From an uncultured Candidatus Saccharibacteria bacterium (lineage in GTDB: Bacteria > Patescibacteriota > Andersenbacteria > UBA10190): 64,000 bases of DNA. Below, piece after piece: positions 1 through 64,000 of the stretch. The stretch lies in the NCBI GenBank assembly GCA_964392095.1, contig CAYMOF010000001.1:12401-76400 (forward strand). The letters run 5' to 3'. Within the stretch, counting starts at the first letter, position 1; each line of letters starts with the position of its first letter. The translations under genes and the position numbers were made by a program. The notes under the pieces are model-generated. The model worked only from the letters and a program-made list of their open reading frames with translations, ran no database searches and had not been told where the DNA came from.

Positions 1-1249
1 GGTAAATAAACCGGCTTGAATTTTCCACTATGATGTCCCGCCCGGAAAACAAATGCGTCATCACGGCCATCCCAATCACAGCCACCACATATAATCCTAT
101 TAAGCTTTTTCTTTTGTTTAAAATAAGCAAACTAACAAGTACCGCGATAGTCGCCGGAGCCAACCTCATACTTTCAAAAGCCGCGCTATAAGAAAAACCC
201 AATCTCCCCCAGGCAGCCTCACCAGACGACATAACCAGATAAAAAATAAGCCAAACGGCCGCCAAGACTGAAAAAATAATTTTTTTTACAGCTCCGGCCC
301 TTTCGTCACTCAAAAAAGTAAAGCCGAAAAACAAAACAATTATCGCCGCCGCTACCGCCCCCAAAACAGCGTTTGATAGAATAAGGGCAATTCCTAAAAA
401 GGACACCGCTAACACCCCGAGTAACTTGTTTTTAATTTTATCTTTTTCCAGCGAATACAACAGAGCAACCAACAAGATAAACATGCCCGTCAGGAAAAAA
501 TGACTTTGAGCATATACATAACCGTCCCAGGAAAGAGCCAAAACATATAAAATCAAAAACATTTGTCCTAAAACCAGTGCCTTCTCCGACCCCACCCCAA
601 GAAGATTACAGTTCCCTTTTCTCAATTCGGACAAATAAACACGGCACCATAAATAAAACACTGGCACGGCTATTACTACTTGGACAAAAACCAAAACGGG
701 AAGTAAATAAAACATGAAATATTCTCCTCCCCAGGCACCTAAAGCATCCGCGTAAGCAGCGTGCAGTAAAACAGGATACTCCAGCTCGCCGCCTCCGTTA
801 AAAGGATTGCCCACAACCAACCCATCCACCTCTCTGGACCGGTTAAAAAGGGACAAAAATGTGGTTGTATCTCCATTATAAAAACCGCTCATTATCCAAT
901 TTCCCCCATGCCAACCGTTGACAGCCAAAATTACCGCCGCCGCTATGGCCACAATAGCTATTCCCATTAACAAAGAAGCTTCTTTAAACCACCAATTTTT
1001 TTCAAATTTAATCCAGCGAAAATTTTTTATGCCGGCCAGCCACAAGCCCAACATAACAAAAGACCCAACCAGATATACGACTGTCTTGTCCATAAACTCC
1101 TCCAGTCCCCTAGCAGCCAAAGTGGACACTAATACTTGAGCCTCAAAAAAAATACCACCAGCCGCCACAAAAGTTAAAATCGTTTTATGTCGGAACAATA
1201 TTCCGCTAGCCAAAAAAGATGCCGCGCCAATTATTATGTAAGCTAACAT
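1..1249 (-). CDS. Partial (5'-complete, runs off window start) polytopic membrane protein. Possibly Wzy/O-antigen-ligase-like, function not assignable.
   Basis: Hand translation of the reverse strand from ATG (rc of 1247-1249) gives MLAYIIIGAASFLASGILF... with many hydrophobic helices (>=10 predicted TM) and no stop before position 1. It is absent from the ORF track, presumably because it is edge-truncated. The + ORF 918..1139 is its shadow. Confidence 0.4.
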   Translation of the reverse strand, partial: MLAYIIIGAASFLASGILFRHKTILTFVAAGGIFFEAQVLVSTLAARGLEEFMDKTVVYLVGSFVMLGLWLAGIKNFRWIKFEKNWWFKEASLLMGIAIVAIAAAVILAVNGWHGGNWIMSGFYNGDTTTFLSLFNRSREVDGLVVGNPFNGGGELEYPVLLHAAYADALGAWGGEYFMFYLLPVLVFVQVVIAVPVFYLWCRVYLSELRKGNCNLLGVGSEKALVLGQMFLILYVLALSWDGYVYAQSHFFLTGMFILLVALLYSLEKDKIKNKLLGVLAVSFLGIALILSNAVLGAVAAAIIVLFFGFTFLSDERAGAVKKIIFSVLAAVWLIFYLVMSSGEAAWGRLGFSYSAAFESMRLAPATIAVLVSLLILNKRKSLIGLYVVAVIGMAVMTHLFSGRDIIVENSSRFIY

Positions 1250-1353
1250 ATATAACCATTATACATTTTTATCTTTTTCAAATTTGATCTTTTCCTTTAC
1301 TAATTAATAAATAAAGCTATTAACTCTACTCTTAATAAGCCCTTTATTATTAT

Positions 1354-2097
1354 ATGTCCAACACTAATCCAATCAGCTTACTCATTCCCGCTTACAATGA
1401 AGCTGAACGTCTAGCTCCGTTTTTGGATTCCGTTGTCGATTATAACCAAACCCACCCATCACACATACATGAAATTATTATTATTGATGACGGCAGCACC
1501 GACAGTACTTACGATCTCGCCGCTTCCTACAGCGACAAACTCCCCGTTAGACTCCTCAAACACCAAAAAAATTCCGGCAAAGGCGCGGCCATTAAAACGG
1601 GAGTTTTTTCTGCCACTGCCGAATATATTGTTTTTACCGACGCCGACGGAGCCACGCCCATAACCGAGCTTTCTAAAATGCTTAGTGCTCTGCATGATCA
1701 TCAAATTGTCGTTGGCAACAGATGGATACCCGGATCAAAAACCGACCGCCATTCCCTATTAAGAAAATTATCCGGCTGGACCTACCGACAATACATGAAA
1801 TTTTACGGCTTGGGCCAAATCGACACGATGTGCGGCTTTAAAGGATACCATCGAAATGTAGCTCTTGATCTTTTCAAAGACCTAATCGATAACCGATGGC
1901 TATTCGACACCGAAATAGCCTACAAAGCGGTTCACCTGAACTACTCTATCACCAACATACCCGTCGAATGGGAATCAAAAGAGGGCAGCAAGCTATCGGC
2001 CTTCTCTTTGATAAAATCCGCTCTTGGCATTAGGCCTCTGCTCAAAAGGGTTGACAAAACACTTTCCATGAAATCTAATAACCACCAAAACAAATAA
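1354..2097 (+). CDS. GT2 polyprenol-phosphate glycosyltransferase (DPM1/GtrB/ArnC-like)
   Basis: Motifs LLIPAYNE, IIIIDDGSTD, KNSGKGAAIKTG, FTDADG (DXD) are typical of the GT-A Dpm1-like family. Divergently oriented from the upstream membrane protein. Confidence 0.8.
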   Translation: MSNTNPISLLIPAYNEAERLAPFLDSVVDYNQTHPSHIHEIIIIDDGSTDSTYDLAASYSDKLPVRLLKHQKNSGKGAAIKTGVFSATAEYIVFTDADGATPITELSKMLSALHDHQIVVGNRWIPGSKTDRHSLLRKLSGWTYRQYMKFYGLGQIDTMCGFKGYHRNVALDLFKDLIDNRWLFDTEIAYKAVHLNYSITNIPVEWESKEGSKLSAFSLIKSALGIRPLLKRVDKTLSMKSNNHQNK

Positions 2098-3269
2098 TGA
2101 AAATAATCTTTATCACATCACAATCAGCCGGCGGATCAACTGTCATCGGCCGCATTATCCCTCTCGCTGAGGAATTTAGCCATTTCCACGAAACATATGT
2201 CTTTCTCCTTAAAAACCGTTTGTCTTCGAACAGTTCAACCGACTCCTTCAAAATTAATACTCGCTACACAGGTTTTGAGCCTTTTACTCGAAGCTCTAAA
2301 GGCAAAAAAAGACTGTCTGGTTTAAAACTGTATTCTAACCTCGCCTCAATTATTATCCGGACATTTATTGCCTTAATCTCAATTCATCCCGACTTTATAA
2401 TAATTTCAAAACCTCTCCCTCACAATGTACTTCCCGCCTGGCTCTACTCCTTAATAAACAGAAAAACCAAAATAATATCCGACGTGGATGATTATGAGCT
2501 TAGCGCCAATGTTTTAAATTCAATAACAGCCCGCATTCCAATCCATTGGTCGGAACGACAAGCTGGGCGTATTTCGGACACCATAATAACCGCTTCGCCT
2601 TTTCTGCAAAACCACTTTAAGTTTCTAACAGGAAAAAAAAACATATTTCTAATACCTACTGGTTGCTATCCCGTTACGCCGCCTGTTCCGTCAACTATCA
2701 AAAATTCATCCTCATATAACATCCTCTATATTGGTAGTTTAACATCAAGCTCCGGACACAAGATCGAGCTGTTGCCACCCATTCTAAAAAAAATTTTGGA
2801 TAAAAAAATTTCCGTCACGCTTCATATAGCCGGATCCGGAGACGATGAAGATCAACTAAAATCGCTGCTTAAACAGCTCAATATTAACAACCACTGCCAA
2901 TACCACGGCCACTTCGAAAAAAAACAATTACCGAAAATCACTAAAAACATTAACGTTATAGTTGATCCCATTGACTCTTCCGTAAACGCTCGAGCTAAAA
3001 GCAGTTTCCGGGTCTGCCTGGCTCTGGCCTACGGAATACCTGTCGTTACTAGCAACGTCGGTATTAGACCCCATTTAGTTCCCCCCTCATTTCATAACCG
3101 ATTTTTTGCCCAACCGAACGACCCCTCAGACTACGCGGAAAAAATATTCTTCCTTTTAACAAACTCCTTATCAGAACAAGAAAAGTCAGCCCTTATAAAA
3201 CATTCCCATAAATATCTCTGGCCCCAATTAGCCTCCGACTACATGAAAAAAATTAATCTGTCATCTTAA
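2097..3269 (+). CDS. GT-B glycosyltransferase, GT4-like
   Basis: C-terminal CLALAYGIPVVTSNVGIRP matches the GT4 donor-binding region. Its ATG overlaps the stop of the upstream gene (ATAATGA). Contains an A9 tract at 2633-2641. Confidence 0.6.
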   Translation: MKIIFITSQSAGGSTVIGRIIPLAEEFSHFHETYVFLLKNRLSSNSSTDSFKINTRYTGFEPFTRSSKGKKRLSGLKLYSNLASIIIRTFIALISIHPDFIIISKPLPHNVLPAWLYSLINRKTKIISDVDDYELSANVLNSITARIPIHWSERQAGRISDTIITASPFLQNHFKFLTGKKNIFLIPTGCYPVTPPVPSTIKNSSSYNILYIGSLTSSSGHKIELLPPILKKILDKKISVTLHIAGSGDDEDQLKSLLKQLNINNHCQYHGHFEKKQLPKITKNINVIVDPIDSSVNARAKSSFRVCLALAYGIPVVTSNVGIRPHLVPPSFHNRFFAQPNDPSDYAEKIFFLLTNSLSEQEKSALIKHSHKYLWPQLASDYMKKINLSS

Positions 3270-3271
3270 AT

Positions 3272-5596
3272 ATGATTTTTATTAAAGCCCTCATTGCTTG
3301 TGCTTTTCCTGTTTTTACCTTATTTTTTCCCGGCCTATTCATATTCAAACAACCACGTTCAATTAACGGTCTTTTTTCTCATCACTCGAAATCATTTATC
3401 TTTAATACCTCTTTTCTATTACTACTAACCCTCCTGTTAACCTTGCTGAAACTCCCCGTCTGGTTTTTTCTAATTACTTCTCTGCTCACCACCGCCCTTT
3501 TTCTTTTCACAAACAGAAAAGAAATTATCAATTATAAAACATTGTTTCTGCAAGCTTCGTTTCTCACCCTGTTCTTGCTAGCTTACCTGCTTTTTTCTTT
3601 TCCCTTTCTCTCCTACCATGTCGGGATGCCAACTGGCGACTCCCAGAAATCAATTTATTGGGCTGATAATATACTAGCCAACACTTCCCTGCCTAATTAT
3701 AAATCTTCCCTTGAGAAACTGAATCGAGATCCGGTGGATTTTTTCACTCCCGGTCTGCACACTGCAACCGCCTATCTAATGAGCCCCTATCGGTCAAGCG
3801 ATATTCGTTTTATGACGATAGGCTTTTACTCAATCGCCGCCTGTCTGGCTATAGCCACAGTGTGTATAAACTTAGCCAAAGAAATAATACCCGCCCCCCA
3901 CAGATTTTTGAGCCTGCTTTTAACTCCTCTTTTTCTACTTTCTAACCCGGCCTTTTTACGCTACTTGCGCGAACCTGGTTATCACTACCAGAACATAATC
4001 GGTGAGCTACTTACGTTTGGTTTGTTGCTTCTTGCAATACAAGTGTTCACCAGGCTAAATCGGACAAATCTGTTTCTTTTTGTGATTTCCTGCCTGGCTC
4101 TTATTTCCGCTCATCAATTTTCCTCTTTTATAACAATCTTTATCTTGTCCCCCCCATTGTTAATACTTGTCGCTTCTCGCCGAAAACATATATTAAAATT
4201 GATTCAACAAAACAAATTATTCTCATTCTCTGTTGCCATCTTTCTGGTAATGAGCGCCACTTTTCTTTTTAGCCTTAATCTGCACGATAAAATACCTCAT
4301 TTGTTTAATCTCAATCCCCACCTCAAAAACCTCACTCCCGGCCCAGACAAATATTTCCACGTTTTTGGAGCAGCCTGGTTTATATCAGGCGTATTTGGTC
4401 TAATTCTGCTTTCGCTTCCTCTATTCAGAAAGACCCGCCTCCCGCGATTAGCCTTTATTATCTCAACTTTTACTCTACTTCTTCTGTCTCAAGGACCGCG
4501 TTTATACATAGACATTCCTCCCGTTAGAGCGGCCTACTACCTCATTGTTCCTTTAAGTATAACCGGAGCTTATTTTTTCTCTTTCCTTTTGAATAAAACC
4601 GGATTGCTAAAAAGGAAATTTTTTTTAAGAATTTCCCTCGCCGCTATCATAATTCACCTTTCCTGTTCAGGCCTGGCCCAAGCCTACAATCTTTCTCACC
4701 AGGTCAGAACCAACTCGACTCTCATTCCTGAATATATAAACGCTATTAATTACCTCAATCAGTTTTCCGAAGGAGCCGTTTTAATCGATGATTACAACCG
4801 CAGATCAGCGTCCTGGTTGATGCTCTCCGGCTTAAACACTTATTCTAGAATTTCGGCTGATCTAAAAAGACAAATGCAGGAAGCCTCGCAGTCAGACACT
4901 CGCTATTCGCTCTATCTTAAACAACTGGACTACGAAAAGATATTTTCCCTGGGAAGCAAGCCCATATCGAAATATTTATTAGATAAACATTCTATCAACT
5001 GGATTACCGGCATAGACAATTCAAGTTCCACCAGCCTTGAATTCAATCCGGCGCTCATTAAAACCATCGAAGCGAACACGGTCAATCTTTACCATGTCAA
5101 AAAACAGGTTGACCAATCCCTCAATCAAAAAAACAAAATTTCCAACTGGCTTCTTAAAACCAGCACCTTGGTAAATGATATTGGCGACCGGGAAGATACT
5201 TACAAACACCTCCCGGCCAGCCTTCGAACAACCCGCCTTTCTGATCCTATAATTAAAGACGATCTAACCTATCGCACTTCTTCTGCTCCGATTATTCCTC
5301 TTTACTTCAACATAAATGATTACGTTTCTTTATTATGGAACAAAGAAGGCACCAGCCAACCAGATACCAGCGTCGAGCTGTATATTTCAGCCCCCAACAA
5401 CAGTTCATATCCATTAACAGTCTCAACTCCAAACAATAATGAATATGTCTTGACTTCAGAAAAACCCACCGTAAAAATTCCTCCCGCTCACGTTCCCATA
5501 AACAATCAGGGTTTTATTGTTATTAATATCTTGAACCCCCAGCAATTACCCGTATCTTTAGATCTTATAGCCCTGGGTTTAGCAAAAACCCCTTAA
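3272..5596 (+). CDS. Large polytopic membrane protein with ~250-aa C-terminal soluble domain. Candidate GT-C-fold glycosyltransferase.
   Basis: About 12 hydrophobic helices followed by a hydrophilic C-terminal domain. This architecture resembles lipid-carrier-dependent extracytoplasmic glycosyltransferases. No specific family motif recognised. Confidence 0.35.
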   Translation: MIFIKALIACAFPVFTLFFPGLFIFKQPRSINGLFSHHSKSFIFNTSFLLLLTLLLTLLKLPVWFFLITSLLTTALFLFTNRKEIINYKTLFLQASFLTLFLLAYLLFSFPFLSYHVGMPTGDSQKSIYWADNILANTSLPNYKSSLEKLNRDPVDFFTPGLHTATAYLMSPYRSSDIRFMTIGFYSIAACLAIATVCINLAKEIIPAPHRFLSLLLTPLFLLSNPAFLRYLREPGYHYQNIIGELLTFGLLLLAIQVFTRLNRTNLFLFVISCLALISAHQFSSFITIFILSPPLLILVASRRKHILKLIQQNKLFSFSVAIFLVMSATFLFSLNLHDKIPHLFNLNPHLKNLTPGPDKYFHVFGAAWFISGVFGLILLSLPLFRKTRLPRLAFIISTFTLLLLSQGPRLYIDIPPVRAAYYLIVPLSITGAYFFSFLLNKTGLLKRKFFLRISLAAIIIHLSCSGLAQAYNLSHQVRTNSTLIPEYINAINYLNQFSEGAVLIDDYNRRSASWLMLSGLNTYSRISADLKRQMQEASQSDTRYSLYLKQLDYEKIFSLGSKPISKYLLDKHSINWITGIDNSSSTSLEFNPALIKTIEANTVNLYHVKKQVDQSLNQKNKISNWLLKTSTLVNDIGDREDTYKHLPASLRTTRLSDPIIKDDLTYRTSSAPIIPLYFNINDYVSLLWNKEGTSQPDTSVELYISAPNNSSYPLTVSTPNNNEYVLTSEKPTVKIPPAHVPINNQGFIVINILNPQQLPVSLDLIALGLAKTP

Positions 5597-5611
5597 CCTC
5601 GTCCAATCCCT

Positions 5612-7066
5612 ATGCAATCTCGCGTTTCTGGAGCCGTGTCTCTCACTTTTGCCCAAGCCGTCCTTCTAATTTTGGGATGGGTTACTCACCCTTTAATAGG
5701 ACGTCTTCTAGGCACGGCCGCTTACGGCATATATGGGGTTGTTCTGTCTGTCCAAAGCATCATCGGCCTTTTTCTTACTCTGGGCGTGCCAATCGCTATA
5801 TCCAGATATGTCGCCCAAGATCCCCAGCACGCCAAAAACACGCTCCAACAGGGACTAAAAATTCAAATATCCCTGGCCTTTCTAATCTCAATCATTACCT
5901 TTTTTATTAGCCCTATTATGGCCCAGGCCCTCGGAGACCCCTCTCTCACTCCTTATTTTAGATTTATTTCTCTTGTCGTTTTCGTACAATCCGGTTATCC
6001 CGTCTTTGTTCAATATTTCAGCGGACTTCACCTTTTTAACAAACAAGCTCTTTTAACTGTAATTTATGCCATCATTAAATTAGGCGCGGCCATTTCTCTG
6101 ATCTTTGTTTTTAACATATATGGAGCCTTCAGCGGATTCGCCATCGGGGGACTGATTGCCGCTTTTTTGGGTTACTTATGGTCCAAAAATCTCGGCGGCC
6201 GATTAACCAAACGCTTGCCGTTAAACTCTTTCCTTTCTTTTGCCAGCTCTTACGTTTTTATTCTTTTTGGCCTTCAGCTTCTCATCAGCCTGGATCTATT
6301 TATGGTCAAAGCCCTTCTTAAAGACAATGTATCCGTCGGCTATTACAACGCTTCTGTCACACTGTCACGCATCCCTTACCTGCTCCTCCAGGGACTTTCC
6401 TTCGTACTATTACCCAGTGTTTCCTCGCTAACAAAACCCGGGGCTTCCCACACCAAGGCCGTTAGGTTTATAAGCAACACCCTACGCTATCTTATTGCCA
6501 TAATCGTGCCGGGAGCAATGCTGGCGGCCACCACCAGCAAAAACCTCATCATACTTTTTTTCAGCACAGATTACCTGCCCGCGGCCAGCAGCCTGACTAT
6601 CCTTATGATCGGTCTCAGTACTCTGGCTTTTTTTCTGTTGTTAGCCAATATTATTGCCGGCGCCGGCCGTCCTTTAATTGCCTTGTTTACAACATTACTC
6701 ACCTTGGTCATTAGCGGTCTCTTGGGTTACATCCTCATTCCGTCTTTTGGCATATACGGAGCCGCGTGGCAAACAACCATCGCCAGTCTTATCGGCTTGC
6801 TTATTCTTTCCATCTATACCTTCAAATCATTTAATATCCCCCTTCCTTTAAAGAGCGCCTTTAACATCACTATCGCTTCTGGACTGGCTGTAATCCCCAC
6901 CTACATATGGTCTGTCCCTCCGCTTCTCTTACCTGCTCAATACCTGGTTCTTTTTTCCTTATACGCGCTTGCCTTGCTCTTCCTCGGAGAAATAAAGAAA
7001 TCAGATATTGACCTCATAGCAAACTCTCATCCGCTTTTTAATAAATTATTATCACGCCTTAAATAA
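5612..7066 (+). CDS. Wzx-like polysaccharide flippase (MOP superfamily, polysaccharide biosynthesis protein family)
   Basis: 484 aa, about 12-14 TM. The N-terminal pattern VSLTFAQAVLLILGWVTHPLIGRLLGTAAYGIYGVV is typical of Wzx/PST family proteins. Confidence 0.7.
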   Translation: MQSRVSGAVSLTFAQAVLLILGWVTHPLIGRLLGTAAYGIYGVVLSVQSIIGLFLTLGVPIAISRYVAQDPQHAKNTLQQGLKIQISLAFLISIITFFISPIMAQALGDPSLTPYFRFISLVVFVQSGYPVFVQYFSGLHLFNKQALLTVIYAIIKLGAAISLIFVFNIYGAFSGFAIGGLIAAFLGYLWSKNLGGRLTKRLPLNSFLSFASSYVFILFGLQLLISLDLFMVKALLKDNVSVGYYNASVTLSRIPYLLLQGLSFVLLPSVSSLTKPGASHTKAVRFISNTLRYLIAIIVPGAMLAATTSKNLIILFFSTDYLPAASSLTILMIGLSTLAFFLLLANIIAGAGRPLIALFTTLLTLVISGLLGYILIPSFGIYGAAWQTTIASLIGLLILSIYTFKSFNIPLPLKSAFNITIASGLAVIPTYIWSVPPLLLPAQYLVLFSLYALALLFLGEIKKSDIDLIANSHPLFNKLLSRLK

Positions 7067-7068
7067 CC

Positions 7069-7653
7069 ATGATTAGTCGCCGACCAATAATCATATTAAG
7101 CCTAATTATAATCGCTTTCACCGTCCTCCCGCTCATCTGGTTTACCTCCAAAACATCAATCAAGGTCGGCTCATTAGAAAACATAAAAGGCATACCTTTT
7201 GCCGCTCATAACAATTCTGTACTAATAACAGAAGAATTAGCCCATACTGACATTTACTTAAACAAATCCATTTTCGCCAAACAGGCAAAAATAAAAATTA
7301 CTTTTACCCCCCTAAAAACCTCATCTATTTCAGTGGGCATACGCGAAAATCCGTTTTGGTTAAGTTATACTCAATATCCCCTTTACAATTCATCAGCTAA
7401 CAATTCCCAAAACGATAAAATCCGAGCCGAAGCCACCATACCCCTAACCGATAAACTTACCGACAAAGACGGTTTTTTAGACATGATGATTTTTTCTAAC
7501 TCGCCCAACCTCTCTATTGCCGGCCAACCACACCCGGACTTCACTTATTGGTTATTGCACGATCTTGAAATCAACGTTGAGCCTGTCGTGCCTTCACGTC
7601 TAGAAGCTAAAGATTTTATCTTATCAATATTTAAAAACGAGAAACCAATATAA
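7069..7653 (+). CDS. Hypothetical membrane-anchored protein (N-terminal TM plus extracytoplasmic domain)
   Basis: Single N-terminal hydrophobic helix (IIILSLIIIAFTVLPLIWF), no recognisable motifs. Tightly packed in the operon. Confidence 0.3.
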   Translation: MISRRPIIILSLIIIAFTVLPLIWFTSKTSIKVGSLENIKGIPFAAHNNSVLITEELAHTDIYLNKSIFAKQAKIKITFTPLKTSSISVGIRENPFWLSYTQYPLYNSSANNSQNDKIRAEATIPLTDKLTDKDGFLDMMIFSNSPNLSIAGQPHPDFTYWLLHDLEINVEPVVPSRLEAKDFILSIFKNEKPI

Positions 7654-7661
7654 ATTATTTT

Positions 7662-9170
7662 ATGAACAATAGTCTCCGCAAACTCAAAAACCCCCTCTTT
7701 TTTATAGTTGTCCTATTACTGCTGGTTGCCAGTATTCCTATCCTTAACACCAAGGTAGATAGAATATCAGCCAACCTTAAACCCGACGAAGGAATAATAA
7801 ACGGACAGGTATTAAAAAAAGCTACCAGCTACCGTCAATCATTCCTTGTTAACACTAAAAACATTTCCAAGATCGGCTTCCACCTTAGATATACCGTCAC
7901 CACCCCCCCCATTGGCAACCTTTCCATTAACATTTTAAGAAATAAACAAATCATTTTTTCCCAAACAGTTAATTCATCTCTAATTGACTCTGCCGGTCCC
8001 ACCTACGTTAAAATCAATCCTCCAATCAAAACCTCCCCCGGTGAAAAACTGTCAGCCGAGATTTTGGTTTCTAAAGAACTAAATCAGGTTTTAAGAGCCC
8101 AACACCGCCATCTGGACAAGTCTTTCAACCCCAAAACGACTACTTTTTATATAAACGACGTTCAGCAACCTAGCCCTCTTGCCTATCAAACACTTTACTC
8201 CCACACGCCTCCTCTAGCTTTGCAACTTGGCTGTCTCCTTATTTTCACATCTCTGGCCGCCCTTTTAATAAAAATATTCAAGCTTCCTCAAGAGCTTTTC
8301 ACTCATCCTTTCTCCTCCATAATTCTTAAAAAAATATCTCCCGGAAAAAGAACTGCTTTCGCCCTCCTGATTTTATCTTATGTCTTAACCGCCCCCGCTT
8401 TATTTCTTTTTTCAATAAAGGGAAACGCCAATCAACTATTAACTATTTATTTTTATTCAGTTGCCGTTCTCTCCTTATTTATCTTCATCTCCTGTAAAAA
8501 AAATCTAGCTATGGTTCCCGCGCTCTTTGGTTCTCACGCTCTCGCCTTCTCCAGCTGGTATCCCCTTCAAGTTCTTTCCAGCAAGCCCCGTCTAGCCGTT
8601 ATTACCATCGCCCTTCTCTTTATTGTCGCCCTTTTGCCTATCCGCAAAACAGCTCCTCAATTCAGTGCGCTCTCAAGCTCTCTTCTTCTTATTATTCTCT
8701 TATTGCTTATAAAACTCTCTTTTATTGAGCCCGGAGTCACCTCTAATGTCCGAGATATCTTTCTCGACCCCAACCAGTCTATCATGGCCGACAAAAAAAA
8801 CAGCTTGAGCTGGAACAATTACGGCAGTTATATAGGAATTATCCCTGCGTTTTTTGCGTTTGCCGGAATTTTTTTTCATCATAAGAAATTTCTGCCTGTT
8901 CTTACCATAGGTCTTGTCGGATTAGCCCTGGCCACCATCTCTCCCATTACCGCTTTTTTTAACCAATTTTTTCCCCTGCCCGGACAAAACTTGTCCATAC
9001 TGATAACTATGTCCTTAAGCTTTTTTGCGGCGATAGGATTACAGTCTTCTATGAATTTCTTCAACCCCGGAAAATATAAATTTCAAAGCGGCCTTATTCT
9101 TTTACTTTTTTCTCTTATCACCATAATATCTCTCCTCGATATCTGGCATGTATCAGCCACTATCCGATAA
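7662..9170 (+). CDS. Hypothetical polytopic membrane protein (N-terminal TM, ~170-aa extracytoplasmic domain, C-terminal multi-TM region)
   Basis: Topology inferred from hydrophobic segments. Could be a polymerase/ligase-type protein but no motif support. Confidence 0.3.
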   Translation: MNNSLRKLKNPLFFIVVLLLLVASIPILNTKVDRISANLKPDEGIINGQVLKKATSYRQSFLVNTKNISKIGFHLRYTVTTPPIGNLSINILRNKQIIFSQTVNSSLIDSAGPTYVKINPPIKTSPGEKLSAEILVSKELNQVLRAQHRHLDKSFNPKTTTFYINDVQQPSPLAYQTLYSHTPPLALQLGCLLIFTSLAALLIKIFKLPQELFTHPFSSIILKKISPGKRTAFALLILSYVLTAPALFLFSIKGNANQLLTIYFYSVAVLSLFIFISCKKNLAMVPALFGSHALAFSSWYPLQVLSSKPRLAVITIALLFIVALLPIRKTAPQFSALSSSLLLIILLLLIKLSFIEPGVTSNVRDIFLDPNQSIMADKKNSLSWNNYGSYIGIIPAFFAFAGIFFHHKKFLPVLTIGLVGLALATISPITAFFNQFFPLPGQNLSILITMSLSFFAAIGLQSSMNFFNPGKYKFQSGLILLLFSLITIISLLDIWHVSATIR

Positions 9171-9182
9171 ACCGCTTCTAAA

Positions 9183-10763
9183 ATGTCCGAATCTTCCCTA
9201 AAAAAAGAACAGATCCAAACTTCAAAATTTGCCGGCCTCATCGGCTTAACCGCGCTGGGAGGCGCCTTGCTTGGATTTTTCTTACAATTAGCCGTCGCTT
9301 ACTTTTTTGGTGCCTCATATAAAACGGACGCGTTTTTTATGGCCATGTCTACTTCAGAGCTTCTTTCCAAACTACTGCTGGGAGGCTCAATCACGGCCGT
9401 TTTCCTTCCTGTTTTCGTAAACAAAATATCCCGCCAACGGGATAAAGAAGCCTGGTCCCTAGCTCTAAACCTAATCCACCTTACCATCATTGTAATGTCT
9501 TTCGTTCTTGTTCTCCTGGGCGTTTTCACCCGCCCCTTTGTCAACTTTATTGCTCCCGGTTTCGACGAGCAAACCACCTCCTTAACAACAAACATGCTAC
9601 GCCTTTTACTTCCCTCATTTTTGTTCCTTTTTCTAATAGAGCTCGGTACATCCATGATGCACTCCCTTCGCAGATTCACTATACCGGCCTTCCTGCGAAT
9701 AATAGCCCCCTCTACATCCTTAATAATCCTGCTTACTTTCTACAAAATCATCGGTATTTATGCTCTGGCCGTCGGCGCTTTAACCAGCTCTGTATTACAA
9801 CTAGTCCTTCTTTATTATGGTTTGCGCAAAAACGGTCTAGCTTACCGCTTTGTATTTAATCCTCTCCACCGCGATATTAAACACATTTTTTATTTAGTTT
9901 ATCCATTTGCAATTTCCGTCCTAGTTACACAAATGGCGGGTATTGTCTATCGAATCCTCGCTTCTGAACTATCCGAAGGAAGCCTTGCTTCACTCAAATT
10001 CGCCGAGAAAATCACCCAAATGATAACCATTATCTTCTTAACATCCATTACTATGGTTATCTATCCCAACCTATCCCGAAAAGCGTCGTACAAAGATTAT
10101 AACGGGATGCGCGACACCATTGCTTACGCTATCAGGTTAATCATTCTTCTAATCTTGCCCATCACTATCGGTGTTATCATGCTTCGCCTTCCCCTGGTCT
10201 CTTTTATTTACCAACGAGGGTCTTTCACGGCTGAAGACGCTTACTTAACCAGCACTGCTCTCCTGTTTTTGGTTATTGGCCTAACCACTAACGGCATAAG
10301 CTCTGTTCTCGGCCACGCTACCCTCGCTCTTCAAAAAACGAGAGTGGCCGTGGCCGTAAGTTGCGCTTCCCAAGCAATAGCTATATTCCTATTTATAATT
10401 CTTACCCCAAAAATGTCCCTCGCCGGACTCGCTTTAGCTTCTTCTCTTGTCCCAATAGCCACCGCCATTCTTTATGCGCTTCACCTTAAAAATCACATCA
10501 GCAATCTACTCTCCGTATTCACCGGTTCTTTCTACAGCAAAACTTTATTTCTGGCAATTGTTCTCGTAATTGCGCTTCACTTTTCTTTGCTTTTCTGTAA
10601 TTTCCCCCAATTTCCCCCGCAAACAGCTCTATTCCTAAAAATTCTAATACCGTCCATTATCGGAACTTTTGTTTTCTTTGGAGGAGCATACATACTACAC
10701 ATATCAGAAATTAGAGATCTAACGACCATCCTCGGTCGCAAATTATTAAAATATCTTACTTAA
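9183..10763 (+). CDS. MurJ/MviN-family lipid-linked oligosaccharide flippase
   Basis: N-terminal LQLAVAYFFGASYKTDAFFMAMS...LLLGGSITAVFLPVF matches the conserved MurJ signature (YFGAS..DAF). 526 aa, about 14 TM. Confidence 0.7.
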   Translation: MSESSLKKEQIQTSKFAGLIGLTALGGALLGFFLQLAVAYFFGASYKTDAFFMAMSTSELLSKLLLGGSITAVFLPVFVNKISRQRDKEAWSLALNLIHLTIIVMSFVLVLLGVFTRPFVNFIAPGFDEQTTSLTTNMLRLLLPSFLFLFLIELGTSMMHSLRRFTIPAFLRIIAPSTSLIILLTFYKIIGIYALAVGALTSSVLQLVLLYYGLRKNGLAYRFVFNPLHRDIKHIFYLVYPFAISVLVTQMAGIVYRILASELSEGSLASLKFAEKITQMITIIFLTSITMVIYPNLSRKASYKDYNGMRDTIAYAIRLIILLILPITIGVIMLRLPLVSFIYQRGSFTAEDAYLTSTALLFLVIGLTTNGISSVLGHATLALQKTRVAVAVSCASQAIAIFLFIILTPKMSLAGLALASSLVPIATAILYALHLKNHISNLLSVFTGSFYSKTLFLAIVLVIALHFSLLFCNFPQFPPQTALFLKILIPSIIGTFVFFGGAYILHISEIRDLTTILGRKLLKYLT

Positions 10764-10779
10764 CTAACTAAACCTGCTT

Positions 10780-11958
10780 ATGAAATTCGCGGTTATTGAA
10801 TATTCTAGTAAATCGGGTCGCGTCTGGCGTCATACAAACCAAAAACCAAATTATCTATGCGATCCCGAAACCATTATCGACCCAACCAGCTTTGGTTGTT
10901 ATGTTTCCGCCCTTTCCGGAGAACACATCCCCCTTCTTAGTCTAATCATAGGCACAAAATCGACTTGCCCAAAAAACAAACATCATAATCCAGATGACGA
11001 CTTCCCAATCAATCCCCTAACAAAAACCTATCGTCGGGTCTTTAAAAAAGTAACCGGCTCCTGGCCAGCCGGATACTCAATAGACTACCTAAAAAAATTC
11101 GATGCTTTACTAGTTGTTCACCAGATCAGCGACGGTCACGAAATCACTTCATTTACAACCAGAGTTAAAAAAAGGTTCCCTCACATTTTTTTAGTCGGCG
11201 TGCCCACTCAACCATTCGGCATCCTTAAAGATAACTGGCCATCTTGCCCTAGCTCTTTTCAAAACCTAAAAAATTTTATCACGGCCTGCGACACCTTTAT
11301 TACCATCGTTTCCAGCACCAAAAAAGAGTGGCAAAAAATTACCAACCGTCCTGTAACCTACCTACCCCAGCCATATCCCGTTGAGTTTACCCAACGCTTT
11401 TTTTCCCCTCTAAAAAACAAGAAAAAAATTATATTTGTTGCCGGTGTAACCGAAAGAAACAATATAACTAAAGGACACATAATCGCCAATAAATTACAAC
11501 AAATTTTTCCCGATTACAAAATCCATCTCACCAAAACCCCTGGCACCTCCCTCAACGTCGCCAACCTAAAAGACACTAATTATGAAATCGTTCCCTTTCT
11601 TTCCTGGCATAAACACCTCCAATACCTTGCCCAAACGTCCTTAGTTATAAACACTGATTATACCCAAACACGCGGGCGGGTTCAGTGCGATTGCGCGGCC
11701 GTGGGAACTCCTTCTATTGGTGCCGACTCAGATGGTCAACAATTTCTTTTCCCTCAACTACCGGCATCCTCAAAAACCTCACTAAAAACCCTGATTACTC
11801 AAGGCTGTCACCTGCTATCCAGTCAATTTTATTACAAAAATATAGTTAACCAAGCAAAAAATAATCTCACCCAGTACAACTACAGTCTATCAGCCAAACG
11901 TTTCACTAATCTATATAAAAAATATCTTCGCGAAAGTCGTCAACAGCCCGAATCATGA
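10780..11958 (+). CDS. Hypothetical protein, possibly a divergent GT-B glycosyltransferase
   Basis: C-terminal TRGRVQCDCAAVGTPSIGADSDGQ loosely resembles the GT4 nucleotide-sugar binding segment. Otherwise no motifs. Confidence 0.3.
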   Translation: MKFAVIEYSSKSGRVWRHTNQKPNYLCDPETIIDPTSFGCYVSALSGEHIPLLSLIIGTKSTCPKNKHHNPDDDFPINPLTKTYRRVFKKVTGSWPAGYSIDYLKKFDALLVVHQISDGHEITSFTTRVKKRFPHIFLVGVPTQPFGILKDNWPSCPSSFQNLKNFITACDTFITIVSSTKKEWQKITNRPVTYLPQPYPVEFTQRFFSPLKNKKKIIFVAGVTERNNITKGHIIANKLQQIFPDYKIHLTKTPGTSLNVANLKDTNYEIVPFLSWHKHLQYLAQTSLVINTDYTQTRGRVQCDCAAVGTPSIGADSDGQQFLFPQLPASSKTSLKTLITQGCHLLSSQFYYKNIVNQAKNNLTQYNYSLSAKRFTNLYKKYLRESRQQPES

Positions 11959-12998
11959 AAAAAATACTGATCAAACACGTAGGCAATATGGGGGATATGG
12001 TTTTCCTAGTCCCGCCAGCTTTAGCCACCCTAAAAAAAGTTTATCCTCACTGCCAAATAACATTTCTTACCGCTTGGGGCTATAAAGACAAACACGGTCG
12101 CTGGGGAAAGCGCTCTCAGGACGGACACTGTATAGCCTTGTCTCTCAATAATCCCCACATCGACCACTTGGCCCACTGGCACGACACCAAAACTTCTCTT
12201 TCAGGCAATATCTGTCAAGAGGAGGGACACAAAATCCCCACCTGGAGTAAAGATTATTATGAAAAAATTAAAAGCTCGTCCGCTTTTGACCTGGTTTATG
12301 AACTGGACTTCGGCATTAGCGCCAATGATAATCCCATAAAGAAAATGTACCAACTGTTAAACCTGCCTGATGAAAATTATTCCGACTATAAGCTGTATTT
12401 CAATCAAAGAGACCTGTCCATAGCTGAAGAAATTATAAAAGAACACCCTTCGCCTCGGATTGTTTTACTTGAATCTCTTTTTGGAAAAACCACTCGTTCT
12501 TGGGACAAACACAAACTTCCCGCTCTTAATCAGGCCATCAAAAAACATTTTGGCGTCAAACCAATTTATTTTGGAAGCCGGTTTTCTCCTTACTATCAAG
12601 GACATCCTCTTACTCTTAACCAAAACATCGCTTTATTAAAATTCTGTCACGTTGCCGTCGGACCTTTGTCCGGCCCTTTACACTTCGCCGCCGCCTGCGG
12701 CTTACCCACCATAACCATACACTGTGATGTCCCTCTGCGTCGTACCGCCCCCGCGTATTTTTTAAATAAATATATAACCAATCCTCAACATCGTCACCGT
12801 ACTATACTAGGACCATCGCCCTGCGTTCACCACCAACTCAAAAATCCTCTTTTTTGCGACAACCTAACTCCTTACGAAGCCAAAAAACAAAACTATAAAA
12901 ACTGGGATAATCCCGGCAACCAGTCAAAAAAATCATGTCTATCTGTAATTACCGTCGATGAAATTATATCTGTTCTTTCTGATATTGTTAGGCCCTGA
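11955..12998 (+). CDS. GT9 family glycosyltransferase (heptosyltransferase-like)
   Basis: N-terminal ILIKHVGNMGDMVFLVPPALATLKKVYPHCQITFLT is the GT9 pattern (GDxx.. P.l..Lk..yP.a.i). 4-nt overlap with the upstream gene. Confidence 0.7.
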   Translation: MKKILIKHVGNMGDMVFLVPPALATLKKVYPHCQITFLTAWGYKDKHGRWGKRSQDGHCIALSLNNPHIDHLAHWHDTKTSLSGNICQEEGHKIPTWSKDYYEKIKSSSAFDLVYELDFGISANDNPIKKMYQLLNLPDENYSDYKLYFNQRDLSIAEEIIKEHPSPRIVLLESLFGKTTRSWDKHKLPALNQAIKKHFGVKPIYFGSRFSPYYQGHPLTLNQNIALLKFCHVAVGPLSGPLHFAAACGLPTITIHCDVPLRRTAPAYFLNKYITNPQHRHRTILGPSPCVHHQLKNPLFCDNLTPYEAKKQNYKNWDNPGNQSKKSCLSVITVDEIISVLSDIVRP

Positions 12999-13186
12999 TA
13001 CCCTATTCGGAACCAGCCGCTGAAGTATCAGAACCTGCCGGGCCTAGCGCCGCCTCGTTATGTGAGTAGATTCCCTATAGTCTCTTTATCAAAACCGACA
13101 AATAGGTTACAAAATATACAGCTTGAGATTAGTATTATGAAATCGGACTTTATGTAGCGTACACACCACGCCCTTAATTAATATTT

Positions 13187-13915
13187 ATGGACCAATCAAA
13201 GCCTAATAACCATTCAACCTGGATCATTATCCCCACCTACAACGAGAAGGGAAATATTTCTAAAATGATCCACCGTCTCTTTTGGTTAAATATTCCTAAT
13301 CTATCCGTTCTCATAGTGGACGACAGTTCTCCCGACGGCACCGGCTCAATCGTTCGGTCTCTGCAAAAAAAATATCAATCTCTTCACCTTGAACAAAGAT
13401 CAGGCAAAAATGGTTTAGGAACAGCCTACATCCACGGCTTTAAGTACGCCTTAGAAAAAGGAGCATCGGCACTAGTCCAAATGGACGCCGATTTTTCTCA
13501 CAGCCCCGACGACGTGTCTCGTCTTCTAAACGAACTAAAAAAATATGATCTCGTTCTGGGATCCAGATACGTCAACGGCATCAGCGTGATTAACTGGCCG
13601 CTCAAAAGGCTGCTTATAAGCATGGGCGGAAACCTTTATGCCCGCCTGGTCACCGGCCTGCCTTATAAAGATTCGACTGGCGGATTTAAGGCCTGGCGCT
13701 CACCGGCACTTAAAAAAATTAATTTGGACCAAACTAAAGGTAATGGATATGCTTTTCAAATTTCTACCACCTACGCCGCCTGGAAAAAGGGTTTTAAAAT
13801 TACTGAAGTTCCTATAGTTTTCACTGAAAGAACCGACGGGAAATCAAAGATGAGCAAGGCAATAGTATGGGAGGCTATTTGGCTTGTCTGGAAACTGCGC
13901 ATATTCGGCATATAA
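13187..13915 (+). CDS. GT2 dolichyl/undecaprenyl-phosphate hexose synthase (DPM1-like)
   Basis: WIIIPTYNEKGNI, LIVDDSSPDGTG, MDADFSHSPDD, LVLGSRY are a classic Dpm1/Ppm1 motif set. Confidence 0.85.
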   Translation: MDQSKPNNHSTWIIIPTYNEKGNISKMIHRLFWLNIPNLSVLIVDDSSPDGTGSIVRSLQKKYQSLHLEQRSGKNGLGTAYIHGFKYALEKGASALVQMDADFSHSPDDVSRLLNELKKYDLVLGSRYVNGISVINWPLKRLLISMGGNLYARLVTGLPYKDSTGGFKAWRSPALKKINLDQTKGNGYAFQISTTYAAWKKGFKITEVPIVFTERTDGKSKMSKAIVWEAIWLVWKLRIFGI

Positions 13916-16193
13916 AAATCCAATGCGTATAAATTTATATTTATTTCTCGTCATAGTTTGCATTCTTCTCGCCTTCTCCCCCTTGTTAAGGGGGTATTTT
14001 TTCTATAGCGGAGACATGCGCGACGTTTTTATCCCTCTTGAAAAGTTTTTCCGATCTCAACAACTGGTTGGCCAAATCCCCTCCTGGAACCCAAACATCG
14101 CCTGGGGTTTTCCGGTAATTGCCTCTGCCCAAATAGGCTATTTCTATCCACCTCTTTTACTCGGACGTTTTTTGCCTCTTCAAATATATCTCCCTCTAAT
14201 ATTCATGTCTCATTTAATATTTCTGACCATTGGTACCTATTTTTTTGTCCGCCGCCTAGGACAAAGCAAAACCTCCAGCTCTCTGTCAGCTCTTTCTTTT
14301 GCTTTAGGTGCTTACGTAATCCAACACGCCTCCCACCTAAACATAATCCTCACTTTATCCTGGCTGCCCTGGCAACTCTTGATCGCGCATACTCTCGCCT
14401 CCCGAAAAAAATTTAATTTTTTGAGGTTTACTCTTTTTGTCCTGACATTAAGTTTCCCCTTCCTAGCGGGACAAATCCAGATTCCTCTGCTAACAAGCGG
14501 TTTTTCCTCTCTTTTTTATTTATGGCTATCCTTAATCAACAAGAAAACATTCTTTAAGCCCACCCTTTACGTTTTGTCCGCCGCTGTCTTAGTCGTCGCC
14601 CTGGCTTCATGTCAGCTCTTGCCTACCTACGAACTGACGCAATTTTCATCCCGGGCCAACAACAATGATTTTGATATCATCCGAGCCAACCAACACAGCT
14701 TTCCCCTCTACCATTTGCCCACCCTGCTATTTCCACGCTTCTTTGGCAACGACTCAACCTATTGGGGAAAGCGTTTGCAAATAGAGTATGGAATTTATAT
14801 AGGCGCTATTCCTCTAATTCTCTCTTTATGGATTATCTTTAAACAAATCAAGTCAAATAAACCTGTTTTACCTTACGGACGATTCTGGTTATTCGCCGCG
14901 ATTGCCTCTTTTTTGCTCGCCTTGGGAAACAATTCCCCTTTTAGACTTATCGGACTTGAGCCTTCTCTTTGGATATTTTCGGCTCCCGCTCGTTGGCTAT
15001 TATTTACTTGTTTCTCTCTGTCAATCATGTCCGGGTTCGGTTTGGATATACTGTCTAATAAAAACATATCCTTAAGGTCTTTCCAGTGGTTTATCGTTAT
15101 ATTCTTTGCTTTCATTATCGGATTCAATCTTTTATTATTGCTGCCTGCCACTACCCTAGCCGATTACGCACTTGATCTAATAAAAGCAATCCGGCCGGAA
15201 ATTTTGACCGGTCGAGACCTTACCTATTACCAAAACAAACTTCTTAATCTGGTTGTCAGCGCCAAACAAGATAGCATCAGCTTATCCTCTCTCTACACCA
15301 TTATTCCTCTTGTCTCTATCTTGTCCTTTCCTTTCATATTTAACAGAAAAAGAGGACGTCAGGTTATTCTTGGTGTAACTATTTTTGAATTGATAATCTT
15401 TGCCAACAGCACCAACCCCACCACCCCCTGGACAAAAATATTAAATCCCCCCTCCTCCTTAAAACAATTACCTAATCACGTACTGGATAAATCATCAAGG
15501 CTCCACTCGCTGCGCCCTTCCGGAGGAGACACCGGAGCTCTCTTAACTAACCCTTCTTCGCGAGCCGACAAAGAAACCAGAAACGAGCTAAGAAAGCTTT
15601 TGGTACCCCTAGTCCATTCCCAATTCGATGTAGCCGGTATAGAATGGCCCGCTTCTCTTTTTCTTTCTTCTCATGTGCCCCTTTTAGACCAGCTTCGAAC
15701 CTTCAACAAAAGCAGCTACAACCTTGACTTGGCTCGCTCTTTAAATATCGGAGCCGTAACCGCCCCTGCCAGCATGCCTTTGTCCAATATCAACCCTGTC
15801 TCAAAAAGCCAAGATGTTCTAATATACGATTTAGGCGAAAACCCCCGAGCCATTCTCTGTTCCTCTGAAAATAAGTGTGGTGTCAGCGCTTCCTACTCCG
15901 AATTAAACCCCAAGAAAATCAGTATCAATACCGACTCCCCCCAAGACACGACTTTGTTAGTCAAAGACAACTGGTTTCCCGGCTGGTTGGCCACCATAGA
16001 CGGTCTGCCCGCAACCATAGAAAAATCTAATTCCATATTTAAATCAATAAAACTTCCTCCCGGCCAACACACGGTTACTATGGAATATCGCCCCCGCTCC
16101 TTAGAAACCGGTCTCTTTATATCCCTGACAACTATTACAATACTAATAACCATCAATCTCCTGTTATTGCAAACAAAATCAAAACATCCGTAA
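13884..16193 (+). CDS. YfhO-family membrane glycosyltransferase-like protein (GT-C type)
   Basis: 769 aa. The N-terminal region FYSGDMRDVFIPLEKFF...NIAWGFPVIASAQIGYFYPPLLL follows the YfhO pattern, with a multi-TM body and C-terminal domain. The likely true start is the ATG at 13923. Located immediately downstream of a DPM1-like GT2, which is the classic pairing. Confidence 0.55.
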   Translation: MSGNCAYSAYKNPMRINLYLFLVIVCILLAFSPLLRGYFFYSGDMRDVFIPLEKFFRSQQLVGQIPSWNPNIAWGFPVIASAQIGYFYPPLLLGRFLPLQIYLPLIFMSHLIFLTIGTYFFVRRLGQSKTSSSLSALSFALGAYVIQHASHLNIILTLSWLPWQLLIAHTLASRKKFNFLRFTLFVLTLSFPFLAGQIQIPLLTSGFSSLFYLWLSLINKKTFFKPTLYVLSAAVLVVALASCQLLPTYELTQFSSRANNNDFDIIRANQHSFPLYHLPTLLFPRFFGNDSTYWGKRLQIEYGIYIGAIPLILSLWIIFKQIKSNKPVLPYGRFWLFAAIASFLLALGNNSPFRLIGLEPSLWIFSAPARWLLFTCFSLSIMSGFGLDILSNKNISLRSFQWFIVIFFAFIIGFNLLLLLPATTLADYALDLIKAIRPEILTGRDLTYYQNKLLNLVVSAKQDSISLSSLYTIIPLVSILSFPFIFNRKRGRQVILGVTIFELIIFANSTNPTTPWTKILNPPSSLKQLPNHVLDKSSRLHSLRPSGGDTGALLTNPSSRADKETRNELRKLLVPLVHSQFDVAGIEWPASLFLSSHVPLLDQLRTFNKSSYNLDLARSLNIGAVTAPASMPLSNINPVSKSQDVLIYDLGENPRAILCSSENKCGVSASYSELNPKKISINTDSPQDTTLLVKDNWFPGWLATIDGLPATIEKSNSIFKSIKLPPGQHTVTMEYRPRSLETGLFISLTTITILITINLLLLQTKSKHP

Positions 16194-16236
16194 TTTTCTC
16201 CATTTACCTCATCAACCAAAATGCTATTGTTTACCC

Positions 16237-17430
16237 ATGCATATACTTTTTTCTATACCAAGTGGATTTCACTTACGAGAAATTCTTCTTCCTTTAAAGC
16301 CTCTCATCGATCAAGACACCTCAATTGAGAAAGTCACCTGCCTGTGCCCGGCAGCGCCGTTTAAAGACAAACTTTTTAAAGAATATAAAGAAAAATATCA
16401 CTTCATTAAAAACCCCACCGATGAAAAAGAAACCACAAAATTGTTAGACCAAATTAAGCCCCAGCTTGTAGTTACCAACACAAGCGGGCTTGATTCTCTC
16501 GATCTGCCCCCCTTAAAATCAGCCCAATCTTTAAAAATCCCCACTTTTACTTTCATCTCCAGCTGGGATAATGTCTGGAAAATGGAAAGGCTAAAAAATG
16601 ACAACGGCTGTCAAATCCTCGCCGATACTATTGTTGTATGGAACCCCACCATGAAAAACCTCCTCCTCAAAATTTTTCCAACAGACCCCGAAAAAATTAA
16701 AATTATCGGCGCTCCCCGCTTAGACTTCTTTCACCATCCGGAAAAAATACCAACCCGCGAACAACTTTTTTCTCACCTCGGCCTAGACGACCCGGAGCGT
16801 AAATTAATACACCTTTCCTCAACCGAACTGTATCCTTTCGACTATGTCGTCAAAACCATAAGCAAAGCAATCGATAGCGATAAAATCAACCACCATCCCT
16901 ACTTATACCTTTCCGTACATCCCGGCGGCGACATAAACCGCCACAAAAAATATACCCAAAAATACAATGTCTTAACTCGCTATTCCTTTGGCAGGTTACC
17001 GACCTCTCCTCACCCCAACTTCCTCTATAATCCCACCATTAAGGACGTATATCTACTAACGTCTCTATTCGTTCACAGTGACCTTCTAATTAATCACTCC
17101 TCAACCACTGCCATCGAATCATTTTTGGGCCACACACCGGTCATAAACATAAATTACGGACGCCCATTTGACTACTTTAATTGGCGCCGCTCAATGGTTT
17201 ACCGTGACTTTAAACAGCACTATCAACAAATCCTGAAAGCCAAAGCGACCAAAATAGTCAAAAACCCCTCTGAACTAATAAACGCGATAAAAGCCTACCT
17301 AAACAATCCGCATGCCGACGCCGACGGTCGCCAAACCGCCTTAAAAAATATCTTGGCATCGGCCGATAAGCCCTGTGCTCCTCAAATACTGTCTCTCATA
17401 AAAACCTCTGTTGGCAGGGGTGATAGGTAG
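16237..17430 (+). CDS. TagF/TagB-like CDP-alditol (glycerol/ribitol) phosphotransferase family protein
   Basis: LYLSVHPGGD and LFVHSDLLINHSSTTAIESFLGHTPVINI correspond to the Glyphos_transf motifs k.HP and aDvLITDYSS..fDF..l.kPvI. Confidence 0.5.
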   Translation: MHILFSIPSGFHLREILLPLKPLIDQDTSIEKVTCLCPAAPFKDKLFKEYKEKYHFIKNPTDEKETTKLLDQIKPQLVVTNTSGLDSLDLPPLKSAQSLKIPTFTFISSWDNVWKMERLKNDNGCQILADTIVVWNPTMKNLLLKIFPTDPEKIKIIGAPRLDFFHHPEKIPTREQLFSHLGLDDPERKLIHLSSTELYPFDYVVKTISKAIDSDKINHHPYLYLSVHPGGDINRHKKYTQKYNVLTRYSFGRLPTSPHPNFLYNPTIKDVYLLTSLFVHSDLLINHSSTTAIESFLGHTPVININYGRPFDYFNWRRSMVYRDFKQHYQQILKAKATKIVKNPSELINAIKAYLNNPHADADGRQTALKNILASADKPCAPQILSLIKTSVGRGDR

Positions 17431-17434
17431 GATA

Positions 17435-17463
17435 TTGACTTGGTTTTGCAAACAACTATTTTA
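17435..17463 (+). promoter_or_regulatory. Candidate sigma70-type promoter (TTGACT-N17-TATTTT) upstream of the ATP-grasp operon
   Basis: TTGACT at 17435-17440 and TATTTT at 17458-17463 with a 17-nt spacer. Lies in the 77-nt gap before the 17508 start. Confidence 0.25.
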
Positions 17464-17507
17464 AAACCATTGACAACTTTCCTTTCTATTACTTATCTTA
17501 CTTAACT

Positions 17508-18350
17508 ATGAAATTTCATTTCATCTGCCACCCCCAGCACAACCAAAAAACCCGAGACCGGCTAAAAGAAGCTTGCGCTAAAAGAAATCTGGACTTTGTT
17601 TCTCAACACTGGATAGCCAAAGAACAGCCCAAACCCCAACCTAAAGACTTACTTTATCGCGCCTCTATTAGCCCTAAAAATATCATTCTTGAACAACAGC
17701 TAATTAATGAATCGATTATCACTTTATACCAAAAAACCCTTTCCTCCTATGTCGATCAATTCTCCAGCCAGCCTTCTCTTTTAACCAAAGCTAACATACC
17801 CACACCAAAAACCCTTAACATCTATTCCTGTGACCGCTCCACCCTTATTGAACAAGTGAATCAACTAGGCGGCTTTCCTGTTATCTTAAAAGTGTTCGGC
17901 GGCAGTCATGGGATAGGCATTATTAAATCGGACTCAACATCCTCTCTTTTTTCAATCACCGACTATCTCCTCTCCAAAAGAGAACTAGTTATCATGCAAG
18001 AATTCATAAAAACAAACTCCTCGGCTCGCTTAGTCGTTCTTGGCAATCAGGTTATTTCCAGCTATAGCTACCAAGTTCCCGCCCACGATTTTCGATCAAA
18101 CACCGGCCCCAACCCCCAAACTAACGCTGTCAACTACTCACCAGACATACAAAAAATCGCCGTGGGAGCTGTAAAGGCCCAGCTGGTTGAGTTCGGCGGA
18201 GTGGATATACTTATTGACGACAATAACCAACCTTACGTTTCGGAAGTTAACTTTCCTTGCAACATCATTCGCGCCGAAGAAGCAACCGACATAGATGTAG
18301 CCGGCTATATTTTGGATTTTCTAATTAACAAAGCAACCCGTTATGACTAG
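17508..18350 (+). CDS. ATP-grasp ligase (RimK / cyanophycin-synthetase N-domain-like)
   Basis: ILKVFGGSHGIGIIK, ELVIMQEFIK and GGVDILIDDNNQPYVSEVNFPC match ATP-grasp B- and C-domain signatures. Confidence 0.7.
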   Translation: MKFHFICHPQHNQKTRDRLKEACAKRNLDFVSQHWIAKEQPKPQPKDLLYRASISPKNIILEQQLINESIITLYQKTLSSYVDQFSSQPSLLTKANIPTPKTLNIYSCDRSTLIEQVNQLGGFPVILKVFGGSHGIGIIKSDSTSSLFSITDYLLSKRELVIMQEFIKTNSSARLVVLGNQVISSYSYQVPAHDFRSNTGPNPQTNAVNYSPDIQKIAVGAVKAQLVEFGGVDILIDDNNQPYVSEVNFPCNIIRAEEATDIDVAGYILDFLINKATRYD

Positions 18351-18996
18351 GGGGACCTTGACTTTTATTTTTGATGACGGGTATCAATGTATTTGGAACC
18401 ACGTCTTACCCGCCTTAAACGATCTCAAAATCCCGGCCGTATTTTCTGTACCAATAAAATCAACCTCCAAAGAACATCAATCCCACTTTCCTCTAATTCC
18501 ATATACAAGGTGGCTAACCGTTAAAAAGCACGGACATGAAATTGCTGCCCACTCAATAAGCCACACGGATTTAAGTGTCCTTTCTACCCAGGAATTAAAA
18601 AATAATTTAGCCCTACCCGCCTCTTTATTAAAAGCCACTACCTTGGTTTACCCCGGCGGCGCTTATAATAAAAAAATTAAAGCCCTGGCTCGCCAACACT
18701 ACACCGCCGCCCGTTCCACCAATCACGGGCTTGAAACCAAAACGCCTGCGGATTCTTTTGCTCTACACACAATAAATTTCACTCAGAAAAACTTCAGCCT
18801 ATTAAAAGCCAACTATTATGCTTTAAAAGCCTTCTTGCTCAACCGTTGGCTCATTGAGACATATCACATAATTACCCCAGAAAAAACCAATCACCCTTAT
18901 GCTATCCCCTTGTCCACTTTTGTTTCTCACCTTAAATTTGTTAGCCACCTTCCTCTTCACTTTACCACCATAAAAGACTATAAAGGCATCCGTTAA
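18343..18996 (+). CDS. Polysaccharide deacetylase (NodB / CE4 family)
   Basis: TFIFDDGY (motif 1 TFDDG), HGHEIAAHSISH (motif 2 H-x4-H), LVYPGGAYN (motif 3). 8-nt overlap with the ATP-grasp gene. Confidence 0.75.
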   Translation: MTRGTLTFIFDDGYQCIWNHVLPALNDLKIPAVFSVPIKSTSKEHQSHFPLIPYTRWLTVKKHGHEIAAHSISHTDLSVLSTQELKNNLALPASLLKATTLVYPGGAYNKKIKALARQHYTAARSTNHGLETKTPADSFALHTINFTQKNFSLLKANYYALKAFLLNRWLIETYHIITPEKTNHPYAIPLSTFVSHLKFVSHLPLHFTTIKDYKGIR

Positions 18997-19005
18997 ATAA
19001 ATTCC

Positions 19006-20289
19006 ATGTTTCGCTCCACAGACAAAAGCCTACATCCCAAAATAATCTCCGTTACCGGCACCAAAGGCAAGACTACCATTGTCCGTCTGCTGGACCATGT
19101 TCTCGCCCGACAATTTAACAACATTCTAAGGGTAGATACAGACGGCCACTATTTAAACGGAACCCAAAAATCAAACCCTCTGGACAGCTATCAACTTTTT
19201 GGCTTGTTACCAGGATCTTCTCCCGGCAGATTTTTATGGGACCTGCGCGATAAAAAAAATTCCCTGGCCATCCTTGAAGCAACATTCTCCTGTTCAGGGC
19301 ATGCCGGTCTTGGCTATCTTTCACATGACATTGGAATTTTCACCAATGTTTATGGCGACCACTTGGGACGCGACATAAAAAATGCCAAACAAATGGCGCG
19401 ACACAAAGCCAGGTTTATTTTTTCTCGCATAAAACCATCCGGCTTTGCCGTTTTTAATGCCGACGATAAACGCGTCTGTCGTTATCTGAACATGATACCA
19501 CCCTCTCTTAACATTAAGAAAATTCCTGTCGGCATTGATTTTAAGTATTTTTCTCCCAACCAACTCAAGCATCCCCATGAATTCGCCATAACTTGTAAAG
19601 AAAACAACGTAGGCCTGCTAAATAAACACAAGTTTAATCCTTTGTTCGACGCCTCCACTATTCCGTGGACTTTTAATGGTTGTTTTCTGCCCTCCATCTC
19701 TAATCTTATGTTTGTAACCGGTGCCCTAGGCGCTCATTACAACAAGCAAATACCTGCCGAGATTATTAATCGAATTTGCTCATACCAACCCAAAGAAGCT
19801 GGCGGACGATTAATAAGTATAAAAAACGAAGCCCGCAACATCACCGTCCTCCTCGACTTCGCCCACGAAGAAAAATCGCTTCTTGAAATTGCCAAACTCG
19901 CCCGCCAGCTATCTACCAACTCGACTATCAGCGTAATTCGAATAAACCCTGATCGCACCGACGCCTTGATTAAAAAAACCGGCCGCCGGATAGCCAACGC
20001 CTTTGACACTATAATCGTTTACGACAAAATCGATGGCATACACAGAAACGAATTAAAAGTTCCTCGCTGGAAACTTACTCGCCAACCAGGCGCCACTGCT
20101 TCACTGCTGCACTCCGCCATCAAAAAACATCAAAAACCACCTCACCAAACCTTCAAAATTATTGAAGAAAGAAAGGCCGTCGCAAAAGCTATCAGCATTG
20201 CTCAACCGGGAGACGTAATTATTTATATTGTCAACGATAATCATGGAGCCAGCTTAAACATCGCCAAAGAAGCCCTAAATCAATCATGA
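19006..20289 (+). CDS. Mur-ligase-family protein (CphA C-domain / MurT / PgsB-like amide ligase)
   Basis: P-loop ISVTGTKGKTT, GIFTNVYGDHLG (Mur ligase TN..DHLD motif) and a C-terminal Mur-ligase-type domain. Does not look like MurC-F proper. Confidence 0.65.
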   Translation: MFRSTDKSLHPKIISVTGTKGKTTIVRLLDHVLARQFNNILRVDTDGHYLNGTQKSNPLDSYQLFGLLPGSSPGRFLWDLRDKKNSLAILEATFSCSGHAGLGYLSHDIGIFTNVYGDHLGRDIKNAKQMARHKARFIFSRIKPSGFAVFNADDKRVCRYLNMIPPSLNIKKIPVGIDFKYFSPNQLKHPHEFAITCKENNVGLLNKHKFNPLFDASTIPWTFNGCFLPSISNLMFVTGALGAHYNKQIPAEIINRICSYQPKEAGGRLISIKNEARNITVLLDFAHEEKSLLEIAKLARQLSTNSTISVIRINPDRTDALIKKTGRRIANAFDTIIVYDKIDGIHRNELKVPRWKLTRQPGATASLLHSAIKKHQKPPHQTFKIIEERKAVAKAISIAQPGDVIIYIVNDNHGASLNIAKEALNQS

Positions 20290-21077
20290 TCTCCGCCGTA
20301 ATCACCACCAAAAATAACGCGGACACTCTGAAAAAGTGTTTAGCCGGTCTCTCGTTCTGTAAAGAAATTATTGTCATTGATTCAGGCAGTACCGACCAAA
20401 CCCTGAAAATTGCCGCTCATCACTCCGCTCGTATTTATCACAACAATTGGCCCGGCTACGGCGCCCAAAAAAACTTTGGTCTCTCAAAAGCTAACTGCAA
20501 GTGGTTATTATTTATTGATGCTGACGAGGAAGTAACCAATAAACTAGCACGGGAAATTGTGTCTGTTGTAAATTCACCCCAATATGATTTTTACTGGCTA
20601 AAGATTACTACCGTCTTTCTCGGCAAAAAACTGAACCATCTATACGGTCACAACCTCCGCCTCTTTAAAAAAAGCAAAGGCCTTTGGAATAATTCACCCG
20701 TTCATGAACAGGTTATCGACAGCTCCGGCAATACCTTGAAACTAAAAAAATCACCTTCTGGCCTTGTTCAGGAACCACTTTTACACCATTCTCACAATAC
20801 CGTCTGCTCTTATTTAAAAAAAATGCGCCACTACACATCCCTTGACGCCCGGAAAATGCATGAACACAACACCCACCGCTCCGGCAAAAAAATTAGACCT
20901 TCCTTTTTTTTGCCCACTCGTCTTTTTGCCAGACAGCTAATTAAAATGTTATTTTATCGCCGCGGACTATTTGACGGTTTCGCTGGAATTACATGGTGTC
21001 TCCTCTCTGCCTACTACGAATACGAGCTAGGAAAAAAATACCTTACTCTCATACACCACAACAAATTACCACGCTAA
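20286..21077 (+). CDS. GT2 glycosyltransferase (LPS-core/WaaE-like subfamily)
   Basis: ISAVITTKNNADTLKKCL, IIVIDSGSTDQT, LLFIDADEEV (DXD). ATGA overlap with the upstream gene. Confidence 0.75.
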   Translation: MISAVITTKNNADTLKKCLAGLSFCKEIIVIDSGSTDQTLKIAAHHSARIYHNNWPGYGAQKNFGLSKANCKWLLFIDADEEVTNKLAREIVSVVNSPQYDFYWLKITTVFLGKKLNHLYGHNLRLFKKSKGLWNNSPVHEQVIDSSGNTLKLKKSPSGLVQEPLLHHSHNTVCSYLKKMRHYTSLDARKMHEHNTHRSGKKIRPSFFLPTRLFARQLIKMLFYRRGLFDGFAGITWCLLSAYYEYELGKKYLTLIHHNKLPR

Positions 21078-21109
21078 TTTCCACTTTCTAGTTTCTATAT
21101 TCGAATCTC

Positions 21110-22252
21110 ATGCGCATAATTCACACTTGTCTGCGCTACCCCCCTGCTCTGGGAGGAGCCGAAAACTACATTAAGAACATTGTCACCAGAACCCGAGACA
21201 TTGACACCGGCCGCGACGTGCGTGTCCTTTCCAGCAAACTCAAAACCCATTCGCCCATCTCTGTTCTGAATAACAAAGACCTGTCCAAAGATCCTGTTTA
21301 CATCCAAAGACTCCACCACCTAAAAACCCCGTTTATTTCTTACCCTCGACTACAATCTCTGCCTTATTATTTAAAACATCATCAACCTGACATAATCCAC
21401 TCCTACGGTTTTTGGTACCAGCCCGCCGATACCACTGCCCGCTTCGCTTCTAAACACAAACTGCCTTTTATCTTTCATCCTATATATTATGAAAACCGCG
21501 TCAGGAAAAAATTTATTTGGCAAACATACAAAAAAACCATAGGCTACAAAACCTTTGCCGCCGCGTCAGTTGTTGTAGTTATCTCTCCTCAAGAACAAAA
21601 ACTAATCGAAAAAAACAATTTTCCCGTGAAAAAATTCGCCTTGATACCCCCTGGCATAGATATCGCCAGATTCTCAAAAGCTACCCCCAGCTTATACCAA
21701 TCTCGAAAAATAAAAGGAGACATAATTCTCTCTGTCGGTCGTCTGGCTAAATCCAAGGGATTGGAAGACGTAATTGATATACTGCCTAGTCTCATAAAAA
21801 ACCACCCTAACCTTCACTATGTTATTGTCGGCGAAGACTTCGGGCATCAAAATATTCTTCTTAAAAAAACCGAAGGCCTTGGGTTAACCAACCACGTTCA
21901 TTTCTTGGGCAAAATAAATTCCCGAGAACTAATCAGTGCTTACCAGCATGCCAACATCCTAGTTCACCCCTCCTATTATGAAGCCTTTGGAATTGTTTTA
22001 GCTGAAAGCCTGGCGGCCGGCACTCCTGTGATCGCTCGAAATTCCTCCTCTATTCCTTTTGTCTGTCCTCACAACATTGGAGGACAGCTCTTTTCTTCCC
22101 CCAAAGAACTTCTTCATTCTTTAGATACTCTCCTCAAAGAAAAAGACCTGCGAAAAAAATATGGCGCCCAAGGACGCCATTACGTAGCCTCTAATTTCGG
22201 ATGGGATAAGTCAATCAAATCCATTATTGACCTTTACTCCTTTATCAAATAG
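21110..22252 (+). CDS. GT4 glycosyltransferase
   Basis: SYYEAFGIVLAESLAAGTPVIARNSS is the E-x7-E GT4 signature. Confidence 0.8.
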   Translation: MRIIHTCLRYPPALGGAENYIKNIVTRTRDIDTGRDVRVLSSKLKTHSPISVLNNKDLSKDPVYIQRLHHLKTPFISYPRLQSLPYYLKHHQPDIIHSYGFWYQPADTTARFASKHKLPFIFHPIYYENRVRKKFIWQTYKKTIGYKTFAAASVVVVISPQEQKLIEKNNFPVKKFALIPPGIDIARFSKATPSLYQSRKIKGDIILSVGRLAKSKGLEDVIDILPSLIKNHPNLHYVIVGEDFGHQNILLKKTEGLGLTNHVHFLGKINSRELISAYQHANILVHPSYYEAFGIVLAESLAAGTPVIARNSSSIPFVCPHNIGGQLFSSPKELLHSLDTLLKEKDLRKKYGAQGRHYVASNFGWDKSIKSIIDLYSFIK

Positions 22253-22762
22253 TCAAGTAAGCGACAAGCTCTTTTTACCCCCCAGGTTGTCTGCTAATCC
22301 CTCTCCAGACAAGAAAGCGAAGCATTCCTCCATCGGTTGTCCATCCGGATGAATTAGAACATTAGGACGAGCATTAAAATCATCAGCTAATCGCCTAACC
22401 ACCTCTTCAGCCGATGAAGCCAACAACACCACCCTGGGCATAGGCCGACAAGCGAGAAAAACATGCAACAGTCTTTCAACCTGACCGGCAAATCCAGGAT
22501 CAACATCATCAAGCAAAATCCCGTCCATGACCTCGGATAATAATGCTATAGACTCCAAGCATTCGTCCAAGTTAGTAACCTGAGCCCAGCACCTACGCCT
22601 ATTCAGCTCTCTGCACCATTCCGCGATCACGCCACTGTCGTCCGTTTCGGTAACTACCAACACCAGCCTTCGCTCATCCCTTGCCCCGTTCATGATCATC
22701 TCCCTCCCTAATGAAAGTACAAGCAAAGCACAAAAACAAGCCCAGTCTTGTCTTTCTGACAA
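22253..22762 (-). CDS. Hypothetical protein with weak CheY-like receiver-fold pattern (no conserved Lys)
   Basis: Alternating beta/alpha pattern RLVLVVTETDD / GILLDDVDP / RVVLLASS suggests a (pseudo)receiver domain. The true start is probably an internal Met (MIMNGARDE...). Opposite strand to its neighbours. Confidence 0.3.
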   Translation of the reverse strand: MSERQDWACFCALLVLSLGREMIMNGARDERRLVLVVTETDDSGVIAEWCRELNRRRCWAQVTNLDECLESIALLSEVMDGILLDDVDPGFAGQVERLLHVFLACRPMPRVVLLASSAEEVVRRLADDFNARPNVLIHPDGQPMEECFAFLSGEGLADNLGGKKSLSLT

Positions 22763-22802
22763 AATATGCTACATTCCGGATCGTAATCCCCTTCGTCTCA
22801 TC

Positions 22803-23864
22803 ATGTCAAATCAACCCTCTAAACAACCAAGAATTCTTATAGTCTCACTGTCAGGAATAGGCAACTTGGTTATGCAGTCACCCTCAACTGACCTAATAAA
22901 AAAACATTATCCCCAGTCTCTTATAACTGCCTGGTTAGCCCCCCGTTCGACTAAGCAGATCGCTCATTGCCTGCCCGCCATCGACCAAATTATAGAAGCG
23001 CCTATTAAACAGCCTCTTACTAATCACCTTTCCCTTATCAGTCAATTTAGGCGTCTGAATTTTTCTACCGGCATAATCATGTCTCCCGGCCAACTGATAA
23101 AAAGCGCTACTTATCTATTTCTTTGCGGAATACCCACCCGGGTTGGCCACAAATATCCACTGGGCAAAAACCCTCAAAGCGGTTTTCTTTTAACCCACGC
23201 CATTAAGGAAAACCCCAACCTTCATGACATCGAACAAAACCTAAAACTCCTGAAGGCCCTAAACATCCCCCTCCCCCAAGAACCAACAACTTATTCGCTA
23301 AACTTGCCCAACCAAGCCAGTCAAAAAGCGGACAATATTTTCGACAACCTAAATATAACCGCTGGTCAGAAAATAATCGGTTTTCATCCCGGATCATCGC
23401 CTGATCACGTTTGGAAAAGATGGCCCAGCCAGAATTTTATTGCCCTTGGCCAACAGCTCGGCAAAAAATTTAATGCCCACATTCTCATTTTCGGCGGCCC
23501 CCAGGAAGAAAAATTAAAAAATAAGATTGTAAGATCAATTGGTCTTACTCACGCTTCATCAATCTCATCAAGCCTGCTGATTTCCGCCGCGTTAATTAAA
23601 AAATGCGGACTCTTTATTTCTAATGATTCAGGCCTTATGCACCTGGCCGCCGCTCTAAACACACCCACCTTAGGACTGTTTGGTCCAACCAATGAAAAGC
23701 ATACCGGCCCTCGCGGCCATAAAAGCTTCACTATTCGCGCTCCGAAAACATCACCCTCTTATAACACCGAAAAAAACTATCGCCTGGGCTCAAACCCCCA
23801 TCCTGATATCAAGACCCTTAAGGTTAACCACGTACTGGAAAAAATTAATTCGATTAACTTCTAG
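22803..23864 (+). CDS. GT9 family glycosyltransferase (heptosyltransferase-like)
   Basis: ILIVSLSGIGNLVMQSPSTDLIKKHYPQSLITAW and GLFISNDSGLMHLAAALNTPTLGLFGPT are textbook GT9 motifs. Start moved to the ATG at 22803, since the track ORF begins at 22692 inside the convergent gene. Confidence 0.75.
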   Translation: MSNQPSKQPRILIVSLSGIGNLVMQSPSTDLIKKHYPQSLITAWLAPRSTKQIAHCLPAIDQIIEAPIKQPLTNHLSLISQFRRLNFSTGIIMSPGQLIKSATYLFLCGIPTRVGHKYPLGKNPQSGFLLTHAIKENPNLHDIEQNLKLLKALNIPLPQEPTTYSLNLPNQASQKADNIFDNLNITAGQKIIGFHPGSSPDHVWKRWPSQNFIALGQQLGKKFNAHILIFGGPQEEKLKNKIVRSIGLTHASSISSSLLISAALIKKCGLFISNDSGLMHLAAALNTPTLGLFGPTNEKHTGPRGHKSFTIRAPKTSPSYNTEKNYRLGSNPHPDIKTLKVNHVLEKINSINF

Positions 23865-25077
23865 ATCTTAACATCCGCTTATAAACACACTCATATTGAG
23901 CACAAACAGCCTCCTGATTAAGATTAGAAATCGCCCAATCATGGGCCTTTTTACCAATATTTTCTTTTTCTTCTTCAGTCATTTCTACGACTCGGCAAAT
24001 TTTCTCTGACAAATCACTCGCCACACCTCTTTTAAACAACCAGCCTGACACTCCGTCTTGTATCATCTCACTAGGTCCGCCCCTATCAGCGGCTACCACC
24101 ACCTTACCCCTAGCCATGGCTTCAGCAACTGTTCTCCCAAAAGGTTCTATCCATAAATGAGGGGCTACTACAGTCTCCGCCTCGTCATAAAAACTAATCA
24201 GCTTCCGGTGAGGAATCCTGCCAACAAAATTAACGTTCTTATCCAAACCCGTTTTATTTACCAAACTCACATAATCACTCTTTTGCGCCCCCTCGCCGAC
24301 TATCTTAAGACTGGCCTCCGGACACTTTTCCAGCACTTCTGTCCAAGCGCTAATCAATAACCCCACCCCTTTGTAATCTTCAACAGTGCCCACATACAAA
24401 ACTTGACCTCGTTTGCCTTTTTTACAAGGCAAGTTCAAATAATCTCTGCTCACGGGATTATAAACAACATACTTGCTGATATCAGACAAGTCCTGCTGAT
24501 CCTCTATTTCCTTCTTTTGAGCATTAGAAATAAAAACCTGGGTTTTTATTTTGCTAAAAGCTTTTTTTCTGTACAAAAAGTTGTACTTATACTGCCATAA
24601 ACGAAACGGCTTTCTTGCCAAAGAAGCTTCTCTAATTCTCTGCGTCTTTAACAAATCACCCAAACTGCAACTGCACCTGTCCCCGCTATAAATTACATTA
24701 TTAGTAGTGCCACACACCTGCGCATAATCTCTTGCCGTAACCATCGCATTTTTGCAACCTAGTTCCGACAAGGCCATAGCGCTTCGAAAGTCATGAGCAT
24801 GAATAGCATCAAAAGCATCAACATTAAACGCCCCACCTATCGCCCCTGCTATCCTCTTGCTTTCTTTCTTCTCAAACAATGGTTTAGCCGTCAACCCCAG
24901 CGGCATCATGTTTACCTCGACGCCATCAACATCAACGGTTTTTCTTGTCTCACCCTCGGTAATTACAACAACGTTATGTCCTTGATGCACTAACCCTTCC
25001 GCCAACAACCTCGTCGATATTTCGGCTCCACCTCTCACATTAGGCGGATAATAAGCCGATAAAAACAATATTTTCAT
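23854..25077 (-). CDS. GT4 glycosyltransferase
   Basis: MKILFLSAYYPPNVRGGAEI... and EPFGRTVAEAMARGKVVVAADRGGPSEM. The 3' end overlaps the convergent GT9 by 11 nt. Confidence 0.8.
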   Translation of the reverse strand: MKILFLSAYYPPNVRGGAEISTRLLAEGLVHQGHNVVVITEGETRKTVDVDGVEVNMMPLGLTAKPLFEKKESKRIAGAIGGAFNVDAFDAIHAHDFRSAMALSELGCKNAMVTARDYAQVCGTTNNVIYSGDRCSCSLGDLLKTQRIREASLARKPFRLWQYKYNFLYRKKAFSKIKTQVFISNAQKKEIEDQQDLSDISKYVVYNPVSRDYLNLPCKKGKRGQVLYVGTVEDYKGVGLLISAWTEVLEKCPEASLKIVGEGAQKSDYVSLVNKTGLDKNVNFVGRIPHRKLISFYDEAETVVAPHLWIEPFGRTVAEAMARGKVVVAADRGGPSEMIQDGVSGWLFKRGVASDLSEKICRVVEMTEEEKENIGKKAHDWAISNLNQEAVCAQYECVYKRMLRSRS

Positions 25078-25172
25078 ATAATAATTCTAATATGGTAAAA
25101 TTTCTTTCTATAACCCACAATAAGCACTTTCGCTATTTGAATTATGCACATAATATCTAAATAACCAAGCCC

Positions 25173-25940
25173 ATGGTTATTAATTCCTTTAAAAAACAAT
25201 GCAAGCGGTCAATCAACCGTTTTAAAAACAGGGTTTTACCTATAAGCTACATTAAAAATGGAATTCTTTTGTGGGAGGGTTTCGCCTTTTGTGCCCTGCT
25301 GGACCTATTTAATATAGACATGATTATCGAATCCGGCATCGCCGGTGGTCGGTCAACAGAAATATTCGCCCGTTATTTTAAAGGGCCAATCATTGCTATC
25401 GACAATGCCGATTACTATGGCCTAAAGCGCTTCAACGAAACTAAGTTACGTCTTTCGCGCTATCAAAACGTTTCCTGCTTAAACACCGATTCCATTTTTG
25501 CCATGCCCAAACTCATATCGCAAAACCCGAATAAATCCATCGCCCTTTTCATAGATGGACCTAAAGGTCTTAAGGCTATCAGATTATCACAACGATGCTT
25601 TGCCTTTTCCAATGTTAAATTTGTCGGCATCCATGACCAATGCAAAGACTCATATCACCAGATGGATCGATGGGAAAAAACCTTCTTTTACACAGACAGT
25701 CACTGGTTTATCGAAAAATATTCCCATCTGGATCGCGATTTGTCCGACCAGTCTCTACAAAAAGAATTAAATGACAATCCTAACGGACCCGGGGTGGGCT
25801 TCGCCCTTAACGATAAAGTGCCTTCAAAAAATGGAATCTTGCTCAAGGCTGATTATCAAATTCTAAAAACCCAAGCCCTAATAGATCATCAAATTGCCCA
25901 TGCCGGATCAGTTTTGCGACGTTTTTCAAAAATCGCCTAG
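25173..25940 (+). CDS. Putative SAM-dependent O-methyltransferase (TylF/MycF-like)
   Basis: IIESGIAGGRSTEIFARYF...IIAIDNADYYG and ALFIDGPKG resemble the TylF-family Rossmann and metal-binding motifs. Weak. Confidence 0.35.
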   Translation: MVINSFKKQCKRSINRFKNRVLPISYIKNGILLWEGFAFCALLDLFNIDMIIESGIAGGRSTEIFARYFKGPIIAIDNADYYGLKRFNETKLRLSRYQNVSCLNTDSIFAMPKLISQNPNKSIALFIDGPKGLKAIRLSQRCFAFSNVKFVGIHDQCKDSYHQMDRWEKTFFYTDSHWFIEKYSHLDRDLSDQSLQKELNDNPNGPGVGFALNDKVPSKNGILLKADYQILKTQALIDHQIAHAGSVLRRFSKIA

Positions 25941-25973
25941 CCTTCAAAGAATATATCTAAATTTTTTACAAAA

Positions 25974-27155
25974 CTATTTTGGCCCTAAGTCCAAAATAGA
26001 CTCATAAACCCGCTTTACCGCCTCGGCCTTATTTTTCCAGACAAACAACTTAACCCTTTCCAAGCCTCGCCTTTTATACTCATCAGCTTTTTCTTTATTC
26101 TCTAAAAATTCTCTTACTGATCCCGCCATTCCCGCTATGTCATCAGGATCAAAAGTAGCCGCCGCCTTCTTCCCATACCCACCATCGTCGCCTACCACCT
26201 CCGGCAAGGAAGTGGAGTTTGAACAAACCACCGGCGTTCCGCAAGCCATCGCCTGTAAAGGTGGCAGCCCAAACCCTTCAAAACGAGAAGGAAAAATTAA
26301 GACATCAGCCAAATTATACACCTCGTTCAATTTCTCTTGAGACACATTGCCCACAAACCTAACCTCATCTCTTATTCCTAATTTATCTATTTCTTTTAGC
26401 AGTTCCTCCCGTCCTCTTAAGATTCCCGGCTCCCCTACTTTCAGCCAAATAACATCTTTTTGTTTACTAACAACTTCGCTTACGACTCGCGCCGCGCCCA
26501 TTACATTCTTACGAGGATGATCAGACCCCACATACAAAATAATTTTGCTGTCATCTGACACCTTATACTCTGTCTTTAAAGATTGACATCCCACTGTATA
26601 TTCAAAATTATCAATTTCGTAAAAATCATCGGCTCCATTATAAACAACTTCGATTAAGCTTCGATCAACCCCGTAATAATCAGTGATTGTTTCGGCCGTA
26701 TAGTGAGACACTGCTACTAATTTATCCGTCCTAGCAATCCCGCTATACAAATATCTGTTTAGCCAATACGCTTTTTTGTCTTGCGGCTCCAGCAACTCTA
26801 TTAAGTCATGAATTGTCAGAACACTCGGCCTTAAGCCTTTCGCCATAAAACTTAATGTCTGGTTGGTAAAATGATACAAGCCATAACCTTGATCTCCTGC
26901 TTCTTTTACCAAACGTTTACCCAGTCTTACCCAGTTAACGCTTTTGTTGTTTAATAAACCAGGCCAAGCATCAATTCGTGAAATTGTCTGCCCCTGTTCA
27001 TTCTTCAAACACCTTTCTATTCCATCAATCTCATATCTTTCCAAATTCATTTCTTTTCCTTTCAACTCCCCATAAATTTTCCGCGCCCGATAACCGACCG
27101 CCGTACGGGAAGATGAATTCATCACATAAGCCAATTTTAACTTAACTTCCTTCAT
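25974..27155 (-). CDS. GT4 glycosyltransferase
   Basis: [31 protein letters not shown]. Confidence 0.8.
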
Positions 27156-27178
27156 AATAAGAACTTCGTAGATAAAAA

Positions 27179-28315
27179 TTATCTCCTTTTGCTCAAAACC
27201 TTTTTATATACCTGCACCGTTTCTTCGGCTACTTCCTGCCAAGTTCTTTTTCCAGCCTGTTTTATTCCGGCCCTAGACATATTTTTCCTCTTTTTATTAT
27301 CCGTCAAAACCAGCAACATCCTGTCGGCCAATTCGCTTTCAAACGCCTCGTCCGCAACCCGCTCGCTTACCCCGCCAACGGAAAACTTTACCACCTCTCC
27401 AGCCCCACCAACCACTTCGGGCAAAGCCCCGCCGTCACTAACAATCACCGGAACACCAGCCGACATCGCTTCTTGAGGAGGGAAGCCCCAACCCTCATAA
27501 ACAGAAGGCCACACAAATAAATCAGCTCCTTTATACAACCCCGGCAACTCCTTGTCTCTCACCAAGCCAACCTGTTTTATCCGGTCACTGAAAGCACTGC
27601 TCTTTATTTCTTTTTTTACTTCCTCTACTCCCTTGTAACCTCGCCCCGCTATCACCAATTCATGAGGGACTTTATCGGCTATCCGACTGTAAGCCCTAAC
27701 CAGAGCGGGAATGTTTTTTCTCGGCTCAATCGTTCCTAAGAACAAAATATAAGGATTTTTCTGTCTGCCCTCCTCACGACCGCCCAAATAAACACCGGGG
27801 GACAAAAAATTTGTAGCCGCTAAAGCAGTCACGGTTATCTTTTCTTCCGGCACATCAAGACGGTCTATTATGTCCTTTTTACTCTGTTCTGAAATAGTAA
27901 TTATATGATCGCTTACTCGAGCCGCCCACCTTAAAACAAAAGGCCAAACTTTTCTCTTCAACATTTTTTGGGAATCCGGAAAGAGTATCGGTATAACATC
28001 ATATATTGTTGTCACTGTGGGAAAATCAACCCTTCCGGGAGCTTGCGCTTTTGTGTAATGGACCAGATCGGGACTGGTTACCCTTAACGCTTTCGACAAC
28101 CGCACATTTATCCACCACCACAACATTAAATCTCCGCGCCTTTCAACAACCACTTCTTCAACCCCCTTAAACCCTCTTTTTCCCCTTTGAGAATCATAAA
28201 AGACACACATCTCAAAATCATGCGTCTTCAACATAGCAGGTACCAAGTTCTCTACATATCTCTTCACACCTCCACTAGAACCCGTCGCCGCCCTTGCTTC
28301 AACAGCAATCTTCAT
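27179..28315 (-). CDS. GT4 glycosyltransferase
   Basis: YEGWGFPPQEAMSAGVPVIVSDGGALPEVVG. 4-nt overlap with the downstream gene. Confidence 0.75.
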   Translation of the reverse strand: MKIAVEARAATGSSGGVKRYVENLVPAMLKTHDFEMCVFYDSQRGKRGFKGVEEVVVERRGDLMLWWWINVRLSKALRVTSPDLVHYTKAQAPGRVDFPTVTTIYDVIPILFPDSQKMLKRKVWPFVLRWAARVSDHIITISEQSKKDIIDRLDVPEEKITVTALAATNFLSPGVYLGGREEGRQKNPYILFLGTIEPRKNIPALVRAYSRIADKVPHELVIAGRGYKGVEEVKKEIKSSAFSDRIKQVGLVRDKELPGLYKGADLFVWPSVYEGWGFPPQEAMSAGVPVIVSDGGALPEVVGGAGEVVKFSVGGVSERVADEAFESELADRMLLVLTDNKKRKNMSRAGIKQAGKRTWQEVAEETVQVYKKVLSKRR

Positions 28316-29472
28316 ACACTTTTCTTCAAAACATTATTTATAACCTGCTCAAACCGACCCGTAGTTTCTCCCAAATAATACTTACCAACTTCTCTTTTAT
28401 TGTTCTCGCCCATCATTCTTCTTGCTTCTTCGTCTTTCATAATCTTTATCAGAATGTTTCTTATTCCCTTAGCATCTCCTGGAGAAACCAACAGAGCATT
28501 CTTTCCCTCTCGCAAGAAATCATTCTGACCTCCTACCCGAGTCGCTACAATTGGCAGACCCGACTCCATAGCCTCCAAAAAAACTATTCCAAAGCCTTCA
28601 TGCTTAGCCGCCGATACATACACGTCAGCAACTCCCAAAATCTGCCATTTCTTTTTCTCCGACACCCTGCCTAAAATTTTAATTCTATTCTCCAATCCTC
28701 TATTTTGTACTATTTCTTCGAGTCTTCTTTTCTCCTGCCCTCCCCCTATAATTACCAGTTCAACTCCCTCCACTCTCTCACAAGCCTCAATTAAAGTATC
28801 AAACCCTTTCCTGGGAATAAGTCTACCCACCGAAACACACAAAAACTTATCTTTCTTGAAACCCAATTCCCCTCTGGTCTTTTTTTTAAAATCTCGTCTT
28901 AACAAACCTATATGAACCACTTCGATATCTTTTTTAACCCCATGTAATCTCTGGGCTCTTATTTTAGTATCTTCTGATATAGCCGTGCGCGCGTCCGCCC
29001 CACTAGCTATCAGCCTGACTAAACACCTCATAAACCAATGTTTGTGCGGCGACGTTCCTTTGGTTGGATCATATAAATCACCCCCGATAAAACTCAAAAT
29101 AAAGGGGGTTCGAAATATCTTGGCCAAAATCAATCCTGTTAAACCGGAAGGCAAAACAAACTGCGCATTTATTACATCAAATCTGTTCTTTATACACACT
29201 TTTACCCCAGCCACCAAAGAAGCAGGAACAAAGCTAACCATAGATAAAAGAGATGCGGTAGTCAGCTTTTTCCTATTCATCACCCGTACTCTCCATATAT
29301 TTACTCCTCTTTTTTTTTCTTCGGAAAGCAGACCCTTAAACCAGGTAGTAATAACGTGCACTTCGTTGTCTTTCGCTAATTCTTCTGCCATTTGCTGTGT
29401 CGCCACTCCGCCTCCACCACCCAAGGGCGGATACTCGAAATTAATGATTAATATTTTCTTTAGTTCGCTCAT
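28312..29472 (-). CDS. GT4 glycosyltransferase
   Basis: ILIINFEYPPLGGGGGVATQ... and HEGFGIVFLEAMESGLPIVATRVGGQ. The sense strand contains an A9 tract (top-strand T9 at 29310-29318). Confidence 0.8.
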   Translation of the reverse strand: MSELKKILIINFEYPPLGGGGGVATQQMAEELAKDNEVHVITTWFKGLLSEEKKRGVNIWRVRVMNRKKLTTASLLSMVSFVPASLVAGVKVCIKNRFDVINAQFVLPSGLTGLILAKIFRTPFILSFIGGDLYDPTKGTSPHKHWFMRCLVRLIASGADARTAISEDTKIRAQRLHGVKKDIEVVHIGLLRRDFKKKTRGELGFKKDKFLCVSVGRLIPRKGFDTLIEACERVEGVELVIIGGGQEKRRLEEIVQNRGLENRIKILGRVSEKKKWQILGVADVYVSAAKHEGFGIVFLEAMESGLPIVATRVGGQNDFLREGKNALLVSPGDAKGIRNILIKIMKDEEARRMMGENNKREVGKYYLGETTGRFEQVINNVLKKSV

Positions 29473-29478
29473 TGATTT

Positions 29479-31572
29479 TTATTCGCTCATTACCTTCATT
29501 ATCGGATCTCTTATTATCGCTTTTTTTAAGCCCTTTTTAACTATTTTAATATTAGTTACTCCCGGCTTAACTAATAGCTCTATTCTTCTTCTAGAATTAT
29601 TTTTATCAGACAACAACCCGTCAGCGGCTATCGTGACATCACTCTCTACCTTTGTCCATTCCAGCACAAGTTTTTTGTTCCTATTATTCGCATTATAAAC
29701 CGTTAGCCCCACCTCGCCAGGTAGCTCGGCGAACACACAGTCTTTATCGGGATCATACCCAACATTCTTCCAACCCGAATCTCTGCTTATAAAGACACCG
29801 TCGCCATTAGTCTTACCCTCGTCTCTGTATAGTATCGCGTCCTCGTACTCTGACTTTGACCATTTCATTTTATTCATCATCAATTCCTCTACTGCCTTGT
29901 TTTGTTTTTCTGATAAAGAATCAGGATGAACAACCATCATCTTTACGTCCAGCCATCGCAAAACATCAGTCAAGGTTTCCACCATCTCCTGTTCAAAAAA
30001 CTCGTTCCTTGCCTCCAATATATGCGTTGTTCTAAGAAATAAAATTTGTCTAAGAACAGGAAAAGATCTTACCTCTTCATAAACCTCTTTTGCTTCAGCT
30101 CTTTCCAAGGCAATATTGCCCACCACATTTTTACCATGACGCAATGACGCGAATAGCGATTTGGAAGCGGCTCTATAATTAGTGACCGCCGGTAGTTCTG
30201 CTATTGCTCTTCCTTCACCGCTTTTTACCTCCTCATATACTCGCGATAATTGAGCCGACTGCGTATTAACGGGAACAAAAACAAATTCAATAGCTATCAA
30301 AATTACCATTATAGCTACGCTGACTTTCCGATTTATGTTATGAAACAAAACCAGACCCAGCATAACCGCCATGCTCATACCCACCACCACACCCGCCCGC
30401 GCCGCCGCCCTTACCACTTCAATGACTGGCCAGCTGTCAATTATTTCATAAGGCAAAACTAAATCAGTTACCACGCCAAAGACATGAAGCCTGGGACCCA
30501 GACTAATTATCAAGAACAACAAGCCTAAGCCTTGCCAAAAAATCCTTTCTTTTTTTGACACACGTTGCTGAAAAAAAACAACCGTTAGTAAAAAAAACAA
30601 ACCCAGGTAATGAGTCGCTTCATATACGTTCCCGGTAAAAACTTTTTCATACACCGGAGAAAACCAATTCCCCCAAACAGAATGCCACACAGAAGGCGTA
30701 ACAAAAGCGAATAAATCAGCTGAAAATCTCACCAGCTGCTCTTTTCCTAAAACCAAATCACTGCCTTCCCGCCAGGCCATCCCAAGAGTCGGAAAATACG
30801 GTAAAATTACGAAAATAAAACACAAAGACAAAGCTAGAACTATCACCTGCCACCCCTTCCTCGAGCCAACCAGCTTTTTCAGAGAACTTCTTTTATACAA
30901 AATAATTAAAAAAACCAACACTGACGCCCACAAAGCGTAATGATGCTCCGTCCATGACTGCGTAATTGCCAACCCGACTAAAATCAACGCCTTGCCAAAC
31001 CCCGGTTTCTCAATTATAGACAACACTGTTAAAACAATTAACGGCAGCCACTGGACTTGCATAGCCCCGAAGTGACCCATGGAGTGGGCCACGTGAAAAG
31101 GCAGAAACATATAATACAAGCCGCTCACAAAAGCCACGGCCTCAAGAAATCTTTGTCCGCCCCCAGCCCCTTCTTTCTGTCTCTTTAAAACATGCCCGAC
31201 CAATAGATACATTCCGTATCCGGCAAGAAAGTAAGACAGTAGCCAAACAAGGTTATAAGCAAACGGTTGTCCAAACAAGGCATGCAGTCCCATCCACGGC
31301 CAAACCGATAAATTAACCAATCTCGGCCCTCCTCCTCCAAAAAATTCATTTTTTTGAAACTCCGTAAAAGACCCCATCCCACCCCAAGTAACATCAAAAC
31401 TATCCACCAAAGTCCTCCACTTGCTCTCGAACCGCCAAGCCGTTTGCCAAGGATCACCCCCCTCACCCGCCAGACAGGAATCCATTTGAACTACCACCGG
31501 CCAAGTCATAGCCACCACGGCCAATATATACAAAACTGCTACCCCCAGATGCTTTTTAAAGCCCATTATCAT
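29479..31572 (-). CDS. Large polytopic membrane protein, YfhO-like / GT-C candidate
   Basis: 697 aa. N-terminal multi-TM region (NLVWLLSYFLAGYGMYLLVGH pattern similar to the YfhO-like ORF at 13884) and a C-terminal soluble domain. Confidence 0.4.
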   Translation of the reverse strand: MIMGFKKHLGVAVLYILAVVAMTWPVVVQMDSCLAGEGGDPWQTAWRFESKWRTLVDSFDVTWGGMGSFTEFQKNEFFGGGGPRLVNLSVWPWMGLHALFGQPFAYNLVWLLSYFLAGYGMYLLVGHVLKRQKEGAGGGQRFLEAVAFVSGLYYMFLPFHVAHSMGHFGAMQVQWLPLIVLTVLSIIEKPGFGKALILVGLAITQSWTEHHYALWASVLVFLIILYKRSSLKKLVGSRKGWQVIVLALSLCFIFVILPYFPTLGMAWREGSDLVLGKEQLVRFSADLFAFVTPSVWHSVWGNWFSPVYEKVFTGNVYEATHYLGLFFLLTVVFFQQRVSKKERIFWQGLGLLFLIISLGPRLHVFGVVTDLVLPYEIIDSWPVIEVVRAAARAGVVVGMSMAVMLGLVLFHNINRKVSVAIMVILIAIEFVFVPVNTQSAQLSRVYEEVKSGEGRAIAELPAVTNYRAASKSLFASLRHGKNVVGNIALERAEAKEVYEEVRSFPVLRQILFLRTTHILEARNEFFEQEMVETLTDVLRWLDVKMMVVHPDSLSEKQNKAVEELMMNKMKWSKSEYEDAILYRDEGKTNGDGVFISRDSGWKNVGYDPDKDCVFAELPGEVGLTVYNANNRNKKLVLEWTKVESDVTIAADGLLSDKNNSRRRIELLVKPGVTNIKIVKKGLKKAIIRDPIMKVMSE

Positions 31573-31680
31573 AAACCCACATTAACCTAAATCACCAACA
31601 AATTACCACCACCCGCCACACCTTGATCAAAACCCTACACCCCTGTTGCCCTAATCACAGCATATCTATACCTTTAAATT

Positions 31681-32376
31681 GTGCCTGACCAACAAAAAAG
31701 TAACATATTCGTTGTCATCCCCGCCTATAACGAAGACAAGGCTATATACTCGGTAGTAAAAAAAACTAGGTCATTAGGGCTCCAAAACATTATCGTGGTC
31801 AACGATGGCTCTACCGACAACACTCTCTCCACATCTCTCAATGCCGGCGCCCAATGCATATCCCACAAAATTAACCGGGGCAAAGGAGCCGCCACCAAAA
31901 CAGGCATAGAAGCCGCTAAAAAACTTGATGCCCAAATCGTAGTTACCATTGATGGAGACGGACAACACGACCCCGGCGATATTAATAATCTCATTAAGCC
32001 TATAATTAACTGCCAAGCTGACGTCGTTTTAGGCACCAGATCTTTTAACCTCAAAACAATGCCGCTTACCAAAATCGCGCAAAATTATACTGCTAACCTT
32101 GTCACCAAACTGCTCTACGGCTATTCGGTTTCTGACAGTCAATCCGGCTTCCGCGCCTATTCCCGACGAGCTTTGGAGGTCATAGAAACTAAATCCGACT
32201 CCTACGAATACGAAAGTGAGATTGTCAGAGAAATAAACTGGCACAAACTTTCCTATTCAGAAATTCCTATAAAAACCAAATACACCACCCATTCCACCAC
32301 CAAAACATCAAGGCAAAGCCTCAAAAACGGATTAAAAACACTATACAAAATGATTTGGAATATCATATCCTTCTAA
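31681..32376 (+). CDS. GT2 polyprenol-phosphate glycosyltransferase (DPM1/GtrB-like)
   Basis: FVVIPAYNED, IIVVNDGSTDNT, NRGKGAATKTG, TIDGDGQHDP. GTG start as in the ORF track. Confidence 0.8.
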   Translation: MPDQQKSNIFVVIPAYNEDKAIYSVVKKTRSLGLQNIIVVNDGSTDNTLSTSLNAGAQCISHKINRGKGAATKTGIEAAKKLDAQIVVTIDGDGQHDPGDINNLIKPIINCQADVVLGTRSFNLKTMPLTKIAQNYTANLVTKLLYGYSVSDSQSGFRAYSRRALEVIETKSDSYEYESEIVREINWHKLSYSEIPIKTKYTTHSTTKTSRQSLKNGLKTLYKMIWNIISF

Positions 32377-32750
32377 GACCAATGAATTTACGTTTCTATC
32401 AAATCGCCATCACTCTCATATCCTTGCTGATGATCTATTTCGGCCTGGAAAAGTATTTTCGCCGTCAACCATCACAATCCCTTCTTAAACTTTTGGTCCG
32501 CGTTTTTGTCTGGGGCGGCATGGCGCTGGTAGCCCTCTATCCTAAAGCCTCTAACTTGTTAGCCCGTTACATAGGTATTGAAGACAACATAAACGCCGTT
32601 GTTTTAACAGGTTTTCTTCTTATTTTTCTCATTATCTTCAAAATTTTATCGGTTGTGGAAAGAATTGAACAAGACATAACTACCCTCACAAGAAAAAAGG
32701 CCCTCGATTCATTCACTAAAAGCCACCAAAAAGACAAAAATCGACCATGA
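32355..32750 (+). CDS. DUF2304-like small membrane protein (GT2-associated)
   Basis: 131 aa, two or three TM helices, the ARYIGIE segment and a charged C-terminal tail. This family typically sits immediately downstream of Dpm1-like GT2 genes. Overlaps the GT2 3' end. Confidence 0.5.
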   Translation: MEYHILLRPMNLRFYQIAITLISLLMIYFGLEKYFRRQPSQSLLKLLVRVFVWGGMALVALYPKASNLLARYIGIEDNINAVVLTGFLLIFLIIFKILSVVERIEQDITTLTRKKALDSFTKSHQKDKNRP

Positions 32751-32753
32751 CTT

Positions 32754-33896
32754 ATGAAAATAGTTGCTTTTACTCCCTACTACCCACCACACACCGGGGG
32801 ACTGGAAGAATACGCTTATGAGCTTCACAAAAATCTGGCCCGAACCGGCCACCAAATAACTGTTTTTACCCCCAATATTCCCCGCCAGGCAAAATTCGAG
32901 TCTTTTAAAAACGTAACTGTTAAACCTTTTCCCGCCTGGGAAATTATCTTTAACTACCCCCTCCCTAAAATATGGCTTCCTTCCTTTTGGCTATCCTTTT
33001 TCAAACTCTTTAAAAATAAACCGGACTTAGTTGTTTCCTATACACGCTTTTTCTGCACTTCCATGCTTGCTTTCTGTTTAGCCAAAACCACCAGCACGGC
33101 GTGGGTGCACGTCGAACATGGCAGCGATTATGTTGTCTCAAATAATCCTTTTATCAAATACACCGCTCGTCTATTTGATGTAACCCTAGGAAAAATTGTT
33201 TTTAGATCATCAACTATCAACATCGCCCCCTCAAAGTCAGCTAGAAAATTTATTCGTCTCTTTGACGCCAGAGAGGTTCCCGTAATTTATCGAGGGTTAA
33301 ATTATGAAAAAATAAACAGTATCCCGACCAACGATGAAATCCGCCGCGATTTTCCTAACAAAACTATCATCGCCTATTCCGGTCGCTTCATTGACGGCAA
33401 AGGAATTCCCGACCTGATACGAGCTGTTGCTATGCTGGATAATAAAAACTGGACATTAATTTTAATTGGCGACGGTTCCCGATATTCTAAGATAAAAAAT
33501 ATGGTTAAGAGTCTTAATCTTGCTAACCGTTCCCTGTTTTTAGGCGGTCTCAAACACCCCCATGCTATTTCCTGCCTAAAGGCCGCTGACATCATTGTTA
33601 ATCCCAGCTATAATGAAGGGCTGCCCACTACTATATTAGAGGCGGCCGCTTGTTCAAAGGCCATTGTTGCTACTAATGTCGGTGGTACACCTGAAATTAT
33701 CAAACACGACAAATCGGGACTATTATATCAACCGGGAAATACTAAAGCTCTTTACCAACATCTAACCAGCCTTATTTCAAACAAAAAAAAGCTCGATTAT
33801 CTAAGCCATAATGCTTATCTGTCCGTCACCGAAAAGTTTAACTGGGAAAAGACTACCACCCAATACTCGTCAATATTTTTCCGAATAAAACATTAA
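32754..33896 (+). CDS. GT4 glycosyltransferase
   Basis: MKIVAFTPYYPPHTGGLEEY... and NPSYNEGLPTTILEAAACSKAIVATNVGGTPE. Confidence 0.8.
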   Translation: MKIVAFTPYYPPHTGGLEEYAYELHKNLARTGHQITVFTPNIPRQAKFESFKNVTVKPFPAWEIIFNYPLPKIWLPSFWLSFFKLFKNKPDLVVSYTRFFCTSMLAFCLAKTTSTAWVHVEHGSDYVVSNNPFIKYTARLFDVTLGKIVFRSSTINIAPSKSARKFIRLFDAREVPVIYRGLNYEKINSIPTNDEIRRDFPNKTIIAYSGRFIDGKGIPDLIRAVAMLDNKNWTLILIGDGSRYSKIKNMVKSLNLANRSLFLGGLKHPHAISCLKAADIIVNPSYNEGLPTTILEAAACSKAIVATNVGGTPEIIKHDKSGLLYQPGNTKALYQHLTSLISNKKKLDYLSHNAYLSVTEKFNWEKTTTQYSSIFFRIKH

Positions 33897-33906
33897 TCAC
33901 AAACCC

Positions 33907-36255
33907 ATGACCAGAAATAATATCATTATCTCTAACCTCATTACAGTCGCTCTGTACATTCTTTCTCTCGCCATAAAACATATAAATCCCGAAAATAACC
34001 TTTTTCAAGCACCCCTTATCGCCGTATCTTTTCTGCTTGTTATTACAATCGGCCTAAGTCTTGCCTATATACAACAACAACTTTTTTATCTCCGGTTAGA
34101 CAAATGGCTGTTTTTTTTAATCGCCATACTAAACACCTTCTTTTTCCTACCCGTATTATTTACCCTTATTTTTTTTATCAGCGGCACCATAAACTACATT
34201 TTAGTATTACTTACCCTACTCGCAATCTTCTTGCTCCCCGTTTTTTGGCCAAAAATCAATAATTCTATTTTCCACCGCCCAACTATCCATACGCTTTCCA
34301 TAAATAAAAAAAACGGCTGGCAATCGATATTCCATCCCGTTATCTTTGCCTTTCTCTTTATACTTACCGTCCACATAATCAATACCAACATGTATGCGTT
34401 TCTTCCTGCTCCCGACTCATACAGCTGGTTATCAGCATACAATGAAGACCTTCACCACGAAGCCACTAAATTTATCGGCGGTTATGATCGCCTCACTCTC
34501 GCCTCTTTTACTGCCATTATCAAACAATTATCGGATGTGGACCTATTTATCTTGTTTAAATATGTTTATCCTCTTTTTTCAGCATTTACCGTTTTTCCCC
34601 TTTGGTTACTCGCTCGGCGCCTGAAATCTTACCCGGCCCAACTCCTCATCCTGCTACCTTCCTTTCTCTGCCCCGCTATTATCTATGAACTGGAAATGAC
34701 CCGCCAAATAATACTATTTTTCGTCTTCTTACCCTTCTACATTTCTCTTTTATATGAAGCCAAGAATAAAAAAGACCGTTCTCTTTTTCTTTTAACCGGC
34801 TTCTTTACTGCCCTTGGTTCATTTGCCCACCCCTTATTCAATATTCTCACTATATTTTGGCTCTTGTCATTCGTTCTCTTTTACTGGCGCGCTCTTTTAA
34901 AGCCTAAAATCATCCCTCTGCTTTTGATTGCTCTAGCAGTTCTTTGGAAATTCGGACTGCGCAGCATGATAACTCGAATCAGAGACCAAGTAATAATAAT
35001 ATTTGAAAACATCGCCCAAGGCGAACACAATTTTAAATTCCCCGCCCACTTCGTCAATGTTGACAACAATGAAGTTGGCTGGGCTGGTTTGACCGGTGTT
35101 CTGAAATACTACGGATTCTATCTGGGACCCCTGGCGGCGCTAATTTTGTTAACTTTCACATTGCTCATAATTTTTAACAAAAAATCCAGGCAATCTTTTC
35201 TTAAAACACTTCTTTCTCCCTACACATTACCCGTTACCCTTTCTCTGCTTTTCTTCCTGTCGGTTGCCGAAATATTTCCCCGATTTGTTAATATTGCCTA
35301 TCTCCCGGAAAGATCTCTGCAATACTTCACCTTATCCCTTCTTTTTATAGCTTTTCTGATTCTAAAAAAAATCCACCGAGCAAAATTTTGGCGCCTTGCC
35401 TTTCCTTTAGCCGCTCTCCTAGCCATGTCTGTTAATGTCGCCGGAGCTTCTTATATAAGCTATTTAAACATATACGTCTTCCCGGAATACGAATGGCAAG
35501 CCATGAAATGGATAAAAAACAATTTGCCGCCGGACCGAATCATCTTTTCCCGCACTTCAGGAAATTTAATATCAATTCATTCTGGCTCACGCCGAAAAGC
35601 GGTTTGGCACCGTTATCTAACTAATGCCACTCCGGAAGAGCTCATCGGCTTTCTTAAAGAAGAATTAAAGCCCCCGGACTATGTTCCTCTCCTTCGTCAA
35701 AGCATGGCCTTCGCTGAATCAACCAGCCGTGTCACTGAGTTGTCTAATTTTCTCAACGACTGCCTTATGCACGACGACTATCCGCCCAACATGGAGGGCC
35801 AAGTAACCAACTGTCTGGCTTGTGAACCTACCAGTCAAGGCTACAAAACCAGTCTCAAAAGCTCTTGCGCAGGCGGCCCCCTTCACTTCCCGCAAGAGGA
35901 AATTCGCCCTTGGGCAAAAAGGGCTGAAGAATTTTCTCAGGAAATATCAAACTTCATGAACGACTACCAGAAATTCGCTTTACAACTCGAGCTTGAAACC
36001 AATGTTAACAACCAAACCACCACCGATCCTGTCTATATATACTATTCTCTGCCTCACGAAAAAAACCCTTATAGTGATCGCCCCTATCTTTCTCTAAACT
36101 TTGGAGAAGCCTCCTTCTTCCCTCCCCTTGATGAAAACCCTGGGCTTTTTACCCGCGTTTATGAAGATGAAGATAAAGTAATTATCTGGAAAGTCAGCCC
36201 CGAAGTCCTGGAAAAACCAAACATTAACCATGTTTCTGGAAGAGACCTGCTATGA
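33907..36255 (+). CDS. Large polytopic membrane protein with C-terminal soluble domain. GT-C-fold candidate.
   Basis: 782 aa. More than 12 hydrophobic helices in the first ~500 aa, then a hydrophilic domain. Same architecture as the ORF at 3272. Confidence 0.35.
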   Translation: MTRNNIIISNLITVALYILSLAIKHINPENNLFQAPLIAVSFLLVITIGLSLAYIQQQLFYLRLDKWLFFLIAILNTFFFLPVLFTLIFFISGTINYILVLLTLLAIFLLPVFWPKINNSIFHRPTIHTLSINKKNGWQSIFHPVIFAFLFILTVHIINTNMYAFLPAPDSYSWLSAYNEDLHHEATKFIGGYDRLTLASFTAIIKQLSDVDLFILFKYVYPLFSAFTVFPLWLLARRLKSYPAQLLILLPSFLCPAIIYELEMTRQIILFFVFLPFYISLLYEAKNKKDRSLFLLTGFFTALGSFAHPLFNILTIFWLLSFVLFYWRALLKPKIIPLLLIALAVLWKFGLRSMITRIRDQVIIIFENIAQGEHNFKFPAHFVNVDNNEVGWAGLTGVLKYYGFYLGPLAALILLTFTLLIIFNKKSRQSFLKTLLSPYTLPVTLSLLFFLSVAEIFPRFVNIAYLPERSLQYFTLSLLFIAFLILKKIHRAKFWRLAFPLAALLAMSVNVAGASYISYLNIYVFPEYEWQAMKWIKNNLPPDRIIFSRTSGNLISIHSGSRRKAVWHRYLTNATPEELIGFLKEELKPPDYVPLLRQSMAFAESTSRVTELSNFLNDCLMHDDYPPNMEGQVTNCLACEPTSQGYKTSLKSSCAGGPLHFPQEEIRPWAKRAEEFSQEISNFMNDYQKFALQLELETNVNNQTTTDPVYIYYSLPHEKNPYSDRPYLSLNFGEASFFPPLDENPGLFTRVYEDEDKVIIWKVSPEVLEKPNINHVSGRDLL

Positions 36256-37181
36256 TCTATTTACTGTCACCCCGTCGTGGAGGACCCTACACTCAACTAA
36301 AACTTATAGCCACCAAACTAAACGAGTTTGGCTATCCGGCCAAGCACTGCTACACGGCCTATGACTGGGCACGTCTACATTTATGCAAAAAAGACACTAT
36401 TATATCGGTTATTCCCTTCTTTTTTGTCTCCAACAAAAAAAAGTTCTTCCTCAATATACGCGGCAACTATCACAAAGAAAAAAAAATAACCAACCCCCTA
36501 TCATACTTATACGAAATCAATATTAAATACGCGGCTAAGCTTGTCTTACCCTCTCATTTTCTTAAAAACGAACTCAATTTTAAAAACGCCACAGTTATTC
36601 CCAATTCTACCGATATAAAAACAAAACCCGCCCCTCTTCCCCCAAAAGATTCAACCATTAATATCGCCACAATTACCAACTTCGACTTTCGCCCCAAAGC
36701 CCAAGGTATCAGCAAAATTATCAACATCATTAATCAGCTGGATTCCCCCTTGCCCCTAAAATTAAATATCTATGGCGGCGGGAAATGGCTCAACTTTGCC
36801 CAACACCAATACGAAACTAATAATTTCAAAAAATATCCCGTAATATTTCACGGCCTTTTCCATGACCCCTCTAACAAACTTACCCAAAATGATATTTTTG
36901 TTTATTGGTCCGTATTCGATAACATGCCCAACGTCTTAACCGAAGCAATTGCCTGCGGGTTGCCCGTGGTCGCTAACCGCTATGGCGCCTATGAAGAAAT
37001 ATTGGGACCCAGGGGTTTATTAGCCCAAAACGAAAAGCAGTTCTCAAATTATATTCTCGACTTGATAAAAAACCCCAATCTTAGAAAGCTTCACCGCCAA
37101 AGAAATCTAGCCCGGGCCAAACTATTCAACATCGACACAAACATAAATCATTGGATAAAAACAGTCGATCCCGACAAATAA
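36252..37181 (+). CDS. GT-B glycosyltransferase, GT4-like (short N-domain)
   Basis: VLTEAIACGLPVVANRYGAYEEILGPRGLL. ATGA overlap with the upstream gene. Confidence 0.55.
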   Translation: MIYLLSPRRGGPYTQLKLIATKLNEFGYPAKHCYTAYDWARLHLCKKDTIISVIPFFFVSNKKKFFLNIRGNYHKEKKITNPLSYLYEINIKYAAKLVLPSHFLKNELNFKNATVIPNSTDIKTKPAPLPPKDSTINIATITNFDFRPKAQGISKIINIINQLDSPLPLKLNIYGGGKWLNFAQHQYETNNFKKYPVIFHGLFHDPSNKLTQNDIFVYWSVFDNMPNVLTEAIACGLPVVANRYGAYEEILGPRGLLAQNEKQFSNYILDLIKNPNLRKLHRQRNLARAKLFNIDTNINHWIKTVDPDK

Positions 37182-37187
37182 AACGGC

Positions 37188-39191
37188 ATGTCCTCCGGCA
37201 ATCCAACAATCTCTATTCTTCTATCCGTTTATAACGGCCAATCATCCATTTCTTCCTGTCTAGCCAGCATAAAAGCCCAAACCCGCAAAGACTATGAAAT
37301 TATCTGCGTCAACGACGCATCAACTGACAATACCGATCAAATACTAAAAAAATGGCAAAAAATATTTTCATCCCAAAAATTCACCATTATCAAGAACCGC
37401 GATAATCTGGGCCTCACCAAATCATTAAACATCGGTCTTTCCTACTGCCAAGGAAATTATATAGCCCGCATTGACGCGGACGACACCTGGCATCCGGAAA
37501 AGCTTTCTAAGCAAACCTCTTTCCTAAAAAAACATCCCGAAACCGACATTGTTGGTTGCTATTACATCAACCGGAAAAACCACACCGACTATCATTTCAA
37601 GCTCCCGGTCACCGATAAGGAAATTAAATCCGCCATATTCAGGCAAAATCCTTTTGGCCACAGTTGTGTTTTAATAAAACACGCCCTGCTTAAAAACCTC
37701 GGCGGATATGATGACTCGATAAAATACGGCCAAGACAAAGACTTATGGTTTAGATGCTACCCCCACGCAACTTTCTACAACTTTCCCGAATATCTGTGCT
37801 TTCGCTCCGCCGATCAAGGCATCTCCGTGCGCCATAATCGTCAACAGCTCTGGCAAGGCATACTTACCCGGATAAAATACATACACCTTTATAAAGCTCC
37901 AACCCTTAATTATTTATACATCCTATACCCTTTTTTGCTTTTAATTACCCCCCATTATTTTAAAAACCTCGCCAGACCTTTCTTTGGTCAAAAAAACAAA
38001 CCGCTAGAAAAAGCTAAAAAAGAAAACATCGTCTATGTCAACGACTCTTTCTTTCCCAGTAAATACGCTAACGCCGTAGCCAGAAAAAACATGGCCCGGG
38101 CCTTTAACTCTCTTGGTTATATAAATTCAATCATCTTCGTCTATCACCAAAAAGAAGATAAAAAAAACCTGTTTCCATCGACTAAAATTTATGAAAGGCC
38201 CATTAGAGGACCGTACCTGTCCCAAAATAAAAGTTTCAGTAAAATATGGAATTCCTCTGTGTTTATTTTTAATAATATAAGGCTTATTTTTTTAAAAATC
38301 CCTAAAGAAGTGACATTAATCTATATGCGAACTGGCGCCTTGGCCGGATTAGCTCTAAGCCTTAGAAATCTATTGGCTTCAAAAAAACTTATTCTAGAAA
38401 TACATAATTACGAATTCGGTTGCTTCCCTACCGACCTAATATACAAATTTATTTTTTCTCAATGCGACGAAATTATTACCATTTCCAACCACACAAAAGA
38501 CAATTGGGCTAAGTTCGGTATTCCGGACCACAAAATAAAAGTATTGCCTAGCGGAGTCGATCCTAATTTCTTCAAAAACGTAATCGAAAATAAATCATTA
38601 CTAAGAAAAAAACTGAGTCTGCCCCTAGATAAAAAAATAGTTATTTATTTCGGTCATCTGTACCGTCATCGCGGCATCGAAGATATTATAAAAGCCGCCC
38701 AAATTATTTCACCTGTCAACAATATTCTGTTTCTAGTAATCGGCGGTCACCCAAGAGACATTTCTTTCTACACAAACTATATCAAAAACTATTATCAAAA
38801 TAACTCCAATATCAATCTTTTAGGCTACCAATCCCCGTCAATACTGAAAAACTATATTAAAGCTTCAGATGCTATACTAGTAACCTACTCTAACAAATGC
38901 CCTACTAGCCTTTCCATGAGCCCTCTGAAGCTATTAGAAGCCATGTTATCCCGAATACCAATTGTTTGTGCCAATCTACCCGCTCTCCGGCAAATTGCCG
39001 ACAACTCTATGGTCGTTTTTTATCAACCAGATAACCCTGAAGACCTAGCCGACAAAATTAAATTCGTCCTCTCTGCCAAAACTCACCGGCTCCAAATATG
39101 CGAGAAATCATACCAAGAAGCGCTCAAATACAACTGGCGACTAAGAGCCAAAGCCATAATAGAATCCGCCAGCCAGTCACATGAGTATTGA
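37188..39191 (+). CDS. Bifunctional GT2 (N-terminal) and GT4 (C-terminal) glycosyltransferase
   Basis: N-terminal ISILLSVYNGQSSISSCLASI, ICVNDASTDNT, RIDADDTWHPEK (GT2). C-terminal LKLLEAMLSRIPIVCANLPALRQIAD (GT4). Confidence 0.7.
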   Translation: MSSGNPTISILLSVYNGQSSISSCLASIKAQTRKDYEIICVNDASTDNTDQILKKWQKIFSSQKFTIIKNRDNLGLTKSLNIGLSYCQGNYIARIDADDTWHPEKLSKQTSFLKKHPETDIVGCYYINRKNHTDYHFKLPVTDKEIKSAIFRQNPFGHSCVLIKHALLKNLGGYDDSIKYGQDKDLWFRCYPHATFYNFPEYLCFRSADQGISVRHNRQQLWQGILTRIKYIHLYKAPTLNYLYILYPFLLLITPHYFKNLARPFFGQKNKPLEKAKKENIVYVNDSFFPSKYANAVARKNMARAFNSLGYINSIIFVYHQKEDKKNLFPSTKIYERPIRGPYLSQNKSFSKIWNSSVFIFNNIRLIFLKIPKEVTLIYMRTGALAGLALSLRNLLASKKLILEIHNYEFGCFPTDLIYKFIFSQCDEIITISNHTKDNWAKFGIPDHKIKVLPSGVDPNFFKNVIENKSLLRKKLSLPLDKKIVIYFGHLYRHRGIEDIIKAAQIISPVNNILFLVIGGHPRDISFYTNYIKNYYQNNSNINLLGYQSPSILKNYIKASDAILVTYSNKCPTSLSMSPLKLLEAMLSRIPIVCANLPALRQIADNSMVVFYQPDNPEDLADKIKFVLSAKTHRLQICEKSYQEALKYNWRLRAKAIIESASQSHEY

Positions 39192-39224
39192 TATTTAACT
39201 TTCCTGACATCATAATTTCTAACT

Positions 39225-40331
39225 ATGAACCGCCAAAAAAAAATTCTTCACCTAATAACCGGCCTCGAGGTTGGAGGGGCTGAAACTATGCTTCTTAAAA
39301 CTCTGCCCGCCACCAAAAATGACTTTGATCATCTTGTCTGCTCAATTGTCGGCATGGGCCCAGTCGGGGACATGCTTCAGGAAAAAGGCGTACATATCCA
39401 TCACCTAGACCTCAAAGGATTTTTAGATCTCGGCGTAGTCGGCCGCCTCAAAAAAACAATGATTGATTTTAAACCCGATGCCCTTATCACTTATTTACCG
39501 CACGCCGACATCCTGGGACGAATAATCGGCTCATTGGTTGGCGTTCCCTCAATAACCTCCTCCATCCGGGTAAAACTTAATAAGTCTAAATATATTTACT
39601 TCTTTGTTCTTGACGGATTAACCTCTCCTTTTGTTGATCATTACCACTTTAATTCCAGCACTTTGGCCGACATCCACCATCGTTTGCTTAAAATTCCCGC
39701 CTCAAAAATCAACATTATCTCCAACGCGGTTGATGTAAACAAATTTGATCTTAAAATAAATGTTCCTGAAAAAAAAGCGAAGCTAAACATCCCCCAAAAC
39801 AAAACGATAATTGGTTGCGTCGCTCGCTTAAGAAAACAAAAAGGACACAAATACTTAATACAATCTTTTGCCCAAGTCTTACGCGCGAAACCGGACACAG
39901 TTTTACTGCTTATCGGAGACGGGGAACAGAAAAAAGAAATCGTCAGGCAGGTTAACAATCTTGGCTTAAAAGAAAAAATCATCTTTCTCGGCAATCGTCA
40001 TGACGTGCCGGAAATACTTCAAATAATAGATATCTTTGTCCTCACCACCTTATTTGAAGGTATGAGCAACAGCCTCATGGAAGCCATGAGCGCCCGTCGC
40101 GCCATAGTCACTACTTCAATTCCCGAAAACAAAGAACTTATCAGTCATAATCACACTGGACTCCTGGTCCGCCCTAAAGATCCTGCCTCGACCACTAATC
40201 AGGTAATCAAATTAATTAAAAACCCCGGGTTGCGCTCCAAACTGGGCGCTTTGGCTCACCTAACAGTTAAAAGTAAATTTGATATTCCCCAAATAGTCTC
40301 CCGCTACCGCAACTTTTACAACTCCATCTAA
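39225..40331 (+). CDS. GT4 glycosyltransferase
   Basis: ILHLITGLEVGGAETM... and FEGMSNSLMEAMSARRAIVTTSIPENKE. Confidence 0.8.
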   Translation: MNRQKKILHLITGLEVGGAETMLLKTLPATKNDFDHLVCSIVGMGPVGDMLQEKGVHIHHLDLKGFLDLGVVGRLKKTMIDFKPDALITYLPHADILGRIIGSLVGVPSITSSIRVKLNKSKYIYFFVLDGLTSPFVDHYHFNSSTLADIHHRLLKIPASKINIISNAVDVNKFDLKINVPEKKAKLNIPQNKTIIGCVARLRKQKGHKYLIQSFAQVLRAKPDTVLLLIGDGEQKKEIVRQVNNLGLKEKIIFLGNRHDVPEILQIIDIFVLTTLFEGMSNSLMEAMSARRAIVTTSIPENKELISHNHTGLLVRPKDPASTTNQVIKLIKNPGLRSKLGALAHLTVKSKFDIPQIVSRYRNFYNSI

Positions 40332-40334
40332 AAA

Positions 40335-40634
40335 GTGCAGATCATCAAAGAAAAATCCATCGTCGCTAACACAAGGTTGTCCAGAAACTCTCTTTTTGTA
40401 ACTACCAAAAATTTCAAGGGTTTTAAAACCGGTATAAACAAAGAAGAAGAATACAGTTGGTTTTACATTGTCTGTCTAAAAGGAGAAGAAGGAGAAAGCA
40501 TCACCCTTAACATCAATAATCCAAATAAGAAGAACGAGCCGCTGTCTCTAAAAAATGGACTAGCCCACTACTCCTTAGATGGTTGGCAATGGCATAAAAT
40601 CAACTCCGTCCCACTAACCAGTTATGGTTTCTAA
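40335..40634 (+). CDS. Small hypothetical protein. Possibly the detached N-terminal beta-sandwich domain of the downstream M14-like peptidase.
   Basis: 99 aa with GTG start. Overlaps the next ORF by 11 nt in a different frame. The composition suggests a beta-rich domain. Confidence 0.25.
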   Translation: MQIIKEKSIVANTRLSRNSLFVTTKNFKGFKTGINKEEEYSWFYIVCLKGEEGESITLNINNPNKKNEPLSLKNGLAHYSLDGWQWHKINSVPLTSYGF

Positions 40635-41562
40635 CACCATTTTCTATGACTACGAAAAAGCAACTAATTTCATAACCCGCTATGTTACTCAAAACAAAGA
40701 CTTCTGTTCACTCACTAGCATTGGCAAATCCCTAAAACAAAAGCCTCTCCATGTTATCAATTATTCTAAAACGAGCGACCCCAAAGGAAGAATTTTTATC
40801 ACCACCGGCTGTCATCCGGCCGAACTGGATTTAGCCATATCATTAGCTATCATGAAATTTCTAACCACGCCTTTGGGCCAGAAAATACTCGAAAATTACA
40901 ATATCGACATAATGCCAATGCAAAACCCTGGCGGCTTCCTTATGGAAAGCTGTTTAACCGCCAATGGCATTAATCTTTACTGGAATTTTAGACATACCGA
41001 TAAATTTAACTGCCCTGAAGCCTTCTATCTCCAGCAATACCTCAAAAAAATCCCGCCTCTTCTCTGCCTCGACTTCCACTTTTATGTAACCCAATTTCAC
41101 CGGCCCTCCATGCCTTACCTAAAACCTCGTCACGAATATTGGGGACTAAAAACCAAAAGAGTCGTTCATCACATAAACAAAACCCTAACCAAACTATCCA
41201 ACGGTTTCTATAAAACAGGTTCTCTTTCTTCATGGCCCGCCAGTCTGTCTTACCTAATCACCGCTGAATTTAATACCATTGCTTACACCAAATACCATTT
41301 CAACCTCAAAGAAGGCCTCAAAACTTCTCAAAACCGGGCCGAAGAAATTTTTATTGCCCTAACCAACCAGCTAATAAAGCGCAATCTATCTAATTCTAAC
41401 ACTCTCAAAAATCCTTATAGAGGGACCCAGTCAGACAGTTCAAATAAGGCCCCCATCAGAATAATTTATAAACTCGAGGCACTTTACAAACAACTTTATA
41501 TATACCTTAAATCTTACTCCAACAAATACACTTTTTACTTACAAAATTTTCTCAGAAACTGA
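40624..41562 (+). CDS. M14-family zinc carboxypeptidase-like protein
   Basis: SIGKSLKQKPLHVINY...GRIFITTGCHPAELD (HxxE zinc motif) and IDIMPMQNPGGF (NPDG-like) match the M14 layout. Confidence 0.4.
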   Translation: MVSNTIFYDYEKATNFITRYVTQNKDFCSLTSIGKSLKQKPLHVINYSKTSDPKGRIFITTGCHPAELDLAISLAIMKFLTTPLGQKILENYNIDIMPMQNPGGFLMESCLTANGINLYWNFRHTDKFNCPEAFYLQQYLKKIPPLLCLDFHFYVTQFHRPSMPYLKPRHEYWGLKTKRVVHHINKTLTKLSNGFYKTGSLSSWPASLSYLITAEFNTIAYTKYHFNLKEGLKTSQNRAEEIFIALTNQLIKRNLSNSNTLKNPYRGTQSDSSNKAPIRIIYKLEALYKQLYIYLKSYSNKYTFYLQNFLRN

Positions 41563-41675
41563 ATTATTGTAAAACCATTCAAAACAATCCTAAAAATCAC
41601 TCTAATAAGCTACTGCCGTTTCTTGTTTTAATTATTAAAAAAACTACCATAAAACATTATGCGCTATTTCTTTGT

Positions 41676-42638
41676 ATGACCACACGCTCATATAAAAAAA
41701 CTATTTATCATCTTGTCAATATCCTGCGTCATGAAAAACCCACTGGTATTTTCCTTTTCATTCGCTACGCAATTAGTTATATAAGCATGAAAATCTTTTT
41801 ACCTAATAAACGATATGCCAGCAGAAAAATACACGGTTCCAGAATGATTCTCGATCTTAAAGACCCGGGCATCTCAAGGTCTTTATATCTCCTCGGTGAT
41901 CGTGAACGAGAACATTATTTTTTGCTTAAAAAAGCCATTCGCCCCCACCAAAGAATTTTAGACATCGGTGCCAATATAGGCTATTACGTACTCATAGAAC
42001 ACCGGCTCCTCCAAGAAAAAGGACACGTAATCGCTTTCGAGCCCTCCTCTAAAAACTTCACCCTCCTGAAAAAAAATATCAACTTAAACAAATTATCTAG
42101 TAAAACCACTCTTCTCCATACTGCCCTGGCCACCAAAGACGGCTTTTCGCGTCTCCATCTATCCCGCTTAGCCAATGTCCACAGTCTAATTAAAAAAAAT
42201 ACCGACTCTCCTACCGGCCACTCTATTCCCGTCCCCGCCACCTCCTTAGAAACAACCCTAGAAAAATATGGTCCTATAAATTTAATCCGAATGGATATAG
42301 AGGGCTATGAACACCTTGTTCTAAAATCGCTGATCAAGATAAACCAAACTAAAAATTTTACCCCCCACATAGTCATAGAACTTCACCCGCCCAAATACAA
42401 TAAAACTAAATTCCGGCAAACAATAAAGGAACTGTACCGCCTCGGCTATCAAGCCAAATACGTCGCCTGCTCTCACCTTGACCTGCTTCAAAAACATAAC
42501 TTAACCATAGTAAAAAGCATTCCCACGGACGGCACTGTCAGGCACATAGCCCAAAACGTTGAATTACGCCTCCTCAACAAAATCATCTTCTCCAGCCGAG
42601 CCATTCTTTTCTCCACCAAAAATTCTCTTGTTCCCTAA
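41676..42638 (+). CDS. FkbM-family SAM-dependent methyltransferase
   Basis: ILDIGANIGYYVL and MDIEGYEHLVLKS are FkbM-domain signatures. Confidence 0.75.
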   Translation: MTTRSYKKTIYHLVNILRHEKPTGIFLFIRYAISYISMKIFLPNKRYASRKIHGSRMILDLKDPGISRSLYLLGDREREHYFLLKKAIRPHQRILDIGANIGYYVLIEHRLLQEKGHVIAFEPSSKNFTLLKKNINLNKLSSKTTLLHTALATKDGFSRLHLSRLANVHSLIKKNTDSPTGHSIPVPATSLETTLEKYGPINLIRMDIEGYEHLVLKSLIKINQTKNFTPHIVIELHPPKYNKTKFRQTIKELYRLGYQAKYVACSHLDLLQKHNLTIVKSIPTDGTVRHIAQNVELRLLNKIIFSSRAILFSTKNSLVP

Positions 42639-42642
42639 TCTT

Positions 42643-43719
42643 ATGACTAATGTTTTTATCGATATTGTTCTACCCAAAGAATTAAAATGTGATCAGGCTT
42701 TTCAAAACATTTACTTCGTCACCTCCACCCATACTCGAAAACGCTCTCCGGCAGATTGGCAAAAAAAATTTAAAAAGTACTGTCGTCGCGGCCACTTCAA
42801 TTCCGAACTATTCTCCACGAAATTACTCAAGGGATTAAAAATTTTTTCTTTTTACAACCTTTCTTTTTCCCTGCCCTTTTTAGTTGTCAAAGAAAACCCC
42901 TCTTCCGTTACCATCAACCGATACGACTCCCCTAATTCAATACTGGTTTATTTCCTCACCCGCCTGCTGTGCCCTAAAGCAAAGATTTATTTCTATTCTG
43001 AAATGTGGATTTACCCCCAAAATCTGCTCTATAAAATATCATGGCCTGTAATCAGCTACCTCGCCACTCACGCCGACAAGCACTACGTTATAGGCTCGCA
43101 ACAAAAAAAATTCCTTATCAAAAAAAACGTCAGCCCCACAAAAATTATAGTCACCCGCGACGTGCCCTACGCGCCGATTCTTAAGACCTCCAACCTAGTC
43201 GCTCCTCTCAAAGAAAAGTTGGATCACAAAAAGACAATTGAACTGCTTTATATAGGAAGAATCATCCCCTATAAAGGCCTCTTTTATCTCCTCAAGGAAT
43301 ACAAAAAACTAACCGAGCTTTCCCCCAACAAATTTCATCTATCAATAGTCGGCGGCGGTAAAAATCATAACGAGTCTCAATTTTCCGGCGCCGATCCCGA
43401 CTATGAACAAAAGTGTCGTCAATATGCCAGCTTAAATCTCGCCTCTTCCGCATACGATTTCTACGGCTATCAAGAAAAAGTTGCCCCTTATTACAAAAAA
43501 GCTGATTTGTTAATTACCCCCAACATAATTGTCCTCCAAAACATAGTTCCCGCTGAAGCCTGGGGAAGAATAGTCCCTGAAGCTCTAAAAAACCATGTTC
43601 CGGTCCTGGCCACCACTGCCATCCCCTCCGCTCACGATTACATTAAGAACGACATAAACGGTTGGATTGTTAAAAAAATTAATTTCCAACCATTTATCAA
43701 ACTCATTCAAGATGTCTAA
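42643..43719 (+). CDS. GT-B glycosyltransferase, GT4-like
   Basis: C-terminal IVPEALKNHVPVLATTAIPSAHDYIKNDINGWIV. Start set to the ATG at 42643, just after the upstream stop. Confidence 0.55.
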   Translation: MTNVFIDIVLPKELKCDQAFQNIYFVTSTHTRKRSPADWQKKFKKYCRRGHFNSELFSTKLLKGLKIFSFYNLSFSLPFLVVKENPSSVTINRYDSPNSILVYFLTRLLCPKAKIYFYSEMWIYPQNLLYKISWPVISYLATHADKHYVIGSQQKKFLIKKNVSPTKIIVTRDVPYAPILKTSNLVAPLKEKLDHKKTIELLYIGRIIPYKGLFYLLKEYKKLTELSPNKFHLSIVGGGKNHNESQFSGADPDYEQKCRQYASLNLASSAYDFYGYQEKVAPYYKKADLLITPNIIVLQNIVPAEAWGRIVPEALKNHVPVLATTAIPSAHDYIKNDINGWIVKKINFQPFIKLIQDV

Positions 43720-45082
43720 ACGTCAAGCAATTATTTTTATAATTCTAGTCTTCCTAGTCACTAGGGGCCTTCTTTTTCTCCTGGAAAAAGATCTGTTTTT
43801 GTATAAATTTCCCTATCAAGACGACGCGCCCGCCTATCTTAAAATTTCCCAAATACTCCTTGGTCAAGAAAGCTACGAAAGCTCCAGCTTAAGCCCCTTT
43901 GTACGCGTCCCCGGCTACCCTCTTTTTCTTTCGGCTATTCAAAAACCAGCCGGCTTAAACAACTTCAAGACAATTTTCTTCATCCAGCAATTTATCTCTC
44001 TGGTCATTATTTTCACTTTATTCTTTTACCTCTGTAAAAAAACAAGTATCAAGATGGCCTTAACCCTGGTTCTAATTCTCGCCCTCTTCTTTGACTTCAC
44101 CTTATATGGTTTCCTTATACGTTCAGAAATACTCTTCACTTTTCTAATATTCTTTGGTACTCTAACCCACTTAAACACCGTTAATCGGCGTCAATTAAAA
44201 TGGGCGGTTTTAACCGGCCTTCTCTTTGGGTTGGCTACCCTAACTCGTCCGGTTTCTTTTTTAGCCTTTATTCCCTTATCTCTGACCATCCTGGCCACCA
44301 AACAAAAAGGCTTAAACACTATTGTCTCCTCTCTAAAACTCATTTTTGCCTTCCTTATACCTTTTGTCTTAGTTTTAACACCCTGGCTAACTAGAAACTA
44401 CTCCTTAAGCGGCCGCTTCCTTCTCCAGCAAGATTTAAGCAACATTTATTATGCCACCCTGCCAGGAGGCCACTGGCAGTCAGTCCAAATTACCGACGTA
44501 ATCGACACTGCCGACAAAGACTACCTTGCTATCGACTCCGAAATGACCGCCTTAGCTGTAAAAAACATCAAAGAAAAACCTAACGTCTGGATAAAAAACA
44601 GTCTGCGTAGTTTTCTCTATCGCCTCTGGTCGATGGGCTTCACTGATACCTATCTGCGCTACTTTGAATATACTCCTGACACCGGCGGTTATCACAAATC
44701 ATCCATCAGTCCCCTGTCTAAACTAATCAGCTCTATCAATATTTTTTCAAATCGCTATTCAATAAATCCAATCCATCACCTATACCTTGTTATTAATAAT
44801 ATAATTGGCTTTTCTTTTATCTTAATGTCTCTTTTCTGCCTAATCGTATTTCCCTACTTTAAAAGAAACGCCATCGTGATTTTCACAATATTTCTATATT
44901 TCTGGAGTATCACCTCGATTTTTGCCTTCAGCGGCTCACGTTATATGATCCCTATGGTGCCCCTCCTTTTCCTCTTGACTCCAGACATACTCGCAGGTGC
45001 CCGCTCACTATTCAGTCCCCAAAAAGAGTCCCTGTCTTACCACTCTTTTATAAAAAGATCGCTCTTAAAACCCTTTTCCTGA
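43712..45082 (+). CDS. ArnT/PMT-family (GT39/GT83-like) lipid-carrier-dependent membrane glycosyltransferase
   Basis: FVRVPGYPLFLSAIQ matches the R-x-P-x-YP-x-FL family motif, with multi-TM topology. The ATG at 43712 overlaps the upstream stop (gATGtcTAA). Confidence 0.6.
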   Translation: MSKRQAIIFIILVFLVTRGLLFLLEKDLFLYKFPYQDDAPAYLKISQILLGQESYESSSLSPFVRVPGYPLFLSAIQKPAGLNNFKTIFFIQQFISLVIIFTLFFYLCKKTSIKMALTLVLILALFFDFTLYGFLIRSEILFTFLIFFGTLTHLNTVNRRQLKWAVLTGLLFGLATLTRPVSFLAFIPLSLTILATKQKGLNTIVSSLKLIFAFLIPFVLVLTPWLTRNYSLSGRFLLQQDLSNIYYATLPGGHWQSVQITDVIDTADKDYLAIDSEMTALAVKNIKEKPNVWIKNSLRSFLYRLWSMGFTDTYLRYFEYTPDTGGYHKSSISPLSKLISSINIFSNRYSINPIHHLYLVINNIIGFSFILMSLFCLIVFPYFKRNAIVIFTIFLYFWSITSIFAFSGSRYMIPMVPLLFLLTPDILAGARSLFSPQKESLSYHSFIKRSLLKPFS

Positions 45083-45821
45083 CCCTCGCGAACCTATAGC
45101 CCATACCCAGTTTAAATAAAATCCAGAGGGACTCAAATATTAGTTTTAATCTAAAATTAGATTTTCCGCGCGCCCGATTAACAAAAACTGTCGGCACTTC
45201 TACTATCTTGTTCCCCTTAATATGCCACTGCAGTAGTTCCTGACTCAACATAATGAAACCGTCCGCGTCTAATCTGTCCAAATCTAAAGCAACCAACTGC
45301 TCCCATCCGAATACCCTGTAGCCATTAGTGTAATCCCTTATCCCCACAGACAAAACAAGCCTGGCTAAACAATTTGCTAAAGCGCTAAACACCCTTCTCC
45401 CCTCCGGCCAGCCGACAATTTTACTTCCCCTTATATAACGTGAGCCCACCACTACTTCCCCCCCACTCAACGCCGCTAGCAGTTTCGGCAAATCCTTAGG
45501 ATCATGAGAAAAATCTGCGTCAGCAACGGCTATAACCCCCTTCTCATAGTTTTTCTTTAAATACTTATAACTTTCAACAATAGCCGCTCCTCTGCCCTGC
45601 TTCCTGTCGCACTCTAAAACCATAACCCCCTTATCATTCCCAAATTGTTTTTTAACTATTTGGGCCGTACCGTCCGGAGAATCACTATCAGCCACTATTA
45701 TTTTTATTTCCCTCTCTACTTCCCTAAAACCATTAATTAACGACACTATATTGCTAGCCTCGTTAAAAGTTGGAATTATTAAAAATAGGTTTTTCTCCGC
45801 CGCAACTTTTTCATTCATCAA
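45048..45821 (-). CDS. GT2 polyprenol-phosphate glycosyltransferase (ArnC/DPM1-like)
   Basis: LFLIIPTFNEASNI, IIVADSDSPDGT, KQGRGAAIVESY, VADADFSHDPKD. The 3' end overlaps the convergent ArnT-like gene by 35 nt. Confidence 0.8.
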   Translation of the reverse strand: MMNEKVAAEKNLFLIIPTFNEASNIVSLINGFREVEREIKIIVADSDSPDGTAQIVKKQFGNDKGVMVLECDRKQGRGAAIVESYKYLKKNYEKGVIAVADADFSHDPKDLPKLLAALSGGEVVVGSRYIRGSKIVGWPEGRRVFSALANCLARLVLSVGIRDYTNGYRVFGWEQLVALDLDRLDADGFIMLSQELLQWHIKGNKIVEVPTVFVNRARGKSNFRLKLIFESLWILFKLGMGYRFARVRKRVLRAIFL

Positions 45822-47046
45822 ACAAGCTCAAAAAATCATCAAAAACAGAAACCACATACGCCAAATCACTTTCCAACAACCCCTGATGAACTCCGATGTG
45901 GTAACCAGCCCCGCCGATATATTCTGCCACCGGAAAATCACCTCGCTTATACCCTAAAAACTCATAAGCCTTGTGCTGCGTCGGCAGGCTCCCAAAAAGA
46001 CGCTTCCACTCAATGCCCGCCTCGGTTAACATTTTTTCTATCTCTGGACCCCTAAACGGTGCCCTTTCTTCAACAACAAAAGGGAAACCCTGCGGCCCAA
46101 TCACTTCATAATCTTCCACTTTGGGCAAATCAATAAAACCCCGCTCTCTTTGCAAAGTCGCCAAATTTTCCAGCAAATAATCGTAGTTATACTTTCTCTT
46201 TTTTCTTATCTCTTCATACCTCAAGCACTGATCCACGCCCAGAGCGGCTTCCAACTCATTCATTTTACTGTTAAAACCCACTCTATGAAAATCGAAATCT
46301 AATTTCCCTGGTGGACGGCCATGAGACCGCAACGACATATATATATCCCTCATTTTCTCGTCATCCGTCGTTACCACCCCTCCCTCGCCAGTGCAAATAA
46401 GATGCGCGGCATATAAACTAAACGACGTTCCAATACCCCTACTACCTATTCTAGTCCCTTTATAAAAACTGCCGTGGGCCTGGCAACCATCCTCAAAAAC
46501 CAATAGGTCATGCTTCTTTGCTATCTCACGAATTTCATCCATAGCCGCTGGTTTACCCATTATATGAACCGGAAATATGGCTCGTGTGTTTTTAGTTATC
46601 GCTTCTTCAATTTTACCCGCATCAATATTGAACGTCTCTCGTTCCACATCAACAAATTTTGGAGAAAGCCCTGCTGCCAATACGGAATTAGCGGTAGCGC
46701 TAAAAGTCAAAGCTGGCAGTATTACCTCATCCCCTCTTTTTGCTCCAAAATCATACAGGCTCGACATCATTAAAGTACAAGCATCCGTACCGGAACTAAC
46801 CGCCACCGCGTACTTGGCGCTCACAACTTCGGCAAAAAGCTTCTCAAACCTGGGAACGTAAGGACCGGTGCTAACCCGGCTAGTTTCTAAACAATCCTTT
46901 AAAAAAGCCCACGCCCTTGGACCTATATCCACAGATCCGTAACCAACTTTGCGCCCACTAACAGCTCTGGGCATTTCCTTGCTTTCTTTAAGCCCAACAG
47001 CTGTTTCCTCCTTAAAATTACCCTTTATTTTCAAATCATCGCTCAT
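45811..47046 (-). CDS. DegT/DnrJ/EryC1-family PLP/PMP-dependent sugar-modifying enzyme with His in place of the Schiff-base Lys (ColD/E1-type 3-dehydratase signature)
   Basis: Family layout is clear (FEDGCQAHGSFYKGTRIGS...GTSFSLYAAHLICTGEGG). The position aligned to ArnB Lys188 (FSFHAIKNI) is His (codon CAT, checked on the DNA). Confidence 0.7.
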   Translation of the reverse strand: MSDDLKIKGNFKEETAVGLKESKEMPRAVSGRKVGYGSVDIGPRAWAFLKDCLETSRVSTGPYVPRFEKLFAEVVSAKYAVAVSSGTDACTLMMSSLYDFGAKRGDEVILPALTFSATANSVLAAGLSPKFVDVERETFNIDAGKIEEAITKNTRAIFPVHIMGKPAAMDEIREIAKKHDLLVFEDGCQAHGSFYKGTRIGSRGIGTSFSLYAAHLICTGEGGVVTTDDEKMRDIYMSLRSHGRPPGKLDFDFHRVGFNSKMNELEAALGVDQCLRYEEIRKKRKYNYDYLLENLATLQRERGFIDLPKVEDYEVIGPQGFPFVVEERAPFRGPEIEKMLTEAGIEWKRLFGSLPTQHKAYEFLGYKRGDFPVAEYIGGAGYHIGVHQGLLESDLAYVVSVFDDFLSLFDE

Positions 47047-47207
47047 AAATATGGTTAAATTTTAGCCTACTAATAAATAAATTTCCAAACAGGGTCTTTT
47101 CTATTTCTTTCGATCATAACACTTAACAACTTATAACGCCTTCCGACAACAACTAATTCATTCTCATGCAACTAACAACTGCGCACTTGATGGTAAAATT
47201 AGTTTAT

Positions 47208-48731
47208 TCAAAACACACTCTTGACAATCAGCGCATCTTTTATGCTTTTAAAAACCCGCTTTCCTACTTCAACATCTTTTTTATTCCACACCCCAGCTTT
47301 TTTGACCATAAACAAATAAATAATCACAAAACCAACCAATGACAACAAGGACCTCATTAAATCATCTCCTTTTAATACAATCAGACCTGTTGTTCCCGCA
47401 ACTCCAACTGCAAAAGCATGTCGCCTAATACCCGACACGTCCAAGCCTACCCCATAAATCCTCCTTGTTAGAAAGTAAAAACACACTGATTGCATAATCA
47501 AGCTCAAAGCTGTAGAAAACGCCACCCCGTTAATCCCCCAAATACCCACCAAACTTATTGACAGAAAAATATTTATCAATGCAACAATTAAGTTAACAAC
47601 AAAAATCATCACTGTTCTTCCATACGCAACTAGAACATTGCTCGACAAACTCAATAGTGAGCTCACAACAATTCCTGATACCACGATAACCAACGCGGTC
47701 CTTCCTCCTATAAAACTCTCTCCAAAAACAGCCCTGATAAAAAAACGACTCCACAGGATCAAAACTACCGCCACAGGAAAAGTTAAACCGAATATCCATC
47801 TGGTTACATCACTAAATATTTCTTTCACGGCTTTGTTTTTTTTCAGAGAAGCCTGCTCTGAAACCTGGGCAATAAATAACTGCGATATAACCCGATAAAA
47901 AAAAGACACCAACAACGCCAAAGAATATGAAGCCGAATATAAACCTAAATTAGTATTGTCTAAATACCTAGCAATAATCAAATTATCACTCCAGTTCAAA
48001 ACCATCGCGAAAAAACCCGACAACAACAATGGTAGAGAAAACAAAAGCCACTCTCTGATGGGCCACGAACCTTTTTTATACCCAACACCCAAGTCTATTT
48101 TAGCAATCAAAAACAAATCAACAACCAAAGCTATAAAAACAGACAAGAATAAAATAAAGGCCATGAAGACCATATCCAACCCCTTCCAAAAACCAATCAG
48201 TACACCGATAATTAACACTATTTTTTCAACAATATGGTATGAAAAATTTCTATAGAAATACCGTTTCTCCGCTAAAAAAATATTTCTAACAATGTTCGTT
48301 AAAACAGCCAATGGTATCGCCAGAACAATAAAAACAAGTAAATCATTAAATCGGGTTGGCTGACTTAAAAAAAGTCTTAGCGCCTCCCGATTCCACCACA
48401 GCAATGACGACATTAATACGGATACCAATAGAGGTACCCCACAGACAAAGAAAAGATAGTTGCCTCCCAAAGACCCTCCCCTCGCTTTGTACCACGGCAA
48501 ATATCTGGAAATACTGTTAACCAGCCCAAAACCAGCGATAAGGACAAAAAACCTAAGCAATGTGTCCAATAATGAATAGGCGCCAAACTCACTAACTGTA
48601 TAAGCTCGGGCTAACAGAACCCTAAAAAGCCAAACCAATAGCGTACTGACCACCAAAAACGAAAAGGTAGTACCTGCCCCACGAGCCACGTTTTCCTGGG
48701 CCGAAATGTCTCTGGAGACCGACATCATCAA
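47208..48731 (-). CDS. Wzx-like polysaccharide flippase (MOP superfamily)
   Basis: 507 aa, about 14 TM, with an N-terminal GAGTTFSFLVVSTLLVWLFRVLLARAY pattern. Confidence 0.65.
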   Translation of the reverse strand: MMMSVSRDISAQENVARGAGTTFSFLVVSTLLVWLFRVLLARAYTVSEFGAYSLLDTLLRFFVLIAGFGLVNSISRYLPWYKARGGSLGGNYLFFVCGVPLLVSVLMSSLLWWNREALRLFLSQPTRFNDLLVFIVLAIPLAVLTNIVRNIFLAEKRYFYRNFSYHIVEKIVLIIGVLIGFWKGLDMVFMAFILFLSVFIALVVDLFLIAKIDLGVGYKKGSWPIREWLLFSLPLLLSGFFAMVLNWSDNLIIARYLDNTNLGLYSASYSLALLVSFFYRVISQLFIAQVSEQASLKKNKAVKEIFSDVTRWIFGLTFPVAVVLILWSRFFIRAVFGESFIGGRTALVIVVSGIVVSSLLSLSSNVLVAYGRTVMIFVVNLIVALINIFLSISLVGIWGINGVAFSTALSLIMQSVCFYFLTRRIYGVGLDVSGIRRHAFAVGVAGTTGLIVLKGDDLMRSLLSLVGFVIIYLFMVKKAGVWNKKDVEVGKRVFKSIKDALIVKSVF

Positions 48732-49500
48732 TTATTCACACTTTTACGAAAATGCTTACTTCCCCCGGATGAACAGTTTCTGTTTTTTAACCTGCTCACT
48801 AAACAATTAATAGCAGATGCCCATAAACTGTTTTTTACCGCTCTACTACCCGCGTCTCCTTCTTTCGTAATGAAACTTAACTTTCTTCGCCCTTTATAAC
48901 GACCGCTTGTATGAAAAAATCTTTCCCACTTCCACTTGTTTTTTGTAGCCACAGCCATCACATACACAGAAGCGCGCCTGTGATTATTGTATTTCAAAAG
49001 CAAAACATCCATGCCCAATTCATTAAACATTTTTTTACGGCCGAAGGACTGAAACGCCAGTAATCACCATACTCGTCGTGCATCGGCTGCAGAAAAGGAA
49101 CCACCACAATGACCACATCCCTTGATAAAGCACAGATATTCCGTAAAGCCTTCTTGTAATTGTAAATATGTTCCAGTGTTGTATGATTAAACACCACATC
49201 AAATCTGCCCTTTAACTCAGAGGATAGCCCCTTTTCCAAATCAAGGAATATTTCTCCCTCCTCTCCTTGATAACCACGTTTTTCCGCTACGTAATTACTA
49301 ACTCTATAACTACTCGCACTGCTAAAATAGTTTTTGTACTTTCCACCCTCCTTGTCTTCGTCCCTCCACGCTGAAACATTAATTACTGATCCAGTAAAAA
49401 GCCCAGAGAACTTACGAAGTTCTTCATTAGACCACAACCTTGGCAATCTATACACCCTATCCGTAAAAAGGGGATATGCTTTTCGCCTTAACATAAACAT
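48728..49500 (-). CDS. Class I SAM-dependent methyltransferase, apparently split by a frameshift (ORFs 48994..49500 and 48728..49030)
   Basis: The upstream ORF has GRFDVVFNHTTLEHIYNYKKAL and VVIVVVPF (MTase fold). The downstream ORF begins NELGMDVLLLKYNNH (typical MTase C-terminus) and ends with a 4-nt overlap onto the Wzx gene. Confidence 0.45.
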
Positions 49501-49582
49501 GTTTTAATCTTTTAAAAGACCCATCATCTCATACTTTATACTACATATAAAAAACTTCCCTTAACAAGCTGCTATAAAACCC

Positions 49583-50587
49583 ATGAAAATATTTCTGCCA
49601 ATTAACATCAAACCAACCGGCGGCAGTTCAACCTTCGCCGTCAAATTTCAACAAGGCATGGCCAAAAAGGGCCACCAGGTTTTTTTTAAATCCTCTACTG
49701 ATTACGACATTCTTTTTGTCTTAGCTTCCTGCCCCTGGCGATTCCTCTTTCAAGCTAAAAGTCAAAAGAAAAGAATAGCTCACCGCCTCGACGGAGTTTA
49801 CTATCCCACCACCACCGCCGGTTATTTATATCCTCTCATGAACGCTCCTCTAAAAATCATTCATCGTTATTTTTCAGATTTTACTATCTACCAAAGCCAA
49901 TATTCAAAAAAATGCTGCGACCTATTCCTGGGTAAAACCAAAAATCGCCAATCCACAATTATCATGAACGGAGTGGCCAATAAAACCTTCTCTCCCCAAG
50001 GACCTAAAATTTCAATAAGAGAAAACTCCAAACAAAAAATATTCATCACCCATTCCCGGTTCCGACGCCCCGACCAAATCACTCCTCTTCTCAAATCCTT
50101 ATCTGTATTCAAAAAAGAATATTCTGATAATTTCAAATTCCTAATTATTGGCGACAGCCCGGCAATAGATCTTGAATATCTTGTCAAAAAATACAATTTA
50201 TCAAAATTAACGAAAACGCTGGGCATTATTACTAACAATAAAATCCCTTCTTACTTGCGCTCCGCCGATGTTTTTTTGTTTAGCCACCTAAACCCCCCCT
50301 GCCCCAATAACGTTTTGGAAGCCATGTCTTGTGGTCTGCCTATTTGCGGCGTCGCCGACGGAGCCATGCCGGAAATTGTCACCCCTGGATTAAACGGGGA
50401 GCTCATCAACGCGCCCGGAGAAGCTTTCTACCGCTTACGTCCTTTTAACACCAACCAGTTTGCTAAAAATCTCAACAAAATCTTGTCTAACCACGAACAC
50501 TACCAAACCAAAGCTTCAAACATAGCTCAAGAGAGCTTCTCCCTAAACAACATGATAACCACTTATGAAAAAATCATCTCTCGATAA
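49583..50587 (+). CDS. GT-B glycosyltransferase, GT4-like
   Basis: NNVLEAMSCGLPICGVADGAMPEIVTPGLNGELI. Confidence 0.6.
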   Translation: MKIFLPINIKPTGGSSTFAVKFQQGMAKKGHQVFFKSSTDYDILFVLASCPWRFLFQAKSQKKRIAHRLDGVYYPTTTAGYLYPLMNAPLKIIHRYFSDFTIYQSQYSKKCCDLFLGKTKNRQSTIIMNGVANKTFSPQGPKISIRENSKQKIFITHSRFRRPDQITPLLKSLSVFKKEYSDNFKFLIIGDSPAIDLEYLVKKYNLSKLTKTLGIITNNKIPSYLRSADVFLFSHLNPPCPNNVLEAMSCGLPICGVADGAMPEIVTPGLNGELINAPGEAFYRLRPFNTNQFAKNLNKILSNHEHYQTKASNIAQESFSLNNMITTYEKIISR

Positions 50588-50821
50588 ACCCACCCCGCTA
50601 AACACTGAACTGTAAGCGTTTTATCCCAAAATGATATAAAATACCTTAACCTAACGAAAAACATAAAAGAAGCTCAAATGCGACATCAACTATATTTCAC
50701 TTACTCCGACGGCCATCTTAACAAAACCGGATCAGAAATAATCGGCCGCGCCCTAGTTAAAAAATTCACTTCCTGGCTTCAAAATAAACCCGCTCACAAA
50801 TAACTTTGTCTTTCGATTTTT

Positions 50822-51556
50822 ATGGTTTCTCTCCTCTCCTCTAACTACCTCTCCCGCTTTCCCGTGGACCAAGCCATGAAACGGTTCAGTCGCCGTTTCA
50901 ATCCTTCTCAAAAAGTCCTGGATATCGGCTGTGGTCATAAGCCCTACGCCAAATATTTCTCCTGTGAATACACGGGACTAGATCACTCAAAAAATACTTC
51001 AGCCGATATAATTGCCGACAGCTCTTCTATTCCTCTGCCCGACAACTCATTTGACGGCATAATCTTAAACCAAACCCTGGAACATACCCAAAACCTTGCC
51101 GATACAATCAACGAAATAAAACGTCTCTTAAAAAAAGACGGTCTTTGTCTTATCTCCGTACCCGCGGCTATGAAAATACATTCCCTTCCTCTGCCTGTAA
51201 AAGAAGCCCCCGCGAACAACTTTAAACCCGATCTTTTAAGCTACTGGAACATCGACTACTGGCGATTCACCAAATACGGACTCATTATCCTTTTCCGCGA
51301 TTTCTACGTTTTAAACATAAAAGAAACCTCCGGCTACTTCGGCACCCTTTTTCAGATGTCCAATTACTTCTTCGCCTCGTTTGGTTTAGGAAAATTATTT
51401 TCTCCCCTATACTTCATCAATAACGCTTTAGGAGTCTCTATTGACGCAGTAGTTATCAAAACCTGCCGAAACAGTCCTGTTGCTGTCCTTAAAAAGTTTT
51501 ACGACCTTATCTACTCAAGTTTTCCTCTCAACTATATATTGATTATTAAAAAATAG
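50822..51556 (+). CDS. Class I SAM-dependent methyltransferase
   Basis: KVLDIGCGHKPY (motif I), DGIILNQTLEH, DGLCLISVP. Confidence 0.7.
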   Translation: MVSLLSSNYLSRFPVDQAMKRFSRRFNPSQKVLDIGCGHKPYAKYFSCEYTGLDHSKNTSADIIADSSSIPLPDNSFDGIILNQTLEHTQNLADTINEIKRLLKKDGLCLISVPAAMKIHSLPLPVKEAPANNFKPDLLSYWNIDYWRFTKYGLIILFRDFYVLNIKETSGYFGTLFQMSNYFFASFGLGKLFSPLYFINNALGVSIDAVVIKTCRNSPVAVLKKFYDLIYSSFPLNYILIIKK

Positions 51557-51613
51557 CTTCTTGCTATCTCTACTCACAATCATAAAAACTGAACCCTCGC
51601 CTATAGAAAAATT

Positions 51614-52432
51614 ATGAAATACTACGACCCCAAAAACAAAAGATTATACTTCACCGGCCCGGCGGCTACCTGCTGTTACTGGGACAAACAATGGAAAGAA
51701 GACAATGACATTGTAAAGCTCCTCAAAACCGGCGGCGGCGACAATCTAGTCAGATCAATCACTCCCAAGTTTATCCAGCCCTCCCCTCAAGCCAAAGTAA
51801 TTGACGCCGGCTGCGGCAAAGGACAACACGTTGTCTCTTTAAAAAATCTGGGCTACTCGTCTTATGGGGTTGACTACGCCCCTAAAACCATCTCTCTCAT
51901 AAAAAAAATCAGGCCTGACCTGAAAGTAAGTTGTGCCGACATTACCGACCTCCCTTTTCCTAATGCCTACTTCGACGGTTACTGGTCGCTGGGAGTAATT
52001 GAACATTTCTACTCCGGCTTCGAGCCAGCGGCTAAAGAGATGGCCAGAGTAGTAAAGCCAAACGGCTACCTCTTTCTTGTTTTTCCCCACATGTCCTCCT
52101 TAAGAAAAACAAAATCGGCTTTATCTTTTTATCACACCTTCGACCCTCAAATTCACGACGCTGCCCATTTTTATCAGTTCGCGCTCCACGACAAAGACGT
52201 TATCAAAACCATGAGCCAATACGGCTTTCGCCTGATTTCCAAGAAGAAAAACAACGGACTTAAAGGACTAAAAGATGAATCGGCCTTCCTAAAGCCGCTA
52301 CTTCAACAACTATACGATCACCCTTCCCCGCCTATAAAAGCCACTAAAGTAATACTTTCAAAATTACTAACCCCGCTCACCAGCCACACTGTCGTTCTGG
52401 TTATGAAGAAGCAGGATAATAATTACGCCTAA
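51614..52432 (+). CDS. Class I SAM-dependent methyltransferase
   Basis: KVIDAGCGKGQH (motif I), FDGYWSLGVIEH, NGYLFLVFPH. Confidence 0.75.
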   Translation: MKYYDPKNKRLYFTGPAATCCYWDKQWKEDNDIVKLLKTGGGDNLVRSITPKFIQPSPQAKVIDAGCGKGQHVVSLKNLGYSSYGVDYAPKTISLIKKIRPDLKVSCADITDLPFPNAYFDGYWSLGVIEHFYSGFEPAAKEMARVVKPNGYLFLVFPHMSSLRKTKSALSFYHTFDPQIHDAAHFYQFALHDKDVIKTMSQYGFRLISKKKNNGLKGLKDESAFLKPLLQQLYDHPSPPIKATKVILSKLLTPLTSHTVVLVMKKQDNNYA

Positions 52433-53144
52433 CGTAATCATACAACTTTATATCCAAATCATTTTTCTTCCTTATTGTTTCCAGCTGTCCTTCGGTTAAC
52501 CCTCCCGTCCTAGTACGCGGTCGGTTAGCGTTATATCTTTTCTTTTCGCTATACTGTATCTCCTCGTCCTTAAAACCAAGTTTTTCTTTAACTTCCCGCA
52601 AAAACAAATCATATTTCTCCATTAGTCCCACCACCGCGAAATTATCCAGGTTTTTCTTAGCTTGTTCCAAATCACACTTATAAGGGTAAGACAGCCACTT
52701 AGTCATGTGGTTTGACTGCCGGCATAAAACCCCTCCGCTGTGCATATAATTATCCTCCTCTTCATTAAACCATTGATTAAACGGCATCTTCTCTTTTACT
52801 GCCTCGCTCACTTGATTTCTAGTCATTTTCCTGGCTTTCATAGGCGCGTCAAATAAGTACTTATAATACTCTGACAAAACCCGATCCACCGGCTCCCTTA
52901 ACAACACCACGTATTTACCGCCAGGCACGATTTCATCCTGCGCTTCCGGATTATAGGCCTGGTGAAAAGAATACACGCTGTAAGGCCTCTTGATAACACC
53001 GTCCAGCTCTTGATGATAGCTTCGATAATTATACACTTTCATTCCTCTTCGCCTGGCATACCTAACCAACAAACCATAAAAAGTGCTGCTTCCCACCCGG
53101 ACAAGCCTCACAAAGATAATCCTAGTCTGATTTTCCCTTCCCAT
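52401..53144 (-). CDS. PAPS-dependent sulfotransferase family protein
   Basis: RVGSSTF (5'-phosphosulfate-binding loop analogue of KTGTT) and LLREPVDRVLSEY (3'-phosphate-binding RDP..R..S motif). The 3' end overlaps the convergent MTase by 32 nt. Confidence 0.6.
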   Translation of the reverse strand: MGRENQTRIIFVRLVRVGSSTFYGLLVRYARRRGMKVYNYRSYHQELDGVIKRPYSVYSFHQAYNPEAQDEIVPGGKYVVLLREPVDRVLSEYYKYLFDAPMKARKMTRNQVSEAVKEKMPFNQWFNEEEDNYMHSGGVLCRQSNHMTKWLSYPYKCDLEQAKKNLDNFAVVGLMEKYDLFLREVKEKLGFKDEEIQYSEKKRYNANRPRTRTGGLTEGQLETIRKKNDLDIKLYDYVRRNYYPASS

Positions 53145-53149
53145 AATAA

Positions 53150-53995
53150 TTATTTCTTCTGCCTTAATTCCCTAAGCTTAGATGTTACTAAGAGCAAAGA
53201 TCTAACAATCTTCTCTGTAAACTTACGCGGTCCTTCTATTGGATTCAACTGTCTCTGGCAAGCTACTTTCAACACAAACTCATTGTCAACATTCCTATAT
53301 AAACCCCGCTCGTAACAGCCTCGCCCCCTAGCCTCCATTATCGGCTCTAAACCCTCTTTAATAAACTTGTCTGGCCTCGGCAGAGCCGCCGTCTCCAACA
53401 AAGCTACTCTGTATCCAGCATCAAACAATTCGCTCAAAACCCCCTTCAAAGAGCGCCCCTCGTCATATATTAATGGATGCACTTCCATTAATATATTTAC
53501 TTCATTTGTCCTTTTCAAATAATCCAGGCTTCCCCGCAACACATCCACCTCATAACCTTCTATGTCCATTTTTACAACTATGGGTCCACAAATATCTTGC
53601 TCTTTTATGAAGCTTTCAAGGGTAACATACTCTGTCTTTATTGAATCATCATAAGACTCCGCGGCAATTGCCGTGCTTAAATTCCTTTTCTTTTTATTCA
53701 AATAAAAAAAACCTTTACCGCTCTGGTCAGAAACCGCCTGGGAAAATAAATAAAAATTATCTCGACTGCCCAGAATCCTAGTTATTTTATTTCTGTTATA
53801 ACTGTCCGGCTCCAAAATATAAATCTTAATATCGTCACCATATTTTTTGAACAAGTATCTAGCCTCATAACCATCGCTCGACCCAATTTCTATAACATTC
53901 GTACCAGCTACCACCGCCTCATCCAACATGGCCATAAATATCGGCTCTCTCGGCTCTCTTTTTAAAATCTTAACAAGTTGTCGCGCCTTAATCAT
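53150..53995 (-). CDS. FkbM-family SAM-dependent methyltransferase
   Basis: NVIEIGSSDGYEARYL and VVKMDIEGYEVDVLRGS. Confidence 0.7.
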   Translation of the reverse strand: MIKARQLVKILKREPREPIFMAMLDEAVVAGTNVIEIGSSDGYEARYLFKKYGDDIKIYILEPDSYNRNKITRILGSRDNFYLFSQAVSDQSGKGFFYLNKKKRNLSTAIAAESYDDSIKTEYVTLESFIKEQDICGPIVVKMDIEGYEVDVLRGSLDYLKRTNEVNILMEVHPLIYDEGRSLKGVLSELFDAGYRVALLETAALPRPDKFIKEGLEPIMEARGRGCYERGLYRNVDNEFVLKVACQRQLNPIEGPRKFTEKIVRSLLLVTSKLRELRQKK

Positions 53996-54585
53996 CTAAC
54001 AAATCTTTTTAAAACACTCTTCAGCCACGCCCCCAGTCTCCCCTTGGCTCTGATCCTGTTTTCTAAATACTCGCTCTGATCCGTTTCCATTTTGGGAGTC
54101 TGCCAGTCTCCGTATTGATACTCTAAATACTCTTCCGGCGACGACGGACATTCATACCAGCTCCCCCGAAACAAAATCTTCCCCGTATTATTAAAAAACT
54201 TAATCGGATAACGCCAGTTCCTCCTTTTTCTGAATCTGCTCTTCTCCTCATATCCTAATAAAGAATATTTCGTTCCATACTTATGAACATTAATCTTCAT
54301 GTTGCCCTTATCGATCACTATCGACCCCGGCCTAAAACCTGAATTTCTCAACCCTTCTTTTATTGCCTCGAATTTTTCCTGCATCTGCTCCGCGTACAAA
54401 GCCAGCTCCACATCCCAGTCCCACTTAATAAAATCTTTTTCTCTCACCGCCCCCAACAAAACCCCGTCAATCAACAAAAATTTTACCCCCAAGCCATCCA
54501 ACACCCTTTTTATTTGAACCAAACCTTCATTGCGATTTTCCAACTCCTCTTTAGAAAATATTTTTAGCTTTTTATCCAACTTCAT
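53992..54585 (-). CDS. LicD-family phosphotransferase (phosphocholine/alditol-phosphate transferase family)
   Basis: KFLLIDGVLLGAVREKDFIKWDWDVELAL matches the LicD motif (LLGAVRH.GFIPWDDDIDV). Confidence 0.75.
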   Translation of the reverse strand: MKLDKKLKIFSKEELENRNEGLVQIKRVLDGLGVKFLLIDGVLLGAVREKDFIKWDWDVELALYAEQMQEKFEAIKEGLRNSGFRPGSIVIDKGNMKINVHKYGTKYSLLGYEEKSRFRKRRNWRYPIKFFNNTGKILFRGSWYECPSSPEEYLEYQYGDWQTPKMETDQSEYLENRIRAKGRLGAWLKSVLKRFVR

Positions 54586-54604
54586 ATTTTATCTTAATAT
54601 CAAA

Positions 54605-54724
54605 GCTAGTTCTTTTGGCGAATTAGAGGTCCTTTTCGGCCTGGTCCCACGCTCAGCGTGGACGAAAAGGGCCAAAGCCTCGGAGCTACCGCTGGGGCAA
54701 CGAGAATGAGCCAAAAGAACTAGC
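54605..54724. repeat. 120-bp GC-rich palindromic element. Perfect 15-bp terminal inverted repeats enclose nested hairpins. Candidate structured RNA or MITE-like element.
   Basis: GCTAGTTCTTTTGGC (54605-54619) is the exact reverse complement of GCCAAAAGAACTAGC (54710-54724). Inner stems are 54631-54638/54663-54670 (CCTTTTCG/CGAAAAGG) and 54647-54652/54656-54661 (CCACGC/GCGTGG). Confidence 0.4.
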
Positions 54725-54746
54725 CTTGATAATCCAAAACATAAAC

Positions 54747-55568
54747 TCACCATTTCCCCTTATAAAATAATCTCTGAAAAGGCACCGGAATAAAATGCTT
54801 CGGCGCCATCCCTAAATGCTTTACTTTTTCTTTCGGTAAATATTTCTTCCATAATTCCAACTTATCATAAAAGCACTTTAGCCTCTTATACCTCATATCA
54901 GACCATTTGTGCTGAAACGGCTTGCCGATAATCAGATAATATATAGGGCCTTTATAGTGCAATATATGGCATTCCTCACCCCACGGCTCATAATGCCGCG
55001 CTCTATTTAACTCACCCACATAAAAACCCTTAAACCTCACTCCATATTTAGTAAACGGCTTCGTATAATCCTCTCCCTCAACCAATGACATAAACGCGTG
55101 TTGATCAGTACCTCCTTTATCAACAATTTCCATAGTCTTTTCTTTGTACTTCCTGAAAAAATCCCTTACCGCCCGATTATTCCTACACAACATCACCCCG
55201 CTGTTTAACCACTCTTTCGGCACATGTGACAAATATCGGTAAGTAAAACCTATATCATAATCTCCAAAATACTGATCGACGGGCTTTAAAATCAGTGTAT
55301 CCGCGTCCATAAACAACACCCAATCTCCCTCAGCCTTCTCCAGACCCATCTCCCAGCAAGGTAGTTTCAAGCTTCCTGGATGGGGATGCGAATCCATCTT
55401 TTCCCGCAAAATAACATCTTCAATGGGAATATCCTTGCCTACCACAATAGGCTTAATGCCCGGATAAACCCGCCTGATGCTTTCTTTTAAAGCTTCCAAA
55501 AACAAGTCAACCTTGCTCCCAAAAGCCGCCACCACTATGTCTAAACCATTTTTTTTAATATTGGTCAT
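54747..55568 (-). CDS. GT8-like nucleotide-diphospho-sugar (GT-A) glycosyltransferase
   Basis: FMDADTLIL (DXD) and WLNSGVMLCRNN (GT8 motif resembling F.NSGVLLIN). Confidence 0.5.
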   Translation of the reverse strand: MTNIKKNGLDIVVAAFGSKVDLFLEALKESIRRVYPGIKPIVVGKDIPIEDVILREKMDSHPHPGSLKLPCWEMGLEKAEGDWVLFMDADTLILKPVDQYFGDYDIGFTYRYLSHVPKEWLNSGVMLCRNNRAVRDFFRKYKEKTMEIVDKGGTDQHAFMSLVEGEDYTKPFTKYGVRFKGFYVGELNRARHYEPWGEECHILHYKGPIYYLIIGKPFQHKWSDMRYKRLKCFYDKLELWKKYLPKEKVKHLGMAPKHFIPVPFQRLFYKGKW

Positions 55569-55577
55569 TGGCCATCA

Positions 55578-55606
55578 TTGACTAGTAGTCATCTGTCCAT
55601 TATACA
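55578..55606 (+). promoter_or_regulatory. Sigma70-type promoter candidate (TTGACT-N17-TATACA) embedded in the 13-bp palindrome TGACTAGTAGTCA
   Basis: TTGACT at 55578-55583, a 17-nt spacer, TATACA at 55601-55606, and GAAGG about 8 nt before the 55678 ATG. The palindrome at 55579-55591 overlaps the -35. Confidence 0.35.
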
Positions 55607-55677
55607 TACAAGGCCTGAACTGCCATAGTCGGCGTCAGGAAAATTCGCACCTTTCACAATTTCTGAAGGCTTTAGTC

Positions 55678-56456
55678 ATGAGTTTCAAGCTCCAAGTTCT
55701 CGGTTCTGGTATCGCTGCTCCTTTTGATAACCGCATGCCTTCCGGATACCTCGTCATCACCGGCAACACAGAGATCTTGCTCGAATGCAATCCATTCACT
55801 ATCGGAGCCCGCCTATCCGCCATTAACATCACCTCAATCTCTGGAATCCTCGTCACCCACGCCCACAACGACCACTCCGGTGGAGAAGTCGCCTTCCTGG
55901 AAGCCTTCCGCACCAGACACAAAATACTCGGAAAGCCGATTCCCCCCTTTACTTTATGCGGCCCCGCCCCAAACCGTTTCTTCAAGACATACCTTAAAAA
56001 ACAACTTCAGTGGCGCTGGCCGGAATTGCCAGAAGAAGATTGTTTTTGGAAAATCCCATCAGAATTGAATCGCTTCTCGCTGGGTGATGCCTGGATAACC
56101 GCCTTTCCTGTCAACCGCGTCCCCGAAATGCCGGCCGTCGGCTACCATATCCAGTATGGAAATCAGTCCTTAGTCTACTGCGGCGATTTTGGCACCACTC
56201 AATTCCAAAACGTCAACACCCTTGGCCAGTGGATCACCGACGCTGACCTGCTCATCCTCGACTGCGGAGCCCCCACTGAATCCCCAGCCACCTGACCATT
56301 GAGCAGGGCCACAAGATCAAACAGCGGTTCCTCGCCCGCAAACTCCTGGCCACCCACATTCCCGCTCACCGCGTAGGAAATGTCCGCGAGCGCATCGCTG
56401 CCCTCAATGACCCAGATGTCATCCTCGCTGAAGATCTCATGGTGCTTGATATCTAA
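55678..56456 (+). pseudogene. MBL-fold metallo-hydrolase, ~60% GC, interrupted by a frameshift near 56280-56293
   Basis: ILVTHAHNDHSGG (HxHxDH) and CGDFG. The ORF stops at 56295, but the C-terminal remainder (HLTIEQGHKIKQRFLARKLLATHIPAHR...MVLDI*) continues in another frame from 56280 to 56456. The shift maps to C-homopolymers (CCCCC at 56270-56274, CCCC at 56282-56285). Confidence 0.6.
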
Positions 56457-56554
56457 ACCAACTTCAGCAACTTCCCGCAACACATAGCACCCTCTTCTAC
56501 CATCCCTAGTTTACCTCGGATGGTTTTTTCTTACCAAACAATACTCGCAAGTTA

Positions 56555-57235
56555 TCATTTTCCATTTTCTCTCCTTCCCCACATTCTCTTCACCTTCCCT
56601 AAAATATTCTTCAACACCACATTTCCTCTTTTTCCAGCAAAATGATCCGCGTTATAATACTCCTCATCAATATCGGATCTCTTGGGGGTTTGCCAGTCAC
56701 CATAAACATGCTCCAAGAACTTTTCCGGCGGTGACGGCACTAAAAACTGCCTCCCCTTAAAATCGATTTTCTCTTTTTCGTTGAAAAAACGAGCCGGGTA
56801 CTTATAAGCCGGACGAGTCCTGTACTCACCATCGTCACGCAATGCCCCTAAAGCGATTTTTTGGCCGTATTTAAAAAACGCCATCTTAGGAAACCTATTA
56901 CTTTCAATCAACCGCACCACGAAACCAGCCTCTATCAACCTTTCTTTCAATTCCTTCATCACCCCGACAAACTCCTCCTCCAACATGTCCAAATCAACAT
57001 CATCGTCCCAGGCAATGAAATTATTCTCTCTAATTGCCCCCAGTAAACTTCCCCCCGTTAACCAAAACCTGACGCCGGCAGAACTCAATACGTCGCTGGC
57101 CTCCTGCAAGGCCTTCTCTCTTGCCTGTAAATCAAACGGGTAAGGTTGGACTACTCGGGGTCTTGCTTTTTTCCATCTCCTGCGCGACAGGTTGCTCAAA
57201 CGCCTGATTTCACCTTGTGAAAATTCGTAACTCAT
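56555..57235 (-). CDS. LicD-family phosphotransferase (second paralog)
   Basis: RFWLTGGSLLGAIRENNFIAWDDDVDLDM. Roughly 45% identical by eye to the LicD at 53992. Confidence 0.75.
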   Translation of the reverse strand: MSYEFSQGEIRRLSNLSRRRWKKARPRVVQPYPFDLQAREKALQEASDVLSSAGVRFWLTGGSLLGAIRENNFIAWDDDVDLDMLEEEFVGVMKELKERLIEAGFVVRLIESNRFPKMAFFKYGQKIALGALRDDGEYRTRPAYKYPARFFNEKEKIDFKGRQFLVPSPPEKFLEHVYGDWQTPKRSDIDEEYYNADHFAGKRGNVVLKNILGKVKRMWGRRENGK

Positions 57236-57912
57236 ACCATCTTCACACTATACCTCCACCTGGACTGCATATAAAACTCTAATCGATCAATATCCTCATC
57301 ATAAAATTCAACCTTTCTGCCCAACTCATCCCCGATTTTAATAAAAAATTCTTTATCATAAAACATATGGCTCGGGGTAACCTTTCCCCCGACCTTTTTT
57401 CGGCTCTCCAGCCTATCTAAATATCTTTCCCTCTTCTTTTTCTTACCCGCATCATTCACATCACCGATAATAATTCGTCCGTCCTTTTTGGCCACCCTAA
57501 CCATCTCTTTAACCGCCTGGATCGCGTACTTACAAGACGGAAAATACTGCCAAACGCTCCAAGCGCAAACCACGTCAAAACGATTGTCATCAAAAGGAAT
57601 CTTATTAGCTTCGGCTACTCTAAAATCACCCTCTATGTTTTTCCTGATAATATCAATTGAATCTTTAGCGTAATCAACCCCCGCCAAACTTCCCCACTTT
57701 TCAACCTCCATAAGAATCGCCCCCGCCCCGCAACCTACCTCCAAAACATCATCCCGAGAGCCAATCTCACACAGATCCAAAAAATAGTCGGCCAAATCCT
57801 TCCACTGTTTTCTATTTAGGGTTTCAAAACCATCCATCACGTGAAGAATATCAACATCGCCGCCAGGCCGATATTTTTTGTCCCATATTTTTAACCACTG
57901 TTTATCCCTCAT
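57232..57912 (-). CDS. Class I SAM-dependent methyltransferase
   Basis: VLEVGCGAGAIL (motif I), FDVVCAWSVWQYF, DGRIIIGDV. Confidence 0.7.
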   Translation of the reverse strand: MRDKQWLKIWDKKYRPGGDVDILHVMDGFETLNRKQWKDLADYFLDLCEIGSRDDVLEVGCGAGAILMEVEKWGSLAGVDYAKDSIDIIRKNIEGDFRVAEANKIPFDDNRFDVVCAWSVWQYFPSCKYAIQAVKEMVRVAKKDGRIIIGDVNDAGKKKKRERYLDRLESRKKVGGKVTPSHMFYDKEFFIKIGDELGRKVEFYDEDIDRLEFYMQSRWRYSVKMV

Positions 57913-59714
57913 ATGTCTATCCTGATCCTGCCCTGATCAACAGAAGAATATCCGGCAGAAAAGACGGTTCCCTCTTTCACATAATCCTTAGCCCCTTTTA
58001 CCGCCTGTTCTCTTTCCATTTCCGGTATTTTTTTTGATACTTCCTCACTGTCATCAGCCCACCCCTCCTCGCTAAGCCTGTAAGCCTCGACCCTTTTTAC
58101 ATTATCGCTATTAATCACGCCATTTTTAAACCCAAAGAAAACTATCCACTTGTAATGATCATCATATCCGGCTACTCCCACTGATCCAAGAGTCTTGTAA
58201 TCTACCGTTTCATTAATCCAATAAACACCTCCGTAAAACCTCTCGCTTACCGCCTCGTAGTATCCGGGCAACTCCCAGCCGGCCACTTCCGCCAGTAAAC
58301 CATAAACAGAAGATGTCGCACTAATAAATTTACCAGCTTTTTCTTGCCACCTGCCAGCACCTTCCCAGCCTTCTGAAGTTTTAAACATCATTGGCACCCG
58401 CAAGCGGTCCTCATAAAACTGATAACTATATCTGGTATAAGGCGGTACCGACCGGCCATGATCAGCCAATAACACAATATGACTCTGGGGAAAATACGAC
58501 TCCCCTTCCAACCAGGTCAACAGAGTTTCCAAAAACAAATCCAGCTGTTTCAAAGTCTCCCAATACCCGCTAAAAGCCGCGTTGTTTTTATCTTTTGTGC
58601 CTCTAATACTCGCGTAGGGCGGGTGGGCCCCAGGCAAATGCAAATGAACATAAGTCGGCTCCCGCCTAGCATTAGCTATAAATTGCGTCGCTGTTTTTAG
58701 GGACGGATATTTTCTTATCCGACCACTGCAAACATTTATGTACCTGTGAAAACCACGCGCGTGCCCATATTGAGGCCGCCACTTGGAAAAAAAAGTCAAG
58801 CCTAAGCTTTTGTAACCGTCACCCGAGGCCAATTCAGCCACCGTTTTTATACGAGGAGAAAGTGTCATTAATTTGTCGCTATAATGCCAAGTGTCATAGT
58901 CGTAAATCATATGCCTGGTTAAACCCAGGCCGGTCATCAAACAAGCCGAAGCGCTGCCGGTCACGCTAGCCGAACACACCGCCTTTTTAAAAACAATTGA
59001 ATTTTCGGCCATCTTATTAAACCCCTTCAGCTCCGTCCGGCCCCTTAGGTCACTAGCCGTCACCGCGTCAACAGATAATACCAACAACAGGGGGGGCTTT
59101 TGTCCTTTTTTTTTAAAACAAGCCCTAGTTAAAAAAACTTTTTTATCATTTTTTTTGCCGCTCTTATCTTTAACCTCGACGTCATCAACATAAACAGTTA
59201 AATTTCCCTCTTTACTTACTAATTGATCGGGAATCTCAACCAACAACTCCACCCACCAGTCTTCTTTATCAACATTTCTCGCAAAATCTCTGTCAAAACC
59301 GCACTTAAAACTATATTCTTCCCCCTCTTTGTTGCCGTAACCACTTCCAAAAATCATCCTGCCCTTCACCCGCAAAGACCCAATCTCTCCTACCGGCTTT
59401 CCCGTAAAAACCTCAAAAGACACTTCTCGACCCGCTTTTACCCCCTTCCTCTCATACACTTTCACTGGTCCGCTCTTGCCCCACTTTCTACAAAGCCTGC
59501 CTTCATAACTTTGATAATCACGTGTTTTTTCTTTATGAATCAAAACCACGCTCCTCTCTTTTTCAATCCCAACAACTCGACCGCGCTTGTATCTGCCAAC
59601 CTTCACGGACACCAGATACTTCACTTTCTCCCAGGCTTTCTTAATCTCTTCCCGCCAATTAAGCCTTTCTTCAAATACTAAAATCTGTTGCTTTTTATCG
59701 CTCACACTCCACAA
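57909..59714 (-). CDS. Alkaline-phosphatase-superfamily sulfatase-like protein with ~190-aa N-terminal soluble extension. Lacks the C/S-x-P-x-R FGly motif.
   Basis: LLLVLSVDAVTASDL (metal-binding Asp region), HLHLPGAHPPY, IVLLADHG (sulfatase/LtaS GDHG motif). The nucleophile region is TGSASACLMTG in place of CxPSRxxxLTG. No TM helix. The sense strand carries A9 (top T9 at 59106-59114). Confidence 0.6.
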   Translation of the reverse strand: MWSVSDKKQQILVFEERLNWREEIKKAWEKVKYLVSVKVGRYKRGRVVGIEKERSVVLIHKEKTRDYQSYEGRLCRKWGKSGPVKVYERKGVKAGREVSFEVFTGKPVGEIGSLRVKGRMIFGSGYGNKEGEEYSFKCGFDRDFARNVDKEDWWVELLVEIPDQLVSKEGNLTVYVDDVEVKDKSGKKNDKKVFLTRACFKKKGQKPPLLLVLSVDAVTASDLRGRTELKGFNKMAENSIVFKKAVCSASVTGSASACLMTGLGLTRHMIYDYDTWHYSDKLMTLSPRIKTVAELASGDGYKSLGLTFFSKWRPQYGHARGFHRYINVCSGRIRKYPSLKTATQFIANARREPTYVHLHLPGAHPPYASIRGTKDKNNAAFSGYWETLKQLDLFLETLLTWLEGESYFPQSHIVLLADHGRSVPPYTRYSYQFYEDRLRVPMMFKTSEGWEGAGRWQEKAGKFISATSSVYGLLAEVAGWELPGYYEAVSERFYGGVYWINETVDYKTLGSVGVAGYDDHYKWIVFFGFKNGVINSDNVKRVEAYRLSEEGWADDSEEVSKKIPEMEREQAVKGAKDYVKEGTVFSAGYSSVDQGRIRIDI

Positions 59715-59796
59715 CTATTAATTACATTTATTATTACATCCGGACCTGGATATTGGGATCGCCCCATATAATAATCCGCTTCTTTCACGTCACTCC

Positions 59797-62004
59797 TTAA
59801 TAAAACACTCTCTTTCCAGCCCCTACCCTTTTTCTAACCATCTCCTGAATCTCCCTCCGCATAAACCAGTCCGGCAGATCCCTGCCTTCCTGAAAAGCCT
59901 TGCGGGCCTGGGTACCGCTAATCATCTCCACTGTGCCCGCTTCACTCAAACTCACATAAGTTTTCCTTTTAGGATTAAAACCAACCGCCTCAAAGAATAC
60001 CGGCTCAACACCAATATCCCCAACCTTTTCAAATATTTCCTTTGTTTCTCTGGGCTTATAAAAATCTCCTACTCCAGTATGGTCGCGCCCGACAATAAAA
60101 TGGCTACACCCCATATTTTTCCTGCATAAGGCAGTAAATACTGCCTCCCTGGGGCCGGCGTATCTTGAATAAGTGGAAAAGCTTCCTAAAACAGCCCTGC
60201 CTTTAGGATAAGCTCCGTTTTTAATAGCCAGTTCATAGCTTCTCATTATCGGCCCCGTTAACCAGTCACCGCTTTTCTTAGGGCCTATCACCGGGCTCAA
60301 AAATAACCCGCTTGCTCCCGTCCTTTTAAGGGCCGTCAACTGCAAATACTCGTGCGCTCTATGCACCACATTTCTTGTATGAAAACCCACCACTTTACGC
60401 CACCCCTTATGGGTAAATATTTGCCGCGTCTGATGCGGATCCAGCTCATATTTCCGCCAAACAGAATCCCCTTTTTCTATCAATTCCACCTCTCCCGCTA
60501 TAAACATCTCCCCCGATTCCATAAACCTTCTCACTCCCGGATGATCCCGAGACGTTGTCTTAAACCACAGCCTGGCCGCTTCTTCCCGATCACATTCATA
60601 AACTTCGCTAACTTTCAATAAACTATGCTTTTTGCCCTTGCCATCTTTTAGAACAACTCTCATGCCCGGTTTAATTTTTTCAGCTCTTCTTCTATCTACC
60701 TGCAATATAACCGGCATAGTCCAAACGCACCCGTTCAGCAATTTCATATCATATAAAACACTAAACAGCTCGTCTTTAGTCATAAATCCAGAAACCGGTG
60801 AAAATGTGCCTAGAGCGATCTGCTCACAATCCATCAGGTCGGTATCCTCCACTGTCAAGCTCATCAAATCATCTAAATCTTCCTTTGAACCGCTATACAA
60901 ATTTTTCAAAAGTTTTCCCCCGTGAGGCTCCACCAGCATAGACACCGAAGTGGACACTATGAAGCTTTTCGTTTCTCCGACCTCCCTTTCATATTGCTTC
61001 ATTAATCTTATTATCATTTCCGCGCAAGCTACCGGATATCTGCCCACCGCCGTCTCAGCCGCTAACACCAAACCGTCAGCCCCGTCCGCTAAAGTGTTGT
61101 AAATATCATTAACTTCCGCCCTGGTAGGAACAGGCGCTTCCACCATAGATTCCAACAGATTAGTGGCCACGTAAACGCGCCTGTCCAGATTATGACACTC
61201 AGCAATTATTTTTTTCTGCAAACGAGGAAGCAGCTCTATTGAAGCCTCCCGCGACAAATCGCCTCGATCAATCAAGATATCGTTCGCGCTTGCGGCAATC
61301 TGCTTCAAATTTAACAACCCTTCTTCACATTCAATTTTCGCCGTAACCTTAAACCCTTCCCCAACAATTTCTCTCACCTCTTGTATATCTTCAACGCGAT
61401 GAGCAAAAGATAACGCCACGTTGCTTATCCCCAAACCTTTAACCTGCTTCAAAGCCTCTCTGTCTTTATCTGTTAAAGGAGATAACCTTATTTTTCTATC
61501 AACAGAAAGAGCTTTGTTCTGCTCAATTATCCCTTCTTCCAAAACCTTTAAAATCACTTTTTTCTCGTCTTTTACAATAACCCGCAACAAAACTTTTCTA
61601 TAATCAACGGTCACCAGATCCCCAACCCGCAAGCTTCTGCCTACTTCTTCTGGGTAAAAACTGAAATTAGGCCCCGCGGCTATCGCGTTACCCCCACCTT
61701 CTTTTAGATAAACCGTTAACTCCTCCTCCTCTTCCACCCAAATTTTTCTTCCTCCCTGATATCCCGTCCTGGGCTGGGCTCCTTCCGTATCAATACATAT
61801 CGGAACCGCGCTGTGTCTTCTAACCAGCCCCACCAAATTACCTAAATCATAAACATCCGTATGAGACATGTTGATTCTGAACAAATTAACCCCCAGATCC
61901 GTTAAGCTCCTTATTACCTCCGCGTTCATTGACGCCGGTCCCAAGGTGCACCAAACTTCTTTTCCCTTATTAAATTTGGATATTTCTGACATAAACTTCG
62001 TCAA
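59797..62004 (-). CDS. Fusion protein: pyruvate-kinase-like N-terminal domain (A+B domains, catalytic residues conserved) joined to a complete ATP sulfurylase (sulfate adenylyltransferase, Sat type)
   Basis: N-terminal part: TLGPAS..NLFRINMSHTD, IDTEGAQPRTG, KIECEEG, DRGDLS, ATNLLESMVEAPVPTRAEVNDIYNTLADGADGLVLAAETAVGRYP (PK signatures). C-terminal part: PUA-like segment LVEPHGGKLL..., then GFHTRNVVHRAHEYL (QTRNP.HRAHE motif) and IVGRDHTGVGDFY (GRDHAG motif). Confidence 0.75.
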   Translation of the reverse strand: MTKFMSEISKFNKGKEVWCTLGPASMNAEVIRSLTDLGVNLFRINMSHTDVYDLGNLVGLVRRHSAVPICIDTEGAQPRTGYQGGRKIWVEEEEELTVYLKEGGGNAIAAGPNFSFYPEEVGRSLRVGDLVTVDYRKVLLRVIVKDEKKVILKVLEEGIIEQNKALSVDRKIRLSPLTDKDREALKQVKGLGISNVALSFAHRVEDIQEVREIVGEGFKVTAKIECEEGLLNLKQIAASANDILIDRGDLSREASIELLPRLQKKIIAECHNLDRRVYVATNLLESMVEAPVPTRAEVNDIYNTLADGADGLVLAAETAVGRYPVACAEMIIRLMKQYEREVGETKSFIVSTSVSMLVEPHGGKLLKNLYSGSKEDLDDLMSLTVEDTDLMDCEQIALGTFSPVSGFMTKDELFSVLYDMKLLNGCVWTMPVILQVDRRRAEKIKPGMRVVLKDGKGKKHSLLKVSEVYECDREEAARLWFKTTSRDHPGVRRFMESGEMFIAGEVELIEKGDSVWRKYELDPHQTRQIFTHKGWRKVVGFHTRNVVHRAHEYLQLTALKRTGASGLFLSPVIGPKKSGDWLTGPIMRSYELAIKNGAYPKGRAVLGSFSTYSRYAGPREAVFTALCRKNMGCSHFIVGRDHTGVGDFYKPRETKEIFEKVGDIGVEPVFFEAVGFNPKRKTYVSLSEAGTVEMISGTQARKAFQEGRDLPDWFMRREIQEMVRKRVGAGKRVFY

Positions 62005-62069
62005 TTAACTACCTCTGCTTTCTAAGCATACTTTCCATGAAAACCAAATACAAACACTATTAAAACACA

Positions 62070-63860
62070 TTATCCGCCTTGCGCAGCCAGCAATCTCGCG
62101 TAGAGACCTCCTTTTTGTTTCAATTTCTCGTGAGCCCCTTCTTCCGTTATTTGGCCCCTGTCTAACACGACAATTCTGTCCGCGTCGGCTATGGTCGATA
62201 AACGGTGAGCAATAACCACACTCGTCCGCCCCGCCCCCACCCTGTCTAAAGCTTCCTGCACCAAATTCTCCGACTCGCTATCCAAAGCCGAAGTTGCCTC
62301 GTCTAGAATCAATATTTCCGGATTCCGCAAAACCGCCCTGGCAATAGCTATACGCTGTCTCTGTCCGCCCGACAGTCTTATACCCCTATCCCCCAGCATA
62401 GTATTATACCCCCCCTTAAAACTGGTGATAAATTCATGAGCGTTAGCTAATTTTGCCGCTCTTTTTATATCAGCAAACGTCGCTTTCTCATCCGCGAAAC
62501 CTATATTAGCCTTTATCGTGTCGTTAAACATAAACGTATCTTGCGTCACCACCCCAATATGCTCCCGCCAAGACTCGATTCTATAATCTCTCAAGTCCGT
62601 GCCATCAACCACAATCCTTCCCTCCTGCGGATCAAAAAACCTAAGCAGTAATCCAGCCACGGTAGATTTCCCCCCCCCTGAAGGCCCAACAATAGCCACC
62701 TTCTTTCCTTTTCTAACAACAAAAGACACGTTTCTTAAAGCATAATGATCGTCCTCACTATATGTAAAACCAATCTTTTTAAAAACGATCTCTTTTGCTA
62801 AACCGTTATAACTCTTCTCCCCATCCGGCAAATAAACCTTATTGCTTTTATTCAAAAACTCATCCAGTCCCTTAAGAGCCGGCAACACACCGGCTATACT
62901 CGCCCGCCCCTGGTTAATCATGGCTACCGGCACTATTAGCCTGAACAGAATAATCACAAAAGTTAAAAGCGCTTCCATCCACTTGTTAAGATCTCCGGCT
63001 AACAAAAAAGAGGCCACTATTAATATCAAAGCCAGCGACGTTACGCTTGTCATTTCAAACATTGGTAAAACCGATGCGTTGGCCCGCGCCCCCATGTAAG
63101 TGGCGTCAGCATTTTTGTCTATCGCCTTATACACCTCTCTTCTCACTAACTTTTCCCTGTTAAACGCTTTTATCACTCTCATTCCGCCAATAGCCGACAA
63201 TATCAGGTCATTAAGTTTTTTCATAGCTTCGTTCCCCAGTTTATTGGCCATCTCCGCTCTTTTCATTGCCCCCCTTAATGTCAGTGACGACAAAAATACC
63301 AGCACCAGCGAAACTATAGTTAATTGCCAGGATATAACAAACAGCATCATCAAAAGCACCAGTATTGTGAATAATTTCGGTATCATCGGCCCCACCGCAT
63401 TAACCAGAGTGCCCATCCAACTAGTGTAATAGGACGCGATAGTAAACAAATCTGAGCCTCTTTGCTTTTCCAGATAACCGGTGCTTACCTGCAACAACTG
63501 CGTAAAGCAGAATCGCCGAAACCTGCTCACGGTATTAGCCACTAAGCGAGCGGTAACTTTAGCGTTAAAGTAATAAACCGCCCCCTTTAACGTCGTTAAA
63601 ACCAAAAGCAGTACGGCCACCCGGCGGATACGATCCACGGCGCCTACGTCTGCAAACCAGCGCGCGAAAACATTCAGCGCCGCGGGCAGAGCGCTAACTT
63701 CACTGCCGCTCACGCCCTGAAGCAACGGAACCACCAGTGTCATTGTCAGTCCTTCCAACACCGACACCGCGACTCCTGATACCGCTAAACCGGCTACCAG
63801 CCAGGGAAACAATTTATACAGCCTGTATCCTCTTTTTATTAAATCAATATAAACCCGCAT
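62070..63860 (-). CDS. ABC exporter, fused TMD-NBD (MsbA/type I exporter-like)
   Basis: Six-helix TMD, then Walker A GPSGGGKST, signature LSGGQRQRIAIARA, Walker B ILILDEAT. The track ORF starts at TTG 63896. The first ATG is at 63858-63860 (MRVYIDL...). Confidence 0.85.
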   Translation of the reverse strand: MRVYIDLIKRGYRLYKLFPWLVAGLAVSGVAVSVLEGLTMTLVVPLLQGVSGSEVSALPAALNVFARWFADVGAVDRIRRVAVLLLVLTTLKGAVYYFNAKVTARLVANTVSRFRRFCFTQLLQVSTGYLEKQRGSDLFTIASYYTSWMGTLVNAVGPMIPKLFTILVLLMMLFVISWQLTIVSLVLVFLSSLTLRGAMKRAEMANKLGNEAMKKLNDLILSAIGGMRVIKAFNREKLVRREVYKAIDKNADATYMGARANASVLPMFEMTSVTSLALILIVASFLLAGDLNKWMEALLTFVIILFRLIVPVAMINQGRASIAGVLPALKGLDEFLNKSNKVYLPDGEKSYNGLAKEIVFKKIGFTYSEDDHYALRNVSFVVRKGKKVAIVGPSGGGKSTVAGLLLRFFDPQEGRIVVDGTDLRDYRIESWREHIGVVTQDTFMFNDTIKANIGFADEKATFADIKRAAKLANAHEFITSFKGGYNTMLGDRGIRLSGGQRQRIAIARAVLRNPEILILDEATSALDSESENLVQEALDRVGAGRTSVVIAHRLSTIADADRIVVLDRGQITEEGAHEKLKQKGGLYARLLAAQGG

Positions 63861-63879
63861 AGCTAAATGGTACTTTATA

Positions 63880-63919
63880 ACCACCGGCCAACACAAAACT
63901 CCCGAAGGGATCCTTTGGG
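63880..63919 (-). terminator. Weak hairpin followed by a U-tract on the minus strand (possible terminator for an off-window upstream gene, or 5'-leader structure of the ABC gene)
   Basis: Imperfect hairpin at 63901-63919 (CCCGAAGGGATCCTTTGGG). On the minus-strand transcript it is followed by AGUUUUGUGUU. The stem is interrupted by mismatches on that strand. Confidence 0.2.
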
Positions 63920-64000
63920 AACAGATTTGTATTTCCTTATCCTCCCGCCTACTTTGATATATATGCCTGAAAACCCCAAAAGAACGCCTGTTGATGTTGC

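Follow-up and report, generated by a model that had tools for sequence, protein, structure and literature searches.

A soluble sulfatase-fold protein with threonine at the nucleophile position, encoded beside sulfate-activation genes, as a possible glycan-tailoring transferase

The window analyzed here, a 64,000-nucleotide stretch of the genome of an uncultured Candidatus Saccharibacteria bacterium, contains a gene string on the minus strand that combines a sulfatase-like gene with a pyruvate kinase (PK)/ATP sulfurylase fusion, a methyltransferase, a LicD-family gene and an ABC exporter (Table 1). The sulfatase-like gene and its product are denoted the AlkP-like gene and protein, and residues are numbered according to P0001 (598 aa). 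The mechanical open reading frame (57909-59714, minus strand, 601 codons, open, from TTG 59714) is slightly longer; the homologs start at the equivalent of GTG 59705, and the public gene call P0001 has the same start. A TAG stop lies directly upstream of the reading frame, so that no N-terminal piece is missing, and this stop, the common start of the homologs and low hydropathy together rule against a frameshift or an overlooked N-terminal transmembrane (TM) segment. Scans for promoters and terminators yielded no signal above the chance level. The two LicD genes of the preliminary description are real, and the Sulfotransfer_2-like gene of the neighboring operon has no homolog in the other loci compared below.

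Table 1. Positions of the AlkP-like gene, its domains and predicted active-site codons, and neighboring genes in the window
Feature	Position	Strand	Remarks
AlkP-like gene (Thr-type, sulfatase fold)	57909..59705	-	598 aa from GTG 59705; stop codon 57909-57911
N-terminus, residues 1-51	59553..59705	-	Basic, poorly conserved, low-confidence; one predicted helix (17-36); not TM
Beta-sandwich domain, residues 53-193	59127..59549	-	All-beta; weak resemblance to jelly-roll carbohydrate-binding modules
Alkaline-phosphatase/sulfatase catalytic core, residues 206-490	58236..59090	-	
C-terminal beta-rich subdomain and helices, residues 491-598	57912..58235	-	Contains invariant W496, Y503, G513, K519
Asp213 codon	59067..59069	-	Predicted metal ligand, last in core strand 1; followed by Ala214 where sulfatases have their second Asp
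Thr249 codon	58959..58961	-	Predicted catalytic nucleophile, at the sulfatase formylglycine position
His361 codon, HPPY motif	58623..58625	-	Aligns with the 'H-x-P' His of sulfatases/phosphonate monoester hydrolases (9bas, 2w8s alignments)
Asp415-His416 codons, ADHG	58458..58463	-	Predicted metal ligands
PK barrel + PUA_2 + ATP-sulfurylase fusion	59797..62004	-	Upstream of AlkP-like gene, co-oriented; conserved neighbor
Class-I SAM methyltransferase	57232..57912	-	Downstream; 4-nt overlap with AlkP-like stop; orthologs follow the gene in L001, L004
LicD-family phosphotransferase	56555..57235	-	4-nt overlap with methyltransferase gene
ABC exporter (ABC_membrane + ABC_tran)	62070..63896	-	Head of the same gene string; also near homologs in L001, L002, L006, L018
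Neighboring operon	52401..54585	-	LicD 53992-54585, FkbM methyltransferase 53150-53995, Sulfotransfer_2-like 52401-53144

A Pfam search identifies the AlkP-like protein as a member of the Sulfatase family (PF00884, E=1.1e-16, residues 232-458) and, above the cut-off of that family, of Phosphodiest (PF01663, E=2e-8, 34.7 bits). In Pfam and NCBIfam together, only sulfatase-type matches are found, with no inositol-monophosphatase or DHH fold (the folds of CysQ/PAP phosphatases), and Pfam gives no match to Sulfotransfer_1/2/3. The sulfatase/LtaS-type fold proposed in the preliminary description is supported by PF00884, alignments with solved sulfatases and the AlphaFold model; the protein has an alkaline-phosphatase-like alpha/beta core with a sulfatase-type C-terminal subdomain. 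In two independent alignments with solved sulfatases, Thr249 (Thr252 in the 601-aa reading frame) falls on the formylglycine Cys/Ser, with the sulfatase 'SGPSR' opposite 'TGSAS' (7p24) and 'CAPSR' opposite the profile 'TaSsa' (6hhm), in agreement with the earlier suggestion of a Thr at the nucleophile position as in phosphoglycerol/phosphoethanolamine transferases. In the model, helix 249-258 opens with Thr249, the first core strand ends in D213, and strands 351-357 and 409-414 lead into H361 and D415-H416, respectively; the predicted active-site layout is canonical for the alkaline-phosphatase superfamily.

The formylglycine signature, reported as absent, is indeed lacking: a regular-expression scan detects no C/S-x-P-x-R over the whole protein, nor does any of 16 family members have one at the aligned site, and realignment reveals no hidden copy. 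In sulfatases, the Cys/Ser of the motif C/S-x-P/A-x-R is the residue oxidized to formylglycine (PMC12421950). Neither an FGE nor a radical-SAM maturase domain occurs among the window ORFs of at least 120 aa, but with Thr at the nucleophile site a maturase search is irrelevant for this protein. Maturation of Thr to formylglycine is, to our knowledge, impossible for the known systems. The 'Asp cluster' described earlier holds in part, consisting of one metal Asp (D213) and an invariant D219, whereas Ala/Gly takes the place of the second Asp in the sulfatase 'DD' pair; the second metal Asp is also absent (Gln) from PMH- and EfAS-type enzymes (PMC12421950). The remaining motifs are present, although the one given as 'GDHG' is actually ADHG (SDHG in relatives) and 'H.PY' reads HPPY. 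Within a PF00884 domain, the protein has a predicted Thr nucleophile and metal site of the LtaS/EptA type, in which a Thr or Ser nucleophile is combined with Glu/Asp and an Asp-His pair; D213, D415 and H416 are invariant. The full set of ligands (D213, T249, D415, H416), together with H361, is conserved at 20-37% overall identity, which argues for catalysis and makes it very improbable that the protein is a pseudo-enzyme, that is, a non-catalytic binding or scaffold protein like YejM/PbgA.

The absence of a TM domain and the solubility of the N-terminal extension also stand. The 19-residue mean of Kyte-Doolittle hydropathy peaks at 1.3 in the AlkP-like protein, which has no signal-like N-terminus, and does not exceed 1.78 in the family. 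The extension, previously estimated at ~190 aa, spans ~205 aa and comprises, in the AlphaFold model, a basic helix of low confidence and then a beta-sandwich (53-193). An amphipathic in-plane membrane helix at the N-terminus was considered and rejected; the hydrophobic moment clearly exceeds that of shuffled sequences only in P0004 and P0014 and is not significant for the window protein.

The AlkP-like family is rare. An exhaustive search of 1.84 billion representatives yields only 31 matches at E<=1e-30, among which D213, H361 and D415-H416 are invariant and T249 is nearly so, and the scores drop from at least 211 bits inside the family to at most 151 bits outside it. The family signatures are S-S-T-V-T-A/G-S-S-A-A-S-L, H-L-P-G-x-H-P-P, S-D-H-G-R-S and Y-K-W. 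No relative was found in a plasmid collection, and a word-index protein search with wider alignment did not retrieve the distant members. The nearest outside relatives (E 1e-39 to 1e-19, thousands of clusters) are uncharacterized Thr-type 'sulfatase-like' proteins with the motifs S-x-S-S-W-T-x-P-S-H-x-S-L-F-T-G-L, H-x-x-x-x-H-x-P-Y and S-D-H-G-E-E. Tier-2 relatives (P0029-P0055) resemble the AlkP-like protein in being TM-free, with an N-terminal extension, and are encoded in glycan clusters with an adjoining flippase or ABC exporter; synteny with sulfate-activation genes, in contrast, is a feature of the AlkP-like family alone. Under present annotation, the ~30 family sequence clusters and the larger soluble tier appear either as 'arylsulfatase A-like' or as hypothetical proteins. 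The wider relatives carry the nucleophile motif T-x-P-S-H-x-S-L-x-T-G-L, which resembles that of the nucleotide pyrophosphatases/phosphodiesterases (NPP, PF01663), enzymes with a two-metal site (Asp, Thr, Asp, His plus Asp, His, His) in an NPP core. This likeness, the Phosphodiest match and the co-location with LicD genes would be compatible with hydrolytic editing by a Thr-type phosphodiesterase or weak sulfatase that takes off phosphocholine, AEP or sulfate decorations or cuts a lipid-linked intermediate, but we regard such a role as quite improbable.

Comparison with characterized members of the superfamily sets the AlkP-like protein apart. Relative to the S1 formylglycine sulfatases and phosphonate monoester hydrolases (e.g., 6hr5, 6hhm, 4upl SpAS2, 2w8s/2vqr PMH, 9koq EfAS), it has Thr in place of formylglycine, Ser in place of both the Pro and the Arg of the motif, and Ala/Gly in place of the second metal Asp; it is cytoplasmic, with no signal peptide and an extra N-terminal region of 205 aa, and its gene context is biosynthetic rather than catabolic. 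LtaS/LtaP, EptA/EptC/MCR-1, BcsG and GacH possess 4-5 N-terminal TM helices, act extracytoplasmically and use membrane-lipid donors, for the LtaS/EptA type the phospholipids PG/PE, whereas the AlkP-like protein has no TM segment, is encoded beside genes for nucleotide-donor synthesis and has a profile closer to sulfatases. With Sulfotransfer_1/2/3 and CysQ, it has only the genomic niche in common, without any sequence or fold relationship. In clusters for sulfated glycans, the genes of ATP sulfurylase and APS kinase are neighbors of those for PAPS-dependent sulfotransferases and CysQ (PMC11766843). Given the AlkP-like fold and the lack of a match to Sulfotransfer_1/2/3, the protein, if a sulfotransferase, would be an analog rather than a member of these families.

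Analysis of genomic contexts reveals a clue absent from the preliminary description, namely the recurrence of sulfate-activation genes and a small class-I methyltransferase beside the AlkP-like gene. A sulfate-activation or sulfotransferase gene (PK/ATP-sulfurylase fusion, APS kinase or Sulfotransfer_1) is located within two genes of the AlkP-like gene in seven of the nine distinct loci; a small methyltransferase usually, and phosphonate (PEP mutase) genes sometimes, accompany it. The PK-PUA_2-ATP-sulfurylase fusion lies directly upstream in the window, L001, L004 and L012/13. In L014, the AlkP-like gene adjoins genes for APS kinase, a TauE permease and a PK that stands alone; in L017, it adjoins a Sulfotransfer_1 gene. 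The P0014 locus is no glycan cluster; here, 2 nt separate the gene from the preceding APS kinase gene, and ATP sulfurylase is one gene away. No Pfam sulfotransferase is encoded in L001 (21.7 kb), L014 (16 kb), L012 or the P0014 locus, despite their PAPS genes, whereas canonical genes are present in two loci, the window (Sulfotransfer_2) and L017 (Sulfotransfer_1), so that there the AlkP-like enzyme is not needed as the sole sulfotransferase.

In Sinorhizobium and Ensifer, the PK-ATP sulfurylase/APS kinase module occurs without an AlkP-like gene, so that the latter is an optional consumer or accessory, not a part of PAPS synthesis; the idea that the PK domain is an obligate partner of the AlkP-like protein is weakened by the same observation. 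In the P0004/Scalindua clade, sulfate-activation genes are absent from the +-10 kb around the gene; this clade and the tier-2 relatives are surrounded by glycosyltransferases, FkbM methyltransferases, flippases and ABC exporters, so that the substrate is more likely a glycan than a component of nucleotide housekeeping. In the ATP-sulfurylase domain of all six fused proteins, His replaces the Gln of 'QTRNP' and Thr/Ser replaces the Ala of 'GRDHAG'. Both replaced residues are contacts to sulfate, and the activated anion may accordingly differ from plain sulfate. The Scalindua-type contexts lacking sulfate activation, these altered residues and the canonical sulfotransferase genes of the window and L017 run against a sulfotransferase reading.

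The same contexts bear on a role in sulfonucleotide clearance. A phosphatase of PAP (3'-phosphoadenosine 5'-phosphate), or a related hydrolase, that serves as a non-homologous replacement of CysQ would remove the inhibitory by-product of sulfotransferases and return AMP to PK-driven ATP regeneration. In the window, L001, L004, L012, L014 and the P0014 locus, the gene is indeed found beside nucleotide-handling genes (PK-ATP sulfurylase, APS kinase) rather than glycosyltransferases, and no inositol-monophosphatase/CysQ domain is present in the loci examined, although sulfated-capsule clusters typically contain cysQ together with cysNC, cysD and a sulfate permease (PMC11766843). The canonical sulfotransferases of the window and L017 are compatible with such a role; however, 600 aa including a beta-sandwich domain is too large a size for a nucleotide phosphatase, PAPS genes are lacking from the glycan clusters that encode the P0004/Scalindua clade and the tier-2 relatives, and the Sinorhizobium/Ensifer module works without an AlkP-like protein. 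Moreover, a dianionic phosphomonoester would be an unusual substrate for a single-metal PF00884 site, not belonging to the usual substrate class. On this evidence, a PAP phosphatase appears rather unlikely.

Another alternative involves phosphorus instead of sulfur. In a cytoplasmic phospho- or phosphono-headgroup transferase, Thr249 would attack the phosphorus of a CMP/CDP-activated group, with release of CMP and transfer of the group to a glycan hydroxyl; with CMP-2-aminoethylphosphonate, CDP-ethanolamine, CDP-choline or CDP-glycerol as the donor, it would be a soluble, nucleotide-dependent analog of EptA, LtaS and BcsG. However, the window, L001 and L004 already encode two LicD transferases each; the P0014 locus combines APS kinase and ATP sulfurylase without phosphonate, cytidylyltransferase or glycan genes; PEP mutase, Ppd and AEP aminotransferase are not encoded in the 64-kb window, although, by synteny with L001, they are to be expected shortly after its end; and the sulfate-activation adjacency in 6-7 loci would have to be a coincidence. 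By the same synteny, the ~20 kb of the 83.7-kb contig that follow window position 64000 are predicted to encode an aminotransferase, nucleotidyltransferases, Ppd, PEP mutase and APS kinase. A headgroup transferase is a serious but unlikely alternative. The earlier proposal of a transferase that places phospho- or sulfo-groups on a glycan, not a degradative sulfatase, is compatible with all results at the level of an inferred function, but the LicD genes invoked in its favor are the weaker link because they occur only in the three closest loci, the window, L001 and L004.

The near-constant presence of sulfate-activating neighbors in surface-sugar clusters makes it probable that the AlkP-like protein adds a charged group to a glycan, and it is possibly a new kind of sulfotransferase. 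Tentatively, we favor a cytoplasmic glycan-tailoring transferase that passes a sulfuryl group from PAPS or APS via Thr249 to a sugar; the transferred group, donor, acceptor and ping-pong mechanism are all inferred. Under this model, metal-dependent group transfer by a soluble, cytoplasmic member of the sulfatase/LtaS branch of the alkaline-phosphatase superfamily, with Thr249 instead of formylglycine, would tailor a surface glycan on the cytoplasmic side before its export by the adjacent ABC transporter. The PK-ATP-sulfurylase neighbor, with APS kinase where present, would supply APS or PAPS. D213, T249, D415 and H416 would hold one divalent metal, and the metal-activated Thr249 would attack the sulfur of the sulfonucleotide, so that PAP or AMP leaves and an O-sulfo-threonine enzyme remains. 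The hemiacetal elimination of the formylglycine route would be closed to such a plain alkoxide ester, which should therefore resist hydrolysis and instead give up its sulfuryl group to a hydroxyl on a glycan sugar. The acceptor glycan might be held by the N-terminal beta-sandwich, with H361 as a general acid/base and with K308 and R425, which an approximate mapping places on sulfatase lysines, holding the monoanionic group. Single-metal PF00884 sites act on monoanionic groups (sulfate monoesters, phosphonate monoesters and phosphodiesters), and FGly-to-Ser mutants of arylsulfatase trap a stable sulfo-enzyme.

Further points against a sulfotransferase are that we know of none with an alkaline-phosphatase fold and that all characterized Thr/Ser-nucleophile PF00884 members known to us (LtaS, EptA/C, MCR-1, BcsG, GacH) transfer a phospho-alcohol, not sulfate. 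In the literature, neither such a sulfotransferase, nor a PK-ATP-sulfurylase fusion, nor a domain assignment for the Campylobacter MeOPN transferases was found; the 2012 methylphosphonate paper of Metcalf reportedly mentions sulfatase homologs in the Nitrosopumilus cluster. The complete scenario, in which a sulfatase has turned into a sulfotransferase that moves sulfate from PAPS/APS to a glycan through a covalent O-sulfo-threonine, alongside an ATP-regenerating PK/ATP-sulfurylase fusion, is somewhat doubtful. As a variant, the fused 'ATP sulfurylase' and the AlkP-like protein might activate and transfer another oxyanion by a PAPS-like logic, by analogy with the Campylobacter O-methyl-phosphoramidate pathway, and capping of the group so transferred would then fall to the tightly coupled methyltransferase.

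The AlkP-like protein is a variant within a known superfamily; only as a sulfotransferase would it be categorically new. The fold has two well-understood uses, in sulfatases and in lipid-dependent phospho-headgroup transferases, and a soluble cytoplasmic Thr-type protein wired to sulfate activation in glycan clusters fits neither. If phosphonates are transferred, the 'phosphonyl transferase' step that is missing in clusters without LicD would be filled. If sulfate is transferred, the family would represent a new enzyme class for glycan sulfation and a third, unrelated fold for biological sulfation, which would be useful for biocatalysis, would provide a natural experiment on the need of sulfatases for formylglycine, and would explain sulfated glycans in genomes without recognizable sulfotransferases.

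The AlkP-like gene occupies a 601-codon open frame (window 57909-59714, minus strand) that has a TTG start and is directly preceded by an in-frame TAG; both the public gene call (P0001, 598 aa) and homologue N-termini (ILVFEE, TIVFED, VIVYEE), however, point to GTG 59705 as the start. Given that the upstream TAG, the homologue N-termini and the public call agree, no N-terminal segment has been missed. The GTG has no Shine-Dalgarno box of its own and is overlapped by the end (GTGTGA) of a 28-codon upstream ORF, VKEADYYMGRSQYPGPDVIINVINSCGV, which has an AGGAG box just upstream of its own GTG, so that the two might be translationally coupled. This ORF is absent in L001, the locus of a homologue, where the AlkP-like gene is separated by 5 nt from the gene for PK-ATPS, a fusion of a pyruvate-kinase barrel, PUA_2 and ATP sulfurylase.

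Features of the window and of loci encoding relatives
Feature	Locus	Position	Strand	Remark
ABC exporter	window	62070-63896	-	1st in string
PK-ATPS fusion	window	59797-62004	-	2nd in string
AlkP-like gene	window	57909-59705	-	3rd in string
Class-I methyltransferase	window	57232-57912	-	4th in string
LicD	window	56555-57235	-	5th in string
28-codon upstream ORF	window	59702-59788	-
Thr249 codon	window	58959-58961
Altered motif FHTRNVVHRAHE	window	about 60330-60370	-	in ATP sulfurylase
Altered motif GRDHTG	window	about 60040-60060	-	in ATP sulfurylase
Second operon	window	52401-55568		downstream
LicD and FkbM genes	window	53150-54585		4-nt overlap
Metallo-beta-lactamase-fold gene	window	55678-56295	+	between two LicD-containing operons
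Large ORF	window	29479-31572	-
Large ORF	window	33907-36255	+
Large ORF	window	7662-9170	+
Large ORF	window	10780-11958	+
PK-ATPS fusion	L001	7794-9995
PK-ATPS fusion	L004	1-1827
PK-ATPS fusion	L012	3578-5737
PK-ATPS fusion	L019	11983-14163
PK-ATPS fusion	L020	12001-14172
LicD-FkbM fusion	L001	13098-14522	+	474 aa
Radical-SAM genes	L002	6164-8775 and 14806-16314		flank P0004 homologue
PK-like protein	L018	12359-12928	+	189 aa

A Pfam search identifies Sulfatase (PF00884, E=1.1e-16, residues 232-458) and Phosphodiest (PF01663, E=2e-8), and NCBIfam yields only sulfatase matches, all sub-threshold. A regular-expression scan finds C/S-x-P-x-R nowhere in the protein, and none is present at the aligned site in 16 relatives. 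In a phmmer search against PDB, 'SLSGPSRACMITG' of a mucin sulfatase is paired with 'SVTGSASACLMTG' of the AlkP-like protein, and in a separate alignment 'AICAPSRMSTLTGL' of 6hhm is paired with 'StVTaSsaasllTGl' of the family profile; Thr249 therefore occupies the formylglycine position, and Ser replaces both the Pro and the Arg of the sulfatase motif. In the AlphaFold model (pLDDT 70.8, pTM 0.75), Thr249 begins helix 249-258, D213 lies at the end of the first core strand, H361 comes after strand 351-357 and D415-H416 after strand 409-414, a predicted placement that matches the standard superfamily geometry. LtaS and EptA share with this protein a ligand set of Asp, nucleophile and Asp-His, which results here because Ala (Gly/Ala in relatives) stands where the sulfatase 'DD' pair has its second Asp. 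The same pattern is found in phosphonate monoester hydrolases, SpAS2 and EfAS (PMC12421950).

The highest 19-residue hydropathy mean is only 1.3 and falls within the catalytic core; in the model, residues 1-51 are basic, of low confidence and contain one helix, and residues 53-193 form a beta-sandwich. Thus, the preliminary description was right that the formylglycine motif and a membrane anchor are absent and that an N-terminal extension is present. In the superfamily placement, LtaS-type proteins are interleaved (3lxq 26.9, LtaP 26.4, YejM 26.4, LtaS 23.8), with EptC at 22.5, BcsG at 20.3, NPPs at about 20, EptA at 19.8, MCR-1 at 18.9, alkaline phosphatases at 14.5-18.7, phosphopentomutase at 14.9 and phosphonoacetate hydrolase at 14.8; Foldseek agrees. 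A 16-member profile matches LtaS at about 1e-6 but reaches 2e-16 to 9e-15 with sulfatases and phosphonate monoester hydrolases. Accordingly, the protein combines a sulfatase-like body with an LtaS/EptA-like nucleophile.

A word-index search of 5.8 billion proteins identifies four sequences, P0001 itself and three homologues (30-39% identity), and an exhaustive HMMER search of 1.84 billion cluster representatives yields 31 at E<=1e-30, about 16 of which are full-length with the same N-terminal region, the remainder being fragments. The family scores at least 211 bits; sequences outside score at most 151 bits, and beyond this gap lie thousands of Thr-type 'sulfatase-like' proteins, the nearest of which (P0029-P0055) are likewise TM-free and N-terminally extended. 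Among 16 members (20-37% identity), D213, D219, S283, P311, G318, F319, H356, H361, P363, D415, H416, G417, P438, W496, Y503, G513 and K519 are invariant, and 15 have Thr at position 249, the remaining one Ser. One close relative is encoded in a Candidatus Scalindua MAG and the GC content of other family loci ranges from 29 to 47%, which indicates a distribution across several uncultured lineages; a plasmid collection contains no relative. Where members have public names, these are 'hypothetical protein' or 'arylsulfatase A-like enzyme'.

The entire 64-kb window is a glycan-biosynthesis island with more than 20 glycosyltransferases, three Wzx/MurJ flippases, YfhO and PMT_2 membrane proteins, a DegT aminotransferase, and FkbM and class-I methyltransferases, among others. 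The AlkP-like gene belongs to a same-strand string with gaps of 65 and 91 nt followed by 4-nt overlaps; the second operon comprises a nucleotide-sugar-transferase-like gene, LicD, FkbM and a Sulfotransfer_2-like gene that has no homologue in any other examined locus. Four large ORFs (392-782 aa) have no Pfam match at E<=1e-4. The metallo-beta-lactamase-fold gene, on the opposite strand, weakly matches the anti-Pycsar Apyc1 family (25.7 bits, below cut-off) and has no counterpart in the syntenic loci L001 and L004. GC skew is strongly negative (-0.19 to -0.40) across window 1-64000 irrespective of gene strand, which points to replication-strand rather than coding-strand bias.

Sulfate-activation or sulfotransferase genes lie within two genes of the AlkP-like gene in seven of nine distinct loci, a small methyltransferase is nearby in most, and phosphonate genes are present in three. 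L001 (a 218-kb contig) encodes, in order, APS kinase, PEP mutase-nucleotidyltransferase, phosphonopyruvate decarboxylase, nucleotidyltransferase, aminotransferase, ABC exporter, PK-ATPS, the AlkP-like protein, methyltransferase, LicD and LicD-FkbM; L004 encodes PK-ATPS, the AlkP-like protein, methyltransferase, FkbM and two LicD proteins; and L012/13 a cytidylyltransferase, PK-ATPS, the AlkP-like protein and a truncated methyltransferase. The fusion of LicD with the FkbM methyltransferase in L001, where the window has separate, overlapping genes, suggests that the two act on the same site. In L014, the AlkP-like gene is followed by a stand-alone PK barrel, APS kinase, TauE permease, methyltransferase, PEP mutase, decarboxylase, a PhnW-like protein (recognized from its sequence, with no Pfam match) and cytidylyltransferase, and in the P0022 locus by a cytidylyltransferase and a cytidylyltransferase-PEP mutase. 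These cytidylyltransferase and PEP mutase neighbors, together with all known Thr-type relatives, speak for a phosphonyl or phospho-alcohol transferase using a CMP/CDP donor, a possible but rather doubtful assignment.

The P0014 locus, which is not a glycan cluster, consists of APS kinase, the AlkP-like gene 2 nt after it, a 777-aa NAD_binding_9 protein and ATP sulfurylase; L017 contains methyltransferase, the AlkP-like gene and a Sulfotransfer_1 protein. Canonical sulfotransferases are missing from the Pfam matches of L001, L012, L014 and the P0014 locus. In the P0004/Scalindua clade (ABC exporter, methyltransferase, asparagine-synthase-like gene, AlkP-like gene, GT1, FkbM), no sulfate genes lie within 10 kb. 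The P0004 homologue in L002 is flanked by one radical-SAM/SPASM and two B12-binding radical-SAM genes; these bear a superficial likeness to an anaerobic sulfatase maturase, but the homologue carries Thr and lacks a maturase recognition motif. The preliminary description had suggested looking for a maturase in the genome; the window itself contains no FGE or radical-SAM gene among its ORFs of at least 120 aa, nor an APS kinase, PEP mutase or CysQ-type gene. The 'cysQ slot' argument (PMC11766843) would make the protein a PAP phosphatase replacing CysQ, which we consider unlikely.

PK-ATPS, for which no description was found in the literature searched, would link sulfate activation to the regeneration of ATP from PEP; by eye, the pyruvate-kinase motifs RINMSH, DTEG, KIE, DRGDL, ATNLLESM and ETAVGRYP look intact. 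It adjoins the AlkP-like gene in metagenomic loci. In Sinorhizobium chiapasense and Ensifer adhaerens, its megaplasmid-borne copies occur without the AlkP-like gene and precede an APS kinase gene. Thus, PK-ATPS is a general PAPS-type module to which the AlkP-like gene is an add-on. In all six PK-fused ATP-sulfurylase domains, FQTRNP is changed to FH(T/S/G)RN(V/L), and GRDHAG to GRDH(T/S)G; solved ATP sulfurylases keep the Gln and Ala, which we take to touch the sulfate of APS, so that the activated anion may be other than ordinary sulfate. In L018, next to the more distant relative P0030, the order is ABC exporter, AlkP-like gene, TagD-like cytidylyltransferase and a 189-aa protein with a weak resemblance to the pyruvate-kinase barrel in its KIE...DRGDL segment (Pfam PK 21.9 bits; BLASTP against the window PK domain, 7e-6), which may be a second, independent link of this enzyme type to PK-like proteins.

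Sulfatases, phosphonate monoester hydrolases and phosphodiester-type transferases process monoanionic groups with a site of this class: one metal, a Thr alkoxide, and His plus basic residues surrounding a tetrahedral anion. The chemistry of Thr249 favors transfer to an acceptor over hydrolysis because the hemiacetal elimination open to formylglycine is not available to a Thr ester, and FGly-to-Ser mutants of arylsulfatases A and B accumulate sulfo-enzyme. A hydrolase is improbable, and a pseudo-enzyme extremely so. The reading we tentatively prefer is a ping-pong sulfuryl transfer, in which PAPS or APS would serve as the donor, O-sulfo-Thr249 would form as the intermediate, and the group would then pass to a glycan hydroxyl. 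It draws on the synteny, on several loci having no other sulfotransferase, and on the glycan surroundings of those clades that are free of PAPS genes. The preliminary description had proposed a phospho- or sulfotransferase acting on a glycan rather than a degradative sulfatase, an interpretation that finds partial support; the transferase function is a prediction, strongly constrained by context. The protein lacks the formylglycine motif that defines S1 sulfatases and the membrane domain that defines LtaS/EptA and therefore belongs with neither; we regard it as a novel alkaline-phosphatase-superfamily variant.

Follow-up and report, generated by a model that had tools for sequence, protein, structure and literature searches.

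A pyruvate kinase-like domain fused to ATP sulfurylase: a widespread bacterial architecture with a possible role in PAPS synthesis

Introduction

Several described systems join ATP sulfurylase (Sat) to a second enzyme. In Sat-CysC of Aquifex aeolicus (PDB 2gks) and in the metazoan PAPS synthase (PDB 1x6v), Sat is fused to another nucleotide enzyme of the PAPS pathway; in the bifunctional Sat-APS kinases this partner is a C-terminal APS kinase. The fungal ATP sulfurylase (Penicillium chrysogenum, PDB 1i2d/1m8p) carries a C-terminal APS kinase-like domain that is catalytically inactive and allosteric, a precedent for a fusion in which one half loses catalysis and takes on another role. Stramenopiles have triple fusions of APS kinase, ATP sulfurylase and pyrophosphatase, where the accessory, 'pulling' enzyme removes PPi. 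E. coli, like many other bacteria, has CysDN as its ATP sulfurylase, a GTPase-coupled heterodimer in which CysD is a PAPS reductase-like ATP pyrophosphatase and the coupling is conformational, via GTP hydrolysis. Canonical pyruvate kinases (PK; PykF/PykA, PKM) are enzymes of glycolysis composed of an A barrel, a B domain and a C-terminal allosteric/tetramerisation domain. ATP sulfurylase, APS kinase and PK with PEP have been brought together in engineered PAPS cascades, which are man-made mixtures of separate commercial enzymes (PMC9885120).

A 64,000-nucleotide stretch of DNA from an uncultured bacterium (the window) encodes a protein that differs from all of these. Like the bifunctional enzymes it joins Sat to a second activity, but the partner is an N-terminal PK domain, and a His takes the place of the sulfate-binding Gln of Sat. 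The PK half has the A barrel, the B domain and the metal-site, K+-site and catalytic residues of canonical PKs, lacks their C-terminal domain, and is found in a glycan-sulfation context rather than in glycolysis. Whereas the stramenopile accessory enzyme removes PPi, the PK half would remove ADP and regenerate ATP. CysDN is conceptually alike in that an extra high-energy phosphate is spent on uphill sulfate activation; the fusion, however, would couple the two chemically and indirectly (PEP, by ADP-to-ATP recycling), and its fold is different. Unlike the fungal enzyme, with its inactive kinase-like half, the window protein keeps both predicted active sites, and it is the sulfurylase half that decays in degenerate relatives. 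The proposed activities are those of the engineered cascades, with the difference that the PK is fused and belongs to a diverged clade of its own.

The fusion gene and its distribution

The open reading frame (Table 1) is uninterrupted, with 0 stops or frameshifts between the PK and Sat halves, in keeping with the single chain proposed in the initial annotation. The same continuous frame is kept by more than 190 independent homologous sequences, so an artefact of sequencing or assembly is excluded. Across 195 sequences, all of them non-identical and drawn from independent assemblies, the junction consists of a variable linker and an invariant S355...P360-H-G-G. Isolate genomes with this junction include those of Mesorhizobium, Sinorhizobium saheli, Salsipaludibacter and Methyloversatilis. 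Translation likely starts at the TTG at 62004, which is preceded by a ribosome-binding site. An alternative ATG at 61992 gives the 731-aa protein of the public gene call; exactly this form is present in the NCBI collection, where the 735-aa form has no exact entry. AlphaFold2 predicts the structure of the 735-aa protein well, with a pLDDT of 89 and a pTM of 0.79.

Table 1. Features of the fusion gene and its neighbours, in positions of the window
Feature	Position	Strand	Remarks
Sulfotransfer_2-family sulfotransferase	52401..53144	(-)	Pfam PF03567, 6.2e-9
Sulfatase/alkaline-phosphatase superfamily protein, 601 aa	57909..59714	(-)	Downstream; Sulfatase 1.1e-16, Phosphodiest 2e-8
PK-Sat fusion ORF	59797..62004	(-)	735 aa; coordinates include stop codon; order PK-like, PUA-like, ATP sulfurylase
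ATP sulfurylase catalytic domain, residues 518-725	59830..60453	(-)	Pfam PF01747, 3.7e-67
GRD loop of ATP sulfurylase, G639-R-D-H642-T-G	60073..60090	(-)	Conservation counted over 195 members
RNP loop and HxxH, F541-H542-T-R-N-V-V-H548-R-A-H551-E552	60349..60384	(-)	His replaces canonical Gln
PUA-like N-terminal domain of ATP sulfurylase, residues 359-510	60475..60930	(-)	Pfam PF14306 (PUA_2), 6.4e-42
Inter-domain linker, residues 344-358	60931..60975	(-)	Poorly conserved, low-confidence; pLDDT 54-71, <50 at 345-347
PK-like A domain (TIM barrel) with inserted B domain, residues 16-343	60976..61959	(-)	Pfam PF00224, fold search
D246-R-G-D249-L-S251-R252, predicted Mg2+-ligand Asp	61249..61269	(-)	DRGDLSR; canonical PK ARGDLG[IV]
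K223-I-E225, catalytic Lys and Mg2+-ligand Glu of KIE motif	61330..61338	(-)	195/195 members
PK B (lid) domain, ~residues 80-170, including N163-K164-A165	61495..61767	(-)	AlphaFold2 beta-strands 79-168
Ribosome-binding site GAGG	62012..62015	(-)	7 nt upstream of TTG 62004; sequence read directly
HepA/MsbA-like ABC exporter, 608 aa	62070..63896	(-)	Upstream; Pfam ABC_membrane and ABC_tran

The initial annotation implied that the architecture is rare, which is wrong: about 15 bacterial phyla or candidate phyla are represented among the 80 species-level genomes that carry it, and another 80 metagenome contigs have it too. Databases label it only as "pyruvate kinase" or "ATP sulfurylase", and no description of a PK-Sat fusion was found in targeted searches of the full-text literature. 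Of the early concern that the protein might be both widespread and already characterised, only the first half holds; the fusion is widespread, yet apparently unstudied.

The pyruvate kinase-like half

Pfam PF00224 matches residues 16-326 over model positions 5-326 of 328 (E 2.7e-59), and Foldseek aligns the model with PK chains along some 360 columns, matching the A and B domains. The nearest solved relative is the PK 7oo1 (1.9e-50), and similarity to canonical PKs is about equal to that among the canonical PKs themselves. With TIGR01064 the fusion scores 249.3 bits, under the 306.4 cut-off, and it is under the cut-off of each of the remaining PK models as well. No Pfam match to PK_C, the C-terminal allosteric domain, was found in the 735-aa chain; residue 343 is followed by the linker and then by PUA_2 and the sulfurylase domain, so that, as first noticed, a full Sat stands where the PK C-terminal domain would be.

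All the roles of a PK active site are filled: catalytic Lys, Mg2+-binding Glu and Asp, proton-relay Thr, phosphate-binding Arg, and the Asn, Ser, Asp and Thr of the K+ site. Each of R43, N45, S47, H48, D72, T73, R79, K223, E225, D249, T281 and E317 is present in at least 186 of the 195 members. By motif alignment to 7oo1, K164 in the lid (191/195) would correspond to Lys206 of muscle PK, which binds the nucleotide phosphate. The catalytic residues named in the initial annotation are therefore present on alignment to PK structures. The RGDLG and ATQMLES wording around them is not. Canonical PKs in the PDB alignments have ARGDLGVE where the fusion clade has DRGDLSR, and the four motifs that are fixed in the clade, DTEGAQ[IV]R, DRGDLSR, ATNLLESM and LAAETA, correspond to canonical DT[KQ]GP[EK]IR, ARGDLG, ATQMLESM and LSGETA. 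The clade signatures are found in the window protein, which has P78 where the clade has I/V, and in 133 of the 150 top representatives; canonical motifs surface solely among the weakest matches. Clade-invariant changes in the active site are E74, A76, Q77, D246, S251, R252, N282, A315 and A316.

Judged by these motifs, the PK half is a member of a distinct PK clade without the C-domain, which occurs with or without Sat or APS kinase. It is predicted to be catalytically competent, converting PEP and ADP to pyruvate and ATP, and generic PK chemistry is plausible for the clade in view of this similarity to canonical PKs and of a stand-alone member outside a sulfur context. The acceptor could differ from ADP, because the invariant changes sit inside the classical active-site motifs.

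The ATP sulfurylase half

The Sat half is closest in sequence to 8a8d (8e-80) and 1v47 (5e-71) among PDB matches, and the model superposes on them with a TM of 0.91 (rmsd 1.8 Å) and 0.91, respectively. The A. aeolicus enzyme 2gks is also matched, both by sequence (2.4e-59) and by Foldseek. Scores with TIGR00339 (317.0 against a cut-off of 322.95) and NF003166 (368.6 against 387) are just under the thresholds. The bifunctional Sat/APS kinase model NF004040 gives 264 against a cut-off of 669, and PF01583 (APS kinase) has no match in the window protein.

The motif first reported as QTRN reads F-H542-TRNVVHRAHE, and His is found at this position in 190 of the 195 members. In the canonical QXRNXXHXXH motif the Gln binds sulfate (PMC3779200). 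His542 could still form a hydrogen bond to sulfate. R544, N545, H548 and H551 are at least 97% conserved. The GRDHxG motif is present as described, with G in 189, R in 189, D in 184 and H in 192 of 195 members, and S696-G-T-Q-A-R701 (the SGT..R motif) is likewise present and conserved. The domain looks like an assimilatory-type ATP sulfurylase, and both halves of the chain look catalytically intact.

In about 18 of the 70 long clade representatives the Sat motifs are degenerate. These members still adjoin APS kinases. Since decay in this subset strikes the Sat half and spares the PK half, PK catalysis appears to be the constrained function.

Genomic context

In the window the fusion lies between two genes on the same strand (Table 1). 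The downstream 601-aa protein, in which no N-terminal hydrophobic segment was seen by eye, scores far under the curated sulfatase cut-offs; it is a probable functional partner of the fusion. The upstream exporter reaches 502 bits against a cut-off of 725 with the HepA family model NF045513, and its putative cargo is a glycan or glycolipid. The sulfotransferase noted about 7 kb from the fusion is confirmed as a Sulfotransfer_2 enzyme. It has what we take to be the PAPS-type motifs, RVGSST (5'-PSB) and REPVDRVLSEY (3'-PB), and is the likely consumer of activated sulfate. Because of its 3'-phosphate-binding motif, the window would need PAPS. No APS kinase had been noticed in the window, and HMM searches of the six-frame translation (62 kb on one side of the fusion) agree, the sole match being the P-loop of the ABC exporter (E 2e-4).

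The comparison with relatives covered 48 genome loci with at least 5 kb on either side of the fusion. A recognisable sulfotransferase is found within 10 kb in 24 of these, an APS kinase in 21, and one or both in 39. The fusion is thus tied to sulfation across the family, and the suggested co-occurrence with sulfotransferases is borne out. The APS kinase typically comes immediately after the fusion in the same orientation, as it does in many loci, and these kinases clear the curated cut-offs (NF004041, 173.3 against 127; TIGR00455, 155.4 against 138.7). There is no APS kinase within 10 kb in 27 of the 48 genome loci and in 12 of 15 metagenome loci. HepA/MsbA-like ABC proteins occur near the fusion in 17 of the 48, and sulfatase-family genes recur beside it.

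The PK-like clade is also found in other arrangements. PK-APS kinase fusions that have no Sat occur in two proteins (P0136, P0236) and a PK-Sat-APS kinase fusion in another (P0205). P0254 has an N-terminal nucleotide pyrophosphatase/phosphodiesterase (Phosphodiest) domain fused to PK-Sat. Some members stand alone: one has an APS kinase gene 3 bp after it and no Sat in the vicinity (L092), and one is followed by TauE and then an APS kinase (L093). Another is flanked by dapB and folC, a context unrelated to sulfur, and in one case the next gene encodes an HxGH nucleotidyltransferase. APS kinase, which makes ADP, is the enzyme with which the clade is most often and most strongly associated; the clade partners with the ADP-producing step of PAPS synthesis.

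Possible function

With fair confidence, the fusion can be read as a PEP-driven module that recycles ADP to ATP and is dedicated to PAPS synthesis for sulfation of cell-surface glycans. The Sat half would convert ATP and sulfate to APS and PPi. A separately encoded APS kinase, the next gene or a fused domain in relatives, would then turn APS into PAPS with release of ADP, which the PK-like half would rephosphorylate at the expense of PEP (net: sulfate + ATP + PEP -> PAPS + PPi + pyruvate). Removal of ADP would avoid the dead-end APS kinase-ADP-APS complex and, together with the resupply of ATP, would add thermodynamic pull on the unfavourable sulfurylase step. The Sulfotransfer_2 enzyme of the same glycan locus would consume the PAPS. 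We infer this physiological role of the PK half, along with any channelling between the active sites. In vitro, PK with PEP prevents the dead-end complex by removing ADP; when this regeneration was left out, ADP built up and PAPS was 'practically missing' (PMC9885120). Against ADP recycling, the ADP does not come from the enzyme to which the PK half is directly fused, because Sat itself yields none. Where an APS kinase is missing from the surrounding 10 kb, recycling would have to serve one encoded at a distance. In a well-mixed cytoplasm, a gain from local ATP regeneration requires proximity or complex formation.

The PK half might instead be catalytic with a shifted specificity, acting on neither ADP nor the 3'-OH of APS, in a role other than simple ATP recycling. 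Another nucleoside diphosphate, another intermediate of the PAPS cycle or a different monovalent-cation dependence are examples. DRGDLSR, ATNLLESM and LAAETA are unlike the motifs of any canonical PK among those compared. In muscle PK numbering position 114 is Glu and position 117 is Gln; the latter position is Glu in K+-dependent and Lys in K+-independent PKs, and Gln fits neither. The stand-alone member that precedes a nucleotidyltransferase, not a kinase, also favours such a shift. However, canonical PKs already accept several NDPs with no change required, and the most repeated association of the clade is with an enzyme that makes ADP. We consider a shifted specificity unlikely.

Also unlikely is a new chemistry of sulfate activation, in which the remodelled PK site and the His-for-Gln Sat would together turn sulfate, ATP and PEP straight into PAPS, or would feed APS to an unconventional, sulfatase-like sulfuryl-transferase. 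It is raised by loci like that of the window, where no APS kinase is in view and a cytoplasmic partner of the sulfatase/alkaline-phosphatase superfamily is adjacent.

A mainly structural or regulatory PK half, serving as an oligomerisation scaffold or as a PEP/ADP sensor that controls the sulfurylase, has its precedent in this very pathway in the fungal enzyme (1i2d), and the loss of the C-domain does away with normal PK allostery and tetramer contacts. Yet the catalytic and metal-binding residues are all invariant over about 15 phyla, stand-alone forms included, and decay affects the other half of the chain. Such a role seems quite unlikely.

The initial annotation had offered two mechanisms, ATP regeneration in cis and phosphorylation of APS by a PEP-dependent 3'-kinase. 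The first fits the comparative data. The second, under which the chain would be a PAPS synthase driven by PEP and independent of CysC, is very improbable. It would account for a window in which the sulfotransferase carries a 3'-phosphate-binding motif but an APS kinase is missing, and for the roughly half of well-flanked loci with no such kinase within 10 kb; the invariant substitutions, which bring in an Arg (R252) and an Asp (D246) among others, could alter the shape of the acceptor site. But genuine APS kinase domains occur in one chain with members of the clade (PK-APSK and PK-Sat-APSK chains), and very often a kinase above curated cut-offs follows it directly, so that two enzymes would redundantly carry out one step. 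R43, R79, K164 and K223, which position the beta-phosphate acceptor and metal for phosphorylation of an NDP, are also kept, and one member is in a non-sulfur context.

An artificial join of separate pyk and sat genes through faulty sequencing or assembly, or their recent merger in an inactivating event, is practically impossible given the continuous frame in the window and the shared junction of the 195 sequences, and nothing in support of it was found.

Implications

If ADP recycling for PAPS synthesis is indeed the role of the fusion, many bacteria counter the unfavourable sulfurylase equilibrium, and an APS kinase trapped by ADP and APS, with an attached domain powered by PEP. Biocatalysis groups would have reached the same solution by combining separate enzymes. 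A new and widespread PK clade that lacks the C-domain and has a non-glycolytic role would be defined, and hundreds of database entries now labelled 'pyruvate kinase' or 'ATP sulfurylase' would be corrected. The natural enzymes are compact and would be on offer for PAPS production, and the fusion could serve as a genomic marker for glycan-sulfation loci in bacteria.

The Fusion Protein

The open reading frame under study encodes, in an uninterrupted 735 aa, the A and B domains of a pyruvate kinase (PK)-like protein followed by a PUA-like domain and an ATP sulfurylase (Sat); the PK C-terminal domain was absent in a Pfam scan. The initial annotation took these parts for one chain, and reading the junction DNA between the PK and Sat halves revealed no stop and no frame problem. 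An artefactual fusion is ruled out by this continuous frame together with the conservation of the junction across 195 sequences. The likely start is the TTG at 62004, with GAGG 7 nt upstream. The public gene call begins four codons later, at ATG 61992, and gives a protein of 731 aa. Against the curated NCBIfam models both halves score below the cut-off, with 249 versus 306 for pyruvate kinase (TIGR01064) and 317 versus 323 for sulfate adenylyltransferase (TIGR00339).

An AlphaFold2 model built from a 66-sequence family alignment has a mean pLDDT of 89 and a pTM of 0.79, and its sole internal low-confidence stretch is the linker (around residues 345-360). Of these figures, only the pTM hints at a defined arrangement of the two halves. 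Foldseek superposition against the PDB matches the N-terminal half to PK A+B domains and the C-terminal half to the ATP sulfurylases 8a8d and 1v47 (TM 0.91); no solved chain spans both.

Coordinates of the fusion, its domains and associated features (L, loci of relatives; P, protein representatives of the PK-like clade)
Feature	Source	Position	Remarks
PK-Sat fusion	window	59797-62004 (-)	
Start-codon ambiguity	window	61990-62004	
PK barrel	window fusion	residues 16-326	Pfam, 2.7e-59
PUA_2	window fusion	residues 359-510	Pfam, 6.4e-42
ATP-sulfurylase	window fusion	residues 518-725	Pfam, 3.7e-67
P78	window fusion	61771-61773	Pro in DTEGAQ-x-R
Sulfatase/alkaline-phosphatase superfamily	window	57909-59714 (-)	601 aa
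LicD family (phosphocholine/phospho-alcohol transferase-like)	window	53992-54585, 56555-57235	between fusion and sulfotransferase
Methyltransferases	window	51614-52432, 53150-53995, 57232-57912	
Metallo-beta-lactamase fold	window	55678-56295	
Stand-alone PK-like gene, complete	L088 (P0123)	832-1908	outside sulfur contexts
Stand-alone PK-like gene, complete	L087 (P0172)	232-1263	outside sulfur contexts
Phosphodiest (NPP) domain	P0254	residues 5-382	
P-loop protein c27	L026	14390-15937	
PHP-domain phosphoesterase	L091	10911-11756	
PHP-domain phosphoesterase	L004	1-478	weak PHP
HD_4 phosphoesterase	L001	13903-14514	
TauE	L001	13159-13890	
TauE	L093	2313-2996	
Na_H_Exchanger (c11)	L068	12773-14140	one of 16 loci
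Sulfatase family	L006	14161-15936	
Sulfatase family	L007	12216-13835	
Sulfatase family	L091	5602-6876	

The PK-like Clade

Residues 1-342 were used in an exhaustive phmmer search of 1.84 billion cluster representatives, followed by a motif scan. A DRGDLS-type signature is present in 133 of the top 150 matches, and canonical PKs (ARGDLG, ATQMLESM) occur only at the bottom of the match list. By these signatures the PK half of the window protein is assigned to a distinct clade of PKs that lack the C domain.

Several architectures are found in this clade. The PK-Sat form with intact sulfurylase motifs accounts for 40 representatives. PK-Sat-APS kinase chains number three by motif scan (the three domains of P0205 were confirmed by Pfam), and P0136 and P0236 join PK to APS kinase without Sat; a sulfotransferase lies near the PK-APS kinase fusion. 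In P0254 the PK-Sat chain is preceded by a nucleotide pyrophosphatase/phosphodiesterase (NPP) domain at the N-terminus, and P0128 is a PK-CBS protein. The 37 short forms (≤380 aa) are complete stand-alone genes or fragments. About 18 of the 70 long representatives are PK-Sat-like with a degenerate sulfurylase (P0124, P0125, P0126, P0141, P0143, P0145, P0149, P0155, P0163, P0167, P0178, P0190, P0208, P0219, P0231, P0238, P0243 and P0248). Their RN, HxxH and GRD motifs are gone and every PK-like signature is retained, so that the Sat half looks like a pseudoenzyme. At the two such loci examined (L094 and L095), an APS kinase still adjoins.

Stand-alone members occur in diverse settings. For example, one within a glycan cluster (L092) is followed 3 bp on by an APS kinase, with no Sat in the 6-8 kb of flanking sequence, and at L093 the gene order is stand-alone PK-like gene, TauE, APS kinase. 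One member lies between dapB and folC, and another has a 4-bp overlap with the gene downstream, which encodes a nucleotidyltransferase with an HxGH motif (NMNAT-like GRFQPFHEGH).

Active-site Residues

Conservation was assessed in an alignment of 195 non-identical PK-Sat family members. The PK catalytic residues R43, N45, S47, H48, D72, T/S73, R79, K223, E225, D249, T281 and E317 are invariant or nearly so, as is K164 of the B domain, and the catalytic residues listed in the initial annotation were correct. Within the same motifs other residues depart from canonical PK, and do so invariantly across the family: DT[KQ]GP[EK]IR becomes DTEGAQ[IV]R, ARGDLG[IV]E becomes DRGDLSR[EQ], ATQMLESM becomes ATNLLESM, and LSGETA becomes LAAETA. 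With its altered motif context, its missing C domain and a score under the curated cut-off, the PK half therefore falls outside the canonical PKs. The window protein has one peculiarity of its own, P78, a position occupied by Ile or Val in 192/195 relatives.

The Sat half retains the RN, HxxH, GRD and SGT..R motifs. The first residue of QXRNXXHXXH, initially read as Gln, is in fact His (H542), and it is His in 190 of the 195 sequences. In solved ATP sulfurylases a hydrogen bond links this Gln to one of the sulfate oxygens of APS (PMC3779200). With the Gln to His change and scores just under the curated cut-offs, the Sat half is classed on sequence grounds as slightly atypical. Both halves carry fixed active-site substitutions, which would suit a PK half of shifted specificity, an alternative that is considered unlikely.

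Distribution

The fusion is widespread, uncharacterised and mis-annotated. The best 120 protein-database matches (49-54% identity) all have the PK, PUA_2 and ATP-sulfurylase domains. A scan with one genome per species yielded 80 loci, in Alpha-, Beta- and Gammaproteobacteria, Actinomycetota, Chloroflexota, Planctomycetota, Verrucomicrobiota, Omnitrophota, Elusimicrobiota, Gemmatimonadota, Acidobacteriota, Bacteroidota, Calditrichota, Bdellovibrionota and KSB1, and a metagenome scan added 80 more; the rarity implied at first reading does not survive these counts. Isolates that carry the fusion include Mesorhizobium, Sinorhizobium saheli, Pseudaminobacter, Salsipaludibacter and Methyloversatilis. 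The window protein is the most divergent member found; in searches of the protein database, species genomes and metagenomes its relatives reach 54% identity at most. Database labels read only 'pyruvate kinase' or 'ATP sulfurylase'. Full-text literature searches turned up no account of the architecture; in the papers they matched, PK appears beside ATP sulfurylase as a coupled-assay reagent.

Genomic Neighborhood

The 64-kb window is devoted throughout to envelope-glycan biosynthesis. It encodes many GT1, GT2 and GT4 glycosyltransferases, Wzx/MurJ-type flippases, a DegT aminotransferase, methyltransferases and two LicD proteins, and a HepA/MsbA-like ABC exporter is directly upstream of the fusion. 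The glycan probably bears methyl and phospho-substituents besides sulfate. The sulfotransferase noted initially 7 kb away is borne out by Pfam as a Sulfotransfer_2 enzyme, with PAPS-type 5'-PSB and 3'-PB motifs. No APS kinase had been visible in the window, and none was detected by Pfam scans of 40 ORFs across it or by an HMM search of the six-frame translation, which matched the P-loop of the ABC exporter alone. A search of metagenome contigs for an exact 66-nt DNA pattern, meant to extend the view past the window edge, gave no match. A dissimilatory or reverse sulfurylase role was rejected on the glycan-biosynthesis and sulfotransferase context, no APS reductase or sulfur-oxidation genes being seen.

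The base composition of the window is itself unusual. GC skew of the plus strand is about -0.32 throughout positions 1-64000, whatever the gene orientation. At third codon positions it is -0.51 in plus-strand genes; for minus-strand genes, taken along their coding strand, the value is +0.45. This asymmetry far exceeds the usual replication-strand skew.

When neighboring ORFs were clustered de novo in 81 non-redundant genome loci, the top two co-occurring families were APS kinase and a Sulfotransfer_1/3 sulfotransferase. The kinases score above curated APS-kinase cut-offs, are always on the same strand as the fusion and directly follow it in 16 loci; the sulfotransferase adjoins the fusion in 23 of 26 loci. 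Counts within 10 kb were made for loci with at least 5 kb on both flanks (48 genome, 15 metagenome). An APS kinase was present in 21/48 genome and 3/15 metagenome loci, an ABC exporter in 17/48 and 8/15, and a sulfatase-family gene in 12/48 and 5/15. Co-occurrence with a recognisable sulfotransferase, a check proposed by the initial annotation, was found in 24/48 and 4/15, and either an APS kinase or a sulfotransferase in 39/48 and 6/15. The metagenome set is smaller, and the associations recur there more weakly.

In nine loci, mostly of Chloroflexota (L018, L019, L024, L026, L028, L039, L053, L076 and L083), the fusion is accompanied by a 515-aa protein with the Walker-A motif GADATGKST (c27), and in all nine an APS kinase is absent from the surrounding 10 kb. 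The c27 protein has no Pfam match and no PDB sequence match, and may be an alternative kinase. PHP and HD phosphoesterases, found beside the fusion in several loci, are candidates for removal of the sulfotransfer by-product PAP. The gene that follows the fusion or the APS kinase often encodes a membrane protein of the TauE/SafE or Na+/H+-exchanger family, which may provide dedicated anion (sulfate) uptake.

Sulfatase-family genes adjoin the fusion in 14/81 genome and 7/80 metagenome loci. The one in the window, 83 bp downstream of the fusion, shows no N-terminal hydrophobic segment by eye, and its similarity is marginal, both to counterparts at other loci (best 2.5e-10, L079) and, at E 1e-3, to sulfatases of solved structure. 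All these neighbors fall far under curated sulfatase cut-offs. Such a partner could remove PPi, remove PAP or carry out a transfer reaction.

Possible Function

Judged from its fusions and gene neighbors, the recurrent partner of the PK clade is the PAPS pathway, specifically its ADP-producing step. The most economical reading of the fusion, and a reasonably probable one, is sulfate activation with PEP-driven recycling of ADP to ATP. Sat would make APS, APS kinase would make PAPS and ADP, and the PK-like domain would convert ADP and PEP to ATP and pyruvate, for a net reaction of sulfate + ATP + PEP to PAPS + PPi + pyruvate. Architecture, residue conservation, distribution, structural similarity and the associations by fusion and by gene neighborhood are observed; the PK reaction with its acceptor, any channelling and a part in removing ADP are what we infer. 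Published work on APS kinase inhibition and on PK/PEP regeneration gives the reading a clear biochemical rationale, in that removal of ADP would prevent the dead-end APS kinase-ADP-APS complex. In an engineered cascade without a PK/PEP regeneration module, ADP accumulated and PAPS was 'practically missing' (PMC9885120).

The PEP-dependent APS 3'-kinase of the initial annotation, with the PK-like domain in place of APS kinase, would suit loci that, like that of the window, show no APS kinase, but it is very improbable, since PK-APS kinase and PK-Sat-APS kinase chains are hard to reconcile with it and bona fide APS kinases adjoin the clade in many loci.

With PEP-driven ADP recycling, the fusion would activate sulfate with the help of an accessory 'pulling' module, and would be comparable to Sat-APS kinase fusions and PAPS synthase, to CysDN, where sulfate activation is coupled to GTP, and to eukaryotic sulfate-activation fusions that include a pyrophosphatase. 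The mechanism proposed for the PK-Sat family is plausible and directly testable, and the more exotic chemistry is disfavoured.
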